Source: Massalongia carnosa (taxonomy: Eukaryota). Taken from it: a stretch of 64,000 nt of DNA. Of the stretch, positions 1 through 64,000 are shown piece by piece. The position numbers and the translations under genes are program-made. Positions within the stretch are counted from its first letter, which is position 1, and every line of letters begins with the position of its first letter. Under the pieces are notes generated by a model. The model saw nothing but the letters and a program-made list of their open reading frames with translations, did no database searches and was not told the origin of the DNA. The stretch spans positions 1,054,001-1,118,000 of the forward strand of contig OZ287084.1 in NCBI GenBank assembly GCA_965645245.1. Direction: 5' to 3'.

Positions 1-913
1 ACCCGCTCGATAGCTTTTTTTAGCTTGTCGGGAGGTAGACGGGCTTCCATGCGTTGGGTGTCTAGCGTTAACCCGAGAAAATCGCAGATGTGTCCCGTCT
101 CTCCCTTTGATGCGTTTATTCGCATGCCCAACTCTTCGCACAACGTGTCGAACGCGGACTCGTAACGAGAAGCTTCCTCGCTGATCTTGACGATTGCGAG
201 GAAGTCGTCTAAATAATGTAGGATTAGTCAGGTTTGAACGATTAACATCCAATTTATTCCCTTGGCAAAGAGATTGAAGATGAATGGAGAGGTACGAAGA
301 CCGAATGAGAGGAAGATGTTCATTCAATACGAATTGTTTCATTGAAAACCTAGTAACCATCAGTCCGTTCTTGCGACGGGAATGTGCCGGAAGGCGTCCG
401 CGAGGTCGCGTTTCACGAGATATGCTCCTCGTTCGACGTTAAGAAGAGCTTCTAATGCTTCATCAAATGATGTGTATTCTAGGGCGCCTCATTCAGCGGG
501 AATGTGATAATTGACCGAGCCTTTGCGTGGATGAGACAAGTGATGAATTCTTCGCCATTTGTCATTGGGCTTGGGGACGAGGCCCAGCGGGGAGGACATA
601 AAGTGAGACGGTGATTCCCCTACGGGTATCACTCGATGCTGTCGAATTTGTTTGTCTAGATCTTTGTATAACACTTCAGGTGCGTCTTTGGCCGAGGATA
701 GTTCGGGCTTAAGATACGCTGTTTTGGTCCTGTGTAGCCAAGTCTTGCCCCGTATCGAATGATGTTAAGAATCGTCTTTTTGTAGACTCTATCTGGATGT
801 TTCTCTAATCGTCATTTCCATCCCGCTGACTTAAGCGGGCACCGTACCTCGTCCGCATCTATCCGGTATGGAAAACCTTCGGAAATAGACGAGAGGGCGC
901 TTGGGACGGATAG
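1..913 (-). pseudogene. Ngaro pol (reverse transcriptase) N-terminal part, disrupted
   Basis: Begins LSVPSALSSISEGFPYR...GWK*RLEKHPDRVY. ORF 489-674 and the YLDD motif lie downstream. Confidence 0.85.
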
Positions 914-2031
914 TCATGAGGTGGGCTTGCTTTGTTGTTGAGGATATGGATTTACACGCGTACGACAATCGCGTTGAGGATGATGACGTCCGCATGACGC
1001 GCACGCGTGACGAAAAGTGCAGTTGGTTGGGCATTCGTCACCGTTATTTTATCGTCTCCACGCTGCTATGCCGCGTTGATCGTCTTGACTTGATATGCGT
1101 TGAACGAGGGAGTTCGTGCTTTGTATTCGACGAAGATTGGAACCCGCGTTGTATTCGATTTTCCGACGAAGGTCTCGTTCTTCTAAACCTCTGTTCGGGG
1201 TCCGCCAACCGCGTGGATCATCTACGCCCTCTACAAGGCGGGCTTTGTGAAAGCCGAAGTGAAATTGACGAATTGATTCGAATGTGTATAGAAGAGACCA
1301 GTCTAGTAATTGATCAATGTAGACGTGCATTGCCACCTGCAGTTCCATTTGTGTGCCCGCGTGAGCGATGTGAATGACGATTGACAGTATAGGAGGAACG
1401 CGCGAAGAAGATGTGTGATTCCTCTTGCGTCCGAGGCCAGAGCATCCTCTTCCTGGTATTCCACCTCGGTTGATCCAATTCTTAAGTATTTGTTTTTGGG
1501 CTGAACTGACTCGTATTCGGTTGACAGCTTCATAATGTTTTCCACCTTGAACTTGTTGTCGCGGTTGTTTTTGAAGTGTTCCGTGTCCACCATTGGGAAT
1601 CTCGCTATCAGAGAATGAAATATAGGGGACGCACCCTCAGCATGAAATGTCGCGAACGTGCTCTGTCTCGCTGATAGTGTTAGAGGATTCGTGGGTTGGG
1701 TGGCTTCTGTGCGGGACGCCGCCGCCTCGTCTCTGAGGCGTTGTATTTCGCGTTCGAATTCCGCCTCCTCTTGTTCAATTTCCCTGCTGTTTGCTTCGGC
1801 TAGTAGTCTTTCGGCTTCCGCTCCGAGGGCCACGCAACAGTCTGGTGGCGGGGTTACATCGGGGGAGGGGTGGCGTGAATCATTTTCAATTGTGGCTTCT
1901 CTGGAGTCTGGTTGGGATGTGACTCGGCCTGTTCGGCTGCGTGCGCCTCTGCCTCGACCACGATTGACGGGCGCGCCGCGAGGAGGATTCGTCTGGCGAT
2001 TTTCTCGCCCGATTTGACTGCGTGTGTTCAT
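914..2031 (-). pseudogene. Ngaro gag-like ORF1 with C-terminal Cys/His finger
   Basis: ORFs 1303-2031 and 1049-1348 are frameshifted. Reading continues past a stop at 1049-1051 into ECPTNCTFRHACASCGRHHPQRDC and ends at TGA 914-916. Similar to 7138-8213. Confidence 0.75.
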
Positions 2032-2459
2032 GATGTGAATTGGATGTAGATAATGGGTTTGCTTTGAGATGGGGATATGAAGAAACAGCGAAACACGATC
2101 TATGATGAGTGTTGATGAGGAGAAAGAAAGAGATGAAGAGGTGAAAGAGGTGAAGAGTTTTCACCTCCCTGCTAGCGTCTAGCTCTGTCCAGCTCACACG
2201 CCGGGTGCCCCCCGTCACGGTGACAACTTCACTAGCCCGCAGCAAGCTGGTGCGTTATGATCGTGATTTTAAGGATGAAGAGTACTGTTCAGCAGTCTTT
2301 GTTTCATAACTGATCATCCTCTGCCAAGCGAGGTGATAAGATTATTCGAGTCGATCTTATCTAATCTCTATGCTAAACCTAATACGGCATCTACGATCTA
2401 CGTACATGTTTTGTTCATCTTGAGCAGTCGTAGATGCTATGTTCATTGAACTAATAAGT

Positions 2460-2604
2460 TGTCACGATTCGACCATGCTCATCTTACTTCCTACCTTTCT
2501 ATCTACCTCGGCCCTCGGAGTATCGTTGCGGCTCTGCGGAGCATAGACCGAAGGCTGAATGGGACACTTATGCTCTGCTAAGCGATAATTATCGCCCGTG
2601 ACAC
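2460..2604. repeat. LTR-like fragment starting TGTCACGATTC (may continue at 6406-6414 after the Crypton)
   Basis: Same first 11 nt as the gypsy LTRs. It ends either at CGTGACA 2603 or at CATGACA 6414, whose flanks TAAGT/TTAGT are a near-TSD. Confidence 0.35.
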
Positions 2605-5600
2605 TTAGCGGCGTTTAAAATCTTTTTCTTGTCACGCCAAATAGCCTTAGTACATAACCCGAAGTTGTAGTCTCGCGCAGCGAGAAATTTTTTTATTTTG
2701 AAGCAATTTAAACCGTCAAATAGAGCCTTCAACGAGTAAACCCGTGCCTGAATTGTCTGATTTGATGTGCTGTGAAGTGTGGGATCGCCGTGCAAAACCG
2801 ACGCCCTGCTTGACCCTGATCGTTGCGAAAGTCGACATTTGCGCTTCGCAATCGAACCACAAAGGGATTTTGTTAGAATTTTGAAACTGGGTTTGCTGAA
2901 AGAGCTTCTTCTGAATAGAAGAAGCATGTTATCCCGAGTAGAATTAGCGTAGCGCTGATGGCGCGATACGTGATGCAGTTGCACGCCTCGTCACAAGATG
3001 TCCCACCAAGTCACAGAAACGAGGAGGTACTACGGGCACATTACGAGTGATCGCTTCTTAGTAGAAACGGTGTTACAAGCCTCCATGACTAGTACTCGTA
3101 GAGAGAAAGAGAGGTATCAATGACCTATCCACGAAGCAGATCCACCTCAGCGTCAATACGCTTAGAGATCTGATGTCCAGAGAGCCCCAAACTGTCAACT
3201 TCCCGCGCAATATCCCACGGATCCCTTCCCTGCTCATTCGCCTTCCCCTGAAGATACCGACGGATCCGTCTTTTGACGTAGAACCGCTGCCTCAGGACAG
3301 GAGTGTACCTCCACTTAGCCCCGAAGAGGCGGTCCAACTAGTCGAGAGACGTACGCCGGACCCCCTTCACCAACGTCCCCACCGCGAATTCCTTCAACAC
3401 CGCCTCCGCCGAGGTCACGCCGCCGAGAATGGGCTCCGCCGGGCAGTCAGGAGGACGTTGAGGCGGCCCCTCTTGGGGGAGGGAGCCACAGGGCGCAGAG
3501 ACCGTAGACGCCTCTCCGGGGACCGAAGTGAGGACGACAGAAGGTGTAGGAAGGAGAGAAGCGACTGCGTCGACGTACGAGGACGCCGACGCAGCAGGCT
3601 CTTCACCAACGGAGTGCGCCGCCGTCGCAAGAGCAGTCGCCTGCCCTCGCCAAGAAGCCTCGTCCAGCAGCCAGTCCCTCCGAACAGCCTCCACAGGAAC
3701 CGTCAGAAAGGATCGAGGTAGCGTCGAGACCGTGGCCTGCAACTGTGAGAGCTGCGAACCCAGGACTCGAGCTATCTCCTGGGCATTTGTCGCCGGCAGC
3801 GCACTCAAGATGGTCGTCAGCTGGCTCTGCCCGGAGAGCAACCTCTTCACAGCGTTGAGCGTGCGATCTTGCTTGATCGCAACATCGCTGACCTTGTTAC
3901 TGACGCCATCAACGGAGTCAGCAACAAGAGGCAGCACGCCGTGGATGGCCACGTGTAAAGGTTTCTTTTCTACGGCCTCCAACGCCCGTATCTTCGCCGC
4001 GAACGCAGGCCAAAGGGGATCTCTGAAGACTTGGTGTCTTCAGAGCGAAAGCTCAGGAAACTGAGGCTGTAGAAGCGCCGCGTTTTGCAGGAAGACACAA
4101 CGCAGCCGCAGCAACATCTTCAGAACCTTCTTCCCTGTCTTATCCGCATCAGGAAAAAGACTGCCTTTGTACGCCGCCAGAGCGTCATCCATCCAAGGCC
4201 ACACCTGCCGCTGCAGGGCCAGATCCGGTGAGTGTCCTCCTCTTCTTAAAAAGTAACTCCCGGGGGAGTTGCCAAAGCCGGCGGCGCGACGCATGTAGAC
4301 ACGCGGCAGGCGGGTGAGGTAGTTAGTGGCCCAGACGCCACGTTCACATCCGCCTGCTCTCATGATCTGTAGTAGTTGATATAAGGATAATGCTAGTAAG
4401 TATAAGGGGCCATGAATCGTAGAGTACTTGCCTTGGTCCGCGGGGATTTTTCACATGTCGGCCGGCCGTGACGAGGACTGCCGCATGATATGAATCGTCT
4501 TGAAGCTGTCGACGCCGACAGCATTCAAAGCCGGCTTAACTCATCGAGCCTGTGTTTTGTCGAAGATCTCCTTCTTAGATCGCGCTAGGCTCCCGAAGAT
4601 GACCTTCGTGAAATACCACGAAGATCGATTTCGGAAGTCTGACCGCTTCTTCAGAAGGAGGTCCCAGCGCAAGACGAGTCAATGAGCGAGGGCGTCGAGA
4701 GGACAGAGGACGACATCTCTGCTCCGCAAAGCATCATGATAATGCTGACGACGCGAGTTGCCCCCGTTCGTCAGAGGAATGCTCTTGCCCTGACCAATTC
4801 GAAGAATCAACGCAAGGCATTCGAACTCCTCGTTAGAAAGATCGTAGGCGCAGAGGTCAGATAGCTCAGCCCTTCGCGTTGACTTCCCCCGCAGCATCAT
4901 CGAATGCATTAGAAGGAAGTCGAGGCGAGTCCGCAGAAGATGCCACTCGCCGTCCGCCACGCCCTTCTCCCCCAAAATCTTGCCCCCCGGCGAGCAGCAT
5001 TGCTGAAAATTGAGCGGCCTGCTCAGTCGTGTAGCCGTCGGTGAGGCCGTGAATCGCGCGATCCTCGAACGAGGCCCGCTTTGAAAGCGCTTCAATCGAT
5101 GCGTAAGCGCGTCATCAGGGCTTTGATGACTTTCCCTCTGAGATGAGTCATCATCAAATTCTCTTCGAGATGCTGATCATCGAAGAGGACGCAGAGGGCA
5201 GAGACGTAGCCCGATTCCACGCTATCGGGCGCCAGGGGTCGGGATAAAGGATCGTCGGCTTGCTGCAAGACGAGTCAGTAAGCTACAAAAAAAAAATTCT
5301 ATTTCTGAATTCGAGTTCAGGGAGCGACTCACCGTCTCAACGAGCTCCTCGCCGTCGGAGAATTCCTCGAATTTTTCCACCTCCTCCACCTCCTCTTCTT
5401 CTATCGCTGGCAAGGCTTTCACCGGCTCCATCGCCTTCCCCTTCCCCCTCTTCAACGCGCGACGCTTAGCCTGTTGTTGGCGATTCTGATCCCACCGCCT
5501 GGCCTGCGCTGCTGCGCCTGTGAGCTTGAAACGTGGGACGAAGCGCAGGCGGAGGACGACCTCTTCGAGGAAGAGGAGCATCTTCCGCTCCCACAAAGAA

Positions 5601-6405
5601 CGCCGTCAGAAAAATTGCGACATCGGCACCACTTCTGTAGGATGTTAGCGTAGGCCCAAATTTGCAGGAAATATCTATCGTAGTCACCTCTTATAAATAT
5701 CAGCACTTGCGGTACGTCTTAAGGGTGTTGGCCCTCCGATCCTTCTCCCGCATCCCGCGGACGCGCCTCATGGTGGCTGCCATGGCGGCCTCGTTGTTGC
5801 CGTGGGTGGCATAGGCCTGAGACTCACGCTTGACGGCGTCGACATCAACGTAAACCTCAGGAGGAGGCCAAGAAAGAGGCGCCGCCGTCTCCGGATCTGC
5901 GACGGCGGGGCCTGCAGCGGAGGGGCCCGGGTCCATCGTGCGGCTGCCAAAGATGGTATTCGTGGTATGTAGAACGCTCGTTGATCAGCAAGTCGCTCGC
6001 GGCGCAAAACGGGGACAGTCAGGCTTTTTGCAGTTCGACTGAATGGGTCGAGGAGGGAAAATCGTGGTATGGAGCTTGGTCACGGGCGATATTGTCCATA
6101 CAGCGTGACGATTTTGCAGGGTAACGCCTACATCACCCCTCCACAGCCGAACACCAAAACTCGCTTGACAGGCGATTTTTACTAAAGATTTTTCCAATAT
6201 CTTGCTTTGGAAAATTTTCTTAAATAACCACGCTTCAGTATAAAATATCATAAGGTTAAAACCGAATGTCAATCAAGCTGCACTTACAAAATTACAAGTT
6301 TGAACAGCTTGTAAAATAATCTGATGTTTTTATCAGACTTGCAAACATAGTAAAGTTTGGTGTTCGGGCCCATTTTGTCACGCGCGTGCCCCACTAGTGT
6401 TTAGC
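2605..6405 (-). mobile_element. Crypton (tyrosine-recombinase DNA transposon, fungal CryptonF-like), decayed; ends tentative
   Basis: NDC10-II-like recombinase plus GCR1_C-like C-terminus. No TIRs. Candidate TTAGC direct repeats at 2605-2609 and 6401-6405. Confidence 0.65.
3125..5936 (-). pseudogene. Crypton tyrosine recombinase (NDC10 domain II-like) with GCR1_C-like DNA-binding domain
   Basis: Motifs LRTRLDFLLMHSMMLRG, ELSDL, CPLDALAH, TIHIMR (HxxR), NYLTRLPR, QVWPWMD, FLQNAALL and DRLFGAKWR. Spliceosomal introns at about 5635-5687 (GT..GCTAAC..CAG) and 5263-5332 (GTGAGT..CTGAC..CAG). Stops and frameshifts present. Confidence 0.8.
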
Positions 6406-7137
6406 TGCATGACATTAGTAATCAGAACATCAATATTTTAATATTCCCCTATTCAACTTCACTCCCATTTCAATCGATGATAGATCTTCAAAGTCACTGA
6501 TTCAAGGTCTTATTGACACTCCGCTGGAGCTTTTTCAGTTTTTCATTACGCCTCAGCATTGTCGTACTATCGCATGTCATACTAATATCAAGGCATACGA
6601 TCATATGAAAAAAGAGAAAGAAAATAATCCTCGCGCATGGCATGACACGACTGAACCAGAAATAGAGGTGTTTTTGAGCCTTCTTCTATGCATGAGTATG
6701 AATCAGACGCCTGCTACAGAGGATTATTGGAATAGATGCTCCGATAAGCCCATTTTCATATCTATTCAACAGGCTTTGTCCCTTAGACGATTCCAACAAA
6801 TCAAAAGATTTTTGAAACTCAATAATAGGCGTACGAAGGCTTCCGGCATGAGCAAAGGAGCTGCTTGATGAAAGAAATTAGAACCGCTTGCTACCGGTTT
6901 TCGTGAGGCCTCGTTGGAGTACTATGAACCAGGAGACATCATATCAATTGACGAACAATTAATTAAATTCAAAGGTCGATCACGTCATACTTTACAAATA
7001 ACCTCATCATCTCGGATTCGGAGGTAGCACTGCATAGTAGTTTTTGAGTCCAATCCAACAATCCATCCTTCTTCCCTTCTTCATCTTCGATAAACACGTA
7101 TAAACCTAGCTCCACTCTCCTCCCTTCCATAAACAGA

Positions 7138-8213
7138 ATGCCTACTACCCGCCGCATTGCGTCCACCGCCGACGATAGCGGCCCCACTGGCCCCATCACC
7201 CCCCTTGTGCCTGACTCTCAGCCGACCTCCGCAACAATGCAGGCCGGCCAGCCAGCGGAAGAAGGGCCTACACGCCCCGGTACCCCTGATGAGCTACTTG
7301 AACTTCGCGTACAACGCAACATTTTGGTATGAGAGGGGCGCCAGGCCGAAATGAGAAAGCTTAGGAAGGAAATTGTCGACAGACAGGCCGCGTTGGAGGT
7401 GGAGGAGGCCCCTACGGGATTTCAGCATGGGGGATCCCAACAGACAAATCAGGCCTTTCAGAGCGAAGGTACGGATGACCCAAGAATCCTCCCTCTGACA
7501 AGTGACTTTCCGGCCATAAACCAGCTGTATTTCAAGCAAATTTTGGAAAATAAGTTTGACCCCATCAATATCGCCAAGATGTGCAGCGACGTTACTCTGA
7601 GCAAGTCTGCGAAGGAATCTATCAATATTAGCAAAGGTCTGGAGGTCATTACTGGCGAGGATGACGCATCGTTGAGCGACATCAAGGGTATCACCCGCCT
7701 AATTCGTTGTCTTTTGGTATACTGGCAAGCGGTATTGCACTTTGCACAACCAAGTCTGTTCAAAGATCTAGCAAGGGCCTTCATGAAATACGAGGACCGG
7801 CTGATTTTGCTTCACAATACCTACACATGGGAGTCGTTGCTGCAAGTTCATATGCTATTTCATAGAACGCTGTGGTATCAAGGAGTGGACGACCCCGTAA
7901 AATGGAGGCAAAGCTACCCAGACTTGGAAAACACATAACTGGTTAAACGCGACAGGCCCCTCAACAACCTTCAAACCCGGACCGGATTTAGGGGATACAC
8001 AACCAATTCAAACAGCAATACTCCAAGGCCCTACCCTTGCCATCGGTATAACACAGGCAAGGACTGCCGAGACTGCAGATACCAACACGTCTGCAGCAAC
8101 TGCGGGAGACAGCACCCAGCACTTAGTTGCAAGGGCAACACCCCAATAATAGCAACCCAAGTAGCCAATCTCGTAACAATCCAAATTGGACACCGGTCAA
8201 TAGGAAGAATTGA
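7138..8213 (+). pseudogene. Ngaro gag-like ORF1
   Basis: ORFs 7138-7332 and 7351-7938 are in one frame with premature stops, followed by CHRYNTGKDCRDCRYQHVCSNCGRQHPALSC. Confidence 0.8.
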
Positions 8214-9812
8214 CTAGCCGGCCCATATGACCATATCGCGGAAGGTTTTCCGTACAGACTGATGGACAAACTCGAGGCTCTTCAGCAAGGACCACTCATC
8301 CTCGCCGGCTGGAAGAAGCACCTAGAAACTCATCCCGATAACGTGTACAAGCAGGCTATTTTTGATATTATTCGGTATGGGGCCAAGATTGGGTATACCG
8401 GCCCAGAACAATTCATCCTCAGCCCCAATCTGCTATCAGCAAAAGAAGCTCCTGATATACTCACTAAAGATGTCGAGGAGCAGAGGGATAAGGGACGATT
8501 GACGCGAGTAGATATTCTTCCCTCCAAGTTCATATCATCCCCATTAGGTCTCGTACCCAAATCAAATGGTACATGGCGCCGTATCCATCATTTATCTCAT
8601 CCTGAAGGATCGTCGGTAAATGACTTCATCCCTCAGGAATGGGGGGCCTTGGAATACCCCACATTCGATGACGCTGTCGCCAAAGTAAGAAAACAAGGAA
8701 AAGTGTGCATATTAGTAAAAAGGGATTTCTCCGATGCCTTTCGCCATATACCCGTGGCTAAAAGCGACTGGTGGTTGCTGGGATTTCAATGGGATAATGT
8801 TTACTGGATGGAGCGCTTTCTACCTTTCGGCTTGCGCACGTCTCCTTTTCTATTCGATTTGTTTGCAAAGGGGATAAATTGGATGTGTTTACAAAATGAG
8901 CTTCATTATCTAGATGATTTCATGGCAGTTTGCCGCACTAATCCCGAAGCGGAAGCTTTCACTGGGTACTTCTTCGATCTTTGCAAAGACCTTGGAATCG
9001 CAGTCAACGAAAAGAAAAATATAACTGGTCATGTAATCGATTTCTTAGGCATTGGATTGGATACAATGCTCATGAAAGCATGGCTACCACCAGAAAAACT
9101 GCAGAAAGCCAAAGACCTCGTCAAACAGGCCTTGCAAAAATCATCGATTAGAAGGGAGGAATTAGACTCCTTGGTGGGATTTTTGTCATTCGCAGCTAAA
9201 GTGGTAGTGCCAGGGAGAGCTTTCCTCCGACGTCCTTTTAACGCAAAAGCCATATCTCGTGGGCGTCATATTCATATTAACGAGAATATCAAAGCCGACC
9301 TGCAGTGGTGGCATCTTTTTTTACCTAAATGGAATGGCATTCGCATGTTAGACCGTCCTCGCGAGACATTTCGTCTTTGGACGGACGCATCAGGGTACGG
9401 CATTGGGGCCTACATCCTAGTGGAGGATCATACCAGTTTTACCATGCCCGCTGAGCATGCACTTTCTGAACGTTTCACGTCTCGGCTTAGGCCAACTCAC
9501 ATCAATGTCAAAGAAATGACAGCGATATTACACGCTTTGCGTAAATGGCCCCCCCTTTGTGCAGGGAGCCATGTGATTTTCCACTGTGACAACTTTGCTG
9601 TCACGTCAGGAATAAGGAAATCATCTATTCGTGGAAACGCTATGCGGCCTCTTCGGGCAATCGCAATGCTGACCGCTATTCATGATATTCGGATTGAAAT
9701 ACGTTGGATCCCAACAAAGTCAAATGAGCTCGCTGACCTCCTATCGCGGGGCAAATTGGAGAAAATCGCTAACAAATGGCCCAATTTACAGGAACTTCTA
9801 CTCAAATCCTAG
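8214..9812 (+). CDS. Ngaro pol: reverse transcriptase and RNase H
   Basis: Open from 8214 (first ATG at 8262). Motifs LPFGLRTSP, HYLDDF, WTDASG, INVKEM, HCDN and NELADLLSR. Confidence 0.92.
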   Translation, partial: LAGPYDHIAEGFPYRLMDKLEALQQGPLILAGWKKHLETHPDNVYKQAIFDIIRYGAKIGYTGPEQFILSPNLLSAKEAPDILTKDVEEQRDKGRLTRVDILPSKFISSPLGLVPKSNGTWRRIHHLSHPEGSSVNDFIPQEWGALEYPTFDDAVAKVRKQGKVCILVKRDFSDAFRHIPVAKSDWWLLGFQWDNVYWMERFLPFGLRTSPFLFDLFAKGINWMCLQNELHYLDDFMAVCRTNPEAEAFTGYFFDLCKDLGIAVNEKKNITGHVIDFLGIGLDTMLMKAWLPPEKLQKAKDLVKQALQKSSIRREELDSLVGFLSFAAKVVVPGRAFLRRPFNAKAISRGRHIHINENIKADLQWWHLFLPKWNGIRMLDRPRETFRLWTDASGYGIGAYILVEDHTSFTMPAEHALSERFTSRLRPTHINVKEMTAILHALRKWPPLCAGSHVIFHCDNFAVTSGIRKSSIRGNAMRPLRAIAMLTAIHDIRIEIRWIPTKSNELADLLSRGKLEKIANKWPNLQELLLKS

Positions 9813-10806
9813 CACGCGACCCTCCCGAAAGCTGGTATAGCGAAATACCTCTATCCCGACCAGCAGCTAGATACCTGTGGTGGGGCTTGGCAGTTAAAAC
9901 CCGCAGTCTGTATGACACAGGGAGAAGAAGCTATGTAACACACTGCAGAATATCAATGAACGCGACTCCATTTCCAGCAACCATACAGACCTTGTCATCT
10001 TGGATAGCGATGCTAGGAGAACAAAAATACAGCCCAAAACCATCAAGGCCTATCTAGCCGGAGTTCGGTCCAGCCAAATCGACACGGGCTTTGAGGATCT
10101 AGAAACGTTTCACCATCCCGTACTAAATAGAATCATTGCCAGCATAAAGCGAAAGAATGGCGAAGCCGACAAGAAAGAGCGAATGCCCATTACGAAAAAC
10201 ATACTCGTTCGTTTAGTGAAACGATTGGACTTAGCCGACAACGCGCAGGCCACTCTACACGCAGCATACTGTCTGGCATTCGCAGGATTTCTTCGCGCAG
10301 GCGAATTTACGTACACTATCAGAGACCTAACAGACCCAAGCTTCGAATCATGGCATTTAACTAGGAAATCCGTCCACTTAGAAGCAGATAAGCAGTTCCT
10401 CTCCTTCCCGGCGTCCAAAACCGACACCTTTCGTCGAGGCATTACGCTAACGATAGCCGCATTAGGGGACGAGGCCTGCGCGGTAAAATCCCTTCGTAAT
10501 TTGATCACCCGGTTTCCACTACCTGCAACCTCCCCTTTATTCTATAAACAAAAGGCTTTCACACGCGAATATTTGACCACCGCGATGCGATCAGGGCTTA
10601 AGAGCTTAGGCATAACAGGTAATTATTCAGGTCACTCTTTCCGAAGAGGTGCAGCGACGACGGCCAAGGAAGCCGGTCTTAGCGAGAACGACATTCAATT
10701 ACTAGGCCGGTGGAAGTCAGACTCCTACAAGCTTTATATCCAAACGCATCAATCCCACATCTTAGCCACCTCACGCCGTTTTCAACACCCTCCCCCAGCC
10801 TCCTAA
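9776..10806 (+). pseudogene. Ngaro tyrosine recombinase (one frameshift near 10021)
   Basis: ORFs 9776-10057 and 10000-10806. Catalytic motifs GFLRAGE, SKTD, HSFRRG and GRWKSDSYKLY. Overlaps the end of pol. Confidence 0.9.
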
Positions 10807-11028
10807 ACAGCATCGCCGCGCGAGCCGTTTCCATCTTAGGCTTGGGAGTATCCACCGCGATCTGCACCAAGGCCCGAAAGGGGGCGCTAGGTAGAGGCGC
10901 CGGCGAGAGTGACGGCGCCAGCGAGGTGCAGATCGCTGTGTTTCCGCCAACCTTAGAAATAGAAGCAATACGAGGTCACATGAAATAGCCAGTTCATCTA
11001 TGGTGAGAGCTAGTGCGGGACCGATGCT

Positions 11029-11091
11029 ATTCGGCTACCAGCGGATTCGGCTACCAACGGATTCGGCTACCAGCGGATCGACTACCAGCGG
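11029..11091 (+). repeat. 16-bp tandem repeat ATTCGGCTACCARCGG, about 4 copies
   Basis: Read directly in the Ngaro 3' non-coding region. Confidence 0.9.
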
Positions 11092-11255
11092 TTCTCCACG
11101 CATGACGGGGACAACAGGTGATGCAAAATCCGGACCTCTTCGGTTTTGCACGGTTATCCGCCAGGAGCTGATTCGGATAACGACCGGGGATTGAATATGG
11201 ATGACAGGGGGGAGATGGAGGCTATACAGAGGGCCAAAGCAGTCCTACATCTCTA

Positions 11256-11403
11256 CGCCGCGCAACGGGTCGGGTTTCTCTACTGAAAACCCAACCCGTT
11301 TGTGGCGAACCCTATGATTTTTGGTGTCCGGGTTGAGTTTTCAGAGAAAAACCCGATGGCGAAAAAGCAATTTTGTGGCGAAAACCCAACCCGTTGCGCG
11401 GCG
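11256..11403. mobile_element. 148-bp MITE, Tc1/mariner-type (TA TSD)
   Basis: TIR CGCCGCGCAACGGGTYGGGTTT at both ends, TA at 11254-11255 and 11404-11405, plus internal inverted repeats. Confidence 0.9.
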
Positions 11404-11896
11404 TATAAAATCTCCTCATAATCTCGGATTCGGAGGTAGCACTGCATAGTAGTTTTTCAAAGTAGGCTGATAAAGGATTTAAAGTTTATACTCTTTGTCA
11501 GAGTAATTATTTGATATCAATTTTGTTCGCCTTCAAAGTGAGTTGATTGATTCTTTATTCTGACTTTGGAAAATGATACGCGAAACCGCTTGTTTTTGCC
11601 GCAAAATCACGCTGTTTTCCATTTCTTTTCTCGTAATAGGCTAGAATAACTAGAAAGAAGCAGGTCACGAAAATCAGTCAATTAAAAATAGCTAGACAAT
11701 TGAGATTTTTAGCAAAAGATAGTCTTTCAGATAGTGTTTTGTTGGTAATTCAGCTTTGTAAAACACTTCCCGAACCACTGAATTATACTCTCTTCTGCGA
11801 CAATTTCTTTACCAGCACGAAGCTATTCAAAGCTCTTCGATTACTAGGAATTGCTGCATGCGGGATAGCCAAAAAAGGCCTTGGAATTCCTGCGGA

Positions 11897-12491
11897 TTAT
11901 TATTAATTCATTTATTTTTTATTAATTCATTAAGCGTATGCATCCTAAGGATATGACGCTGTGACTGCTATTTATGTACATAAACAATAGTCAGGAAGTG
12001 GAAACCTGGCGCCCAGGGTCAAACCACTCCCTTGTTCCATGTTGAACGCAACGAGACCGTCCTTCTACCACGCGGTGCATACACCCAGATCTTCAAGCGC
12101 TAGGAATCCTATAGACTCGATGAACTAGACAGTGTATTTCCACACGTTCGACGAACGTTCTCTCTCTTTAAACGTTTTGATTCAATGGAGAAAAGACTGG
12201 CCGTGATCGAGGGCAGATCGTGGTGTCGTATAAATGAAGGTGTGTAAGTGTGGCCATTCTAAATGAATGGGCTTTTTCGATGAGGTGAAAGGCTTCCGCC
12301 TGAGGGGTGTGGCCATTCCGAATGAATGGGCTTTGTATGTGTGCCTTCGAGGTGACGAATGATCAGTAGAGACGTTGATCGTTCAAATGGCCACCGAGGT
12401 GGACTTCCGCGTTGGCGATGATCAGATATTGGCCACCTCCGAGGAGGTGTTGATAGCCTGCACCACGTAGAGGTTTCTGACCCAGCAGGCC
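11897..12491 (-). mobile_element. SINE-like non-autonomous non-LTR element (595 bp)
   Basis: 13-bp TSD GAATTCCYGCGGA (11884-11896 and 12492-12504), A-rich tail, 3' end similar to the LINE family, no credible ORF. Confidence 0.9.
12420..12491 (-). ncRNA. HDV-like self-cleaving ribozyme (predicted) at the SINE 5' end
   Basis: P1 GGCCUGC/GCAGGCU, P2 GGUCAGA/UCUGAUC, P3 ACC/GGU with L3 UCUACGU, P4 CACCUC/GAGGUG, J4/2 GCCAA. Confidence 0.85.
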
Positions 12492-12668
12492 GAATTCCCG
12501 CGGAGTTGCTGATTATGCGGGATGTTGCGTTCAAAGCCAAACATTGAGGACTTCAGGCCAGTACAGTTGTCGAAGATGAGATGCTTTGTATGGGCTGGAT
12601 GAATAACAACACCGTTCAAATCATGACTACTCGTCATCATCCTCGAGATCTTGACAGTTCGTACTATT

Positions 12669-12950
12669 TGTCACGATTCTACTCGGCACGACCTCGGCAC
12701 TCGGATGAATTCGGCACCGCCTAGGGCAAACCGTAGATGGAACGCGCAGGAACTTTCGATTTCGTTCCCGCACCTTCGATTTTGTTCCAGCAGTCACGAG
12801 AAGATTCCATCGCGACTATACCACATGGGTATTAGCGCAATAGTGGATATATAGGGGAAGGTTCGGGTTGTCAATTATCTTTTTCCTTCCTCATCTTTAT
12901 TGTATTCGTTTCTAGTGTCCCTATGACTTGTCTCTAGGTAGATCATAACA
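12669..12950 (+). repeat. 5' LTR
   Basis: TG...CA, direct repeat of 19015-19296, TATA-like GATATATAG near 12846. Confidence 0.97.
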
Positions 12951-13101
12951 TTACAATAAAGATCAAACTTACCCTGCTATCCTACGTGAGGGATATAAAA
13001 GAACTCACCCGAAGAACGAAACCAGAAGAACCCAGAACCCAAACGACGAACTGAACGAAACACGAAGAACCGAAGAAACCGAAGATCGCCACAGTGTTGG
13101 C

Positions 13102-13204
13102 ACCAGAACCAGAACCCGAACCCGAACCAGAACCCGAACCAGAACCCGAACCAGAAACCGAACCAGAAACCGAATCAGAAACCGTACCAGAACCGAACCA
13201 GAAC
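13102..13204 (+). repeat. Degenerate hexamer array (AGAACC/CGAACC) in the gypsy leader
   Basis: Read directly. Confidence 0.85.
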
Positions 13205-13240
13205 TAGACATAGACACCGAAGGAGGCCTCCCCTATAGCG

Positions 13241-14482
13241 ATGGCACGATCCACAGGAACCGGGATTGAACTCCCAACTCGACGAGAATCGATGATCCCG
13301 ACGACCCAGGAGACAGATGACGAATTGGAGGTAACGGAACCTCTGATGATCGAGAACTTTCGACAACTGAAGGCATGGATGAAGCACGACGGCCAGGCTG
13401 TGTCCGACATGCTTCAGGAACTGAAGAAAGCCTATAACGACTCCATCGACCGAAGCAATCTCGCCACCGACATGGCCGAAAGCTTCCAGAAAAGAATGAA
13501 CCAGCTAGAAGGAATTGTCGAATACCAAAAGGAAGAACTGAGGGAAGCACGTCGCCAGGCTTCCGAAACACCAACCGACAAAACACGAGAGCAGTCTCGC
13601 CCTCATTCTCCTTCTCGGACACCAAGCACTCAACGGACCGACGGCACCAATGACAAGAAGAAGTCCATGAAGCTCCCTGATCCTCCCATTCTTACTGATG
13701 GAAAAGAGATTTCCATTGACCATTGGCTGACGAAGATGCGGAGTAAATTAGCGGCCAACGAGGACCATATGCCTACGGAAGTGCTGAAGAAGGCGTACGT
13801 AGAGAACCGAGTCGGAGGAGAAGCCATGGGGCACCTCGAACCCCGACTCCGAAAAGGTGCAATTCGCCCCTTTGTGACGGCCGAAGAAATGTTCGACCAA
13901 TTGGAACGCACCTACGGCGACCCCAACCGAAAACAAAACGCCATGAACAGCTTCCGAGCCCTCAAGCAAGGAAGCAAAGACTTTAACACCTTTTGGGCTG
14001 AGTTCCAGCGCCTAGCAGCTGAGTTAGAGCATAACGAGGCCACGCTAATCAGCGAGTTGAAGTACAAGCTTTCCTGGGAAATGTCACGACAATTGGCCAC
14101 CGGCGACCAGGCACCAACCGACCTCTATGCGTTTGCGCAAAAGTGCCAACGCTTATACCAGGACCTCAAGGACTCGGACCGGAGTAAGGCTAGTATGGAA
14201 CGTTATGCTGAAAGACGTTCTAGCACGGCTCCGACCCCCAGCGCCATGGCCACGAGAACGACGACTTCCACCAAGACCTACGTACCACCTCGACCCTTCA
14301 CCAGCACTCCGACCACTAGAACCACCTCTTACATGACGGAGGAGGAGAAGGAACGACTGACTAGAGAAGGTCGTTGTTTCTTTTGCAAAGAAACTGGACA
14401 TATATCGAGGGACTGCGAGAAGAAGACTCGGCCAGCGAAAGTGCAAGAAATCGCTGAGGTTGCCGACTCGGGAAAAGAATGA
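13241..14482 (+). CDS. Gag (retrotransposon capsid and CCHC zinc knuckle)
   Basis: 413-aa ORF with KLPDPP, LKQG and CFFCKETGHISRDC. Confidence 0.95.
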   Translation: MARSTGTGIELPTRRESMIPTTQETDDELEVTEPLMIENFRQLKAWMKHDGQAVSDMLQELKKAYNDSIDRSNLATDMAESFQKRMNQLEGIVEYQKEELREARRQASETPTDKTREQSRPHSPSRTPSTQRTDGTNDKKKSMKLPDPPILTDGKEISIDHWLTKMRSKLAANEDHMPTEVLKKAYVENRVGGEAMGHLEPRLRKGAIRPFVTAEEMFDQLERTYGDPNRKQNAMNSFRALKQGSKDFNTFWAEFQRLAAELEHNEATLISELKYKLSWEMSRQLATGDQAPTDLYAFAQKCQRLYQDLKDSDRSKASMERYAERRSSTAPTPSAMATRTTTSTKTYVPPRPFTSTPTTRTTSYMTEEEKERLTREGRCFFCKETGHISRDCEKKTRPAKVQEIAEVADSGKE

Positions 14483-17400
14483 CCTCCACCGAAGGCGCGG
14501 ATGGAGGTGAACCTTTGTTGATTTCATCTAGCTGTTTACCAGGCGATTTGTTTACGGATGAACCTCTAATCATACAGTGTAGGCTAGGTAACAGCGAAGA
14601 AATGAAAGTAATGGGACTGTTGGACACTGGTGCTACAGGACATGCTTTTATTGATGAAGTAACAGCGCGTGAAGTTTGTGAAAAGCTTCAAATCTCCCCT
14701 CAGAGACTGACACGACCGAAACCGGTGAAAGATTTTGATGGTAAACGGGGTAAAGACATCACCCATGCCATCTACCCCACCCTGACCGTACAAGACCACA
14801 AAGAGACGGTGGCGCCTCTTCTGATCACCACACTAGGCCAACATAAGATGATCCTGGGCAAACCATGGACGAGGAAACATGGAGTAGTTATCGACATGGC
14901 CCTGGACAAGATAATCTTCTGGCCCGGCCACTGTTCCCATCCAGGCGCACCCAAACCACTCCAGAAGCAAGAAACGACGAAGACCCCGAAGACTACAGAA
15001 CCCAGAAAGGTTATGAAGATATTGACACGGACCCAAGAAGAAAAGACAGAACAGAAAGAACCCGAAAAGACCAAACCAGAACAGTCTATGCAGTCGAATG
15101 TGGTAGCTGACAAGGCTGTTGTTAGACTAACAGAAAGACTAACAGACTTTCCATCTACCGAAACTGTAGATGGACATTCAACCGAAGATAAGCCGATAGA
15201 GATGGCCATGATAGGGGCTGCTGCGTATCGACTGCTCTCCAGACGAAAGGACGTCGAATTATTCTCCATTTCCTTGAAAGACATCGAGTATCAGCTCAAC
15301 AAAGAAGACCGCCCACCGACTGACCCGAAGACGGTAGTTCCCCCGGAATATCACGAGTTTTTGGACGTCTTTTCTGTTGAACAAAAAATCAACCAGGCAT
15401 ACGGCAGCGGGATGCAGGAGAAGAGGGTCTAGGGCTATCAAGGATAGGCAAAGAGAAGTGCTTGGCAAACGTGATGCAGGTACTCCGTATTTCCAGTGAA
15501 GATACTCCAAATTTAGCTATCTGCTGCACTGAATTCTGAACGACTGAATAGCTAAATTACATGAGGAATCATCGTCTCTTTATACTGCTTGAGGGCCTCC
15601 ATCTCGGCCTATATCAAATGCATGAACCTGCTTCCTTTGAACCTTTTCAGCTGGGCAAAATACACCTCGTTGCTGACCGGAGACACCGAGACACTCAGTG
15701 ATCATGAACAGCTGAATTGCCTCCGAAATGTAGCATTCTTGCTGCATACTTTTGCCTCCTCGTAGTTGCCGAAGTCGTGCCGATATCTGAAGCTTTTCGC
15801 ATATAGCATATGATTGCCTAAACTGGAAATTAGTAAGCAGGAGGCAAAAGAACCTCGGTCGCAAATATTCAGGTATCTCGGCAAATTCCAATATTTTCCA
15901 AGGCCGCATCGGACACGCTGGCACCTCACCGACCCTATGACCATCGTATTATTCTGGAAGGAGGAAAAGATCACGGGCATAGCCCACTTAGGAGTATGTC
16001 GCAAAGAGAGCTCGAATTCGTCAAGAAATACCTCGAGGACAACCTTCGAAAGGGGTTTATCGAGGCCAGTCACGCTGCTTGCTCGTCCCCGATTCTTCTA
16101 GCCAGAAGCCTAATGGAGGACTTCGCTTTTGTGTCGATTATCGACGGTTGAACCAGTTGTCAAAGAAAGACCGCTATCCAATTCCCCTGATAGGAGAAAC
16201 GCTGGCCCAGCTGAAAGAGGCCAAGATCTTTTCGAAAATCGATATCCGACAAGCGTTTCACAAACTCCGAATGGCTATGGAATCTGAAGATTTGACCACG
16301 TTTAACTCCCGTTTCGGTGCTTATAAATACAAGCTATTACCGTTTGGACTTTCCGGAGGACCATCGACCTGGCAGCACTTTATCAATGACGTGTTGTTTG
16401 AATATCTGGACAAGTTCTGCACGGCTTACCTAGACGACATCTTAATTTATAGCAAGAATCTGAAAGAACATCGGGAGCATGTACGGGCCGTTCTATCAAG
16501 ACTTCGAGAAGCAGGACTCCAAGCGGACGTGGACAAATGCGAGTTCCACGTGACGGAAACGAAATATCTGAGACTGATTATCGGTGTTGATGGCATTCGT
16601 ATGGACCCCGCCAAAGTCAAGGCCATTCAGGAATGGGAAATTCCGACCTGCCTACGGGAGGTTCGTTCGTTCATTGGTTTTTGCAATTTCTATCGCCGGT
16701 TCATCAGAGGATTTTCCAAGATCGCCAAACCGCTGAATGCGTTGACAAAGAAAGAACGAATATTCGAATGGACCCCCGCATGTGAAAAATCTTTTCGAAC
16801 TCTACAGAAACGAATTGGAGAAGCCCCAATCCTGATACATTTCGATCGGAACAAACAATGCTATCTGGAAACGGACTCATCAGATCATGTCAATGGCGGC
16901 GTGCTCTCCCAGATCGGTGACGACGGAGAGTTACACCCGGTGGCTTTCTTTTCGAAAATCATGAGCCCGGCCGAGTGTAATTACGAAATATACGACAAGG
17001 AACTGCTAGCGATAATTCGCTGCTTCGAGCAATGGAAACCCGAACTGGAAAGTACGGACTTGCCAGTGAAGATCTTCACCGATCACCGAAGTCTAGAATA
17101 TTTCATGTCAACTAAGAAACTAACTAGACGACAAGCTCGCTGGGCGGAGTTCCTCTCGGAGTTCAATTTTGTCATTACATATCGACCCGGAAAGAAGAAT
17201 GAGAAAGCGGACGCCCTGACTCGAAGACCAAATGACAAACCCCAGGACGATGATGACGAAAGGCAGCAACACCAGCTGCAGACACTGTTACCCCCTGAAA
17301 GATTTGAACTTCAACCAATCGAAGAAGCAACGGAACCGGAAGCAACGGAATCAGAAGAAACCCCCGACCAGGACCCACCGACCCTGGACGAACGAATAAA

Positions 17401-18869
17401 ACAGGAAAACCTGGAAGATGAACTTTGCACCAGAATCAGGAAAGCCATAGAAAGAACCGACACCACCGACGACTCGTTACCCGACATAAAGAATTGCATC
17501 GTGGAAAACGGACTGTTATATAAGCAAAAGCGCTTATGGGTCCCGAACAAGAAAGAAACGATCCTAGAAGTCGTTCGGATAATACACGACCAAATAGCAG
17601 TAGGACACCCCGGAATCGCCAGGACTAGTCAGATACTCCGTAGTCTCCCGAAATTACTATTGGCCAAACATGAACAAGGACATCCATCGCTATGTACGAA
17701 ACTGTCATGTTTGCCGGCGCGCAGAAGCACCTCGGGACAAGTACAATGGACTACTGAAGCCACTGCCCATCCCAGAGAGACCATGGAAGGATATCACCCT
17801 CGACTATGTGACCGGACTCCCGAAAAGCAAAGGAAATGACGCTATCCTGATGGTAGTGGACCGGATGTCAAAGGAAAGACATTATATCCCGTGCACATGC
17901 AGCGAGGAAGGCACAATAGCAGAGGCCACAGCGAAACTCCTTATCGACAATGTATGGCGCTATCATGGACTCCCGAACAGCATGCTATCCGATCGAGGAC
18001 CGCAGTTCGTCTCAGCAGTATGGAAGGCCTGGTGCAAAATTCTCGGAATTACAGCAAAACTGTCAACAGCCTATCACCCAGAAACAGACGGACAAAGCGA
18101 AATCGCGAATCAGGAAATGGAGCGTCACCTCCGGAGTTTTGTGAACTACAGCCAGGATGACTGGACGGACCTGCTTCCAATGGCCGAGTTCGCTGCCAAC
18201 AACGCACCCTCAGCCACTACAGGGCTTTCACCGTTCATGGCCACCAAAGGGTATGAGCCAAGAATGAGCTTCGATCCGACCGAGCTTTCCGCAGACTCCA
18301 CTAAGGAAAGACTAGCCAACGAAAAAGCCAGAGCCATTACTGACGACATGAAAAAGGTATGGGACTTTGTTCAACAAAACATGAAGAAATCCCAAGAACG
18401 ACAAGCAATAGCGGCAGACCGGCATCGAACTGAATTCTCGTACAGCGAAGGAGACATGGTGTGGTTATCCACAAAGAACATCAAGACGGAGCGTACCGCC
18501 AAAAAGCTGGATCACAAAATGATTGGTCCCTACAGAGTCAAGAAACTAGTAGGATCTTCCTGCCAATTGGAACTCCCACCGTCAATGAAAATCCATGATG
18601 TCTTCGACACCAGCCTACTTCGGAAGGCCTCCGACGACCCACTTCCAGGCCAGATTAACGAACCACCACCGCCAGTAGTGGTTGAAGGGAACGAGGAATG
18701 GGAACTAGATGACATCCTGGATGCACGAAGACGCTACCGAAATATTCAATTCAAGGTCAAATGGAAGGGAATAGACGAAGATTTGACATTGTATGATGTA
18801 GAAGGCTTCGAAAATGTAAATGAGATAGTGGAAGAATTTTACAAACGAAACCGAAGAAGCCAACGATGA
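14479..18869 (+). pseudogene. Pol (protease, RT, RNase H, integrase, chromodomain), disrupted
   Basis: Motifs LLDTGA, YLDDILI, ETDSSD, H-H-C-C, SDRGPQF, TDGQSE, GPY and KVKWKG. Broken by a solo LTR (15375-15893) and frameshifts near 16105 and 17636. Confidence 0.95.
15375..15893. mobile_element. Solo LTR (519 bp) inserted in gypsy pol
   Basis: TGTTG...CAATA with TSD TTTTC (15370-15374 and 15894-15898). Removing it restores EFLDVFSKAASDTLAPHR. Confidence 0.85.
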
Positions 18870-19014
18870 TCGCCTGCACGCTAATCGAATTGATCATCCA
18901 ATCTGTCACGTGATGAAACGGACGAACGAAAAAGGAACAGCTCGACAATAAAACCCCGGAGATAACGCGGATTTTATCGCGGTCAGGTGACTCGCGATCT
19001 AAAGCGGGGGGTAG

Positions 19015-19296
19015 TGTCACGATTCTACTCGGCACGACCTCGGCACTCGGATGAATTCGGCACCGCCTAGGGCAAACCGTAGATGGAACGCGCAGGAACT
19101 TTCGATTTCGTTCCCGCACCTTCGATTTTGTTCCAGCAGTCACGAGAAGATTTCATCGCGACTATACCACATGGGTATTAGCGCAATAGTGGATATATAG
19201 GGGAAGGTTCGGGTTGTCAATTGTCTTTTTCCTTCCTCATCTTTATTGTATTCGTTTCTAGTGTCCCTATGACTTGTCTCTAGGTAGATCATAACA
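19015..19296 (+). repeat. 3' LTR
   Basis: Follows the PPT AAAGCGGGGGGTAG and is followed by the TSD CTATT. Confidence 0.97.
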
Positions 19297-19471
19297 CTAT
19301 TTACATCCGCTGAAAAGACATGGTATTCCAGAAGACTCCGCTCAACAAATTATACCTTATTACCTATCGATCTATACTCACACAACTTTGATGCTTGATC
19401 AATCATTTTTATGGCCGTTGGGCTTACCGATTCCCGCGTCAATCAGAGACTACAATCTTTACATAGGCGGT

Positions 19472-20497
19472 TGTAAAGGGGTACGAGACCAGTAAGCTAA
19501 TCACGAGCGACACTGATCTCGAAAGGGGAAATACTCAGCGTGAGAGGTGAAAGATAGCTACTACGTGCTGGTCTCCCAGAGTATACGTGATCCAAAGGAC
19601 TAACGGATATGGAAGTGCTTAGACCAAGAGATCTCGTCCGAGACCTAAACGTAGGTTTTTCATAGAATAAAGACTAATTGCTAACGAATACTACAGGATT
19701 CGTTCTGGTATTTATCCTACTCACCCCAAGCCTATAGCCTTGGGAGCCTTGGAACCTTAGGAGCCTTGCAACCCACTTCTGACCTTATCGTCTTACATTC
19801 AACCATCACTCAGGATCCATCCACGAACTCGACTTTTGCTAGATCATTTAGTCAGATTCGAGCAGCCTTCTAGATCTTCCCTTGCAAGGTAGAACAGTTC
19901 TACCTCCGCTAAATCCCTCGCCACATTGCTAGCCTGCCTCTAAATATTAAGTCTAGAGGCCGAGGCTATGTAGCTTTATTTCGCCGTCACCACTACCAAC
20001 GTAGCGATAGAAGGTTATATCCGACTGAATCTCTCTCTACACTGCGGACCTGCCTCTAGAAACAAGGTCTAGACAACAAGGTTATATAGGTTCATTAAGC
20101 CGACATCACTACCAGCGTAGCATTTAAGTTTGAAGCTGAAGTTTACACCGGGGAGGCCGAGCTCAAGCTGCGTCTAGCTAGCCGTGCCTCCTGCTACAAC
20201 TCTTGATCCATCAAGAGATCGAGTAGCTCCGAGTTTGCCAGTAGATTCCATATAGAGTTGACGGCTAGTGTCCACAGGCGTTCGCTTTACACTCCATGGC
20301 AATCTACCACCGCGGCCTCGACAGGTGTTTGATCTGTAAGCAGTCTAGAACGTAGTAACAACTAATTCGGAGTTGTGTGGCAAGGTGCCGTCATGCCTCG
20401 ACGGCTATGGGACTAAGTATTACGGCTTGGCTCATGCTAGTTAATCCCGCAACCGCCGTAGGCGATCACGTATCCCTCTAGCGCTATCCGTATTACA
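19472..20497. mobile_element. Large solo LTR-like insertion (1026 bp)
   Basis: TGTAA...TTACA with TSD GCGGT (19467-19471 and 20498-20502). Interrupts piggyBac A. Confidence 0.8.
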
Positions 20498-20588
20498 GCG
20501 GTTCAGATGGCAATGCATAATAAAGAGCGGTTTATTTATATAAACGTAGAAGTGATCGGTGTTGTTCTTCTTTTTATTAGATTCTGCT

Positions 20589-20733
20589 TGTCACGATTCT
20601 ACTCGGCACCACCTCGGCACCACCTCGGTACCGCTTAGGGAATCGTAGATAGAACACGTAGGCACTTTCGATTTAGCTACTAGAAGGTTCCTTGACGACT
20701 ATACCACATGGGTACTAGCGTAGTAAAGGATAT
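20589..20733 (+). repeat. Partial LTR, diverged relative of the 12669 gypsy LTR
   Basis: Shares the TGTCACGATTCTACTCGGCAC start and GACTATACCACATGGGTA. Cut by the next insertion. Confidence 0.85.
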
Positions 20734-21363
20734 TGTCAGGGGAGGGCTGCAGAGATACAAGACTCTATCTTGCAGAATAGATATCTAGATATGCTAAAAC
20801 TAGAAATTGAGAATAATACACAAGACATCCGATGAAGAGCACTAAATACCTGGGAAACCATATAGACTTTATAGCCATGGCTTTCAACTCTCCTATTCTC
20901 GACTTGCGCCATCTCTGTTCCTATACTAATTTCCTTTACATGATTGCTTTGACCTATCCCGTTTTTATCTGTGCTGAAGTTCTCTCAGTAATAAGCCTAG
21001 ATAGTGGAGACGTTGAGATTGGATACGGATTGTAGGAGATTAATAGTGCGTTGAGGGTAGCAGAAGAACGCCTGAGCACGATGGGTGAGGTTTCACAGAA
21101 ATGGTCCCTGTTAAATACTAACCCGATCAGGACAAGCTGGAGGGTGCTGTAACGGTTCGACCAAGCGTGGTGCGGACGGCAGGACCTACAGCGAACACAA
21201 CAGGAGTCCCAGTTATCCCTCTCGCTGGTGAATTGGCAACTCCCTCCCGCACTAGCTGTTAGTCGCATAGTATTAGTAAGCAAGAACACCAAAATTTGTT
21301 TACTTTCTACCTCAAAACAATCACCATTATTATCATTAGGAAAATAAATCTCCTTACCATCAA

Positions 21364-24140
21364 TTGCTTCAAACATCATATTATATTTTATTCAGCGTCA
21401 TAGGACTAAATGAAGGAGAAATTCCGAGTGTTTCAGACAAATCCCCCGTTTCAGTAAAGCAACATAGGATAAATAGCAAACGCACTGTTAAAAGCATCTT
21501 AGCTGACATTCCTTCTCCTCTTTCGAGTTACAAACCCATTTCAATTGATGATAGACCTCTAAGATCGCTGGTGAATGGTCTTGTTGATACTCCTCTTGGA
21601 TTTTATCAGCTCTTTATTACGACTCAGCTCTGTCGGACTATCGCATATCACACGAACATCAAGGCTCACGATCATACAGAGAAAGAAAAGGAGAATAATC
21701 ATCGCCCATGGTATGACATTATTAGACCAGAAATTGAGGTTTTTTTGGGCATTATTTTGTTAATGGGTATGGATCATGCGCCTGCCACGGAAGATTACTG
21801 GAATCAATGCTCCGACAAGCCCATTTTCCTATCTATTTCACAAGCCATGTCCCTCGTACGATTTCAACAAATCAAGAGATTTTTAAAGCTTAATAATAGA
21901 CGTACGGAACCTCCGCGCATGGGCAAAGGAGTCGATTAGTGGAAGAAGTTGGAACCTCTTGCTACTGATTTTCGTTAGGCCTCGTTGAAGTACTTTCAAC
22001 CAGGAAGCATCATATCAATTGATGAGCAGCTTATTAAATTCGAAGATCGATTAGGTCATACTCTACAAATAACTTCAAAGCAGGCTGGAAAGGGGTTTAA
22101 AAAATATAGTCTTTGTCAGAATAACTACTTGATATCTTTTTTGTTTGCCTCCAAAGTTAGTATCTTTCTAAAAAATTAAATCTCGTTTTCCCTTTTTGAT
22201 CTTTGAATCATGATCTCTTTCGGACAAAATTCCATGAAACATTGTGTTTTTGCTGTAAAAACCCTCTGTTTTCTGTCGCTTTACCCAACATAACTGCAAT
22301 GATTAACACGTATCAGGTCATAAAAATCAGTCAGTAAAAAACCGCTAGACAACTGGGCTTTTTAGCAAAGGATGGCCTTTCGGATAGTACTTTGCTGGTA
22401 ATTCAGCTTTGTAAAACACTTCCTGAACCACTGAATTACACTCTTTTCTGCGACAACTTCTTTACCAGCACAAAGCTATTCAAAGCTCTTCGATCACTAG
22501 GAATTGCTGCATGTGGAACAGCTAAAAAAGGCTCTGGATTTCCTGCGAAGTTGTTGGCTCTGCGGGATATGGCCATTAAATCCAAACATTGGGACTTCGG
22601 GCCAGTACGACTGTGGATGAGGTGCTCTGTTTGGGATGGGTAGACAATAATACCGTTCAGTCGATGACTACTCGTTATCATCCTCGGGAGCTTGATGACT
22701 CGTACTATTTACATCCGCTTAAAAGGCATAGAATTCCAGAAGACTCCGTCCAGCCAATTATACCCATACTATACTATCCCTCAATATAGGCTCATATTAT
22801 TCTGCTGCCTAATCAAACACCTTCATGGCCTTTAGGCCTACCGATTCCCGCACCAGTCAGAGAATATACTTCACATAGGTGGGTCAGATATAAATGCTCA
22901 GCAGAGAGCGGTTTATTCTTATCAACGCCGAAGCGATCGATATTGGTAGCCACTGTTTATTTTTTTGTTAGATGCTGCTGCGCTTAATGCATACAAGCTT
23001 TGTCACGAAATCAGGTCGAGGGCAAGGGCAAAGGCAAGGTGGGTTGATGGTCAAGCTTATTGATTGAGTCTATAGCTATGAATCTAGGCTAGGCTAGGTT
23101 GGCTATTCAAGACGTTCGACAAAGAATCAGAACTTCCATGATTCGACTTCTTTCTTATATCTTTGTCCTCCCATATTTATCTTTCTAAGGTGGCGGCGAA
23201 TGATGTCTAGTCAGTGCGATGATGAATGAGGGGCATTATAGCGGCAATAAGCACGATGGGGTCAGCGAGGAGACGAGAGATGTCAAACATCAATGCGAAG
23301 CTATTAGACATGATAATAGTCGAAAGACGGGAATAAATCATCAATGCGAGGCTGATTAATGATCAGTAATCGGCGAATTCGAAGAATGATATGAGGGTCC
23401 CGAAGGCATAGCACGACGTCCGTGAGTAGTCATCAGATCAAGGCACGTGATAGAGGCACGTGGTGAGGTCGGAGGCATTTCATGACAAGCTTTATCTAAT
23501 TGATGACTTCAGAACAGAAGGAAAAAAACTCACTCGTACGGATTTTACTCATTATCTTGCCCTCAGTCTGATGAAGAATCGGTTAATTAGCAAGGCTACC
23601 ATCGGTTAGATAGTCAGACTACAACTAGTATAGGCATCTATCGTGAGCCTCGGGAGGTGCCTTGCAAAGTGCCTAAAAACAGCAGATATAGGAGTCAAGG
23701 TCTGATCGTCAGGGTGCCTAAATAAACAGATATGGGCGGACAAGGTCTGACCGTTTAGGCTTCTAGATATGACTGTTTTGTGATTACTCTATAAAGCAGA
23801 CAAATAGTCTATATAGATAATCAACTTCAATGACAATCATGCTACTATACCTAAAAAGCGAATTTATATTTCATAGAATCCCGCTGAACAAACCCGACGA
23901 CATGAGTCAAAGATAAGGATTCAGACCAACTCTGAGCCCGTTATATTTATCTAGAGAAGAAGCGGAAATGCGAGCCCTGCAATAAAACAAGGCCCTCCAA
24001 AAGAAAAGGGGAGCCTTTGTCTGAAAGAGACGCTAATGGCAGGAAAAGAAAGCAGCGAGGTTCTCAAACAAGATAGGGGTGTAGAGGATGTCATCTAATC
24101 AGACCTTGTTGTAAAATCAGGCCTGCTGGGCGGCAATATA
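21364..24140 (+). pseudogene. piggyBac-like DDD transposase with one intron and Cys-rich C-terminus
   Basis: ORF pieces 21364-21939, 21985-22155 and 22317 onward (DEQ, DNFFTS, WVDNN). Intron 22156-22316. CEPC...CRGC near 23970-24095. Several stops; ends approximate. Confidence 0.85.
23001..23487. mobile_element. Solo LTR (487 bp)
   Basis: TGTCACGAAAT...ATTTCATGACA with TSD AGCTT (22996-23000 and 23488-23492). Confidence 0.9.
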
Positions 24141-25439
24141 TTTAAAGAAGTAGATAGAGTTCAGGTAGATAGTAATTGATTGGGCAATTCTTAAAAAAGG
24201 TCAGAAAGGGGTAGCAAGCCGCTTATTTGATTGGTTGATATTTAAGGTTTCGAGAGCTCTAAACCATCTATAGCTAGTGCGGGAGGGGGTGCCAATTTAC
24301 CAGCGAGAGGGATAGTAGAATAGAGCTTAGTCTACTAAGTATTGTGCCTTTGGGTCGGGAAGGACAGGTGGCGCAATGGTAGAAATCTATTCACTATCTC
24401 GCTTCGTCACAGAATACTAAGTCTTCAATCGGTGTACTAGTCGTGAGTTGGATTCCTGACCTGAGTTCCTCGCTTTTTCGCATTGCTTCGACGGACTGAA
24501 GCAGGGACGAAACAGGAAAGCGTTGGATGAAAACTCTCTAAGTCGGATCGGCGAAGGCCGTATGCTAAGAAGAGCGCATTCTTCGGGGCTAACTATAACT
24601 AGAAGCGGCTACGGGCTAGCCGCAGCTAGACGGGTGGTAGTGTAACGGTTCGACTAAAACGTGGTGCGGACGGCAGGACCTACAGCGAATATAGCAGGAG
24701 TCCCAGTTATAGTAGAATAGAGCTTGGTCTGCGGGCTAAGTATTGTGCCTTTTGGTCGAGAAGGACAGGTGGCGCAATGGGTAGAAATCTATTCACTATC
24801 TCGCTTCGTCACAGGTGCGAAGAGATTCCGTGACAGAATTTTTTTTAATATATTTATTAAGTGTATTCAACCTAAGGTTATGATACTAAACTATTTTAGG
24901 ATATGTTTCTATAATACAAATAAATCAACCCTTTATAACCAATCTATGAATTGTCAATTTTGCCCCGTTTTTACTCCGTGTTAGTAACAACCAATAGTAA
25001 TCGAATTTTCGATTTTACAATTTGTCTTTGTAAAGTTCGTAAATGTTTTAGCATAAATCAATTCTGATTTTACTGTTCGATCTCTCCCCAACCTCCCGTT
25101 TCGACAATTTCGTCTTCTAGCTGACCTAGTATCCATTTTCTAGTAGCGATTTTTGTTTTGACAATAAAATTTATCAATATGTCATTTCCAATTTTGGTAT
25201 TGAATAACATGTTTAAATTGATTGTAGTATCGACATTTTGTTTTATTATTTGAATTTCTTCAAAATAGTGAATGCAGTTCAACAATAGATGTTCTGGCGT
25301 TTGACGTTCGTTGCATAGATTCGTGCATTTTGACGAATTATAATCTTTCAATCGATGTAGATATGATCGAAAATAACCGTGTCCGGATTTCAGCTGCATA
25401 ATGGTAGCAAAGATCAATTTCGAACAATTGTTTGACAAT

Positions 25440-25924
25440 TGTAATAGGGTAGGCCAAGTATGCGTTCGTTGAACGTAAGACTGGCCTATGTGGCTATGTG
25501 GGATATGTACAGCCAAAACAACCACCAAGACAATAAGGTCCCGCCTAACCCAGTTAGGCATAGTGTGGGGACTTAACTTATTATGGAGGTGTTTTCGTAG
25601 TACACGAAGTATCCCCTCGCCTCGCCTCACCTCCCCTAGCTCACCTGCCTAGTCTTATCTACCCGTGTCTTTCGGTGTCCGAAGTATTTCGGAGTCCGAA
25701 AATACCAGGTAGTATGGGCAAGGTATGGAAGAAGAGCTTAGGTTATGGATTGTCCTATCCTATATAGATCAATGATCAAGCACTTTAAAAGGGTAGCATT
25801 TAGTCTACCCTTTGACCCGACCCTACCTATTTTGTACCTCTATTGCGACCATCACGTTGTGTAGCCCCTGTGGATCCCATCTTCCAGTAGTGAATGCCTG
25901 CTGGGAGAAGGTCTCCCTGTTTCA
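25440..25924. mobile_element. Solo LTR (485 bp) in LINE copy 1
   Basis: TGTAATAGGG...CCCTGTTTCA with TSD ACAAT (25435-25439 and 25925-25929). Confidence 0.85.
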
Positions 25925-27293
25925 ACAATCGATAAAAGCTCGATTTGTCAGGTTGCATTTCAAATTTCTCGTAATATTTGCCTTTTGACATGCATCGTTC
26001 CCATCGATTAGTCCATGTGTTAAGCGCATTTTAATGAATTTGACTTTTCAAATAGTCGAATGTGATCGCCGAGGGCTCCGCTAGGATTTGACAGTGACCC
26101 GCTTTCGCCGTTTTGTCTGCAATTTCGTTTTCGATAATTTTCGAATGACTAGGTATCCATTGCAGAATTATCTGATACTTGTTTTCGAAAAAACATTTTG
26201 CAATCTTTCGAATTTGCTTTGCGTAAATATGATTTGTCAAAAGTTGAATTTCGTTTATCGCGTTTAAACTATCGGAAAAAATCCATATCGTTTTTTCTAA
26301 ATTCGATAATATGTTCGCGTTCGTCAATTTGTATGCCCATTTGACTGCTTGTAAAATCGCATGCAGTTCAGCATTTTTAATACTTGACTGTTTGCTCAAT
26401 TTCCAGCTTTTCGAAATTGTATGATGTTTAACAAGGCAATCTTTTTCGATAAAGTGATCGAAATCATCGATAAAATTGTTCCATTTTCGCATAATTGGTG
26501 AAAATGTGACAGCAGAAGTTGAAAATTCGACTTTTGATCCGTCCGTATAAAGTAATATTCGTGATATATCGGAATTCATAGATTGAATTTTTGACAAAGT
26601 CGAATAATAACTCGATTTTGTTGTTTCTTTGAACTTTTCGATTCGAAATTCGATTTTGCACGACGACTTCCATGGTTTTATAAAGTTATTTGATTGTTCG
26701 AATTCATCAGTTTTGTGAACTATGTCGGAAACGGAGTGCAGAACGCGAATAAGCTGACTAGGATGTCGTTTATTTGTTTGTTTTTCGTCTTCGTTCCATT
26801 CAGCATATTTGTTATTCCATAAGCTAGTATCAAAACCGATGTTTTCGAAATTCATAGAATACGTCTTTGGAATTCTTTGACAAATGGGATTATTTTCGGC
26901 AATCTTCAATAATCGAATAGCATATTTTTGATTTTTCATCAATAATCGTAGTCTGACTGGTAAACTATGTGATTCAATTTCCATCGCCTGAACAGGCGTA
27001 GTTTTAAATGTTCCTAAAATATTTCGAATCATCCGATTTTGCAAATTCTGAATTAATTTTTCATATTTCTTTTGACCATTGTACCAAATTTCTGAACAAT
27101 AATCCGAGATAGGAACGATGCATGACAAATAAAGCTGTCTGCATGCAGTCGGTTTAAGACCCCATTCCGAGTTCATCAAATTTTGAATCGCAAAGAACGA
27201 CCGTTTTGCAGATGAAATTCGAGTTTCGACGCGTTTTTTGTAATTCAGTTTTCGTTCTAGCCAGATTCCCAACCATTTGACTACGTTTTTCGG

Positions 27294-29834
27294 GCGGACG
27301 GAAGAATCATTCTGCAATCGATGCGGTAATGAACGTCGTTCATGATATCGAAATCGCAAACCGAAACAAAAACGTTTTATCATGTCTATTACTCGATGTC
27401 AAAGGAGCATTTGACTTTGTTTCGATTAATCAATTGTTAAATGTCATGAAAAAGCTGCATTTATCTCGCATAGTTATTCAATGGGTCAAGCATTTTATGA
27501 CAAAACGATCGATCAATTTGATATTCGATGAACACAAAAGCAAAACGTACTATATCGAATCTGGAATTCCACAAGGTTCACCAATTTCGCCAATTCTATT
27601 TCTGATTTATATTCGTTACTTATTTCCGAAAATACGAATGAAATTCAATGCTCATTCACCTAGCTTTATAGACGATGTTGCAATATATGTCGAAAATAAA
27701 ACTGCCACACAGAATTGCAAAGAAATCGAAAGTATCGTCAAAACAGCTTTTGATTGGGCCGCAACGAATAATGTCAAATTTGATGACGACAAATCTGAGT
27801 TGATTCACTTCGAAAAGTCAAGAAATGCATCAAAAGACAAAGTGCAATTACCAAACGGGACAATACTAGAACCGAAAAATTCTGTCAAATGGTTAGGAGT
27901 CTGGTTAGACCGAAAACTAAATTACAAAAAACACGTCGAAACGCGAATTGCTTCTGCAAATCGATCGTTTTTCGCAATTCAAAATTTGATGAAGTCTGAA
28001 TGGGGACTAAAGCCAACTGCATGCAGACAGCTCTATTTGTCATGCATTATTCCTATTTCGGACTATGGCTCAGAAATCTGGTATAACGGTCAAAAGAAAT
28101 ATGAAAAGCTATTTCAGAATCTGCAAAATCGAATGATTCGAAAGATTTTAGGCACATTCAAAACCACGCCTGTTCAGGCGATGGAAATTGAATCGCATAT
28201 TTTACCAGCCAAGCTACGATTGTTGATGAAAAATCAAAAATACGCAATACGATTATTGAAGATTGCCGAAAATAATCCTATTTGTCAAAGAATTCCCAGT
28301 ACCTATACGGTGAAATTTGAAAACATCGGTTTTGACACTAGTTTATGGAACAACAGATATGCTGAATGGAACGAAGACGAGAAAAAATCGAGTAAACCTC
28401 ATCCTAGTCAGCTTATCCGTATTCTTCATTCCGTTTCGGATATAGTTCACAAAACTGATGAATTCGAATCAGTAAATAATTTCATCAAACCATGGAAGCC
28501 GTCTTGTAAAATCAAGTTCCAAATCGAAAGATCAAAAGAAACAGCAAAGTCAAGTTATTATTCGACTTTATCAAAAATTCAATCAATAAACGCCGATAAA
28601 TCGCAAATTTTACTCTATACCGATGGATCAAAAACCGAGTTTTCAACTTCCGCTGTCACATTTGCACCAATTACGCGAAATTGGAACAATTTCACCGATA
28701 ACTTCAATCGTTTTATCGAAAAAGATTGTCTCCTCAAACATCATACGATTTCGAAAAGCTGGAAATTAAACAAACAGTCAAGCGTTAAAAAAGCTGAACT
28801 CTATGCGATACTACAAGCAATAAAATGGGCATACAAATTGACAATTGCGAATATTCTCTTCAATTTGGAAAAAACGATTTGGATTTTTTCCGATAGCATA
28901 AACGCGATAAACGAAATTCAGAACTTGACAAATCATACTTACGCAAAACAAATTCGAAAATTCTCGAAATACTTATTCGGAAACAATTATCAGGTGGTTC
29001 TACAATGGATTCCTGGTCATTCGAAAATCGTCGAAAATGAAATTGCAGATAAAGCAGCAAAAGCGGGACATAGTCGAATCCTAGTCGAGTCTTCGATAAT
29101 AACATTTGATTATGTGAAGGGTCAAATAAATCGAAATATGTTAGCCGCATGGGCGAATCAATGGCAACAATGCAAGTCAAAAGGCAAATACTATGAGAAA
29201 TTCGAAATGCAGCCGGGCAAATCGAGTTTTTATTATCTGTCGAATAATTGTTCTAAATTAATATTTGCAACTATTATGCAAATGAAATTCGGACACGGTT
29301 ATTTTCGATCATATCTGCACCGATTGAAAGATTATAATTCGTCAAAATGCACAGGGCGCTGCATCGAACGTCAAACGCCAGAACACTTATTGATGAATTG
29401 CATACATTATTCAAATGAAATCCTAAACATGAAACAAAATATCGATACCACAATTACTTTAAAAATGTTGTTTAATACTAGGATCGGAAATAATATTTTG
29501 ATTAAATTTATTGTTGATAACAAAATCGCGACTAGAAAATGGATGCTAGGTCAGCTCGATGACGAAAATATCGAAACGGGAGGTTGGGGAGAGATCGAAC
29601 AGTAAAATTAGAAATGATTTATGCTGGAATATTTACGAGCTTTACAAAAACAAATTGTAAAATCGATATTTCGATTACTAAAGGTTGTTACTAACACGGA
29701 GTAAAAACGGGGCAATATTGACGATAGATAGTTGGGTTATAAAGGGTTGATTTATTTGTAAAATAAAACCATATCTTAAAATAGTTTAGTGTCATAACCT
29801 TAGGTTGAATACACTTAATGAATAAATAAAAAAA
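27294..29834 (+). mobile_element. LINE A copy 2, 5'-truncated (RT-RNase H ORF 27329-29605)
   Basis: 15-bp TSD GACTACGTTTTTCGG (27279-27293 and 29835-29849), A tail. Confidence 0.95.
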
Positions 29835-32689
29835 GACTACGTTTTTCGGTTCTAGTATAGTTCCGTTTGGTAACTGCAGTGTGTCTTTCGATAGATTTCT
29901 TCTCTTTTCGAAGTGAATCAGTTCGGATTTATCGTCATCAAATTTGACATTATTCGATGCGGCCCAATCAAATGCTGTTTTAACTATAATTTCGATTTCT
30001 GTGCAATTCTGTTTTTGCTGTTTTGTTTTCGACATATATTGCAATATCGTCAATAAAACTAGGAGAATGTGCATTGAATTTCATTCGTACTTTCGGAAAT
30101 AAGTGACGAATGTAGATCGAAAATAATATAGGCGAAATAGGTGAGCCTTGTGGAATTCCTGATTCAACATAATAGGTTTTGCTTTTATTTTCGTCGAATA
30201 TTAGATTGACCGATCGTTTTATCATAAAACGTTTGACCCATTGAATAACTTTGCGAGATAATTTCAAATTTTTCATGACATTTAACAGCTGATTAATCGA
30301 CACAAAGTTAAAAGCGCCTTTGATGTCGAGTAATAAACATGATAAATTGTTCTTTTTTCGATTTGCTATTTCGATGTCATGGACGACGGTCATGACTGCG
30401 TCAATTGCAGAACGATTTTTGCGTCCGCCTATCTGTTCGATGTCTAATAAATTCGAATTTTCGCCGATATAGGCAAGGCGATTTGCAACGATTTTCTCAG
30501 CAATTTTACCAAGACAATTTAGTAATGTGATAATTCGATATGATTTTGGCAGCGAATAGTCTGATTTATTAGGTTTTTTTCAAAACTGCACCGAGTCCTG
30601 TTCGCCAGCATAACGGATGAAAACCGGTTTGTATGAATTTTGAATAAATCATAAAAAACCCGTTTTTCAACGATTGAAACGGTTTTTGAACAATTGTGAA
30701 ATTAACTGCATCAGGTCCACATGCTTTTTTCGGATTAAAAAAACTAATCGCTTTTTGCAACTCGTTTTCTGTCAAATCCGGCCAAATATCTTCATCTTCA
30801 TTGTCTTGATTCGATAAATCTTCGACATTATCGTCTATAAATGTGTTTTTTGTGTACATTGCTTCCACAAATGCATCGCATTTGTCATCGAATTGAACAT
30901 TTAACTTGTTTTCGTATTGAATCGGTGGTATTTTTTCGAATATGCGCGGTTTAGTGTACTTATACGCGGTAAATACGTCTTTATTCACTGCATTTTCTAG
31001 AAAAGTTAACCAAGTTTCTTGTTTTGCTTTTCGAATTGCATGAAAATATTCGATTCGACTATGTTTAAACGTTCTATATCTAAAATCGGACGGATAATTC
31101 TTCCATTCTCGTCGATGTCTAGACATAATTTTTCGAAGTTCGGTTAAATCTTGCGACCACCAATTTTTCGATTTTGCATATATTTTGGTCTTTGGAATAA
31201 ACAATTCAGCTGCTTCTTTAATAATATCTTGCAAATAAATCGCTGATTCGTCGAATTGATGATTATTCAATAAACTTTGAACTTGTGTTTCGTAGCTTAT
31301 TGAATTTTCATCTAAAAACTTTGTGAACTTGTCCCAATCGGCTTTATTGCAATTGTATTTGTTAGATAATGCGGTTGCATATGTCGTCAAATTCTTAAAA
31401 GATGCGATTAATTCAAATCGAATGACTTCATGATCTGAACCTGTGACTGCGTTTTCATCGATTGACCAATTTGTTATTGCATTTTCGATTTTGGAATTTG
31501 GAAAGGTTAAATCAATGAAAGATGAAGAACTTCCCGAATGGGCATAAAATGTGCATAAATCAGGCGTATTAATCAAACTACACTTCTTTAATTTTAACCA
31601 TTTGACTAGATTTTCAGATCGAATTGCATGCTGAATTTTCGAATTCCACCAGTTATGATGTGCATTGAAATCTCCACATATTACAAATTGATCAGTGAAT
31701 GGAGGTTGATATTTGACTAAAAGTCGGTCGATTGTATATGTTTCTAGATCGTTTTGACTTTTTTCATTGTAAATGTTGATAATATGCACTTTTCGAACTT
31801 CATCAATTGTAATCTGGATAATTTGCATATCGGTATCGTCAATAAGATCCGTTCTAGGCTTGCATTGTAATTTCGAATTGCATTTTGTGATAAATGTAGC
31901 TACTCTCGAGCGATAAGCTGCTATTTTCGGCATAATGCATGTAAATGACGGATAAGAAATAGTTTTTTGATAGCGTGTCCAAGGTTCCTGAAATAAAACA
32001 ATATCAATTTGATTTAATACTGCATATTCTAGACAGGTAACCATTGCATTCGTTGACTTTGCACAATTGTGTTGAATAAATTTGACATTTTGTGTATTTT
32101 CGATATTTGTCAACGAATGCTGTCCTGCCATTACAAAACGGATAATTCGTCAGTCGTTTTTCGAACGTTTAACGATGCAATAAATTCACATCGTTCATCA
32201 TTTGACTGATGATTTTGATTGCAATTGACGCATTTGACTACGACATGTGCACAGGCGATCTTTGATTTGCAAGTTGTGCATTCATGACTGTGAGTTTCAT
32301 GATTTTGGGCACATATATTGCATTTCGCTTGATTTTTGCATTGATAATGCTTGTGTCCAAATTTTTGGCAATTGATGCATTTCGTATTCGGACGAACGGA
32401 GGTAAATATTTCCGTATCACAGTGCCTTCCCGCGATATTTACACCTTTCAACGCGGTCAAAGCCATATTTCGATCATTGAACGTCAAAACAACAGACGAT
32501 TTGATCTTGTTTTGACGATCACGTGCTAGCCATCTTGGAATATCGCATAACTGCATGTTCGAATTAAACTTTTGAATTTTATCCTGTAAATATTGCATGT
32601 TTTCATCAAACGTTGCAATATTTATGCCATATGTGATTACTTTAAACCACGATTCATCCTTTCGAACTATACGTGGGTCAAATATATGC

Positions 32690-32893
32690 GACAAATTGTA
32701 AAATCGATAATTTCTCGATTACTATAGGTTGTTACTAACACGGAGTAAAAACGGGGGAAAATTGACGTTACATAGATGGGTTATATAGGGTTGATTTATT
32801 TGTATTATAGAAACATATCCTAAAATATTTTAGTGTCATAACCTTAGGTTGAATACATTTAATGAATAAATTAAAAAATAAAAAATAAAAAAA
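32690..32893 (+). mobile_element. LINE A 3'UTR-only insertion (204 bp)
   Basis: TSD TCAAATATATGC (32678-32689 and 32894-32905), A tail. Confidence 0.92.
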
Positions 32894-35800
32894 TCAAATA
32901 TATGCTCCCATATTGATTTATTGTTCAATAAATCTTCAGCAGTGTTTTCAGGACTAGTAGTCAGAACGATATTTTGACCCGTTTTGGACTTTTCGACCGT
33001 GTTGACAACGATAGTCAATTTCGCGTCTTTAAAAAGCGAATTGATTTGGTTTCGAAGCAACAGTGAATCAATGTCGCCGATTTGAGCTTTCGGTGTAATT
33101 ATTAATCGTCTTGATTTAATCGCGTTGAAATCGTCCGTATTATCGAATTTGTTCAAATTAGAATTAGTATTCGATTTTTTCGATCGAGAAACGGTGGTCC
33201 AATTTTCGGAATTAGCAGTTGCTTTTCCGAGTATTTGACTCCATGTTTTAGTTGACTCATTCAGCTGCGGCCCCGGGACCCCGGCTGTTTCCCTTCGAAT
33301 AGCTTGGTTGACCTTTTTAGTCAAATTCGAATTACCATTCGAATTTGCTTGCTTAGGTCGCACTGATTGTCCCGTTGTTTCTGGAATTTTGCTAGTTTAT
33401 TCCAGCACCCTATGCAATTTCCAATCAATCATTTCCAGGGTTGCTTTAGGCTTGATTGATTTCTTTGTCAGTAGAGAATTGATATTATCAATAACAATAG
33501 CCGTTTCGGGATTTTGATCTAGTACGAATGACTCCAATAGTGCGTTTTTAGCCGTATTCAGTAGTTGAATTTATTTCGTTCGATTGATAACTTCTTGACT
33601 TTCAATCGAATACTCGTCAAATGTTCGTCTTTTATTGCGTTTGATTGGCGGGCTTAGTCCAATATTCGAATTTAATGACGGCATAGGTAAATTAGTAGTA
33701 AATTCACCAGATGGAGCAATAAAGGCTTTCGCTTTAGGGGTCGGTATGGAGGGTGCGGACGAAAATTTCCCTGACTGGTCCATAGCTTCTATAAACTCGT
33801 CGGGGAACTATCATTTTTCAAGGACGAACTCCATTGCAACATCGTCAATAAAATGCACTTAATAAGCAAAAGTACCCAATGATTTGATATTCTATAACTC
33901 CTACAGTCAATTAATCCCATCTTTCTCAGTCATTTAAGCTTCTCTAGAGCAAAAATGCACTCAAATTGAGTGTGGGAGAGCTTCCGCAAAGCTCTTGCAG
34001 TGTTTTTCAGCTGGTCTTATGCGACCGACGCCAAAATAGCCAACTAAGTACAGAGACACCGCACTGAAGCAGCAACAGTACCGTCGATTTTGATACTCTG
34101 AAACTTTCGCAATAGATTCTTCCTATCTTTCTCATTCATTTAAGCCCTTCTTGAGCAAAAACGCACCAGAATTGGGTACGGTAGAGCTCCTTCAAGGCTC
34201 CTGCAGAGTTTTTCTGCTGGTCGCATCCATCCAACTCACTCCAAAAAACGCTCCCTAAAATTTACCAAAAACAAAAAACATCTACAATTCTATCAAAAAT
34301 CGCTCAATTTTCGATATCTCTTCGATTTGATTGTCGCATAGACCTCATTTATTATCACTGAAATCAGCAACAAAAAACACTGACTGTGGCGTTACTGTAC
34401 ACCTGTTGTTGTCGCGTCAAAATCTTTGAAGTTCATATTCATATTTAAGGTTTCTGGTGCCTGCGCAAGCAGTATATTTCTTACATATTCAGAGCATATT
34501 TCGTGCATAATTCTATTTTAGGTTTTCTTGTTTATCATTGAACGGCCAGACCAACAATCTACTTTCGGACATCCATCTCTCAACATTAGACGGCCCGCTG
34601 AAAGGAAGGGGAAAAAGTCTGGAATAGGGTTACACCAAAGGCCCTGTTTCAGGCTAATCAGAATAGGAGGTCCCTATTTTCTATATCGTACTTGATTTTA
34701 TTTTTGATTAAAAAAAAAAGCACTAAAATTATCCTATTTGATCAAAATTTTCATTATTTTCAACTACCGTAGTGTCTGGTAAAGGGTTAAATCAGACTTA
34801 CTGCCTAAGCGAGGAACGGTCTACTTTAACCCGATTAGGATTTATTTGACTTGTTATTGTGAATTAAATAGGAGGAGAGAAAGAGTTATTTGACCAGTAA
34901 ATCGGTGTAATTTCTATTCTGACTAGTACGTCTGGGGAACGTCAGAATAAACTATTTAGTGGTGATAAAAGGGATATAGAAAAGGCATGTTCAACCAGGT
35001 AATAAACCTGGTAGCACACTTGGCACTCCCTAGAACTAGGTGATTTTTAGCGAGACCACCCCCCCAAGGCCCCCCACCTAGAAATTTATCGGCCCGCCCA
35101 AGTACCCCCCCGGGTCCCCCCCAAAACGACTCTCCCGCGCCATCTTCAGTAGCCATGATAGGGAGCTCACCCCCATCCGACGAGTTTATAGAAGCTATAG
35201 ACCAGTAAGTGAAATTTTCGTCCGTACCCTCCATACCGACCCCTAAAGCGAAAGCCTTTATTGCTCCATCTGGTGAATTTACTACTAATTTACCTATGCC
35301 GTCATTAAATTCGAATATTGGACTAAGCCCGCCAATCAAACGCAATAAAAGACGAACATTTGACGAGTATTCGATTGAAAGTCAAGAAGTTATCAATCGA
35401 ACGAAATCAAATCAACTACTGATTACTGCTAAAAACGCACTATTGGAGTCATTCATACTAGATCAAAATCTCGAAACGGCTATTGTTATTGATAATATCA
35501 ATTCTCTACTGACAAAGAAATCAATCAAGCCTAAAGAACCCCTAGAAATGATTGATTGGAAATTAAATAGGGTGCTGGAACAATCTAGCAAAATTCCAGA
35601 AACAACGGGAAAATCAGTGCGACCTAAGCAAGCAAATTCGAATGGTAATTCGAATTTGACTAAAAAGGTCAACCAAGCTATTCGAAGGGAAACAGCCGGG
35701 GTCCCGGGGCCGCAGCTGAATGAGTCAACTAAAATATGGAGTCAAATGCTCGGAATAGCAACTGCTAATTCCGAAAATTGGACCACCGTTTCTCGATCGA

Positions 35801-38800
35801 AAAAATCGAATACTAATTCTAATTCGAACAAATTCGATAATACGGACGATTTCAACGCGATTAAATCAAGACGATTAATAATCACACCGAAAGCTCAAAT
35901 CGGCGATATCGATTCACTGTTGCTTCGAAACCAAATCAATTCGCTTTTTAAAGACGCGAAATCACAACATCACCAAAAATCGCTCTTTTTTCTTGTTTTC
36001 TTCTGTTATGTTGTCGCATTCTCCTCAATTATTGCTACAAGAATTATCTACAAAAATATCTACTCTCGCGGTACTGTACAACAACTGTCGCGAAGGAGCC
36101 ACCGCTCACACCAAAGACCACCTATCGAAACAAAAGTACCGCAACTTTTGATACTCTAAAACTTTCACAGTCAATTGAACATCTCTTTCTCAGTCATTTG
36201 AGCTCCTCCAGAGCAAAAACGGACTCAGATTGAGTGTAGGAGAGCTCTAGCAAAGCTCCAGCAGAGATTTTCTGCTGGTCGCACGCGACAGACGTGATAA
36301 AGCGCGCTCAAGAAGTTATAAAAAACAACAAATACCAACAATATCACCAAAAATCGCTCTTTTTTCTCACTTTCTTCTGTTCTGTTGTCGCATTACCCTC
36401 AATTATTACTACAAGAATTATCTACAAAAAATATCTACTGTCGCGGTACTGTACAACAACTGTCGCGACGACCAACTTTTTTGAAGTTCATTTCTCATTT
36501 AAGGTTACGGGAACTTCCGCAAGCTCAAATATTCACAGTATATTTCACGTATAATTTCTGCATATACCATTTTAGGCTTTATCGATCTCCATTGAACGGC
36601 CGGTCAACAGATCACTGAAAAGAAGGGGAAAAACGTCTGGAATAGGATTATACCAAAGATCCTATTTCAGATTAATCAGAATAGGAAGTCTCTTATTATC
36701 TTACCTTGCCTTAGATCTATTTTTATCGCAAAAAAGCAAAAAAAAACCTTTCATTATTTTCAACTATTGTAGTGTCTGGTAAAGGGTTAAATAAGATTTA
36801 CTGCCTAAGCGAGGAACGGTCTATTTTAGCCCGATTAGGATTTATTTGACGAGTTATTGTCATATAAATAGGGATAGGAAAGCAAGAGTCGTTAGACCTG
36901 TAAATTGGTGTAAATTTCTATTCTGATTAGTACGTCCGGGGAACATCAGAATAAATTATTTGGTGGTGATAAAAGGGATATTGAAAAGGCATATCGATTT
37001 ATTTATTAAATCATGTTCAATCCGGTACTCCCTAGGACTCGACGAATTATATCGAGAGCCTCCCCGGGAACACCCCTGAGCACTCCTCAAAACCCTCCCC
37101 AAATGGAATCTCCGGGGCTCTCGTCAGTAGGACTTATAGAAAAATCGCCTGTACTTGACGAGCCTATGGATCAATCACATGAATATTCGTCCGCCCCGAC
37201 TACGCCGACCCCAAAAGCAACCAAATTCCCATCTGGACAATTTACTACCAATCTACCCATGCCATCGTTAAATTCTAATATAGAATTAAGCCCGCCCATC
37301 AAACGTAACAAACGAAAAACATTCGACGAACGAGTAGAGGAAAGCCAAGAAGCAATCAATCGAGCACAATCGATTGGATTACTCAAAACGGCTAAAACCG
37401 CGTTATTGAAGTCATTTGTCTTAGATCAAAATCCAGAAACAGCAATAGTCATTGATAATGTCAATTCCTTATTGACAAAAAAATCAATTAATATCAAAAC
37501 AACACTAGACATGATGAATTGGAAATTGGACTAGGTAATTGATCAGACTAGTAATCGAACCTCAGAAACAACGCGAAATTCGACTCGGGTTCAACAATTC
37601 AATATGACTGAAAATCCAAATAAAGTCGTCAACACGAACGCACGAAAGGAAACCGCCGTGGTTACGAGTACAAAGGTCAATAACAGGCCTCCATCCTGGA
37701 GTCAAATGCTTGGAAAAGCAACTGCGAATTCCGAAAATTGGACCACTGTTTCCAGATCGAAAAATTCGAGTCAAACCTCGAACAAACTCGACAAAACCGA
37801 CGAATTAAATGCAATCAAACTCAGACGACTGATAATTACACCAAAAATTCAAATCGGCGATATCGACTCATTGAAACTTGGAGATCAAATCAACGCGCAA
37901 TTCAGCAACGCGAAGTTAGATATCGTAATCAACACGGTCGAAAAATCGAAAACCGGTCAGAATATCGTTCTCACTACTAGTTCGAAAAACACTGCTGCAG
38001 AATTGTTGGAAAACAAATCTATATGGGAACATATGTTCGATGCACAAAGAATTCGAAAAGACGAATCCTGGTTTAAAGTGATCGCACATGGAGTAAATAT
38101 TGCAACGTTTGATCAAAATATGCAATTTTTGCAAAATGAAATCCAGAAATTCAACCTTAACATGGAATTGTGCGATTTACCCAGATGGCTAGCGCGAGAT
38201 CGCGAAAACAAAGTCAATTCTTTGGTCGTTTTGACTTTTAACGATCGAAATCAGGCCTTAAACGCGTTAAAAGGCATAAATATCGCGGGAAAACACTGTG
38301 ACACGGAACTATTTACTTCCGTTCGTCCGAATACACAATGTATTAATTGTCAAAAATTCGGACACAAGCATTATCAGTGTCGAAACAAATCAAAATGCAA
38401 TATTTGTGCACAAAATCATGAAACACGTAATCATGAATGCATAACATGCAAATCGAAAACTGCATGTGCACACGTTGTTGTAAAATGTGCAAACTGCAAT
38501 AAAAATCATCAATCAAATGATGAACATTGTGAAATGTTTACTGCATTAAATCCACGAAAATCGGCTGACGAATTATCCGCCTTATAATGGCAGGACAGCA
38601 TTCGTTGGCAAATATAGAAAATACTCACAATGTCAAATTTATTCAACACAACTGTGGAAGGTCAACGAATGCAATGATTTCGTGTTTGGAATATGCTTTA
38701 TCAAATCAAATTGATATTGTTTTGTTTCAGGAACCATGGACACGAGATCAAAAAACAATATCACATCCGTCATTTACATGCATTATGCCGAAAACAGCGA

Positions 38801-41800
38801 CTTATCGCTCGAGAGAAGCTATATTTGTCACAAAATGCAATCCCAAACTGCAATGCACGCCTAGAACGGATCTGATTGACGATTCCGATATGCAAATTAT
38901 TGAAATTACAATTGATGAAATTCGAAAAGTGCAGATTTTCAATATTTATAACGAAAAAAGTCAAAATGATCGAGAAACATACACGATCGATCGACTTTTA
39001 ATCAAATATCAACCTACATCAACTAATCAATTCATCATATGTGGAGATTTCAATGCACATCATAACTGGTGGAATTCGAAAATTCAACACGCAATTCGAT
39101 CAGAAAATTTAGTCAAATGGTTGAAAATAAACAAATGTAGTTTGATAAACACACCTGATTTATGCACATTCTACTCCCATTCTGGAAGTTAATCATCTGT
39201 TATTGATTTAACATTTGCAAATTCCAAAATCGAAAATGCAATTACAAACTGGGCAATCGATGAAAACGTAGTCACAGGTTCAGATCATGAAGTTATCCGA
39301 TTTGAACTAATCGCATCTTTCAAGAATTTGACGTCACATGCAACCGCATTATCGAATAAATAAAATTGTAATAAAGCCGATTGGAATAAATTCGCGAAGT
39401 TTCTAGACGAAAATTCAATCAACTACGAATCAAAAGTTCAAAGTTTATTGAATAATCATCAATTCGACGAATCAGCGATACATTTGCAAAAAATTATCAA
39501 AAACGCGGCTGAAATGTTTATTCCGAAAACAAAAATATGTGCAAAATCGAAAAATTGGTGGTCGCAAGATTTAACCGAACTTCGAAAAATCATGTGCAGT
39601 CATCGTCGAGAATGGAAGAATTATCTGTCCGATTTTAGTCATCGGACGTTTAAACATAGTCGAATTGAGTATTTTCATGCAATTCGAAAAGCAAAACAAT
39701 AAACTTGGTTGACTTTTCTAGAAAATGCAGCGAATAAAGACGTGTTTACCGCGTATAAATATACTAAACCGCGCATATTCGAAAAAATACCGCCGATTCT
39801 ACATGAAAATAAGCTTAATGTTCAGTTTGATGACAAATGCGATGCGTTTGTGTCAGCAATGTACACAAAAAACACATTTATAGACGATAATGTCGAAGAT
39901 TTACCAAATGAAGACAGCGAAAATGATGATAATTGGTCAGATTTTACCGAAAACGAGCTGCAAAATGCGATTAATTTATTTAATCCGAAGAAAGCATGTG
40001 GACCTGATGCAATCAATTTTACAATTGTTCAAAAATCGTTTCAATCGTTGAAAAACGTGTTTTTCATGATTTATTCGAAATTCATTCGAATCGGTTATCA
40101 CCCGTTATGCTGGCGGACAGGACTCGGTGCAGTTCTGAAAAAACCTTATAAATCAGACTATTCGCTACCAAAATCATATCGAATTATCATATTACTAAAT
40201 TGTCTTGGTAAAATTGCTGAGAAAATCGTTGCAAATCGACTAGCCTACTTCGGCGAAAATTCGAATTTACTAGATATCGAACAGATGGGCGGACGCAAAA
40301 ATCATTCTGCAATTGACGCAGTAATGAACGTCGTTCATGATATCGAAATTGCGAATCGAAATAAAAGCGTTTTATCCTGTTTATTACTCGATGTCAAAGG
40401 CGCATTTGACTTTGTCTCGATTAATCAACTGCTAAATGTCATGAAAAAGCTGAAATTATCTCGCATAATAATTCAATGGGTCAAGCATTTCATGACAAAA
40501 CGATCGATCAATTTGATATTTGATGAAAACAAAAGCAAAACATATTATGTCGAATCAGGAATTCCACAAGGTTCACCAATCTCGCCTATTCTATTTCTGA
40601 TTTACATTCGTCACTTGTTTCCGAAAATACGAATGAAATTTAATGCACATTCTCCCAGTTTTATTGACGATGTTGCAATATATGTCGAAAATAAAACTGC
40701 AAAACAAAATTGCAAAGAAATCGAAATCATAGTCAAAACAGCTTTTGATTGGGCCGCATCGAATAATGTCAAATTTGATGACGATAAATCCGAGCTGATT
40801 CACTTCGAAAAGACAAGAAATGTATCGAAAGACACATTGGAATTACCAAACGGGACAGTCCTAGAACCGAAAAATGTAGTCAAATGGTTGGGCGTCTGGT
40901 TAGACCGGAAACTGAATTTCAAAAAACACGTCGAAACGCGAATTTCTTCTGCGAATCGATCGTTTTTTGCAATTCAGAATTTGATGAAATCCGAATGGGG
41001 TCTGAAACCGACCGCATGCAGACAGCTCTATTTGTCATGCATTATTCCTATTTCGGACTATGGCTCAGAAATTTGGTATAATGGTCAAAAGAAATATAAA
41101 AAACTATTTCAGAACCTACAAAATCGAATGATTCGAAAGATTTTAGGAACTTTCAAAACCACACCTATTCAGGCGATGGAAATTGAATCACATGTTTTAC
41201 CAGTTAAACTTCGATTATTAATGAAAAATCAAAAATACGCAATTCGATTATTGAAGATTGCCGAAAATAACCCTATTTGTCAAAGAATTCCAAATACATA
41301 TTCGATAAAATTCGAAAACATCGGTTTTGACACTAGTTTATGGAACAACAAATATGCCGAATGGAACGAAGACGAAAAACAAACAAATAAACGACATCCT
41401 AGTCAGCTCATTCGCGTTCTTCATTCCGTTTCCGACATAGTTCACAAAACTGATGAGTTTGAACAATCAAATCATTTTATTAAACCTTGGAAATCGCCGT
41501 GCAAAATCGAATTTCAAATCGAAAATACAAAGGAATCTGCTAAATCAAGTTATTATTCGACCTTATACAAAATTCAATCAATGAACTCCGATAAATCCCG
41601 AGTTTTACTTTATACGGATTGATCAAAAATCGAATTTGCAACGTCTGCAGTCACATTTGCGCCAATTATGAGGAATTGGAGTAGTATTATCAATAATTTT
41701 GATCGATTTATCGAAAAAGATTGTCTATCAAGTATCATACGATTTCGAAAAGCTGGAAATTAAGCAAACAGTCAAGTATTAAAAATGCTGAACTGCATGC

Positions 41801-43320
41801 AATTTTACAAGCAATGAAATGGGTCTATAAATTGTCTAATAATAATATTTTATCGAACTTGGAAAAAACGATTTGGATTTTTTCTGATAGTATAAACGCG
41901 ATAAACGAAATTCATAACTTGACAAATCATATTTTCGCAAGACAAATTCGAAAGCTCGCAAAACGCTTATTTGAAAGCAATTATCAGGTGATTTTGCAAT
42001 GGGTTCCGAGTCATTCGAATATTACCGAAAACGAAATTGCAGACAAAATAGCAAAGACGGGCCATAATCAAATCCTAGTCGAGTCCTCGGCTATAACATT
42101 TGATTATGTAAAAGATCAAATAAATCAAAATATGCTAACCACATGGACGAATCAATGGCAACGATGCAAATCAAAAGGCAAATACTACGAGAAATTCGAA
42201 ATGAAACCTGGCATATCGAGATTTTATTATTTATCAAACAACTGTTCCAAATTGATATTTGCCACTATTATGCAATTAAAATTCGGACACGGCTATTTTC
42301 GATCATATTTACATCGATTGAAAGATTATAATTCGTCAAAATGCTCAAATCGATGCAATCAACGACAAACGCCAGAACACTTGTTATTAAATTGCATTCA
42401 CTATTTCGATGAAATTCAAAACATGAAACAAACCATCGATACAACGATCAACTTGAACCGCAACTTTTGATACACTATAACTTTAACAGTCAATTGAGCC
42501 TCTATTTCTCAGTCATTTGCGCTCCTCCAGAGTTAAAACGCTCTCAGATTGAGTGTAAGAGAGCTCTAGCAAAGCTCCAGCAGAGTTTTTCTGCTGGTCG
42601 CACGCGACCGACGTGATAAAGCGCGCTCTAGAAGTTGGAAAAAACAACAAATACCAACAACCTCACCAAAAATCGCTCTTTTTTCTTGTTTTCTTCTGTT
42701 CTGTTGTCGCATGACCTTCAATTATTACTATAAAAATTATCTACAAAAATTATCTACTCTCGCGGGACTGTACAACAACTGTCGCGACGTCAGAGTCTTC
42801 TAAAGTTCATTCCTCATTTAAGGTTACGGGAACTTCCGCAAGCACAAATTTTCATAGCATATTTCACGTATAATTTTTGCACATTCCATTTTCGGCTTTA
42901 TAGATCTTCGTTGAACGGCCGGTCAACAGATCACTGAAAAGAAGGGGAAAAACGTCTGGAATAGGATTATACCAAAGGTCCTGTTTCAGATTAATCAGAA
43001 TAGGAAGTCTCCTATTGTCTTACATTGCATTAAAATTTATCTTTATTGAAAAAAGCAAAAAAAAACTTTCATTATTTTCACCTATTGTAGTGTCTGGTAA
43101 AGGGTTAAATAAGACTTACTGCCTTAGCGAGGAACGGTCTATTTTAACCCGATTAGGATTTATTTGACGCGTTATAGTCAAATAAATAGGGATAGGAAAG
43201 AAAGAGTCATTTGACCAGTAAACAAACAGGTGTAAATTCTATTCTGACTAGTACGTCCGGGGAAAGTCAGAATAAATTATTTGGTGGCGATAAAAGGGAT
43301 ATTGCAAAGGCAAAAACACT

Positions 43321-44979
43321 ATGCTCAATCGAAGATTTAACCCGATAGGTCATAGACCAAATCGATTGATACCAACAACTCCTCCCCCAGGCCCCCCTCC
43401 ACAACATCTATGGGTCCCCCCGAGTACTCCCCCGTGCCCCCCCCGAACCGACTCCCCCACGCCATCTTCGGTAGCGATAATTGGGAGCAACCCCCTAACC
43501 GTAGAATCCACGGAGGCCATGGACCAAACGCGAGAATTTTCGTCCGCACCGTCCACACCCACCCCAAAAACGAAACCTTTTGTCGCGCCATCTGGTGAAT
43601 TCAGTACCAATCTGCCCATGCCATCATTGAATTCTGATATTCGACTGAGTCCACCAATTAAACGCAACAAAAGACGAACATTTGACGAACATTCGATTGA
43701 GAGTCAAGAAGTCATCAATCGATCAAAATCGATTCAACTATTGAATACGGCAAAAAATGCATTATTAGAGTCATTCGTAATAGATCAAAACCCCGAAACG
43801 GCTATGGTCATCGATCACGTCAATTCTCTACTGGCAAAGAAATCGATCAAGCCAAAAGCAACGTTAGAAATGATTGATTGGAAATTGAATAGGGTGCTAG
43901 AACAAACTAGCCAAATTCCAGAAACAAAGAGACAATCGGTGCATCCTATACAGACAAAATCGAAGGGAAATTCAAATGGAAATTCGAATTTGACTCAAAA
44001 CGTCAACCCAGAAATTCGGAGCGAAACCGCCGGAGTCCCAGGGCCGCAGGTCAACGATACAGCTAGAACATGGAGCCAAATGCTCGGAAAAGCGACTGTC
44101 AATTCCGAAAATTGGACTACCGTTCCTCGATCCAAAAAAACAAACAAGAACAACAACAATAATTCGAATGCGAACAAATTCGATAATACTGACGATTTCA
44201 AGGCGATCAAATCTCGACGATTGATAATCACACCGAAAGCTCAAATCGGCGATATCGATTCACTGTTACTTCGAAACCAAATCAATTCGCTGTTTAAAGA
44301 CGCGAAATTGACTATCGTTGTTAACACGGTCGAAAAGTCCAAAAAGGGTCAAAACATCGTTCTGACTACTAGTCCTGATAACACTGCTGAAGATTTATTG
44401 AACAATAAATCAATATGGGAGCATTTATTCGACCCACGAACAGTTCGAAAGGACGAATCGTGGTTCAAAGTCGTTGCACACGGTGTAAATATTGCAACAT
44501 TTGATGAAAACATGCAATATTTGCAAGACGAAATTCAAAAGTTCAATTCGAACATGCAATTATGCGATGTTCCCAGATGGCTAGCACGTGATCGTCATAA
44601 CAAGATCAAATCATCCGTTGTTTTGACATTCAATGATCGAAATATGGCCTTGAACGCGTTAAAAGGAGTCAATATCGCGGGCCGACATTGTGACACGGAA
44701 ATATTTACCTCCGTTCGTCCAAACACACAATGCATTAATTGTCAAAAATTTGGACACAAGCATTATCAATGCAAAAGTCAATCGAAATGCAGCATATGTG
44801 CGCAAAACCATGAAACACGCAATCATGAATGCACAACATGCAAGTCAAAAATTGCTTGTGCACACGCCGTCGTCAAATGCGCGAATTGCAACAAGAATCA
44901 TCAATCCAATGATGAAAATTGTGAAATGGTTATATCGTTAAATGTTCGAAAATCGACTGACGAATTAGCCGCTTTGTAA
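43321..44979 (+). CDS. LINE ORF1, gag-like nucleic-acid-binding protein
   Basis: 552 aa with Cys/His knuckles CINCQKFGHKHYQC, CSICAQNH and CANCNKNH. Confidence 0.93.
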   Translation: MLNRRFNPIGHRPNRLIPTTPPPGPPPQHLWVPPSTPPCPPRTDSPTPSSVAIIGSNPLTVESTEAMDQTREFSSAPSTPTPKTKPFVAPSGEFSTNLPMPSLNSDIRLSPPIKRNKRRTFDEHSIESQEVINRSKSIQLLNTAKNALLESFVIDQNPETAMVIDHVNSLLAKKSIKPKATLEMIDWKLNRVLEQTSQIPETKRQSVHPIQTKSKGNSNGNSNLTQNVNPEIRSETAGVPGPQVNDTARTWSQMLGKATVNSENWTTVPRSKKTNKNNNNNSNANKFDNTDDFKAIKSRRLIITPKAQIGDIDSLLLRNQINSLFKDAKLTIVVNTVEKSKKGQNIVLTTSPDNTAEDLLNNKSIWEHLFDPRTVRKDESWFKVVAHGVNIATFDENMQYLQDEIQKFNSNMQLCDVPRWLARDRHNKIKSSVVLTFNDRNMALNALKGVNIAGRHCDTEIFTSVRPNTQCINCQKFGHKHYQCKSQSKCSICAQNHETRNHECTTCKSKIACAHAVVKCANCNKNHQSNDENCEMVISLNVRKSTDELAAL

Positions 44980-47900
44980 TGGCAGGACAGCATTCGTTGA
45001 CAAACATCGAAAATACACAAAATGTTAAATTTATTCAACATAATTGTGCAAAGTCAACGAATGCAATGATATCGTGTTTGGAATATGCTTTATCAAATCA
45101 AATTGATATTGTTTTGTTTCAGGAACCATGGACACGAGATCAAAAAACAATATCACATCCGTCATTTACATGTATTATGCCTAAAATAGAGACTTATCGC
45201 TCGAGAGTAGCTATATTTGTCACAAATGGCAATTCCAAACTGCAATGCACGCCTAGAACGGATCTTATTGACGATTCCGATATGCAAATTATTGAAATTA
45301 CAATTGATGAAGTTCGAAAAGTGCAGATTTTCAATATTTATAACGAAAAAAGTCAAAGTGATCGAGAAACATACACGATCGATCGACTTTTAATCCAATT
45401 ACAACCAAAATCAACTGATCAATTCGTCATCTGTGGAGATTTCAATGCACATCATAACTGGTGGAATTCGAAAATTCAACAAGCAATTCGATCAGAAAAT
45501 CTTGTCAAATGGTTGAAATTAAACAGGTGTAGCTTGATAAACACACCTGACTTATGTACATACTACGCCCATTCTGGAAGTTCTTCATCTGTTATTGATT
45601 TAACTTTTGCAAATTCTAAAATCGAAAATGCAATTACAAATTGGTCAATCGATGAAAACGCAGGCACAGGTTCTGATCATGAAGTCATCCGATTTGAACT
45701 AATCGCATCTTTCAAAAACTTGACGTCACATGCAACCGCATTATCGAATAAATACAATTGCAATAAAGCTGATTGGAATAAATTCGCGAAGTATCTAGAC
45801 GAAAATCCAACCATCTACGAATCACAAGTTCAAAGTTTATTGAATAATCATCAATTCGACGAATCAGCGATATATTTGCAAAACGTTATCAAAAACGCGG
45901 CTGAAATGTTTATTCCGAAAACGAAAATTTGTGCAAAATCGAAAAATTGGTGGTCGCATGATTTAACTGAACTTCGAAAAACCATGTGCAGACATCGTCG
46001 AGAATGGAAGAATTATCCGTCCGATTTTAATCATCGGACGTTTAAACATAGTCGAATCGAGTATTTTCATGCAATTCGAAAAGCAAAACAACAAACATGG
46101 TTGACTTTTCTTGAAAATGCAGCAAATAAAGATGTATTTACCGCGTATAAATACACTAAACCGCGAATATTCGAAAAAATACCGCCGATTCTACATGAAA
46201 ACAAGCTAAATGTTCAGTTTGATGACAAATGCGATGCATTTGTGTCAGCAATGTATACAAAAAACCCATTTATTGACGATAATGATAAAGATTTATCAAA
46301 TCAAGACAGCGTAAATGATGATAATTGGCCAGATTTGACCGAAAACGAGTTGAAAAATGCGATTAGTTTATTTAATCCGAAGAAAGCATGTGGACCTGAT
46401 GCAATCAATTTTACAATTGTTCAAAAATCGTTTCAATCGTTGAAAAACGTGTTTTTCATGAGTTATTCGAAATTCATTCGAATCGGTTATCACCCGTTAT
46501 GCTGGCGGACAGGATTCGGTGCAGTTCTGAAAAAACCTAATAAATCGGACTATTCGTTTCCAAAATCATATCGAATTATCACATTATTAAATTGTCTTGG
46601 TAAAATTGCTGAGAAAATCGTTGCAAATCGACTAGCCTACTTCGGCGAAAATTCGAATTTACTCGATATCGAACAGATGGGCGGACGCAAAAATCATTCT
46701 GCAATTGACGCAGTAATGAACGTTGTTCATGATATTGAAATTGCAAATAGAAATAAAAACGTCTTATCATGTTTATTACTCGATGTCAAAGGCGCATTTG
46801 ACTTTGTCTCGATTAATCAACTGCTAAATGTTATGAAAAAGCTGAAATTATCTCGCATAATAATTCAATGGGTCAAGCATTTCATGACAAAGCGATCGAT
46901 CAATTTGATATTTGATGAAAATTTAAGCAAAACATATAATGTCGAATCAGGAATTCCACAAGGCTCACCAATCTCGCCTATTCTATTTCTGATTTACATT
47001 CGTCACTTGTTTCCGAAAATACGAATGAAATTCAATGCACATTCTCCCAGTTTTATTGACGATGTTGCAATATATGTCGAAAATAAAACTGCAAAACAGA
47101 ATTGCAAAGAAATCGAAATCATAGTCAAAACGGCCTTTGATTGGGCCGCATCGAATAATGTCAAATTTGATGACGATAAATCCGAGCTGATTCACTTCGA
47201 AAAGACAAGAAATGTATCGAAAGACACATTGGAATTACCAAACGGGACAGTACTAGAACCGAAAAATGTAGTCAAATGGTTGGGCGTCTGGTTAGACCGA
47301 AAACTAAATTTCAAAAAACACGTCGAAACGCGGATCTCTTCTGCGAATCGATCGTTTTTTGCAATTCAGAATTTGATGAAATCCGAATGGGGTCTGAAAC
47401 CGACCGCAAGCAGACAGCTCTATATGTCATGCATTATTCCTATTTCGGACTACGGCTCAGAAATTTGGTATAATGGTCAAAAGAAATATGAAAAACTATT
47501 TCAGAACCTACAAAATCAAATGATTCGAAAGATTTTAGGAACTTTCAAAACCACACCTATTCAGGCGATGGAAATTGAATCACATGTTTTACCAGTTAAA
47601 CTTCGATTATTAATGAAAAATCAAAAATACGCAATTCGATTATTGAAGATTGCCGAAAATAACCCGATTTGTCAAAGAATTCCTAACACATATTCGATAA
47701 AATTCGAAAATATCGGTTTTGACACAAGTTTATGGAACAACAAATATGCCGAATGGAACGAAGACGAAAAACAAACAAATAAACGACATCCTAGTCAGCT
47801 TATTCGCGTTCTTCATTCCGTTTCCGATATAGTTCACAAAACTGATGAATTTGAACAATCAAATCATTTTATTAAACCTTGGAAATCGCCTTGCAAAATC

Positions 47901-48992
47901 AAATTTCAAATCGAAAATACAAAGGAATCTGCTAAATCAAGTTATTATTCGACCTTATCCAAAATTAAATCAATGAACTCCGATAAATCCCGAGTTTTAC
48001 TTTATACAGATGGATTGAAAATCGAATTTGCAACGTCTGCATTCACATTTGCGCCAGTTATAAGGAATTGGAGTAATATTATCAAAAATTTTGATCGATT
48101 TATCGAAAAAGATTGTCTGATCAAGTATCATACGATTTCGAAAAGCTGGAAATTAAGCAAAAAGTCAAGCATTAAAAATGCTGAACTGCATGCGATTTTA
48201 CAAGCAATGAAATGGGTCTATAAATTGTCGAATACTAATATTTTATCGAACTTAGAAAAAACGATTTGGATTTTTTCTGATAGTATAAACGCGATAAACG
48301 AAATTCAGAACTTGACAAATCATATTTTCGCAAGACAAATTCGAAAGCTCGCAAAAATCTTATTTGAAAGCAATTTTCAGGTGATTTTGCAATGGGTTCC
48401 GAGTCATTCAAATATTACCGAAAACGAAATTGCAGACAAAATAGCAAAGACGGGCCATAATCAAATCCTAGTCGAGTCCTCGGCGATAACATTTGATTAT
48501 GTAAAAGATCAAATAAATCAAAATATGCTAACCACATGGACGAATCAATGGCAACAATGCAAATCAAAAGGCAAATACTACGAGAAATTCGAAATGAAAC
48601 CTGGCATATCGAGATTTTATTATTTATCAAACAACTGTTCCAAATTGATATTTGCTACTATTATGCAATTAAAATTCGGAAACGGCTATTTTCGATCTTA
48701 TTTACAGCGATTGAAAGATTATAATTCGTCAAAATGCACAAATCGATGCAATCAACGACAAACGCCAGAACACTTGTTATTGAATTGCATTCACTATTTC
48801 GATGAAATTCAAAACATGAAACAAAATATCGATACTACCATCAACTTGAATATGTTGTTTAATACAAAAATCGGAAATGACATTTTGATTAAATTCATTG
48901 TCAATAACAAAATCGCGACAAGAAAATGGATACTAGGTCAGCTTGATGACGAGATTTTCGAAACTGGAGGTTGGGGAGAGATCGAACAGTAA
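44979..48992 (+). CDS. LINE ORF2: APE endonuclease, reverse transcriptase, RNase H, CCHC
   Basis: 1337 aa with FQEPW, GDFNAHH, GSDH, GIPQGSPISP, FIDD, YTDG, IFSDS, NEIAD and QTPEHLLLNC. Confidence 0.96.
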   Translation: MAGQHSLTNIENTQNVKFIQHNCAKSTNAMISCLEYALSNQIDIVLFQEPWTRDQKTISHPSFTCIMPKIETYRSRVAIFVTNGNSKLQCTPRTDLIDDSDMQIIEITIDEVRKVQIFNIYNEKSQSDRETYTIDRLLIQLQPKSTDQFVICGDFNAHHNWWNSKIQQAIRSENLVKWLKLNRCSLINTPDLCTYYAHSGSSSSVIDLTFANSKIENAITNWSIDENAGTGSDHEVIRFELIASFKNLTSHATALSNKYNCNKADWNKFAKYLDENPTIYESQVQSLLNNHQFDESAIYLQNVIKNAAEMFIPKTKICAKSKNWWSHDLTELRKTMCRHRREWKNYPSDFNHRTFKHSRIEYFHAIRKAKQQTWLTFLENAANKDVFTAYKYTKPRIFEKIPPILHENKLNVQFDDKCDAFVSAMYTKNPFIDDNDKDLSNQDSVNDDNWPDLTENELKNAISLFNPKKACGPDAINFTIVQKSFQSLKNVFFMSYSKFIRIGYHPLCWRTGFGAVLKKPNKSDYSFPKSYRIITLLNCLGKIAEKIVANRLAYFGENSNLLDIEQMGGRKNHSAIDAVMNVVHDIEIANRNKNVLSCLLLDVKGAFDFVSINQLLNVMKKLKLSRIIIQWVKHFMTKRSINLIFDENLSKTYNVESGIPQGSPISPILFLIYIRHLFPKIRMKFNAHSPSFIDDVAIYVENKTAKQNCKEIEIIVKTAFDWAASNNVKFDDDKSELIHFEKTRNVSKDTLELPNGTVLEPKNVVKWLGVWLDRKLNFKKHVETRISSANRSFFAIQNLMKSEWGLKPTASRQLYMSCIIPISDYGSEIWYNGQKKYEKLFQNLQNQMIRKILGTFKTTPIQAMEIESHVLPVKLRLLMKNQKYAIRLLKIAENNPICQRIPNTYSIKFENIGFDTSLWNNKYAEWNEDEKQTNKRHPSQLIRVLHSVSDIVHKTDEFEQSNHFIKPWKSPCKIKFQIENTKESAKSSYYSTLSKIKSMNSDKSRVLLYTDGLKIEFATSAFTFAPVIRNWSNIIKNFDRFIEKDCLIKYHTISKSWKLSKKSSIKNAELHAILQAMKWVYKLSNTNILSNLEKTIWIFSDSINAINEIQNLTNHIFARQIRKLAKILFESNFQVILQWVPSHSNITENEIADKIAKTGHNQILVESSAITFDYVKDQINQNMLTTWTNQWQQCKSKGKYYEKFEMKPGISRFYYLSNNCSKLIFATIMQLKFGNGYFRSYLQRLKDYNSSKCTNRCNQRQTPEHLLLNCIHYFDEIQNMKQNIDTTINLNMLFNTKIGNDILIKFIVNNKIATRKWILGQLDDEIFETGGWGEIEQ

Positions 48993-50312
48993 AATCAGAA
49001 ACGATTTATGCTGAAACATTCACGAACTTACAAAGACAAATTTTAAAATCGATATTCTTCGATTACTATAGGTTGTTACTAACACGTAGTAAAAATGGGG
49101 AAAAATTGACAATACATAGATGGGTTATAAAGGGTTGATTTATTTGTAATAGAGAAACATATCCTAAAATAGTTTAGTGTCATAACCTTAGGTTGAATAC
49201 ACTTAATGAATAAATAAAAAAAAATAAAAAAACGATCAACTTGAATATGTTGTTTAATACAAAAATCGGAAATGACATTTTGATTAAATTCATTGTAAAT
49301 AACAAAATCGCGACTAGAAAATGGATACTATGTCAGCTTGATGACGATATTTTCGAAACTGGAGGTTGGGGAGAGATCGAACAGTAAAATCAGAAACGAT
49401 TTATGCTGAAACAGTTACGAACTTACAAAGATAAATTGTAAAATCGATAATTTTCGATTACTATAGGTTGTTACTAACACGGAGTAAAAATGGGGAAAAA
49501 TTAACGATACATAGATGGGTTATAAAGGGTTGATTTATTTGTAATATAGAAACATATCCTAAAATAGTTTAGTGTCATAACCTTAGGTTGAATACACTTA
49601 ATGAATAAATAATAAAAAAAAGACGCGAAATTGACTATCGTTGTCAACACGGTCGAAAAGTCCAAAACGGGTCAAAATATCGTTCTGACTACTAGTCCTG
49701 AAAACACTGCTGAAGATTTATTGAACAATAAATCAATATGGGAGCATTTATTTGACCCACGAATAGTTCGAAAGGATGAATCGTGGTTTAAAGTAATCGC
49801 ACATGGCATAAATATTGCAACGTTTGATAAAAACATGCAATATTTACAGGATGAAATTCAAAAGTTCAATTCGAACATGCAGTTATGCGATATTCAAAGA
49901 TGGCTAGCACGTGATCGTCAAAACAAGATCAAATCGTCTGTTGTTTTGACGTTCAATGATCGAAATATGGCTTTGACCGCGTTGAAAGGTGTAAATATCG
50001 CGGGAAGGCACTGTGATACGGAAATATTTACCTCCGTTCGTCCGAATACGAAATGCATCAATCGCCAAAAATTTGGACACAAGCATTATCAATGCAAAAA
50101 TCAAGCGAAATACAATATATGTGCCCAAAATCATGAAACTCACAGTCATGAATGCACAAATTGCAAATCAAAGATCGCCTGTGCACATGTCGTAGTCAAA
50201 TGCGTCAATTGCAATCAAAATCATCAGTGAAATAATGAACGATGTGAATTTATTGCATCGTTAAACGTTCGAAAATCGACTGACGAATTATCTGTTTTGT
50301 AATGGAAGGACA

Positions 50313-51442
50313 TTTTTTATTTATTTATTCATTGAGTGTATTCAACCTAAGGTTATGACACTAAACTATTTTAAGATATGGTTTTATTTTACAATAAATC
50401 AACCCTTTATAACCCAACTGTCTATCGTCAATATTGCCCCGTTTTCACACCGTGTTAGTAACAACCTTTAGTAATCGAAATATCGATTTTACAATTTGTT
50501 TTTGTAAAGCTCGTGAATATTCCAGCATAAATCATTTCTAATTTTACTGGTCGATCTCTCCCCAACCTCCCGTTTCGATATTTTCGTCATCGAGCTGACC
50601 TAGCATCCATTTTCTAGTCGCGATTTTGTTATCAACAATAAATTTAATCAAAATATTATTTCCGATCCTAGTATTAAACAACATTTTTAAAGTAATTGTG
50701 GTATCGATATTTTGTTTCATGTTGAGGATTTCATTTGAATATTGTATGCAATTCATCAATAAGTGTTCTGGCGTTTGACGTTCGTTGCAGCGCCCTGTGC
50801 ATTTTGACGAATTATAATCTTTCAATCGGTTCAGATATGATCGAAAATAACCGTGTCCGAATTTCATTTGCATAATAGTCGCAAATATTAATTTCGAACA
50901 ATTATTCGACAGATAATAAAAACTCGATTTGCCCGGCTGCATTTCGAATTTCTCATAGTATTTGCCTTTTGACTTGCATTGTTGCCATTGATTCGCCCAT
51001 GTGGCTAACATATTTCGATTTATTTGACCCTTTACATAATCAAATGTTATTATCGAAGACTCGACTAGGATTCGACTATATCCCGCTTTTGCTGCTTTAT
51101 CTGCAATTTCATTTTCGACGATTTTCGAATGACTAGTAATCCATTGTAGAACCATTTCGAGAATTTTCGAATTTATTTTGCGTAATTATGATTTGTCAAG
51201 TTTTGAATTTCGTTTATCGCGTTTATGCTATCGGAAAAAATCCAAATCGTTATTTCCAAATTGAAGAGAATATTCGCAATTGTCAATTTGTATGCCCATT
51301 TTATTGCTTGTAGTATCGCATACAGTTCAGCGTTTTTAACGATTGACTGTTTGTTTAATTTCCAGCTTTTCGAAATCGTATGATGTTTGAGGAGACAATC
51401 TTTTTCGATAAAACGATTGAAGTTATCGGTGAAATTGTTCCA
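50313..51442 (-). mobile_element. LINE A 3' fragment (copy-2 subfamily)
   Basis: T-run tail at 50313; ORF 50544-51155. Confidence 0.9.
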
Positions 51443-53149
51443 CGTTTCAATAGTTGAAAAAAGTTTTTTTCATGATTTATTCGAAATTCATTCGAATCGG
51501 TTATAACCTGTTGTGCTGGCGGACAGGACTGGGTGCAGTTCTGAAAAAACCTAATAAATCAGACTTTTCGTTTCCAAAATCATATCGAATTATCACATTA
51601 CTAAATTTTCTTGGTAAAATTACTGAGAAAATCTTTGCAAATCGACTAGCCTACTTCGGCGAAAATTCGAATTTACTCGATATCGAACAGATGGGCGGAC
51701 CCAAAAATCATTCTGCAATTGACGCAGTAATAAACGTTGTTCATGATATTGAAATTGCAAATAGAAATAAAAACATCTTATCATGTTTATTACTCGATGT
51801 CAAAGGCACATTTGACTTTGTCTCGATTAATCAACTGCTAAATGTTATGAAAAAGCTGAAATTATCTCGCATAATAATTCAATGGGTCAAGCATTTCATG
51901 ACAAAACGATCGATCAATTTGATATTTGATGAAAATAAAAGCAAAACATATTATGTCGAATCAGGAATTCCACAAGGTTCACCAATCTCGCCTATTCTAT
52001 TTCTGATTTACATTCGTCACTTGTTTCCGAAAATACGAATGAAATTCAATGCACATTCTCTCGGTTTTATTGACGATGTTGCAATATATGTAGAAAATAA
52101 AACTGCAAAACAGAATTGCAAAGAAATCGAAATAATAGTCAAAACGGCCTTTGATTGATTGGGCCGCATCGAATAATGTCAAATTTGTTGACTATAAATC
52201 CGAGCTGATTCACTTCGAAAAGACAAGAAATGTATCGAAAGACACATTGGAATTACCAAACGGGACAGTACTAGAACCGAAAAATGTAGTCAAATGGTTG
52301 GGCGTCTGGTTAGACCGAAAACTTAATTTCAAAAAACACGTCGAAACGCGGATCTCTTCTGCGAATCGATCGTTTTTTGCAATTCAGAATTTGATGAAAT
52401 CCGAATAGGGTCTGAAACCGACCGCATGCAGAAAGCTCTATTTGTCATGCATTATTCCTATTTCGGACTACGGCTCAGAAATTTGGTATAATGGTCAAAA
52501 GAAATATGAAAAACTATTTCAGAACCTACAAAATCAAATTATTCGAAAGATTTTAGGAACTTTCAAAACCACACCTATTCAGGCGATGGAAATTGAATCA
52601 CATGTTTTACCAGTTAAACTTCGCTTATTAATGAAAAATAAAAAATACGCAATTCGATTATTGAAGATTGCAGAAAATAACCCTATTTGTCAAAGAATTC
52701 CAAACATATATTCGTTAAAATTCGAAAACATCGGTTTTGACACTAGTTTATGGAACAACAAATATGCCGAATGGAACGAAGACGAAAAACAAACAAATAA
52801 ACGACATCCTAGTCAGCCTTTTCGCGTTCTTCATTCCGTTTCCGACATAGTTCACAAAACTGATGAATTTGAACAATCAAATCATTTTATTAAACCTTGG
52901 AAATCGCCGTGCAAAATCGAATTTCAAATCGAAAATACAAAGGAATCTGCTAAATCAAGTTATTATTCGACCTTATCCAAAATTCAATCAATGAACTCCG
53001 ATAAATCCCGAGTTTTACTTTATACGGATGGATCAAAAATCGAATTTGCAACGTCTGCAGTCACATTTGCGCCAATTATGAGGAATTGGAGTAGTATTAT
53101 CAATAATTTTGATCGGTTTATCGAAAAAGATTGTCTGATCAAGTATCAT
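51443..53149 (+). mobile_element. LINE A internal ORF2 fragment
   Basis: RT pieces 51454-53149 with a frameshift and a stop. Confidence 0.9.
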
Positions 53150-56100
53150 GATGATGATGATGATGATGTATTCATACTCCGATATGACACCGGCCATAGG
53201 CCGGCCTATGCGGGCAAAGCTATCTAAGTTATGTTACATGGAAAACCTTTCACAGGTGTAAAAACCATGTCCCTTGATACCCGTCTGATGTGACTACGTG
53301 TCGACGTCGGGCGGGAGACGCAGTGCAAAAGACGTGTGGGAACTGTAATGCCTTGTGAAAAGAGAAGAAAGAAATAAAGGTTCAACTATTGTTGATTTTA
53401 CAATAATGTTGATGTTAGTGAGAATTGATTCAATAAGCCTGTTTTCATTAGCCAAGCAGTTAGTATCTTCAGAGTTTTTGATGATTTGGTCAGCTGCTGA
53501 TAGTCGCTCGTGCCGGCGGCGCGAAACATCTGTTCTCTATTGTCAATAAGTCTGCAGATCATAATTACATGTTCTGGAGTTTGTCTATGCCAGCCAGATG
53601 AGCAGACCGGTGAGGTGACGGAGGGCACTCGTCGCTTGTAGAGGAAGTCAGCTAACCCGAGCTTGCCAGTGCGGATTTGAGTTGTTAGAGCGCTTTCTGC
53701 CTTTTTTAGCTGCGTGTGTATTTTCAGCCGTTTTTTGCTCAGTGGGACTGATTGTGCTATGGAGGGTTCGATGACGCGATTTTGATATGCGCACCACGAG
53801 TCGTTCCAGACCTTCATTTGTCGTGATTTGATTGTTTGCATCTGCTTGTGTCGGGCCGTTGCCGCAACGGTAGCTTCGCGGTGCCACGCCGGGTAGACTT
53901 CGAACAATGGTGGGTGTGCCTTTGGTGGTTGAACTATTTTTGAGTCGATCAGTAGGCTTTTGGCCCAGATGTGTTTCAGCTCTCCCGGGGTGGGCTTTTG
54001 AAGTCGTTTGCGACCTGCCTTGCCTCGAAGTTTGTCAGCTATTTTGTTGCATGCGGAGGAGATGATCTTCAATTGGCCTCCGGCTCGGAGCCGGTGCCTT
54101 GCCTGTGCTTGTAGCATGTCGAGATGCGTGTCTATGGGTGCTATGAATGTCTCTGCTTCTAGTACTGAGATGGGAGTAGCTTTAAAGGCACCGGCTATGG
54201 TGCGAAGACAATTGTTTTGCATGACGGAGAGCTTGCTCGTTGACGTTTTTGACTTTTTGACTTCTTTGGGCATGTGCCATACGGTTGACCCATATGTCAT
54301 GGCCGGACGCACCACGGCACTGTAAACCTGCCTTGCCTTGGCGAAGGTGGCACCCCAGGTTGATGTGGAAATTTTTGTCAATGCCATGGATTGTTTGACC
54401 ATTTTCTCTTGCGTTTTGCGAACGTGCGGTCCCCATTTCAATTTGGTGTCGATTTGTAGGCCCAATACTCTGATGTCCGTTTTAGGTTCAATTTCGGTGC
54501 TAGCAATATTGATGGATGCAGTCATGTTAAATCTTTTGGGATTTCTGGACAAGTGTATGAGTTCGTACTTCGTCGGAGCAAATACGGATCCGTGCCGGGA
54601 AGCCCACGTCTCACATTGTCTGTGTATTGCCTCTAGAGTTTTGCAGTTTTCCTCGGTGCTTTTTCCATATGCCAAAATGTTTGCGTCGTCTACAAATCCT
54701 ATGGCACTTGTGTTTTTGCCTGGTCGATCACATATTTCCAACAGATCTGCATTGTAAAATAGGTAAAGAATGGATGACAGGGGAGAGCCCTGCGGGATAC
54801 CCGTTCTTACCGCAAACCGCCCAGTGACTTTTCGATTTATTGCTAAAGTGGTGCTTCGATCGCTCAGAAAGCTGTTTAACCAGTCGGTGATCCATTTTAG
54901 AATTTTTCTTTTCCGTAGGTTGTGCGTTAGTCGTTGATGTGATACCGTATCGAACGCGCCGGCGACGTCCATGCTTAGCAGTGTGGCTACTTTGTCTTTT
55001 CCCTGTCCCCAAATCGTGTGAACCTGTTTAGTTAGCAGTTCCAGTGCTGACTCTGTGGATCTGCCCTTCCTTGCTCCCATCTGTGTATCGGGTAGGAGCC
55101 GGTGTTTTTCCGCCAGATAGGTTATTTTCGATCCAATGATTGATTCCATAACTTTACTGAGCGTGTTGAGCAGTGCAATTGGTCGGTAGGCTTTCGGCGT
55201 GGTATAGTCTCCTTTGCCTATTTTTTTCAGCGCTATTGTGTTTGCCATTTTGAAGGCCCGCGGGTGGTACAAGTGTGTGACGCACGCCTGAAACAGAGGT
55301 GTTAGTAGTTCGACAAGTATTTCGCTGCATGCTTTGAGTATTCTGTTAGATATGCCGTCTGGGCCCGGTGCCTTATCGGACTTGAGCCGACTCAGGGCCG
55401 TCGATACTTCTGACTTGGTGATGATTATTGGGCAGTGCGGCGATATAGGATAGAAGGATGCTTCTATGTCGCTTAGGTCGGCCGGTGGTAGTGCGGGAAA
55501 GAAGACATCTTTCAGCATTTCGGCTTTTTGGTCAAACGTGTCTGCTACTTGGTCATTGAATTTTAGCATCGGCATTTTGGATACTTCTCTAGATTGATGA
55601 CTTTTGTCTTTGGCCCATTTCGCTAGCCGCCATAGTCCCTGAGGCGTTTCGGTGGCCTTATTGATTTCTTGACGAAAGTTTATTCTCTTTGCCTTTTGAA
55701 TGATTTTCTGTTTTTTATCATTGGATTTCATATAGTTAGACCAGTCCGTTAGGTCTAACGTGCTGGACCATATGCGGCGTAGTTTCCGTGTGGCTTTGGT
55801 GGCAATGCTGCATTCTTCTGTCCAGAATGGCTTAGCATATTCGCTAGATTTTGCCCATGGAACTGCTTCGTTGATGACATTTTGTAGAAATTTTTGAATC
55901 GATTCCGTGTACGCATCAATCTCGGTAGTGGTACGGGGAGACTCCGGTATAGGGGCGTGTCGTTCGGCCTACCTTAATTTTTCCAGGTTTAGAAGTTTCC
56001 ATGCTCTGCGTTTGATTTTCGGTTGCGGCTCGCTTCCGAGTAGGATACGGGTTGATATCGGCACGTGATCGGACGATTGATTCAATTCTGGTCTGGACAT

Positions 56101-56646
56101 ACAGTGTACGAGTCTTTCGACTAGGTATTCTGACATGAAACCCAAATCTATCGTGCTAGACGTGTTTCTTGCTTCCCATGTTACGGTGCCTTTCGACAGT
56201 GTCAACGAAAGATTATGATCATCGATTATTTGCAGTAATTGATCAGCAGCAGCGTGTTGTGTGGGTCTTGAGGGACCATTCCAAAAGGGATGATGCAGGT
56301 TGAAATCTCCAAGTAGTATGTGATGCGCATCGGCGGTAAGCATGCTCCGAGCCGCCGGTAAGGTCGTGGGACTGTCAATGGATGAATAGGAAGCGGGAGA
56401 GGGGTTATACACATTATGGACGTGAATTGTTTCCATAACGCCTTCGGTGTAGGTCTTTATTTTCAAAGTGCACATGTCGGCCGAGGTGAATTCCACCTCC
56501 CAGCTGTTAGTGTCTATTAGGTCGTTGACATAAAAGCACACTCTGGTGTCACCTCCTGGGCGGTATAGGAGGTGAAAGCCGCTTTGATGAGAACTAAGCG
56601 ATGTGGGGGCGGATGGATTGCGCCACAGTTCCTGTATAGCAATAAT
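53148..56646 (-). mobile_element. LINE family B (Tad1-like), 5'-truncated in the endonuclease, (CAT)n tail
   Basis: EN 55969-56541 (GDFNLHH, SDH) and RT 53398-55731 (GIPQGSPLS, FVDD). No RNase H motifs seen. Confidence 0.92.
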
Positions 56647-57149
56647 ATATGCTGAATAGAACGAATACGAGAAAAAATCGAATAAACCTCATCCTAGTCA
56701 GCTTATCCGTATTCTTCATTCTGTTTCGGATATAGTTCACAAAACTGATGAATTCGAATCAGTAAATAATTTCATCAAACCATGGAAGCCGTCTTGTAAA
56801 ATCAAGTTCCAAATCGAAAGATCAAAAGAAACAGCAAAGTCAAGTTATTATTCGACTTTATCAAAAATTCAATCAATAAACGCCGATAAATCGCGAGTGT
56901 TACTCTATACCGATGGATCAAAAACCGAGTTTTCAACTTCCGCTGTCACATTTGCACCAATTATGCGAAATTGGAACAATTTCACCCTTAACTTCAATCG
57001 TTTTATCGAAAAAGATTGTCTCCTCAAACATCATACGATTTCGAAAAGCTGGAAATTAAATAAACAGTCAAGCATTAAAAACGCTGAACTGTATGCGATA
57101 CTACAACCAATAAAATGGGCATTCAAATTGACAATTGCGAATATTCTTT
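56647..57149 (+). mobile_element. LINE A internal fragment (copy-2 subfamily)
   Basis: Closely matches about 28357-28859. Confidence 0.88.
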
Positions 57150-60100
57150 TTTTAATTTTTTTTTATTTAATCATTAAGTGTATTCAACCTAAGGTTATGA
57201 CACTAAACTATTTTAAGATATGTTTCTATATTAAAAATAAATCAACCCTTTATAACCCATCTATGTATCGTCAATTTTTCCCCATTTTTACTCCGTGTTA
57301 GTAACAACCTATAGTAATCGAAAAATATCGATTTTACAATTTATCTTTGTAAGTTCGTAACTGTTTTAGCATAAATCGTTTATGATTATACTGTTCGACC
57401 TCTCCCCAACCTCCAGTTTCGAAAATATCGTCATCAAGCTGACCTAGTATCCATTTTCTAGTCGCGATTTTGTTATTGACAATGAATTTAATCAAAATGT
57501 CATTTCCGATTTTTGTATTAAACAACATATTCAAGTTGATCGTAGTATCGATGGTTTGTTTCATGTTTTGAATTTCATCGAAATAGTGAATGCAATTCAA
57601 TAACAAGTGTTCTGGCGTTTGTCGTTGATTGCATCGATTTGAGCATTTTGACGAATTATAATCTTTCAATCGATGTAAATATGATCGAAAATAGCCGTGT
57701 CCGAATTTTAATTGCATAATAGTAGCAAATATCAATTTGGAACAGTTGTTTGATAAATAATAAAATCTCGATATGCCAGGTTTCATTTCGAATTTCTCGT
57801 AGTATTTGCCTTTTGATTTGCATCGTTGCCATTGATTCGTCCATGTGGTTAGCATATTTTGATTTATTTGATCTTTTACATAATCAAATGTTATAGCCGA
57901 GGACTCGACTAGGATTTGATTATGGCCCGTCTTTGCTATTTTGTCTGCAATTTCGTTTTCGGTAATATTCGAATGACTCGGAACCCATTGCAAAATCACC
58001 TGATAATTGCTTTCAAATAAGCGTTTTGCGAGCTTTCGAATTTGTCTTGCGAAAATATGATTTGTCAAGTTATGAATTTCGTTTATCGCGTTTATACTAT
58101 CAGAAAAAATCCAAATCGTTTTTTCCAAGTTCGATAAAATATTAGTATTAGACAATTTATAGACCCATTTCATTGCTTGTAAAATTGCATGCAGTTCAGC
58201 ATTTTTAATACTTGACTGTTTGCTTAATTTCCAGCTTTTCGAAATCGTATGATACTTGATAGACAATCTTTTTCGATAAATCGATCAAAATAATTGATAA
58301 TACTACTCCAATTCCTCATAATTGGCGCAAATGTGACTGCAGACGTTGCAAATTCGATTTTTGATCAATCCGTATAAAGTAAAACTCGGGATTTATCGGA
58401 GTTCATTGATTGAATTTTGGATAAGGTCGAATAATAACTTGATTTAGCAGATTCCTTTGTATTTTCGATTTGAAATTCGATTTTGCACGGCGATTTCCAA
58501 GGTTTAATAAAATGATTTGATTGTTCAAACTCATCAGTTTTGTGAACTATGTCGGAAACGGAATGAAGAACGCGAATGAGCTGACTAGGATGTCGTTTAT
58601 TTGTTTGTTTTTCGTCTTCGTTCCATTCGGCATATTTGTTGTTCCATAAACTAGTGTCAAAACCGATGTTTTCGAATTTTATCGAATATGTATTTGGAAT
58701 TCTTTGACAAATAGGGTTATTTTCGGCAATCTTCAATAATCGAATTGCGTATTTTTGATTTTTCATTAATAATCGAAGTTTAACTGGTAAAACATGTGAT
58801 TCAATTTCCATCGCCTGAATAGGTGTGGTTTTGAAAGTTCCTAAAATCTTTCGAATCATTCGATTTTGTAGGTTCTGAAATAGTTTTTCATATTTCTTTT
58901 GACCATTATATCAAATTTCTGAGCCATAGTCCGAAATAGGAATAATGCATGACAAATAGAGCTGTCTGCATGCGGTCGGTTTCAGACCCCATTCGGATTT
59001 CATCAAATTCTGAATTGCAAAAAACGATCGATTCGCAGAAGAAATTCGCGTTTCGACGTGTTTTTTGAAATTCAGTTTCCGGTCTAACCAGACGCCCAAC
59101 CATTTGACTACATTTTTCGGTTCTAGTACTGTCCCGTTTGGTAATTCCAATGTTTTCGATACATTTCTTGTCTTTTCGAAGTGAATCAGCTCGGATTTAT
59201 CGTCATCAAATTTGACATTATTCGATGCGGCCCAATCAAAAGCTGTTTTGACTATGATTTCGATTTCTTTGCAATTTTGTTTTGCAGTTTTATTTTCGAC
59301 ATATATTGCAACATCGTCAATAAAACTGGGAGAATGTGCATTAAATTTCATTCGTATTTTCGGAAACAAGTGACGAATGTAAATCAGAAATAGAATAGGC
59401 GAGATTGGTGAACCTTGTGGAATTCCTGATTCGACATAATATGTTTTGCTTTTGTTTTCATCGAATATCAAATTGATCGATCGTTTTGTCATGAAATGCT
59501 TGACCCATTGAATTATTATGCGAGATAATTTCAGCTTTTTCATGACATTTAGCAGTTGATTAATCGAGACAAAGTCAAATGCGCCTTTGACATCGAGTAA
59601 TAAACAGGATAAAACGCTTTTATTTCGATTCGCAATTTCGATATCATGAACGACGTTCATTACTGCGTCAATTGCAGAATGATTTTTGCGTCTGCCCATC
59701 TGTTCGATATCTAGTAAATTCGAATTTTCGCCGAAGTAGGCTAGTCGATTTGCAACGATTTTCTCAGCAATTTTACCAAGACAATTTAGTAATGTGATAA
59801 TTCGATATGATTTTGGTAGCGAATAGTCTGATTTATAAGGTTTTTTCAGAACTGCACCGAGTCCTGTCCGCCAGCATAACGGGTGATAACCGATTCGAAT
59901 GAATTTCGAATAAATCATGAAAAACACGTTTTTCAACGATTGAAACGATTTTTGAACAATTGTAAAATTGATTGCATCAGGTCCACATGCTTTCTACGGA
60001 TTAAATAAATTAATCGCATTTTGCAGCTCGTTTTCGGTAAAATCTGACCAATTATCATCATTTTCGCTGTCTTCATTTGGTAAATCTTCGACATTATCGT

Positions 60101-60782
60101 CTATAAATGTGTTTTTTGTGTACATTGCTGACACAAACGCATCGCATTTGTCATCAAACTGAACATTAAGCTTATTTTCATGTAGAATCGGCGGTATTTT
60201 TTCGAATATGCGCGGTTTAGTATATTTATACGCGGTAAACACGTCTTTATTCGCTGCATTTTCTAGAAAAGTCAACCAAGTTTGTTGTTTTGCTTTTCGA
60301 ATTGCATGAAAATACTCAATTCGACTATGTTTAAACGTCCGATGACTAAAATCGGACAGATAATTCTTCCATTCTCGACGATGCCTGCACATGATTTTTC
60401 GAAGTTCGGTTAAATCTTGCGACCACCAATTTTTCGATTTTGCACATATTTTTGTTTTCGGAATAAACATTTCAGCCGCGTTTTTGATAATTTTTTGCAA
60501 ATGTATCGCTGATTCGTCGAATTGATGATTATTCAATAAACTTTGAACTTTTGATTCGTAGTTGATTGAATTTTCGTCTAGAAACTTCGCGAATTTATTC
60601 CAATCGGCTTTATTACAATTTTATTTATTCGATAATGCGGTTGCATGTGACGTCAAATTCTTGAAAGATGCGATTAGTTCAAATCGGATAACTTCATGAT
60701 CTGAACCTGTGACTACGTTTTCATCGATTGCCCAGTTTGTAATTGCATTTTCGATTTTGGAATTTGCAAATGTTAAATCAAT
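57150..60782 (-). mobile_element. LINE A 5'-truncated copy (close to copy 4)
   Basis: ORF2 pieces 57334-60536. Shares the YTD* stop and the following frameshift with copy 4. Confidence 0.92.
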
Positions 60783-61935
60783 GTAGTATTATCAATAATT
60801 TCGATCGATTTATCGAAAAAGATTGTCTGATCAAGTATCATACGATTTCGAAAAGCTGGAAATTAAGCAAACAGTCAAGCATTAAAAATGCTGAACTGCA
60901 TGCAATTTTACAAGCAATGAAATGGGTCTATAAATTGTCTAATACTAATATTTTATCGAACTTGGAAAAAACGATTTGGATTTTTTCTGATAGTATAAAC
61001 GCGATAAACGAAATTCAGAACTTGAAAAATCATATTTTCGCAAGACAAATTCGAAAGCTCGCAAAACGCTTATTTGAAAGCAATTATCAGGTGATTTTGC
61101 AATGGGTTCCGAGTCATTCGAATATTACCGAAAACGAAATTGCAGACAAAATAGCAAAGACGGCCCATAATCAAATCCTAGTCGAGTCCTCGGCTATAAC
61201 ATTTGATTATGTAAAAGATCAAATAAATCAAAATATGCTAACCACATGGACGAATCAATGGCAACAATGCAAATCAAAAGGCAAATACTACGAGAAATTC
61301 GAAATGAAACCTGGCATATCGAGATTTTATTATTTATCAAACAACTGTTCCAAATTGATATTTGCCACTATTATGCAATTAAAATTCGGACACGGCTATT
61401 TTCGATCATATTTACATCGATTGAAAGATTATAATTCGTCAAAATGCTCAAATCGATGCAATCAACGACAAACGCCAGAACACTTGTTATTGAATTGCAT
61501 TCACTATTTCGATGAAATTCAAAACATGAAACAAACCATCGATACTACGATCAACTTGAATATGTTGTTTAATACAAAAATCGGAAATGACATTTTGATT
61601 AAATTCATTTTCAATAACAAAATCGCGACTAGAAAATGGATACTAGGTCAGCTTGATGACGATATTTTCGAAACTGGAGGTTGGGGAGAGATCGAACAGT
61701 AAAATCAGAAACGATTTATGCTGAAACAGTTATGAACTTACAAAGATAAATTGTAAAATCGATAATTTTCGATTACTATAGGTTGTTACTAACAAGGAGT
61801 AAAAATGGGGAAAAATTGACGATACATAGATGGGTTATAAAGGGTTGATTTATTTGTAATATAGAAACATATCCTAAAATAGTTTAGTGTCATAACCTTA
61901 GGTTGAATACTTTTAATGAATAAAAAAAAAAAAAT
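60783..61935 (+). mobile_element. LINE A 3' fragment
   Basis: RNase H to C-terminus ORF ending 61702, then 3'UTR and A tail. An unrelated short ORF2 scrap follows at 61936-62011. Confidence 0.92.
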
Positions 61936-62035
61936 AATGTTTATTCCGAAGACCAAAATATGTGCAAAATCAAAAAATTGGTGGTCGCAAGATTTAACTG
62001 AACTCCGAAAACATTTTACTATCACATTATTATAT

Positions 62036-62114
62036 ATCGGTCCTCCTCCTTCTACACCATCGGTCCTCCTCCTTCTACACCATCGGTCCTCCTCCTTCTA
62101 CACCATCGGTCCTC
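62036..62114 (+). repeat. 23-bp tandem repeat ATCGGTCCTCCTCCTTCTACACC, 3.4 copies
   Basis: Read directly. Confidence 0.95.
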
Positions 62115-62603
62115 ACCACGGAGACGCCAAAGGCCTCACCGTGGAGCGACCGACAAACATAGATTTGCTCCTATCTTTTCGCATCAAAACAATGCTAATT
62201 TAACGCGTTCACACGCGTCGCAGACGTACGTACGGAAGAGGATACGAAGGCCAACCGCCGGGGGGTAGAATGCGCGCGTCCCTGCACCATGCTTCTAAGG
62301 GTTCAAGTCCCTTCATGCAGTCATCAGCTGGAAGAAGATGTGGACCAAAGGAGCCGCATCATCCCCCACCCGGGCACAATCGACACGCGTTCTAGCTCCT
62401 GAGAGTTCAAGTCTCCCCATGCAGTCATCAGCTGGGATCAACAGAACGCGTAAAGGCACCGGGGCGAATGCTGTCACCTCAAGAAAACTCCATCTCGGAG
62501 CAGAATAACAATATCCCATTTAATAGGCCCGGCCTGTTAAATAAAATCGAGGAAAACAAAGAGTCACAAAACACATAGTCATCAATCACACGTTGTACAA
62601 AGC

Positions 62604-62719
62604 ACACAGTCACAAACATACAGTCACGAACACACAGTCAAAAAACACACAGTCACAAAACACACAGTCACAAAACACACAGTCACAAAACACACAGTCA
62701 CAAAAAACACAATCACAAA
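62604..62719 (+). repeat. 15-bp minisatellite (CACAGTCACAAAACA), about 7-8 copies
   Basis: Read directly. Confidence 0.9.
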
Positions 62720-63799
62720 TCAATAACACGTCCCTGTGAAGGGGGTTCTGCGGGGGCTCGTTAAGACAGATCTGCACCCCGTTAATATCGGCGTACATAT
62801 TTTTAGAGGTTCAAGTCCTTTCTAGCAGTCATCAGCTGAAAATGATGCATTTTGACACGGGCATGGTGTGGATTTGACACGGGTAGACCTCGATGGATCA
62901 CAAAACGAATGAAAAGAGTTCAGCGGAACTTCGTTGATATTGTTCTCGAAGACCTCGTTAATAAGATTTTCATAGACCTCGTTAACAACGTTCAGTCATA
63001 CTCTTAAAGGTTCAAGTCTTTTCATGCAGTCATCGGCTGAGAGCTAAAGACGTACGACACGGGTCAGCTATGTCTGTCACACGGGTCTCCTTCGTCTACA
63101 ACACGGAGCCCTCCGGCTGAAAGAAATAAAACATATAGACACATAGTGTAGGGTCACACCCTACACGATACAAGGGATTTGGGTTATGAAAACCATCCGA
63201 TTGATGGCTACCGTGAGCAACACGGCCCGAACCGTAGTCGTACCGGGGATGGTGGAGGCAACCTAGTCATCAAATAGGACACCCTTGGGACAAGAAGAGG
63301 GCAATATACGAGGAACCCGTTAATTGATAACAGTCTAGGCCCTGAGCTAATAGACGAATTTGAAACGAGCACCCCTCCGAGTTGTCCTCGACTCGTTTTG
63401 GTTAGTAGGGACGGAAAATCGATACTATACTGCCTGGTCAGGAGCATAGTGGTCGAAATCCCTGCGAGACATGGTAGGTTCATAAACGGGAGACCTTTAT
63501 GAATAACGCGAAGTGGGCGTAAAAAACCCGTGAGGCGTGGTATGCAATGGCGGCCACCGTACGGAGACCGTCTGCATAGCCCGAGAGGACAGTATGCGCA
63601 TGTCGGTGTATATAGAGCAGGGAATGTCTATCTCGCTCGTAACGAGACCCCGTCGGTTCGCCGGCGCATGGGCTACGGCTAGACTCGCCCTTGATATATG
63701 CTTAAGGAGTAAACTGGGTTTGACCTGGGCGAAAGGGACGTCGTTCACCCCAATCGTAGAATTCATCAATAATCTTGGGCCGTAAAACGCACCAGTGAG

Positions 63800-64000
63800 A
63801 TGAACGAAAACTTGGATAAAGACTTCACGAAGGAGAGAGATGTCAACTCTATTTTATCATTCTTAGCCCCGTCCACACCGACACCAAAGGCAACGAAATT
63901 CCCATCGGGTCCATTTTCCACTATCTTGCCGATGCCTTCATTGAACTTAAATATTGGATCAAGCCCACCAATCAAACGAAATAAAAGACGCACATTTGAC
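63800..64000 (+). mobile_element. LINE A-related ORF1 fragment running off the window
   Basis: APSTPTPKATKFPSGPFSTILPMPSLNLNIGSSPPIKRNKRRTFD matches the ORF1 N-terminal block. Confidence 0.85.

Follow-up and report, generated by a model that had tools for sequence, protein, structure and literature searches.

Predicted stop-codon readthrough from gag into pol in fungal Ngaro-type retrotransposons

Ngaro elements belong to the order DIRS, and those of fungi fall into groups 1-4 (PMC3783388; here and below, papers are cited from excerpts). They encode a gag, a reverse transcriptase with RNase H (RT/RNase H), and a tyrosine recombinase, and their split direct repeats have the layout A1 ... B1 A2 B2 (PMC9210276). 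The excerpts of PMC3783388, PMC6681497, PMC9210276, and PMC3266345 do not mention a stop codon or read-through and are silent on how pol is expressed. Those of PMC8547959 and PMC7192593 contain no statement of gag-pol readthrough, and in the excerpt of PMC12440569, read-through refers to transcription. In the main texts of the open-access literature, we found no description of gag-pol readthrough in tyrosine-recombinase retrotransposons.

Viral readthrough motifs are classified into types I-III, and type II sites often need a structure 3' of the stop codon (PMC3159437). The first-pass annotation of the DNA that we analyzed had noted TGA CTA between gag and pol in two divergent copies of an element, had described UGA-CUA as a known leaky context, and had proposed that Pol is made as a Gag-Pol readthrough fusion. 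The context is indeed known to be leaky: in Ustilago maydis, readthrough requires no more than UGA CU (PMC4207609). The junction contexts that we describe below match all three types of viral motif.

We analyzed a stretch of 64,000 nucleotides (the window) from contig OZ287084.1 of Massalongia carnosa. The host genome comprises 52 Mb in 25 contigs and appears to be that of a filamentous fungus. The window contains two copies, both decayed, of Ngaro-type tyrosine-recombinase retrotransposons, which we assigned by their layout and domains:

7002..11253, + strand: copy 2, an element of family A, decayed and truncated at both ends
7138..8213, + strand: gag of copy 2, which ends with a Cys/His zinc finger followed by a short tail
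8211..8216, + strand: gag stop of copy 2 (TGA, 8211-8213) with its leaky context (CTA, 8214-8216, followed by G)
8214..9812, + strand: pol of copy 2, with RT (RVT_1, 6e-14) and RNase H (RT_RNaseH, 1.5e-10)
9792..10806, + strand: tyrosine recombinase coding region of copy 2, with a shift near 10022 and the motifs HSFRRGAA and GRW..Y
10844..11253, + strand: B1 repeat (10844-10989) and partial A2 repeat (10981-11253) of copy 2
914..2031, - strand: gag of copy 1 (family B), decayed, with a shift near 1390 and a stop at 1051
911..916, - strand: gag stop of copy 1 with its leaky context, TGA CTA (followed by T)
1..913, - strand: decayed 5' part of the copy 1 pol, which extends beyond the window edge

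The RVT_1 and RT_RNaseH domains score above the cut-off in copy 2 and in locus L086, and pol terminates just past RNase H. Three matches to Phage_integrase (1.5e-4 in copy 2, 5.9e-4, and 7.3e-3) are all under Pfam's cut-off, and the recombinase has the motifs H-x-[FL]-R-x-G and GRW. The gag, pol, and recombinase frames have no Pfam match to a methyltransferase (unlike DIRS), a protease, or a DDE integrase. The gag frame of copy 2 has no Pfam match either; its position and zinc finger suggest that it is gag. Split direct repeats in the order A1 ... B1 A2 B2 are found at L096 (A, 326 nt; B, 146 nt) and at L086 (A, about 366 nt; B, 153 nt). They are absent from the 8-kb stretches L090, L091, L095, L101, and L102, and copy 2 retains only parts of them.

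As the first-pass annotation stated, copy 2 reads AAT TGA CTA GCC at 8208-8219, its pol frame (532 codons) starts right behind the TGA, and the peptide EGFPYR precedes the first in-frame ATG of pol (8262, which is codon 17). On the minus strand, copy 1 reads TCA TGA CTA TCC, with TGA CTA at 916-911. The zinc-finger end of its gag, the stop codon, and LSVPSALSSISEGFPYR share one frame that has no Met, again as described. Neither copy is intact, and both contain other stops and shifts. In copy 1, whose pol is 87% identical to L101, these include 1051 and 814, plus many more. Copy 2 is 97.5% identical to L096 (4291 columns), which has an open gag of 358 codons; the gag of copy 2 has premature stops at 7330 and 7936 and a one-base shift near 8140. 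This shift had been put down to decay, and 10 of the 14 callable copies of family A are in frame, which agrees. (The other four, the window copy among them, are shifted by +1 or +2.) In contigs from two public runs, X1 and X2, an additional base at 8140 is present at full depth. We had considered a programmed frameshift at 8140, and we dropped it as private decay of copy 2, given the sister copies and the X1 and X2 contigs.

Copy 2 seems to be inserted into a DDE_Tnp_1_7 (piggyBac-like) transposase, pieces of which border it at 6422-6868 and 11640-11906 (both + strand). It starts about 280 nt into the A repeat (7002-7047) and breaks off at the corresponding point of A2 (10981-11253), and a 48-nt piece of the A repeat is found again at 11410-11457. 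Its ends and this piece may reflect either circular permutation or a nested rearrangement. The window also contains other mobile elements. Broken frames at 4040-5984 (- strand) match NDC10_II, and we take them to be, possibly, a Crypton-like tyrosine-recombinase element. A Gypsy-like LTR retrotransposon lies at 13214-17839 (+ strand), with gag, a zinc knuckle, protease, RT, and RNase H. Its protease frame overlaps the end of gag in the -1 frame, and GGGAAAA near 14469-14475 is a possible frameshift site. Finally, 21148-21216 and 24312-24814 resemble L086:1261-1437 and 6379-6750, which flank an element of family D; these pieces are another repeat.

To see how well the junction is conserved, we consider five families of these elements in the host genome, where copies within a family are not independent observations. 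For families A (which includes copy 2), B (which includes copy 1), and C, we examined 55 loci, of which 54 cover the junction. TGA CTA is present in 53 of the 54 copies; the exception is L005, from family A, which has TCA CTA and is itself frameshifted. In 42 of the 54 copies, both sides could be called and gag shares the frame of pol; 7 copies have one side shifted, and 5 have a side that could not be called. Family D has 48 near-identical copies, and 40 of them have an open pol of 538 codons (counted by hand); its gag frame is open for 414 codons, and all 48 of its 48 pattern matches have TGA CTA. In family E, which is 43% identical, the junction reads TAG G instead (71 of 71 matches), so two types of readthrough signal coexist in the host genome.

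Families A-D keep this junction although they have diverged widely. Their pol proteins are 52-67% identical (33-48% of residues differ), and the third positions of four-fold codons agree at a rate of 0.21-0.34, which means that silent sites are saturated. CTA accounts for 18% of the leucine codons, and at none of the 18 shared leucine columns do all four families use the same codon. Nevertheless, all four share TGA CTA NCC GNC YCA, which implies that the constraint at this junction acts on nucleotides. The hexamer TGA CTA is frequent in the window (26 + 31 occurrences). However, across representative loci, CTA is next to TGA in just 35 of 2,225 TGA triplets, so its presence at the junctions is not due to chance. 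We also dropped the idea of a reassigned genetic code: intact pol frames use TGG 15-16 times and have no internal TGA.

We then looked for related elements in other DNA. A scan of metagenomes gave 78 loci (from the best 80 of 167 confirmed stretches), a scan of genome contigs gave two, and a search of viral contigs found no relative. The two loci from genome contigs are L184, which is without the upstream end of gag, and L185, which has a match of just 19 residues and was left out of all counts. (L184 is a 3150-base contig that carries this pol and that was binned in a bacterial MAG; it is probably fungal DNA within that MAG.) Grouping at 75% identity, with the five host families included, gave 40 groups. 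After dropping L175, L176, and L184, which lack the gag end, 37 groups remained (5 from the host and 32 from metagenomes), with one representative each. The end of gag was called by a script for 30 groups and by eye for 7. The metagenome elements are probably of fungal origin, judging by their likeness to the host elements and to a protein from Fusarium solani.

Gag and pol share a frame in 33 of the 37 groups. The first-pass annotation depended on a shared frame, and this is what we found, both across groups and (in 42 of 54 copies) within families A-C. In the four exceptions (L135, L138, L161, and L166), the loss of frame is likely to be decay, which is shown for L138 only. The position of the junction stop, past the zinc finger, is the same in nearly all groups. 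There are 22 TGA, 14 TAG, and just 1 TAA. Among the TGA junctions, 18 are TGA C, including 14 with TGA CT and 10 with TGA CTA; one of the others with C is TGA CGG (L126). Among the TAG junctions, 5 are TAG CAA (for example, L160 has TAG CAA TTA) and 9 are TAG G. Two junctions do not look leaky: L107 (TGA AAT) and L137 (TGA TAT).

As controls, we used 47 ordinary stops from the same elements (28 from pol and 19 from the recombinase). TGA CTA is found at 10 of 22 junction TGAs and at 0 of 12 control TGAs (and neither do any of the controls have TGA CT). Similarly, TAG CAA is found at 5 of 14 junction TAGs and at 0 of 24 control TAGs, while TAA accounts for 1 of 37 junctions and 11 of 47 control stops. 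The P values range from 2e-4 to 1e-2 (Fisher exact tests), but these are overstated, as the groups are related and were treated as independent. So, the expected enrichment of TGA CTA across families does hold. The idea that TGA CTA is the junction context needs to be broadened, though: it is enriched, but it is one of several contexts, along with TAG CAA, TAG G, and TGA CGG. On an RT tree of these elements only, in which several forks are unresolved, TGA CT requires 4 changes (the mean for shuffled labels is 12), TAG CAA requires 5, and TAG G requires 6. TGA CT is largely inherited and may be a single ancestral state, while the other types are scattered.

Given the shared frame, the leaky contexts, and the lack of another start, Pol is very probably made as a Gag-Pol readthrough fusion, as the first-pass annotation had predicted. 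Four other explanations need to be weighed. First, Pol might be made alone, through re-initiation past the end of gag or from a promoter inside the element, with an AUG or a near-cognate start. There is a precedent for a promoter at the junction, in the retrotransposon Tca2 (PMC2194720), and some families have an early Met in pol: at codon 17 in A, codon 38 in C, and codon 16 in E. One subclade seems to carry a Met just ahead of EGFPY, and 9 of the 37 database homologues among the matches listed open with MP[AST]SL right before EGFPY. In gene models, an initial M can also stand for a GTG or TTG start; in L138, the Met is real. But the positions of these Mets are scattered. The first Met of pol is at codon 110 in family B and at codon 199, inside the RT, in family D, and an early Met is absent in 18 of the 33 in-frame groups (and present in 15). 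A separate start also leaves the shared frame, the avoidance of TAA, and the enrichment of leaky contexts unaccounted for. We give this explanation little chance.

Second, pol might be reached by splicing that joins a donor in gag to an acceptor where pol begins, so that the stop is skipped. These elements do have conserved splice signals, which we describe for the recombinase. In copy 2, they are:

7469..7474, + strand: predicted phase-1 splice donor in gag, AAG/GTACGG
9769..9791, + strand: end of pol, with a predicted branch point, CTAAC, at 9769-9773 and a predicted acceptor, CAG, at 9789-9791

The recombinase frame is -1 relative to pol and overlaps the end of pol. When we scanned the end of pol for a branch point followed by YAG, we found them at a single offset in 26 of 28 groups (versus 24 of 561 background windows). 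A phase-1 donor lies 220-260 codons upstream of the gag stop in 23 of the 28 groups with a long gag (a hand count, with no formal null). Joining donor and acceptor gives an open Gag-recombinase frame of 448 codons in family A, 498 in D, and 485 in E. Because the donor is conserved, an acceptor lies at the end of pol, and the joined frame is open, the recombinase is probably expressed by splicing from upstream of the stop, in which case it would not need readthrough. The branch point and acceptor are embedded in Ala-Asn/Asp and Gln codons of the final residues of pol (L086, L090, L096, L106-L184). In contigs of four public runs, whose kind is not recorded, there was no joint at either the gag-pol junction or the predicted intron, which says nothing for or against splicing.

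The same signals are not conserved near the junction. A branch point with YAG is found there in 8 of 37 groups, at scattered positions, and acceptors that are compatible with the phase of the gag donor are found in 9 of 33 groups, with none in families A, B, D, or E; compare this to the single offset in 26 of 28 groups for the recombinase. The CTAG within TGA CTA G is in phase with the gag donor in family A, most of C, and five metagenome groups, and TGACTAAC in family D resembles a branch point. However, the AG is missing in B, D, and many others, and no branch point precedes the CTAG. The TAG junctions are out of phase, and splicing would not require gag and pol to be in frame. The chance that Pol is made by splicing seems smaller still. 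Overall, neither a conserved ATG nor a splice acceptor, which the first-pass annotation had named as alternatives, accounts for pol.

Third, A-to-I editing during the sexual stage of the fungus might turn the stop into UGG, at least where it is UAG, as in family E. In filamentous ascomycetes, such editing corrects UAG stop codons, with a preference for U at -1 and for A or G at +1 and +3 (PMC11156358), and G is the next base at 9 of 14 TAG junctions. But the junctions in the window are TGA, whose A is preceded by G rather than U. Editing also leaves the CTA and CAA contexts unexplained, and the stop of family E is at the base of a stem rather than in a loop. The chance of this explanation is slim indeed. 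Fourth, the notion that the stop arose by decay (for example, from CGA or TGG) within a single gag-pol frame is refuted: copy 1 does have several TGA stops where its sisters have Trp or Arg, and L005 has TCA, but the junction stop is present in 48 of 48 matches of D and 71 of 71 of E, both with long open gag and pol, lies at the same place behind the zinc finger in nearly all groups, and L005 is itself frameshifted.

The stem in family E is one of a few predicted structures. In the 140 nt 3' of the stop, families A-D have no predicted structure (z from -1.40 to +1.35), and a search for long-range duplexes in these families found none. In family E (L090:3070-3165), a stem extends from about +3 to +80; three copies have z of -4.35, -2.97, and -2.40. 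L132, L178, and L140, which are all TAG G, also have long stems, and in E, L132, and L178, the 3' arm of the stem is a stretch that encodes Pro-Ala-Pro. The remaining groups with G after the stop do not have such a long stem. Structure behind these stops is only a trend overall (P = 0.08) and is clear in four groups. (The folding methods that we used do not predict pseudoknots.) In family A, we considered a stem in which CTAGCC pairs with Gly-Trp codons, and we rejected it for lack of significance and because D does not conserve it.

Stop-codon readthrough is, with high probability, the best explanation for gag and pol being in frame across a stop, and on present sequence evidence, we propose the following scheme. 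A single transcript would supply all three proteins. On the unspliced RNA, most ribosomes would terminate at the end of gag, and a minority would insert an amino acid at the UGA, in its leaky UGA CUA context, and continue into pol; Trp, Cys, or Arg would be expected at this position. The output would be much Gag and a little Gag-RT-RNase H fusion, which probably stays fused, because no protease is encoded. In relatives, UAG CAA, UAG G with a downstream stem, or UGA CGG would serve the same role. The recombinase would be made apart from these, by removing an intron of 2.3-2.4 kb with its donor in the first third of gag and its acceptor at the end of pol. More broadly, it is rather likely that a wide clade of fungal Ngaro elements uses one transcript with readthrough (for Gag-Pol) and splicing (to join the N-terminus of Gag to the recombinase), with repeated switches among UGA CUA, UAG CAA, and UAG G plus a stem, and with two types side by side in one genome; readthrough may be general for Ngaro.

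In the excerpts cited, surveys are silent on how tyrosine-recombinase retrotransposons make Pol and the recombinase, whose ORFs often have no usable start. Our scheme is concrete, with exact sites, and concerns a genome in which two families are young and high in copy number. It also offers dozens of natural readthrough contexts under one selective demand, which should help to learn which signals work in filamentous fungi. And it accounts for mis-modelling of such loci by gene callers. A search for long fused proteins gave three hits. One (P0001) is a fused gag-pol model with Trp at the junction, where the TGA was perhaps read under another code. In another (P0003, from Fusarium solani), the second half of the zinc finger is missing, as would happen if the gene model included an intron to bypass the stop.

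As for host genes, neither of the two controls, PGK and GAPDH (whose end was obscured by an intron), shows TGA CTA use. PGK (L186) ends in TAA GCT and has short GT-AG introns. Its stop lies within AAGTAAGCTAAC, which resembles a splice donor, and alternative splicing there could give an extended isoform. In other fungi, an extended PGK isoform is made by alternative splicing.

Overall, we have a known type of element and a known mechanism in a combination that is, apparently, undescribed. The elements have the same gag, RT/RNase H, tyrosine recombinase, and split repeats as Ngaro (PMC3783388). In the Ngaro elements of Xenopus, the ORFs overlap (PMC9210276), unlike the gag-stop-pol arrangement here. 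The excerpt of PMC3783388 places Ngaro almost only in Basidiomycota, while the clade described here has a relative in Fusarium solani. Among readthrough systems, type II sites with UGA-CUA are found in alphavirus replicases and in peroxisomal isoforms of fungi and animals (PMC3159437, PMC4207609), and families A-D have the identical stop and +3 context, extended to UGA CUA G in family A and most copies of C. The differences are that here the site lies at the gag-pol junction of a retrotransposon and that in A-D no stem lies within 140 nt on the 3' side. Among retroelements, Tca2, an LTR retrotransposon of Candida albicans, also has gag and pol in frame across one UGA; it belongs to another order, and in S. 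cerevisiae its junction, which contained a weak promoter, did not by itself give readthrough (PMC2194720). Compared to the gammaretrovirus MuLV, whose gag-UAG-pol is of type III, the elements here have no protease and no LTRs, and they have a recombinase in place of an integrase. MuLV has a tested pseudoknot that begins after 8 nt, while family E has a predicted long stem about 3-6 nt past the stop. What they share with MuLV is gag, stop, and pol in frame, which would give an excess of Gag here too; and, like type III sites, family E and its relatives have UAG G with a purine-rich start and a structure on the 3' side.

Follow-up and report, generated by a model that had tools for sequence, protein, structure and literature searches.

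HDV-like ribozymes have been described at the 5' ends of a varied set of retroelements that includes R2, the R2 SIDEs, L1Tc, baggins and the RTE elements (PMC6765202), and active ribozymes lie at the heads of the NARTco and SIDER elements (PMC4035085). Two of these systems are among the closest to the element that we analyze here. The NARTc, NARTco and SIDER elements of the trypanosomatids, whose partners are L1Tc and ingi, are short and non-autonomous, and their first ~77-94 nt are HDV-like; a cut at +1 frees the element from co-transcripts, and the LINE mobilizes it in trans (PMC4035085, PMC3383444). Their Pr77 head is common to the LINE, and the elements themselves are truncated LINEs. The R2 SIDEs of Drosophila have no ORF; their 5' end is set by the cut that an HDV-like ribozyme located there makes in the co-transcript, while the LINE protein binds them at the 3' end (PMC3414825, PMC6765202). 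They are internal deletions of R2 and are site-specific in the 28S rDNA. Canonical SINEs are likewise short, non-coding, high-copy and TSD-flanked and take their 3' end from a partner LINE, but their head is derived from a tRNA, 7SL RNA or 5S RNA.

Ribozymes of the HDV class are also known from fungi. From 26 fungal species Li and Breaker (2017) described 230 variant HDV ribozymes, and they demonstrated cleavage for two (PMC5640933); these variants are of the HDV class and occur in ascomycetes, and constructs from P. chrysogenum and A. niger cleave. Their gene associations were called "widely variable", and the word retrotransposon is absent from the text of that paper. In the full-text literature that we searched, we found no paper in which a self-cleaving ribozyme is connected with a SINE of fungi or lichens or with a Tad1-type LINE. 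The design of a retroposon headed by a ribozyme is thus known in animals and trypanosomes and has apparently not yet been described in fungi.

In this study we examine an element carried by a stretch of 64,000 nt of the Massalongia carnosa assembly (hereafter the window), which a first-pass annotation had described as a SINE headed by a complete HDV-like ribozyme whose cleavage site is the 5' end of the element. That overall reading was supported on all of its predictions that we examined, which concerned Rfam, the insertion, the copies, the tail and the LINE leaders. Judging from sequence, we consider it probable that the element is a high-copy, non-coding and non-autonomous non-LTR retroposon of an ascomycete, whose HDV-like head would cleave itself at G1 and whose tail, borrowed from a LINE, would allow it to be mobilized in trans.

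The element occupies positions 11897..12491 on the minus strand, a length of 595 nt in this copy, and the core that is characteristic of the family extends from ~12491 to 11915. It is bordered by a 13-bp TSD, TCCGC[G/A]GGAATTC, whose upstream copy (12492..12504) and downstream copy (11884..11896) differ by a single mismatch. The duplicated segments are thus 12504-12492 and 11896-11884, and the G at 12491 comes directly next, so G1 adjoins the TSD as had been claimed. Since the base that follows the downstream TSD is a C, the G at 12491 is unambiguously the first inserted base. A paralogous and uninterrupted target site was found by BLAST and alignment at 22537..22549, also on the minus strand. 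In a BLAST comparison against the window, the flank 12669..12492 matches 22710..22537 with 76% identity and the flank 11894..11456 matches 22547..22074 with 74% identity; the two matches are collinear, and hence the second locus lacks 12491..11897. The 13-bp TSD and the empty site at 22537-22549 together identify a real insertion. The sequence into which the element was inserted is itself another repeat, and its paralogue at 22074-22710 is 74-76% identical. Among the public contigs described below, one from run X1 with a loose end at 12495 resembles this host repeat without the insertion and is like an empty site.

The coding capacity of the element is negligible, with 44 aa for the longest ORF that lies wholly within it. 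Its head had been said to be unrelated to any tRNA, and ARAGORN detected 0 tRNA genes in the window; at E values up to 10, no tRNA-, 5S- or 7SL-like sequence and no Rfam family besides the HDV-type ones was found on the strand of the element. A canonical SINE in the strict sense was therefore rejected as a description of this element, given the absence of a pol III-type head in the ARAGORN and Rfam searches. Behind the head, the body (11988..12419) contains two direct repeats of 28 nt, at 12248-12275 and 12307-12334, which are 93% identical and 59 nt apart; each of them has a short palindrome inside it. The element ends in an A/T-rich tail (11897..11931), in which a unit of 16 nt is present twice in this copy.

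When it was re-read, the minus strand from 12491 to 12420 had exactly the letters that the first-pass annotation had given, and the nested double pseudoknot proposed there can be built from them, as all of the proposed pairs are standard when the 72 nt are threaded onto the fold. The predicted fold (12420..12491, minus strand) would be cut 5' of the G at 12491. The 5' strand of P1 (12485..12491) pairs with 12455-12461; all 7 of these pairs are standard, and a G1.U37 wobble opens the helix. The 5' strand of the pseudoknot helix P2 (12476..12482) pairs with 12420-12426, where again all 7 pairs are standard. A single unpaired A separates P2 from P3, which consists of 3 bp closed by an L3 of 7 nt (12462..12474), and these 13 nt are identical to the consensus of RF02682. 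P4 is a hairpin of 6 bp with a CUCG loop (12434..12449). In the same threading J1/4 reads AUCAA and J4/2 reads GCCAA, and P1.1 is reduced, as had been noted, to one U-A pair. The order of the helices, P1-P2-P3-(P1.1)-P4, is canonical for the HDV-like class with a P1.1 of only 1 bp, and the core letters of HDV are all present: the P3/L3 block, the CAA of J1/4, the C and the subsequent AA of J4/2 and a purine at +1 with its wobble. The C of J4/2 at 12432, which had been put forward as the candidate catalytic base, falls on model position 60 in the alignments to both RF02682 and RF00094, where it is aligned to the C of GGC.AA in the two consensuses. By comparison with the functions of HDV residues, which goes beyond the Rfam alignment itself, this position-60 C would be catalytic. 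In the MFE fold of the full RNA of 577 nt, P4 is kept and the 3' strand of P1 is paired elsewhere; nested-fold programs cannot represent a pseudoknot, and P1 was not recovered in this whole-element fold. Because the MFE fold diverts the 3' strand of P1, folding of the ribozyme would need to be co-transcriptional.

The fold of the head appears to be of the type of the F. prausnitzii ribozyme family (RF02682), with which it shares the 13 nt of P3-L3-P3, the L3 of 7 nt, the 1-nt spacer that separates P2 from P3, and GC.AA in J4/2. The two differ in J1/4, which is AGGCAA in RF02682 and ATCAA in the element, and as a result of this replacement P1.1 of the element loses a C-G pair. They also differ in setting: RF02682 is bacterial, and the example given in a review lies upstream of glmM (PMC6765202), whereas the element is a transposon in a eukaryotic host. 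One trait of the fungal variants of PMC5640933, an additional nucleotide that separates P2 from P3, is also present in the element. Their consensus places a C-G at the cleavage site and has an E-loop within P4, whereas the element has G.U at the first position and a plain 6-bp P4. It is by description that these variants are set apart from the element, and the two sets may overlap.

The Infernal search that the first-pass annotation had recommended gave a divided result. The positive part is that RF02682 aligned over its full length, positions 1-74 of 74, to exactly 12491..12420; the negative part is the score, which at 29.9 bits is under the gathering threshold of 44. The HDV ribozyme model RF00094 scored 25.1 bits at the same head against a gathering value of 50. 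Both of these models are narrow, and such sub-threshold scores lower the case for membership in RF02682 or RF00094 and not that for membership in the fold class. A scan of the window at the Rfam gathering thresholds gave zero matches, and at E values up to 10 no other match of HDV type was found in the whole window, in which the RF02682 alignment is the top match. Its E value is 6.5e-4 on 301 bases and 0.14 for the whole window against 4227 families, which by simple arithmetic amounts to ~3e-5 per window for one family.

The significance of the fold was also evaluated with descriptors. One based on structure alone (P1 of 7 bp, P3 of 3 bp, P2 of at least 6 bp and P4 of at least 5 bp) had 51 start sites in the window and was dropped as evidence on account of this lack of specificity; the fold alone is no more than chance would provide. 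A second descriptor added the letters common to both Rfam consensuses, namely.CC/UC..CG in P3-L3, CAA in J1/4 and GC.AA in J4/2. It had 1 match in the window, at 12491 on the minus strand, and 0 in 300 dinucleotide-preserving shuffles, so that the fold together with its core letters is more than chance. This second descriptor was written with the sequence already seen, and for this reason the result of the Rfam covariance model, which is independent of the post hoc descriptor, is the cleaner statistic. Could an ordinary retroposon nonetheless have come by accident to resemble HDV in its first 72 nt? The 51 structure-only matches and the whole-window E of only 0.14 speak for such an accident. 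Against it, the full-model match begins on the very base that the insertion independently marks as the first of the element, the 13 nt identical to the RF02682 core are accompanied in the Rfam alignment by the CAAC and GC.AA blocks in their proper places, no shuffled sequence among the 300 matched, and the head is invariant where the body is variable. We regard a chance resemblance as hardly credible.

Comparison with HDV-like ribozymes from metagenomes provides a second view of the head. Metagenome contigs scanned with 17 specified core letters yielded at least 118 loci, and those listed are a mixture of bacterial-type ribozymes and chance matches in coding sequence. A perfect P1 of 7 bp is present in 49 of the 118 listed loci; the other 69 have at most 6 of the 7 P1 pairs and are mostly coding sequence, from which it follows that the helices are not simply a by-product of the core letters. 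None of the 118 listed loci is a copy of the element, and the sole BLAST match to it is a segment of 26 nt in the locus L109. Under a strict parse, 38 distinct metagenomic ribozymes drawn from the matches listed have the register of the element's head, its P2 included. In this parsed set of 39 sequences (the 38 listed metagenomic ones and the head) the spacer between P2 and P3 is 1 nt in 33, P4 opens with a C after CAA and closes with a G before the GC.AA block, and the 3' strand of P2 comes 7-8 nt later. The helices themselves are diverse, with 13 forms of P1, 19 of P2 and 33 of P4 among the 39, and the pairing is maintained. Two of the parsed loci, L069 and L109, have the same ATCAA J1/4 as the element, and the form of P1.1 with one pair thus recurs in combination with unrelated helices. 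L037, L069 and L109 are all candidate HDV-like ribozymes of metagenome contigs that have the ATCAA J1/4 and whose P1, P2 and P4 are unrelated to those of the element.

Parts of the stretch that holds the element were found in 20 public runs from 12 studies; several of the runs are labelled lichen metagenome, and contigs from four of them were aligned to this stretch at 80% likeness. In run X1, from which 2092 pieces were aligned, the summed word depth is ~5e5 inside the element, with values of ~3e5 to 1.3e6 within 11922-12497, vs ~3.7e3 in both flanks; such a summed contig depth is not convertible to a copy number. The prediction that 5' ends should stack at G1 was borne out, with loose ends of X1 contigs at 12491 (at least 13 contigs), 12492 (at least 5) and 12493 (at least 6), and beyond these ends the flanks are unlike, with an agreement of 0.41-0.51 in the 24 contigs listed. 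In X6 a contig of 7074 nt contains positions 11915 to 12491 of the element, and in X8 one of 2051 nt contains 11919 to 12492; each copy has 10 differences and unlike flanks on both sides, and both copies stop after the first 16-nt unit of the tail. X10 provided one contig only, of 172 nt with an end at 12491, which carries no weight here. Full-length copies in three differently labelled organisms thus start at G1, within the 1-2 bases in either direction that can be matched by chance, and no copy that runs upstream of G1 was present among the contigs listed. The X6 and X8 copies, with their 10 differences per ~575 nt, could belong to close relatives or reflect a recent horizontal spread. One contig of X1 joins 12491 to 11921 and hence represents a pair of copies arranged head to tail, which could have arisen by insertion into the A-rich tail or by template switching at the RNA's 5' end.

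Variation among these copies is unevenly distributed. All 36 of the listed variant positions with a share of at least 5% lie in the body, between 11988 and 12408, and there are none in 12409-12491 or in the 3' tail. If variants were spread evenly, the probability of finding none in the 72-nt head would be 0.0065, that of finding the 66 nt ahead of the A-rich tail free of them would be 0.010, and that for the head and the 66-nt tail together would be 3e-5. For the X6 copy, and likewise for the X8 copy, 9 of the 10 differences could be located, and all of these fall in the body; the tenth could in either case fall in the head. The conservation of head and tail beside a drifting body fits selection on the source copies. 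Since the head has no variants at a share of 5% or more, there is no covariation among the copies of the element, and an invariant head argues neither for nor against the pairings.

The invariance of the head and the coincidence of copy ends with G1 would be expected equally if G1 were a promoter-defined start of transcription, and the head might be conserved as an internal promoter or as a binding site for the LINE protein, with a fold that is inactive or vestigial. There is a precedent for a dual function in L1Tc and NARTc, in which the same 77 nt are both promoter and ribozyme (PMC3383444), and the weak P1.1 and the sub-threshold Rfam score are in keeping with an inactive fold. A head that is a promoter only, however, has to be reconciled with the presence, in the correct register, of all the core letters and four helices of a ribozyme class some of whose members are validated, with the 0 descriptor matches in 300 shuffles and with the failure of ARAGORN and Rfam to find a tRNA-, 5S- or 7SL-like head. 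We judge it distinctly unlikely, and retain as the more probable the reading in which the head is a self-cleaving ribozyme. As to transcripts, the aligned runs are contigs, which cannot show the 5' ends of RNAs; two RNA runs of lichen metatranscriptomes have a 0.04 share of the sampled words, which is a measure of word sharing alone and not of expression.

The window is rich in LINEs that encode the domains of an APE endonuclease, a reverse transcriptase and an RNase H, and also contains pieces of Ty3/Gypsy elements. The candidate partner of the element is a full-length LINE of Tad1/I-like type at 42457..49231 on the plus strand, with an approximate start, whose ORF1 (43294-44979) is followed by an ORF2 (44961-48992) that encodes the endonuclease, the RT and the RNase H. 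The nearest named relatives of the LINE ORF2 are ascomycete proteins with ~32% identity, and unnamed clusters of 204 and 126 members match it at 96% and 87%, respectively. The full-length LINE (~42457-49231) is inserted into an older copy (36138-42457), toward the 3' side of the latter; the two are 88% identical. The last 388 nt of the full-length LINE are repeated directly behind it (48837-49224 vs 49232-49619, 96%).

It is at the 3' end that the element and these LINEs come together. Positions 11960..11907 of the element align to six LINE 3' ends in the window with 79-87% identity, and RNAalifold predicts that the element and the LINEs have in common a hairpin in two parts, with 10 pairs, immediately ahead of the A-rich tail. 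This stem-loop lies at 11933..11960 on the minus strand of the element and at ~49176-49203 on the plus strand of the full-length LINE. Two of its pairs have undergone compensatory changes between LINE and element (U-A to C-G, and A-U to U-A), and the comparison suggests that the 3'-end structure of the LINE is preserved in the element. Such a structure is what allows a SINE of the stringent type to make use of the reverse transcriptase of a LINE. Apart from the last ~50-66 nt, a BLAST search of the element body gave no match to the LINEs of the window.

The 5' ends present a different picture. Four LINE starts could be placed, at ~42457 (the full-length LINE), ~36138, ~34088 and ~33883, and the four leaders align together. 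The first-pass annotation had seen no ribozyme in the LINE leaders of the window, and this is upheld by alignment and BLAST, in which 4 of 4 are unrelated to the head of the element; no Rfam match of HDV type is present at the leaders at E values up to 10, and the structure-only descriptor has no sense-strand start at the four LINE starts. The SIDE/NARTc type of element, in which the 5' ribozyme is common to the partner, was rejected for this locus on the ground that 4 of 4 window LINE leaders are without it. The NARTc, NARTco and SIDER elements differ from the fungal one in the kingdom of their hosts and in sharing their head with the LINE, whereas the fungal element has in common with its LINE only the 3' ~50 nt, and 4 of 4 LINE 5' ends in the window lack the ribozyme. 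In contrast to the site-specific R2 SIDEs, it is dispersed among unlike flanks, and its partner is a LINE of the APE type with RNase H.

An element of this kind could nevertheless be the internally deleted derivative of a LINE located outside the window with the same ribozyme at its 5' end, from which the head would have been inherited instead of being gained on its own. This proposal bears on where the element came from and can stand together with the main mechanism. The well-studied cases, the R2 SIDEs, NARTc and NARTco, all arose as deletions of LINEs (PMC6765202, PMC4035085), and the search for a LINE with a ribozyme covered only 64 kb of the genome. The leader of the partner LINE, however, is unrelated to the head in the 4 aligned copies, neither an Rfam HDV-like match at E <= 10 nor a sense descriptor match occurs at the LINE starts, and the body is without a BLAST match to the window LINEs outside its last ~50-66 nt. 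These observations make a LINE-derived origin rather unlikely.

The window contains further retroelements. RT and RNase H domains are encoded by an ORF at 8214-9812, and the ORF that follows it, in the stretch to 10806, has a weak match to Phage_integrase (tyrosine recombinase) with an E of 1.5e-4, which is below the Pfam cut-off; the whole of 8214-10806 may be a DIRS-like retroelement. On the other side, 13214-18869 is the interior of an LTR retrotransposon of Ty3/Gypsy type, with a zinc-knuckle gag, RT-RNase H and an integrase with an SH3 domain.

The life cycle that we envisage for the element would begin with its transcription, from outside promoters, as part of longer read-through RNAs. 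The ribozyme would then cut immediately 5' of G1, as its fold and the ends of the copies suggest, and the upstream RNA would be discarded. The product would be an RNA that begins at the first base of the element and retains the whole ribozyme; because the released RNA would keep a complete ribozyme, each new copy should again be capable of trimming itself. The LINE-derived 3' stem-loop and the A-rich tail would in turn recruit the LINE ORF2 protein in trans, and target-primed reverse transcription by this protein would generate the TSD of ~13 bp. Of the later part of this scheme, what the window itself shows is the tail in common with the LINE, together with the duplication of the target and the empty site.

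The feature that could make this element a variant of the known ribozyme-headed systems is that its head is not common to the partner LINE. One might speculate further, tentatively and with some doubt on our own part, that it represents a chimeric class of fungal SINE in which the pol III head is replaced by a ribozyme module that was acquired separately from the partner LINE; such a promoterless element would live on read-through transcription and self-trimming, and its near-identical copies would reflect a recent and possibly horizontal spread among lichen-forming fungi. If the head cleaves, the element would show that a SINE can unite a ribozyme head with a LINE tail that arose separately from it. 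At least one genome contains the family in great abundance, which makes it relevant to the annotation of TE-rich fungal assemblies, in which SINE finders that are based on tRNA would miss a family with a ribozyme head. Should the head prove to cleave, a likely biological setting would also be provided for at least some of the HDV-type ribozymes of fungi, the variety of whose gene associations had gone without an explanation, and the principle that a ribozyme sets the 5' end of a promoterless retroposon would reach the fungi as well.
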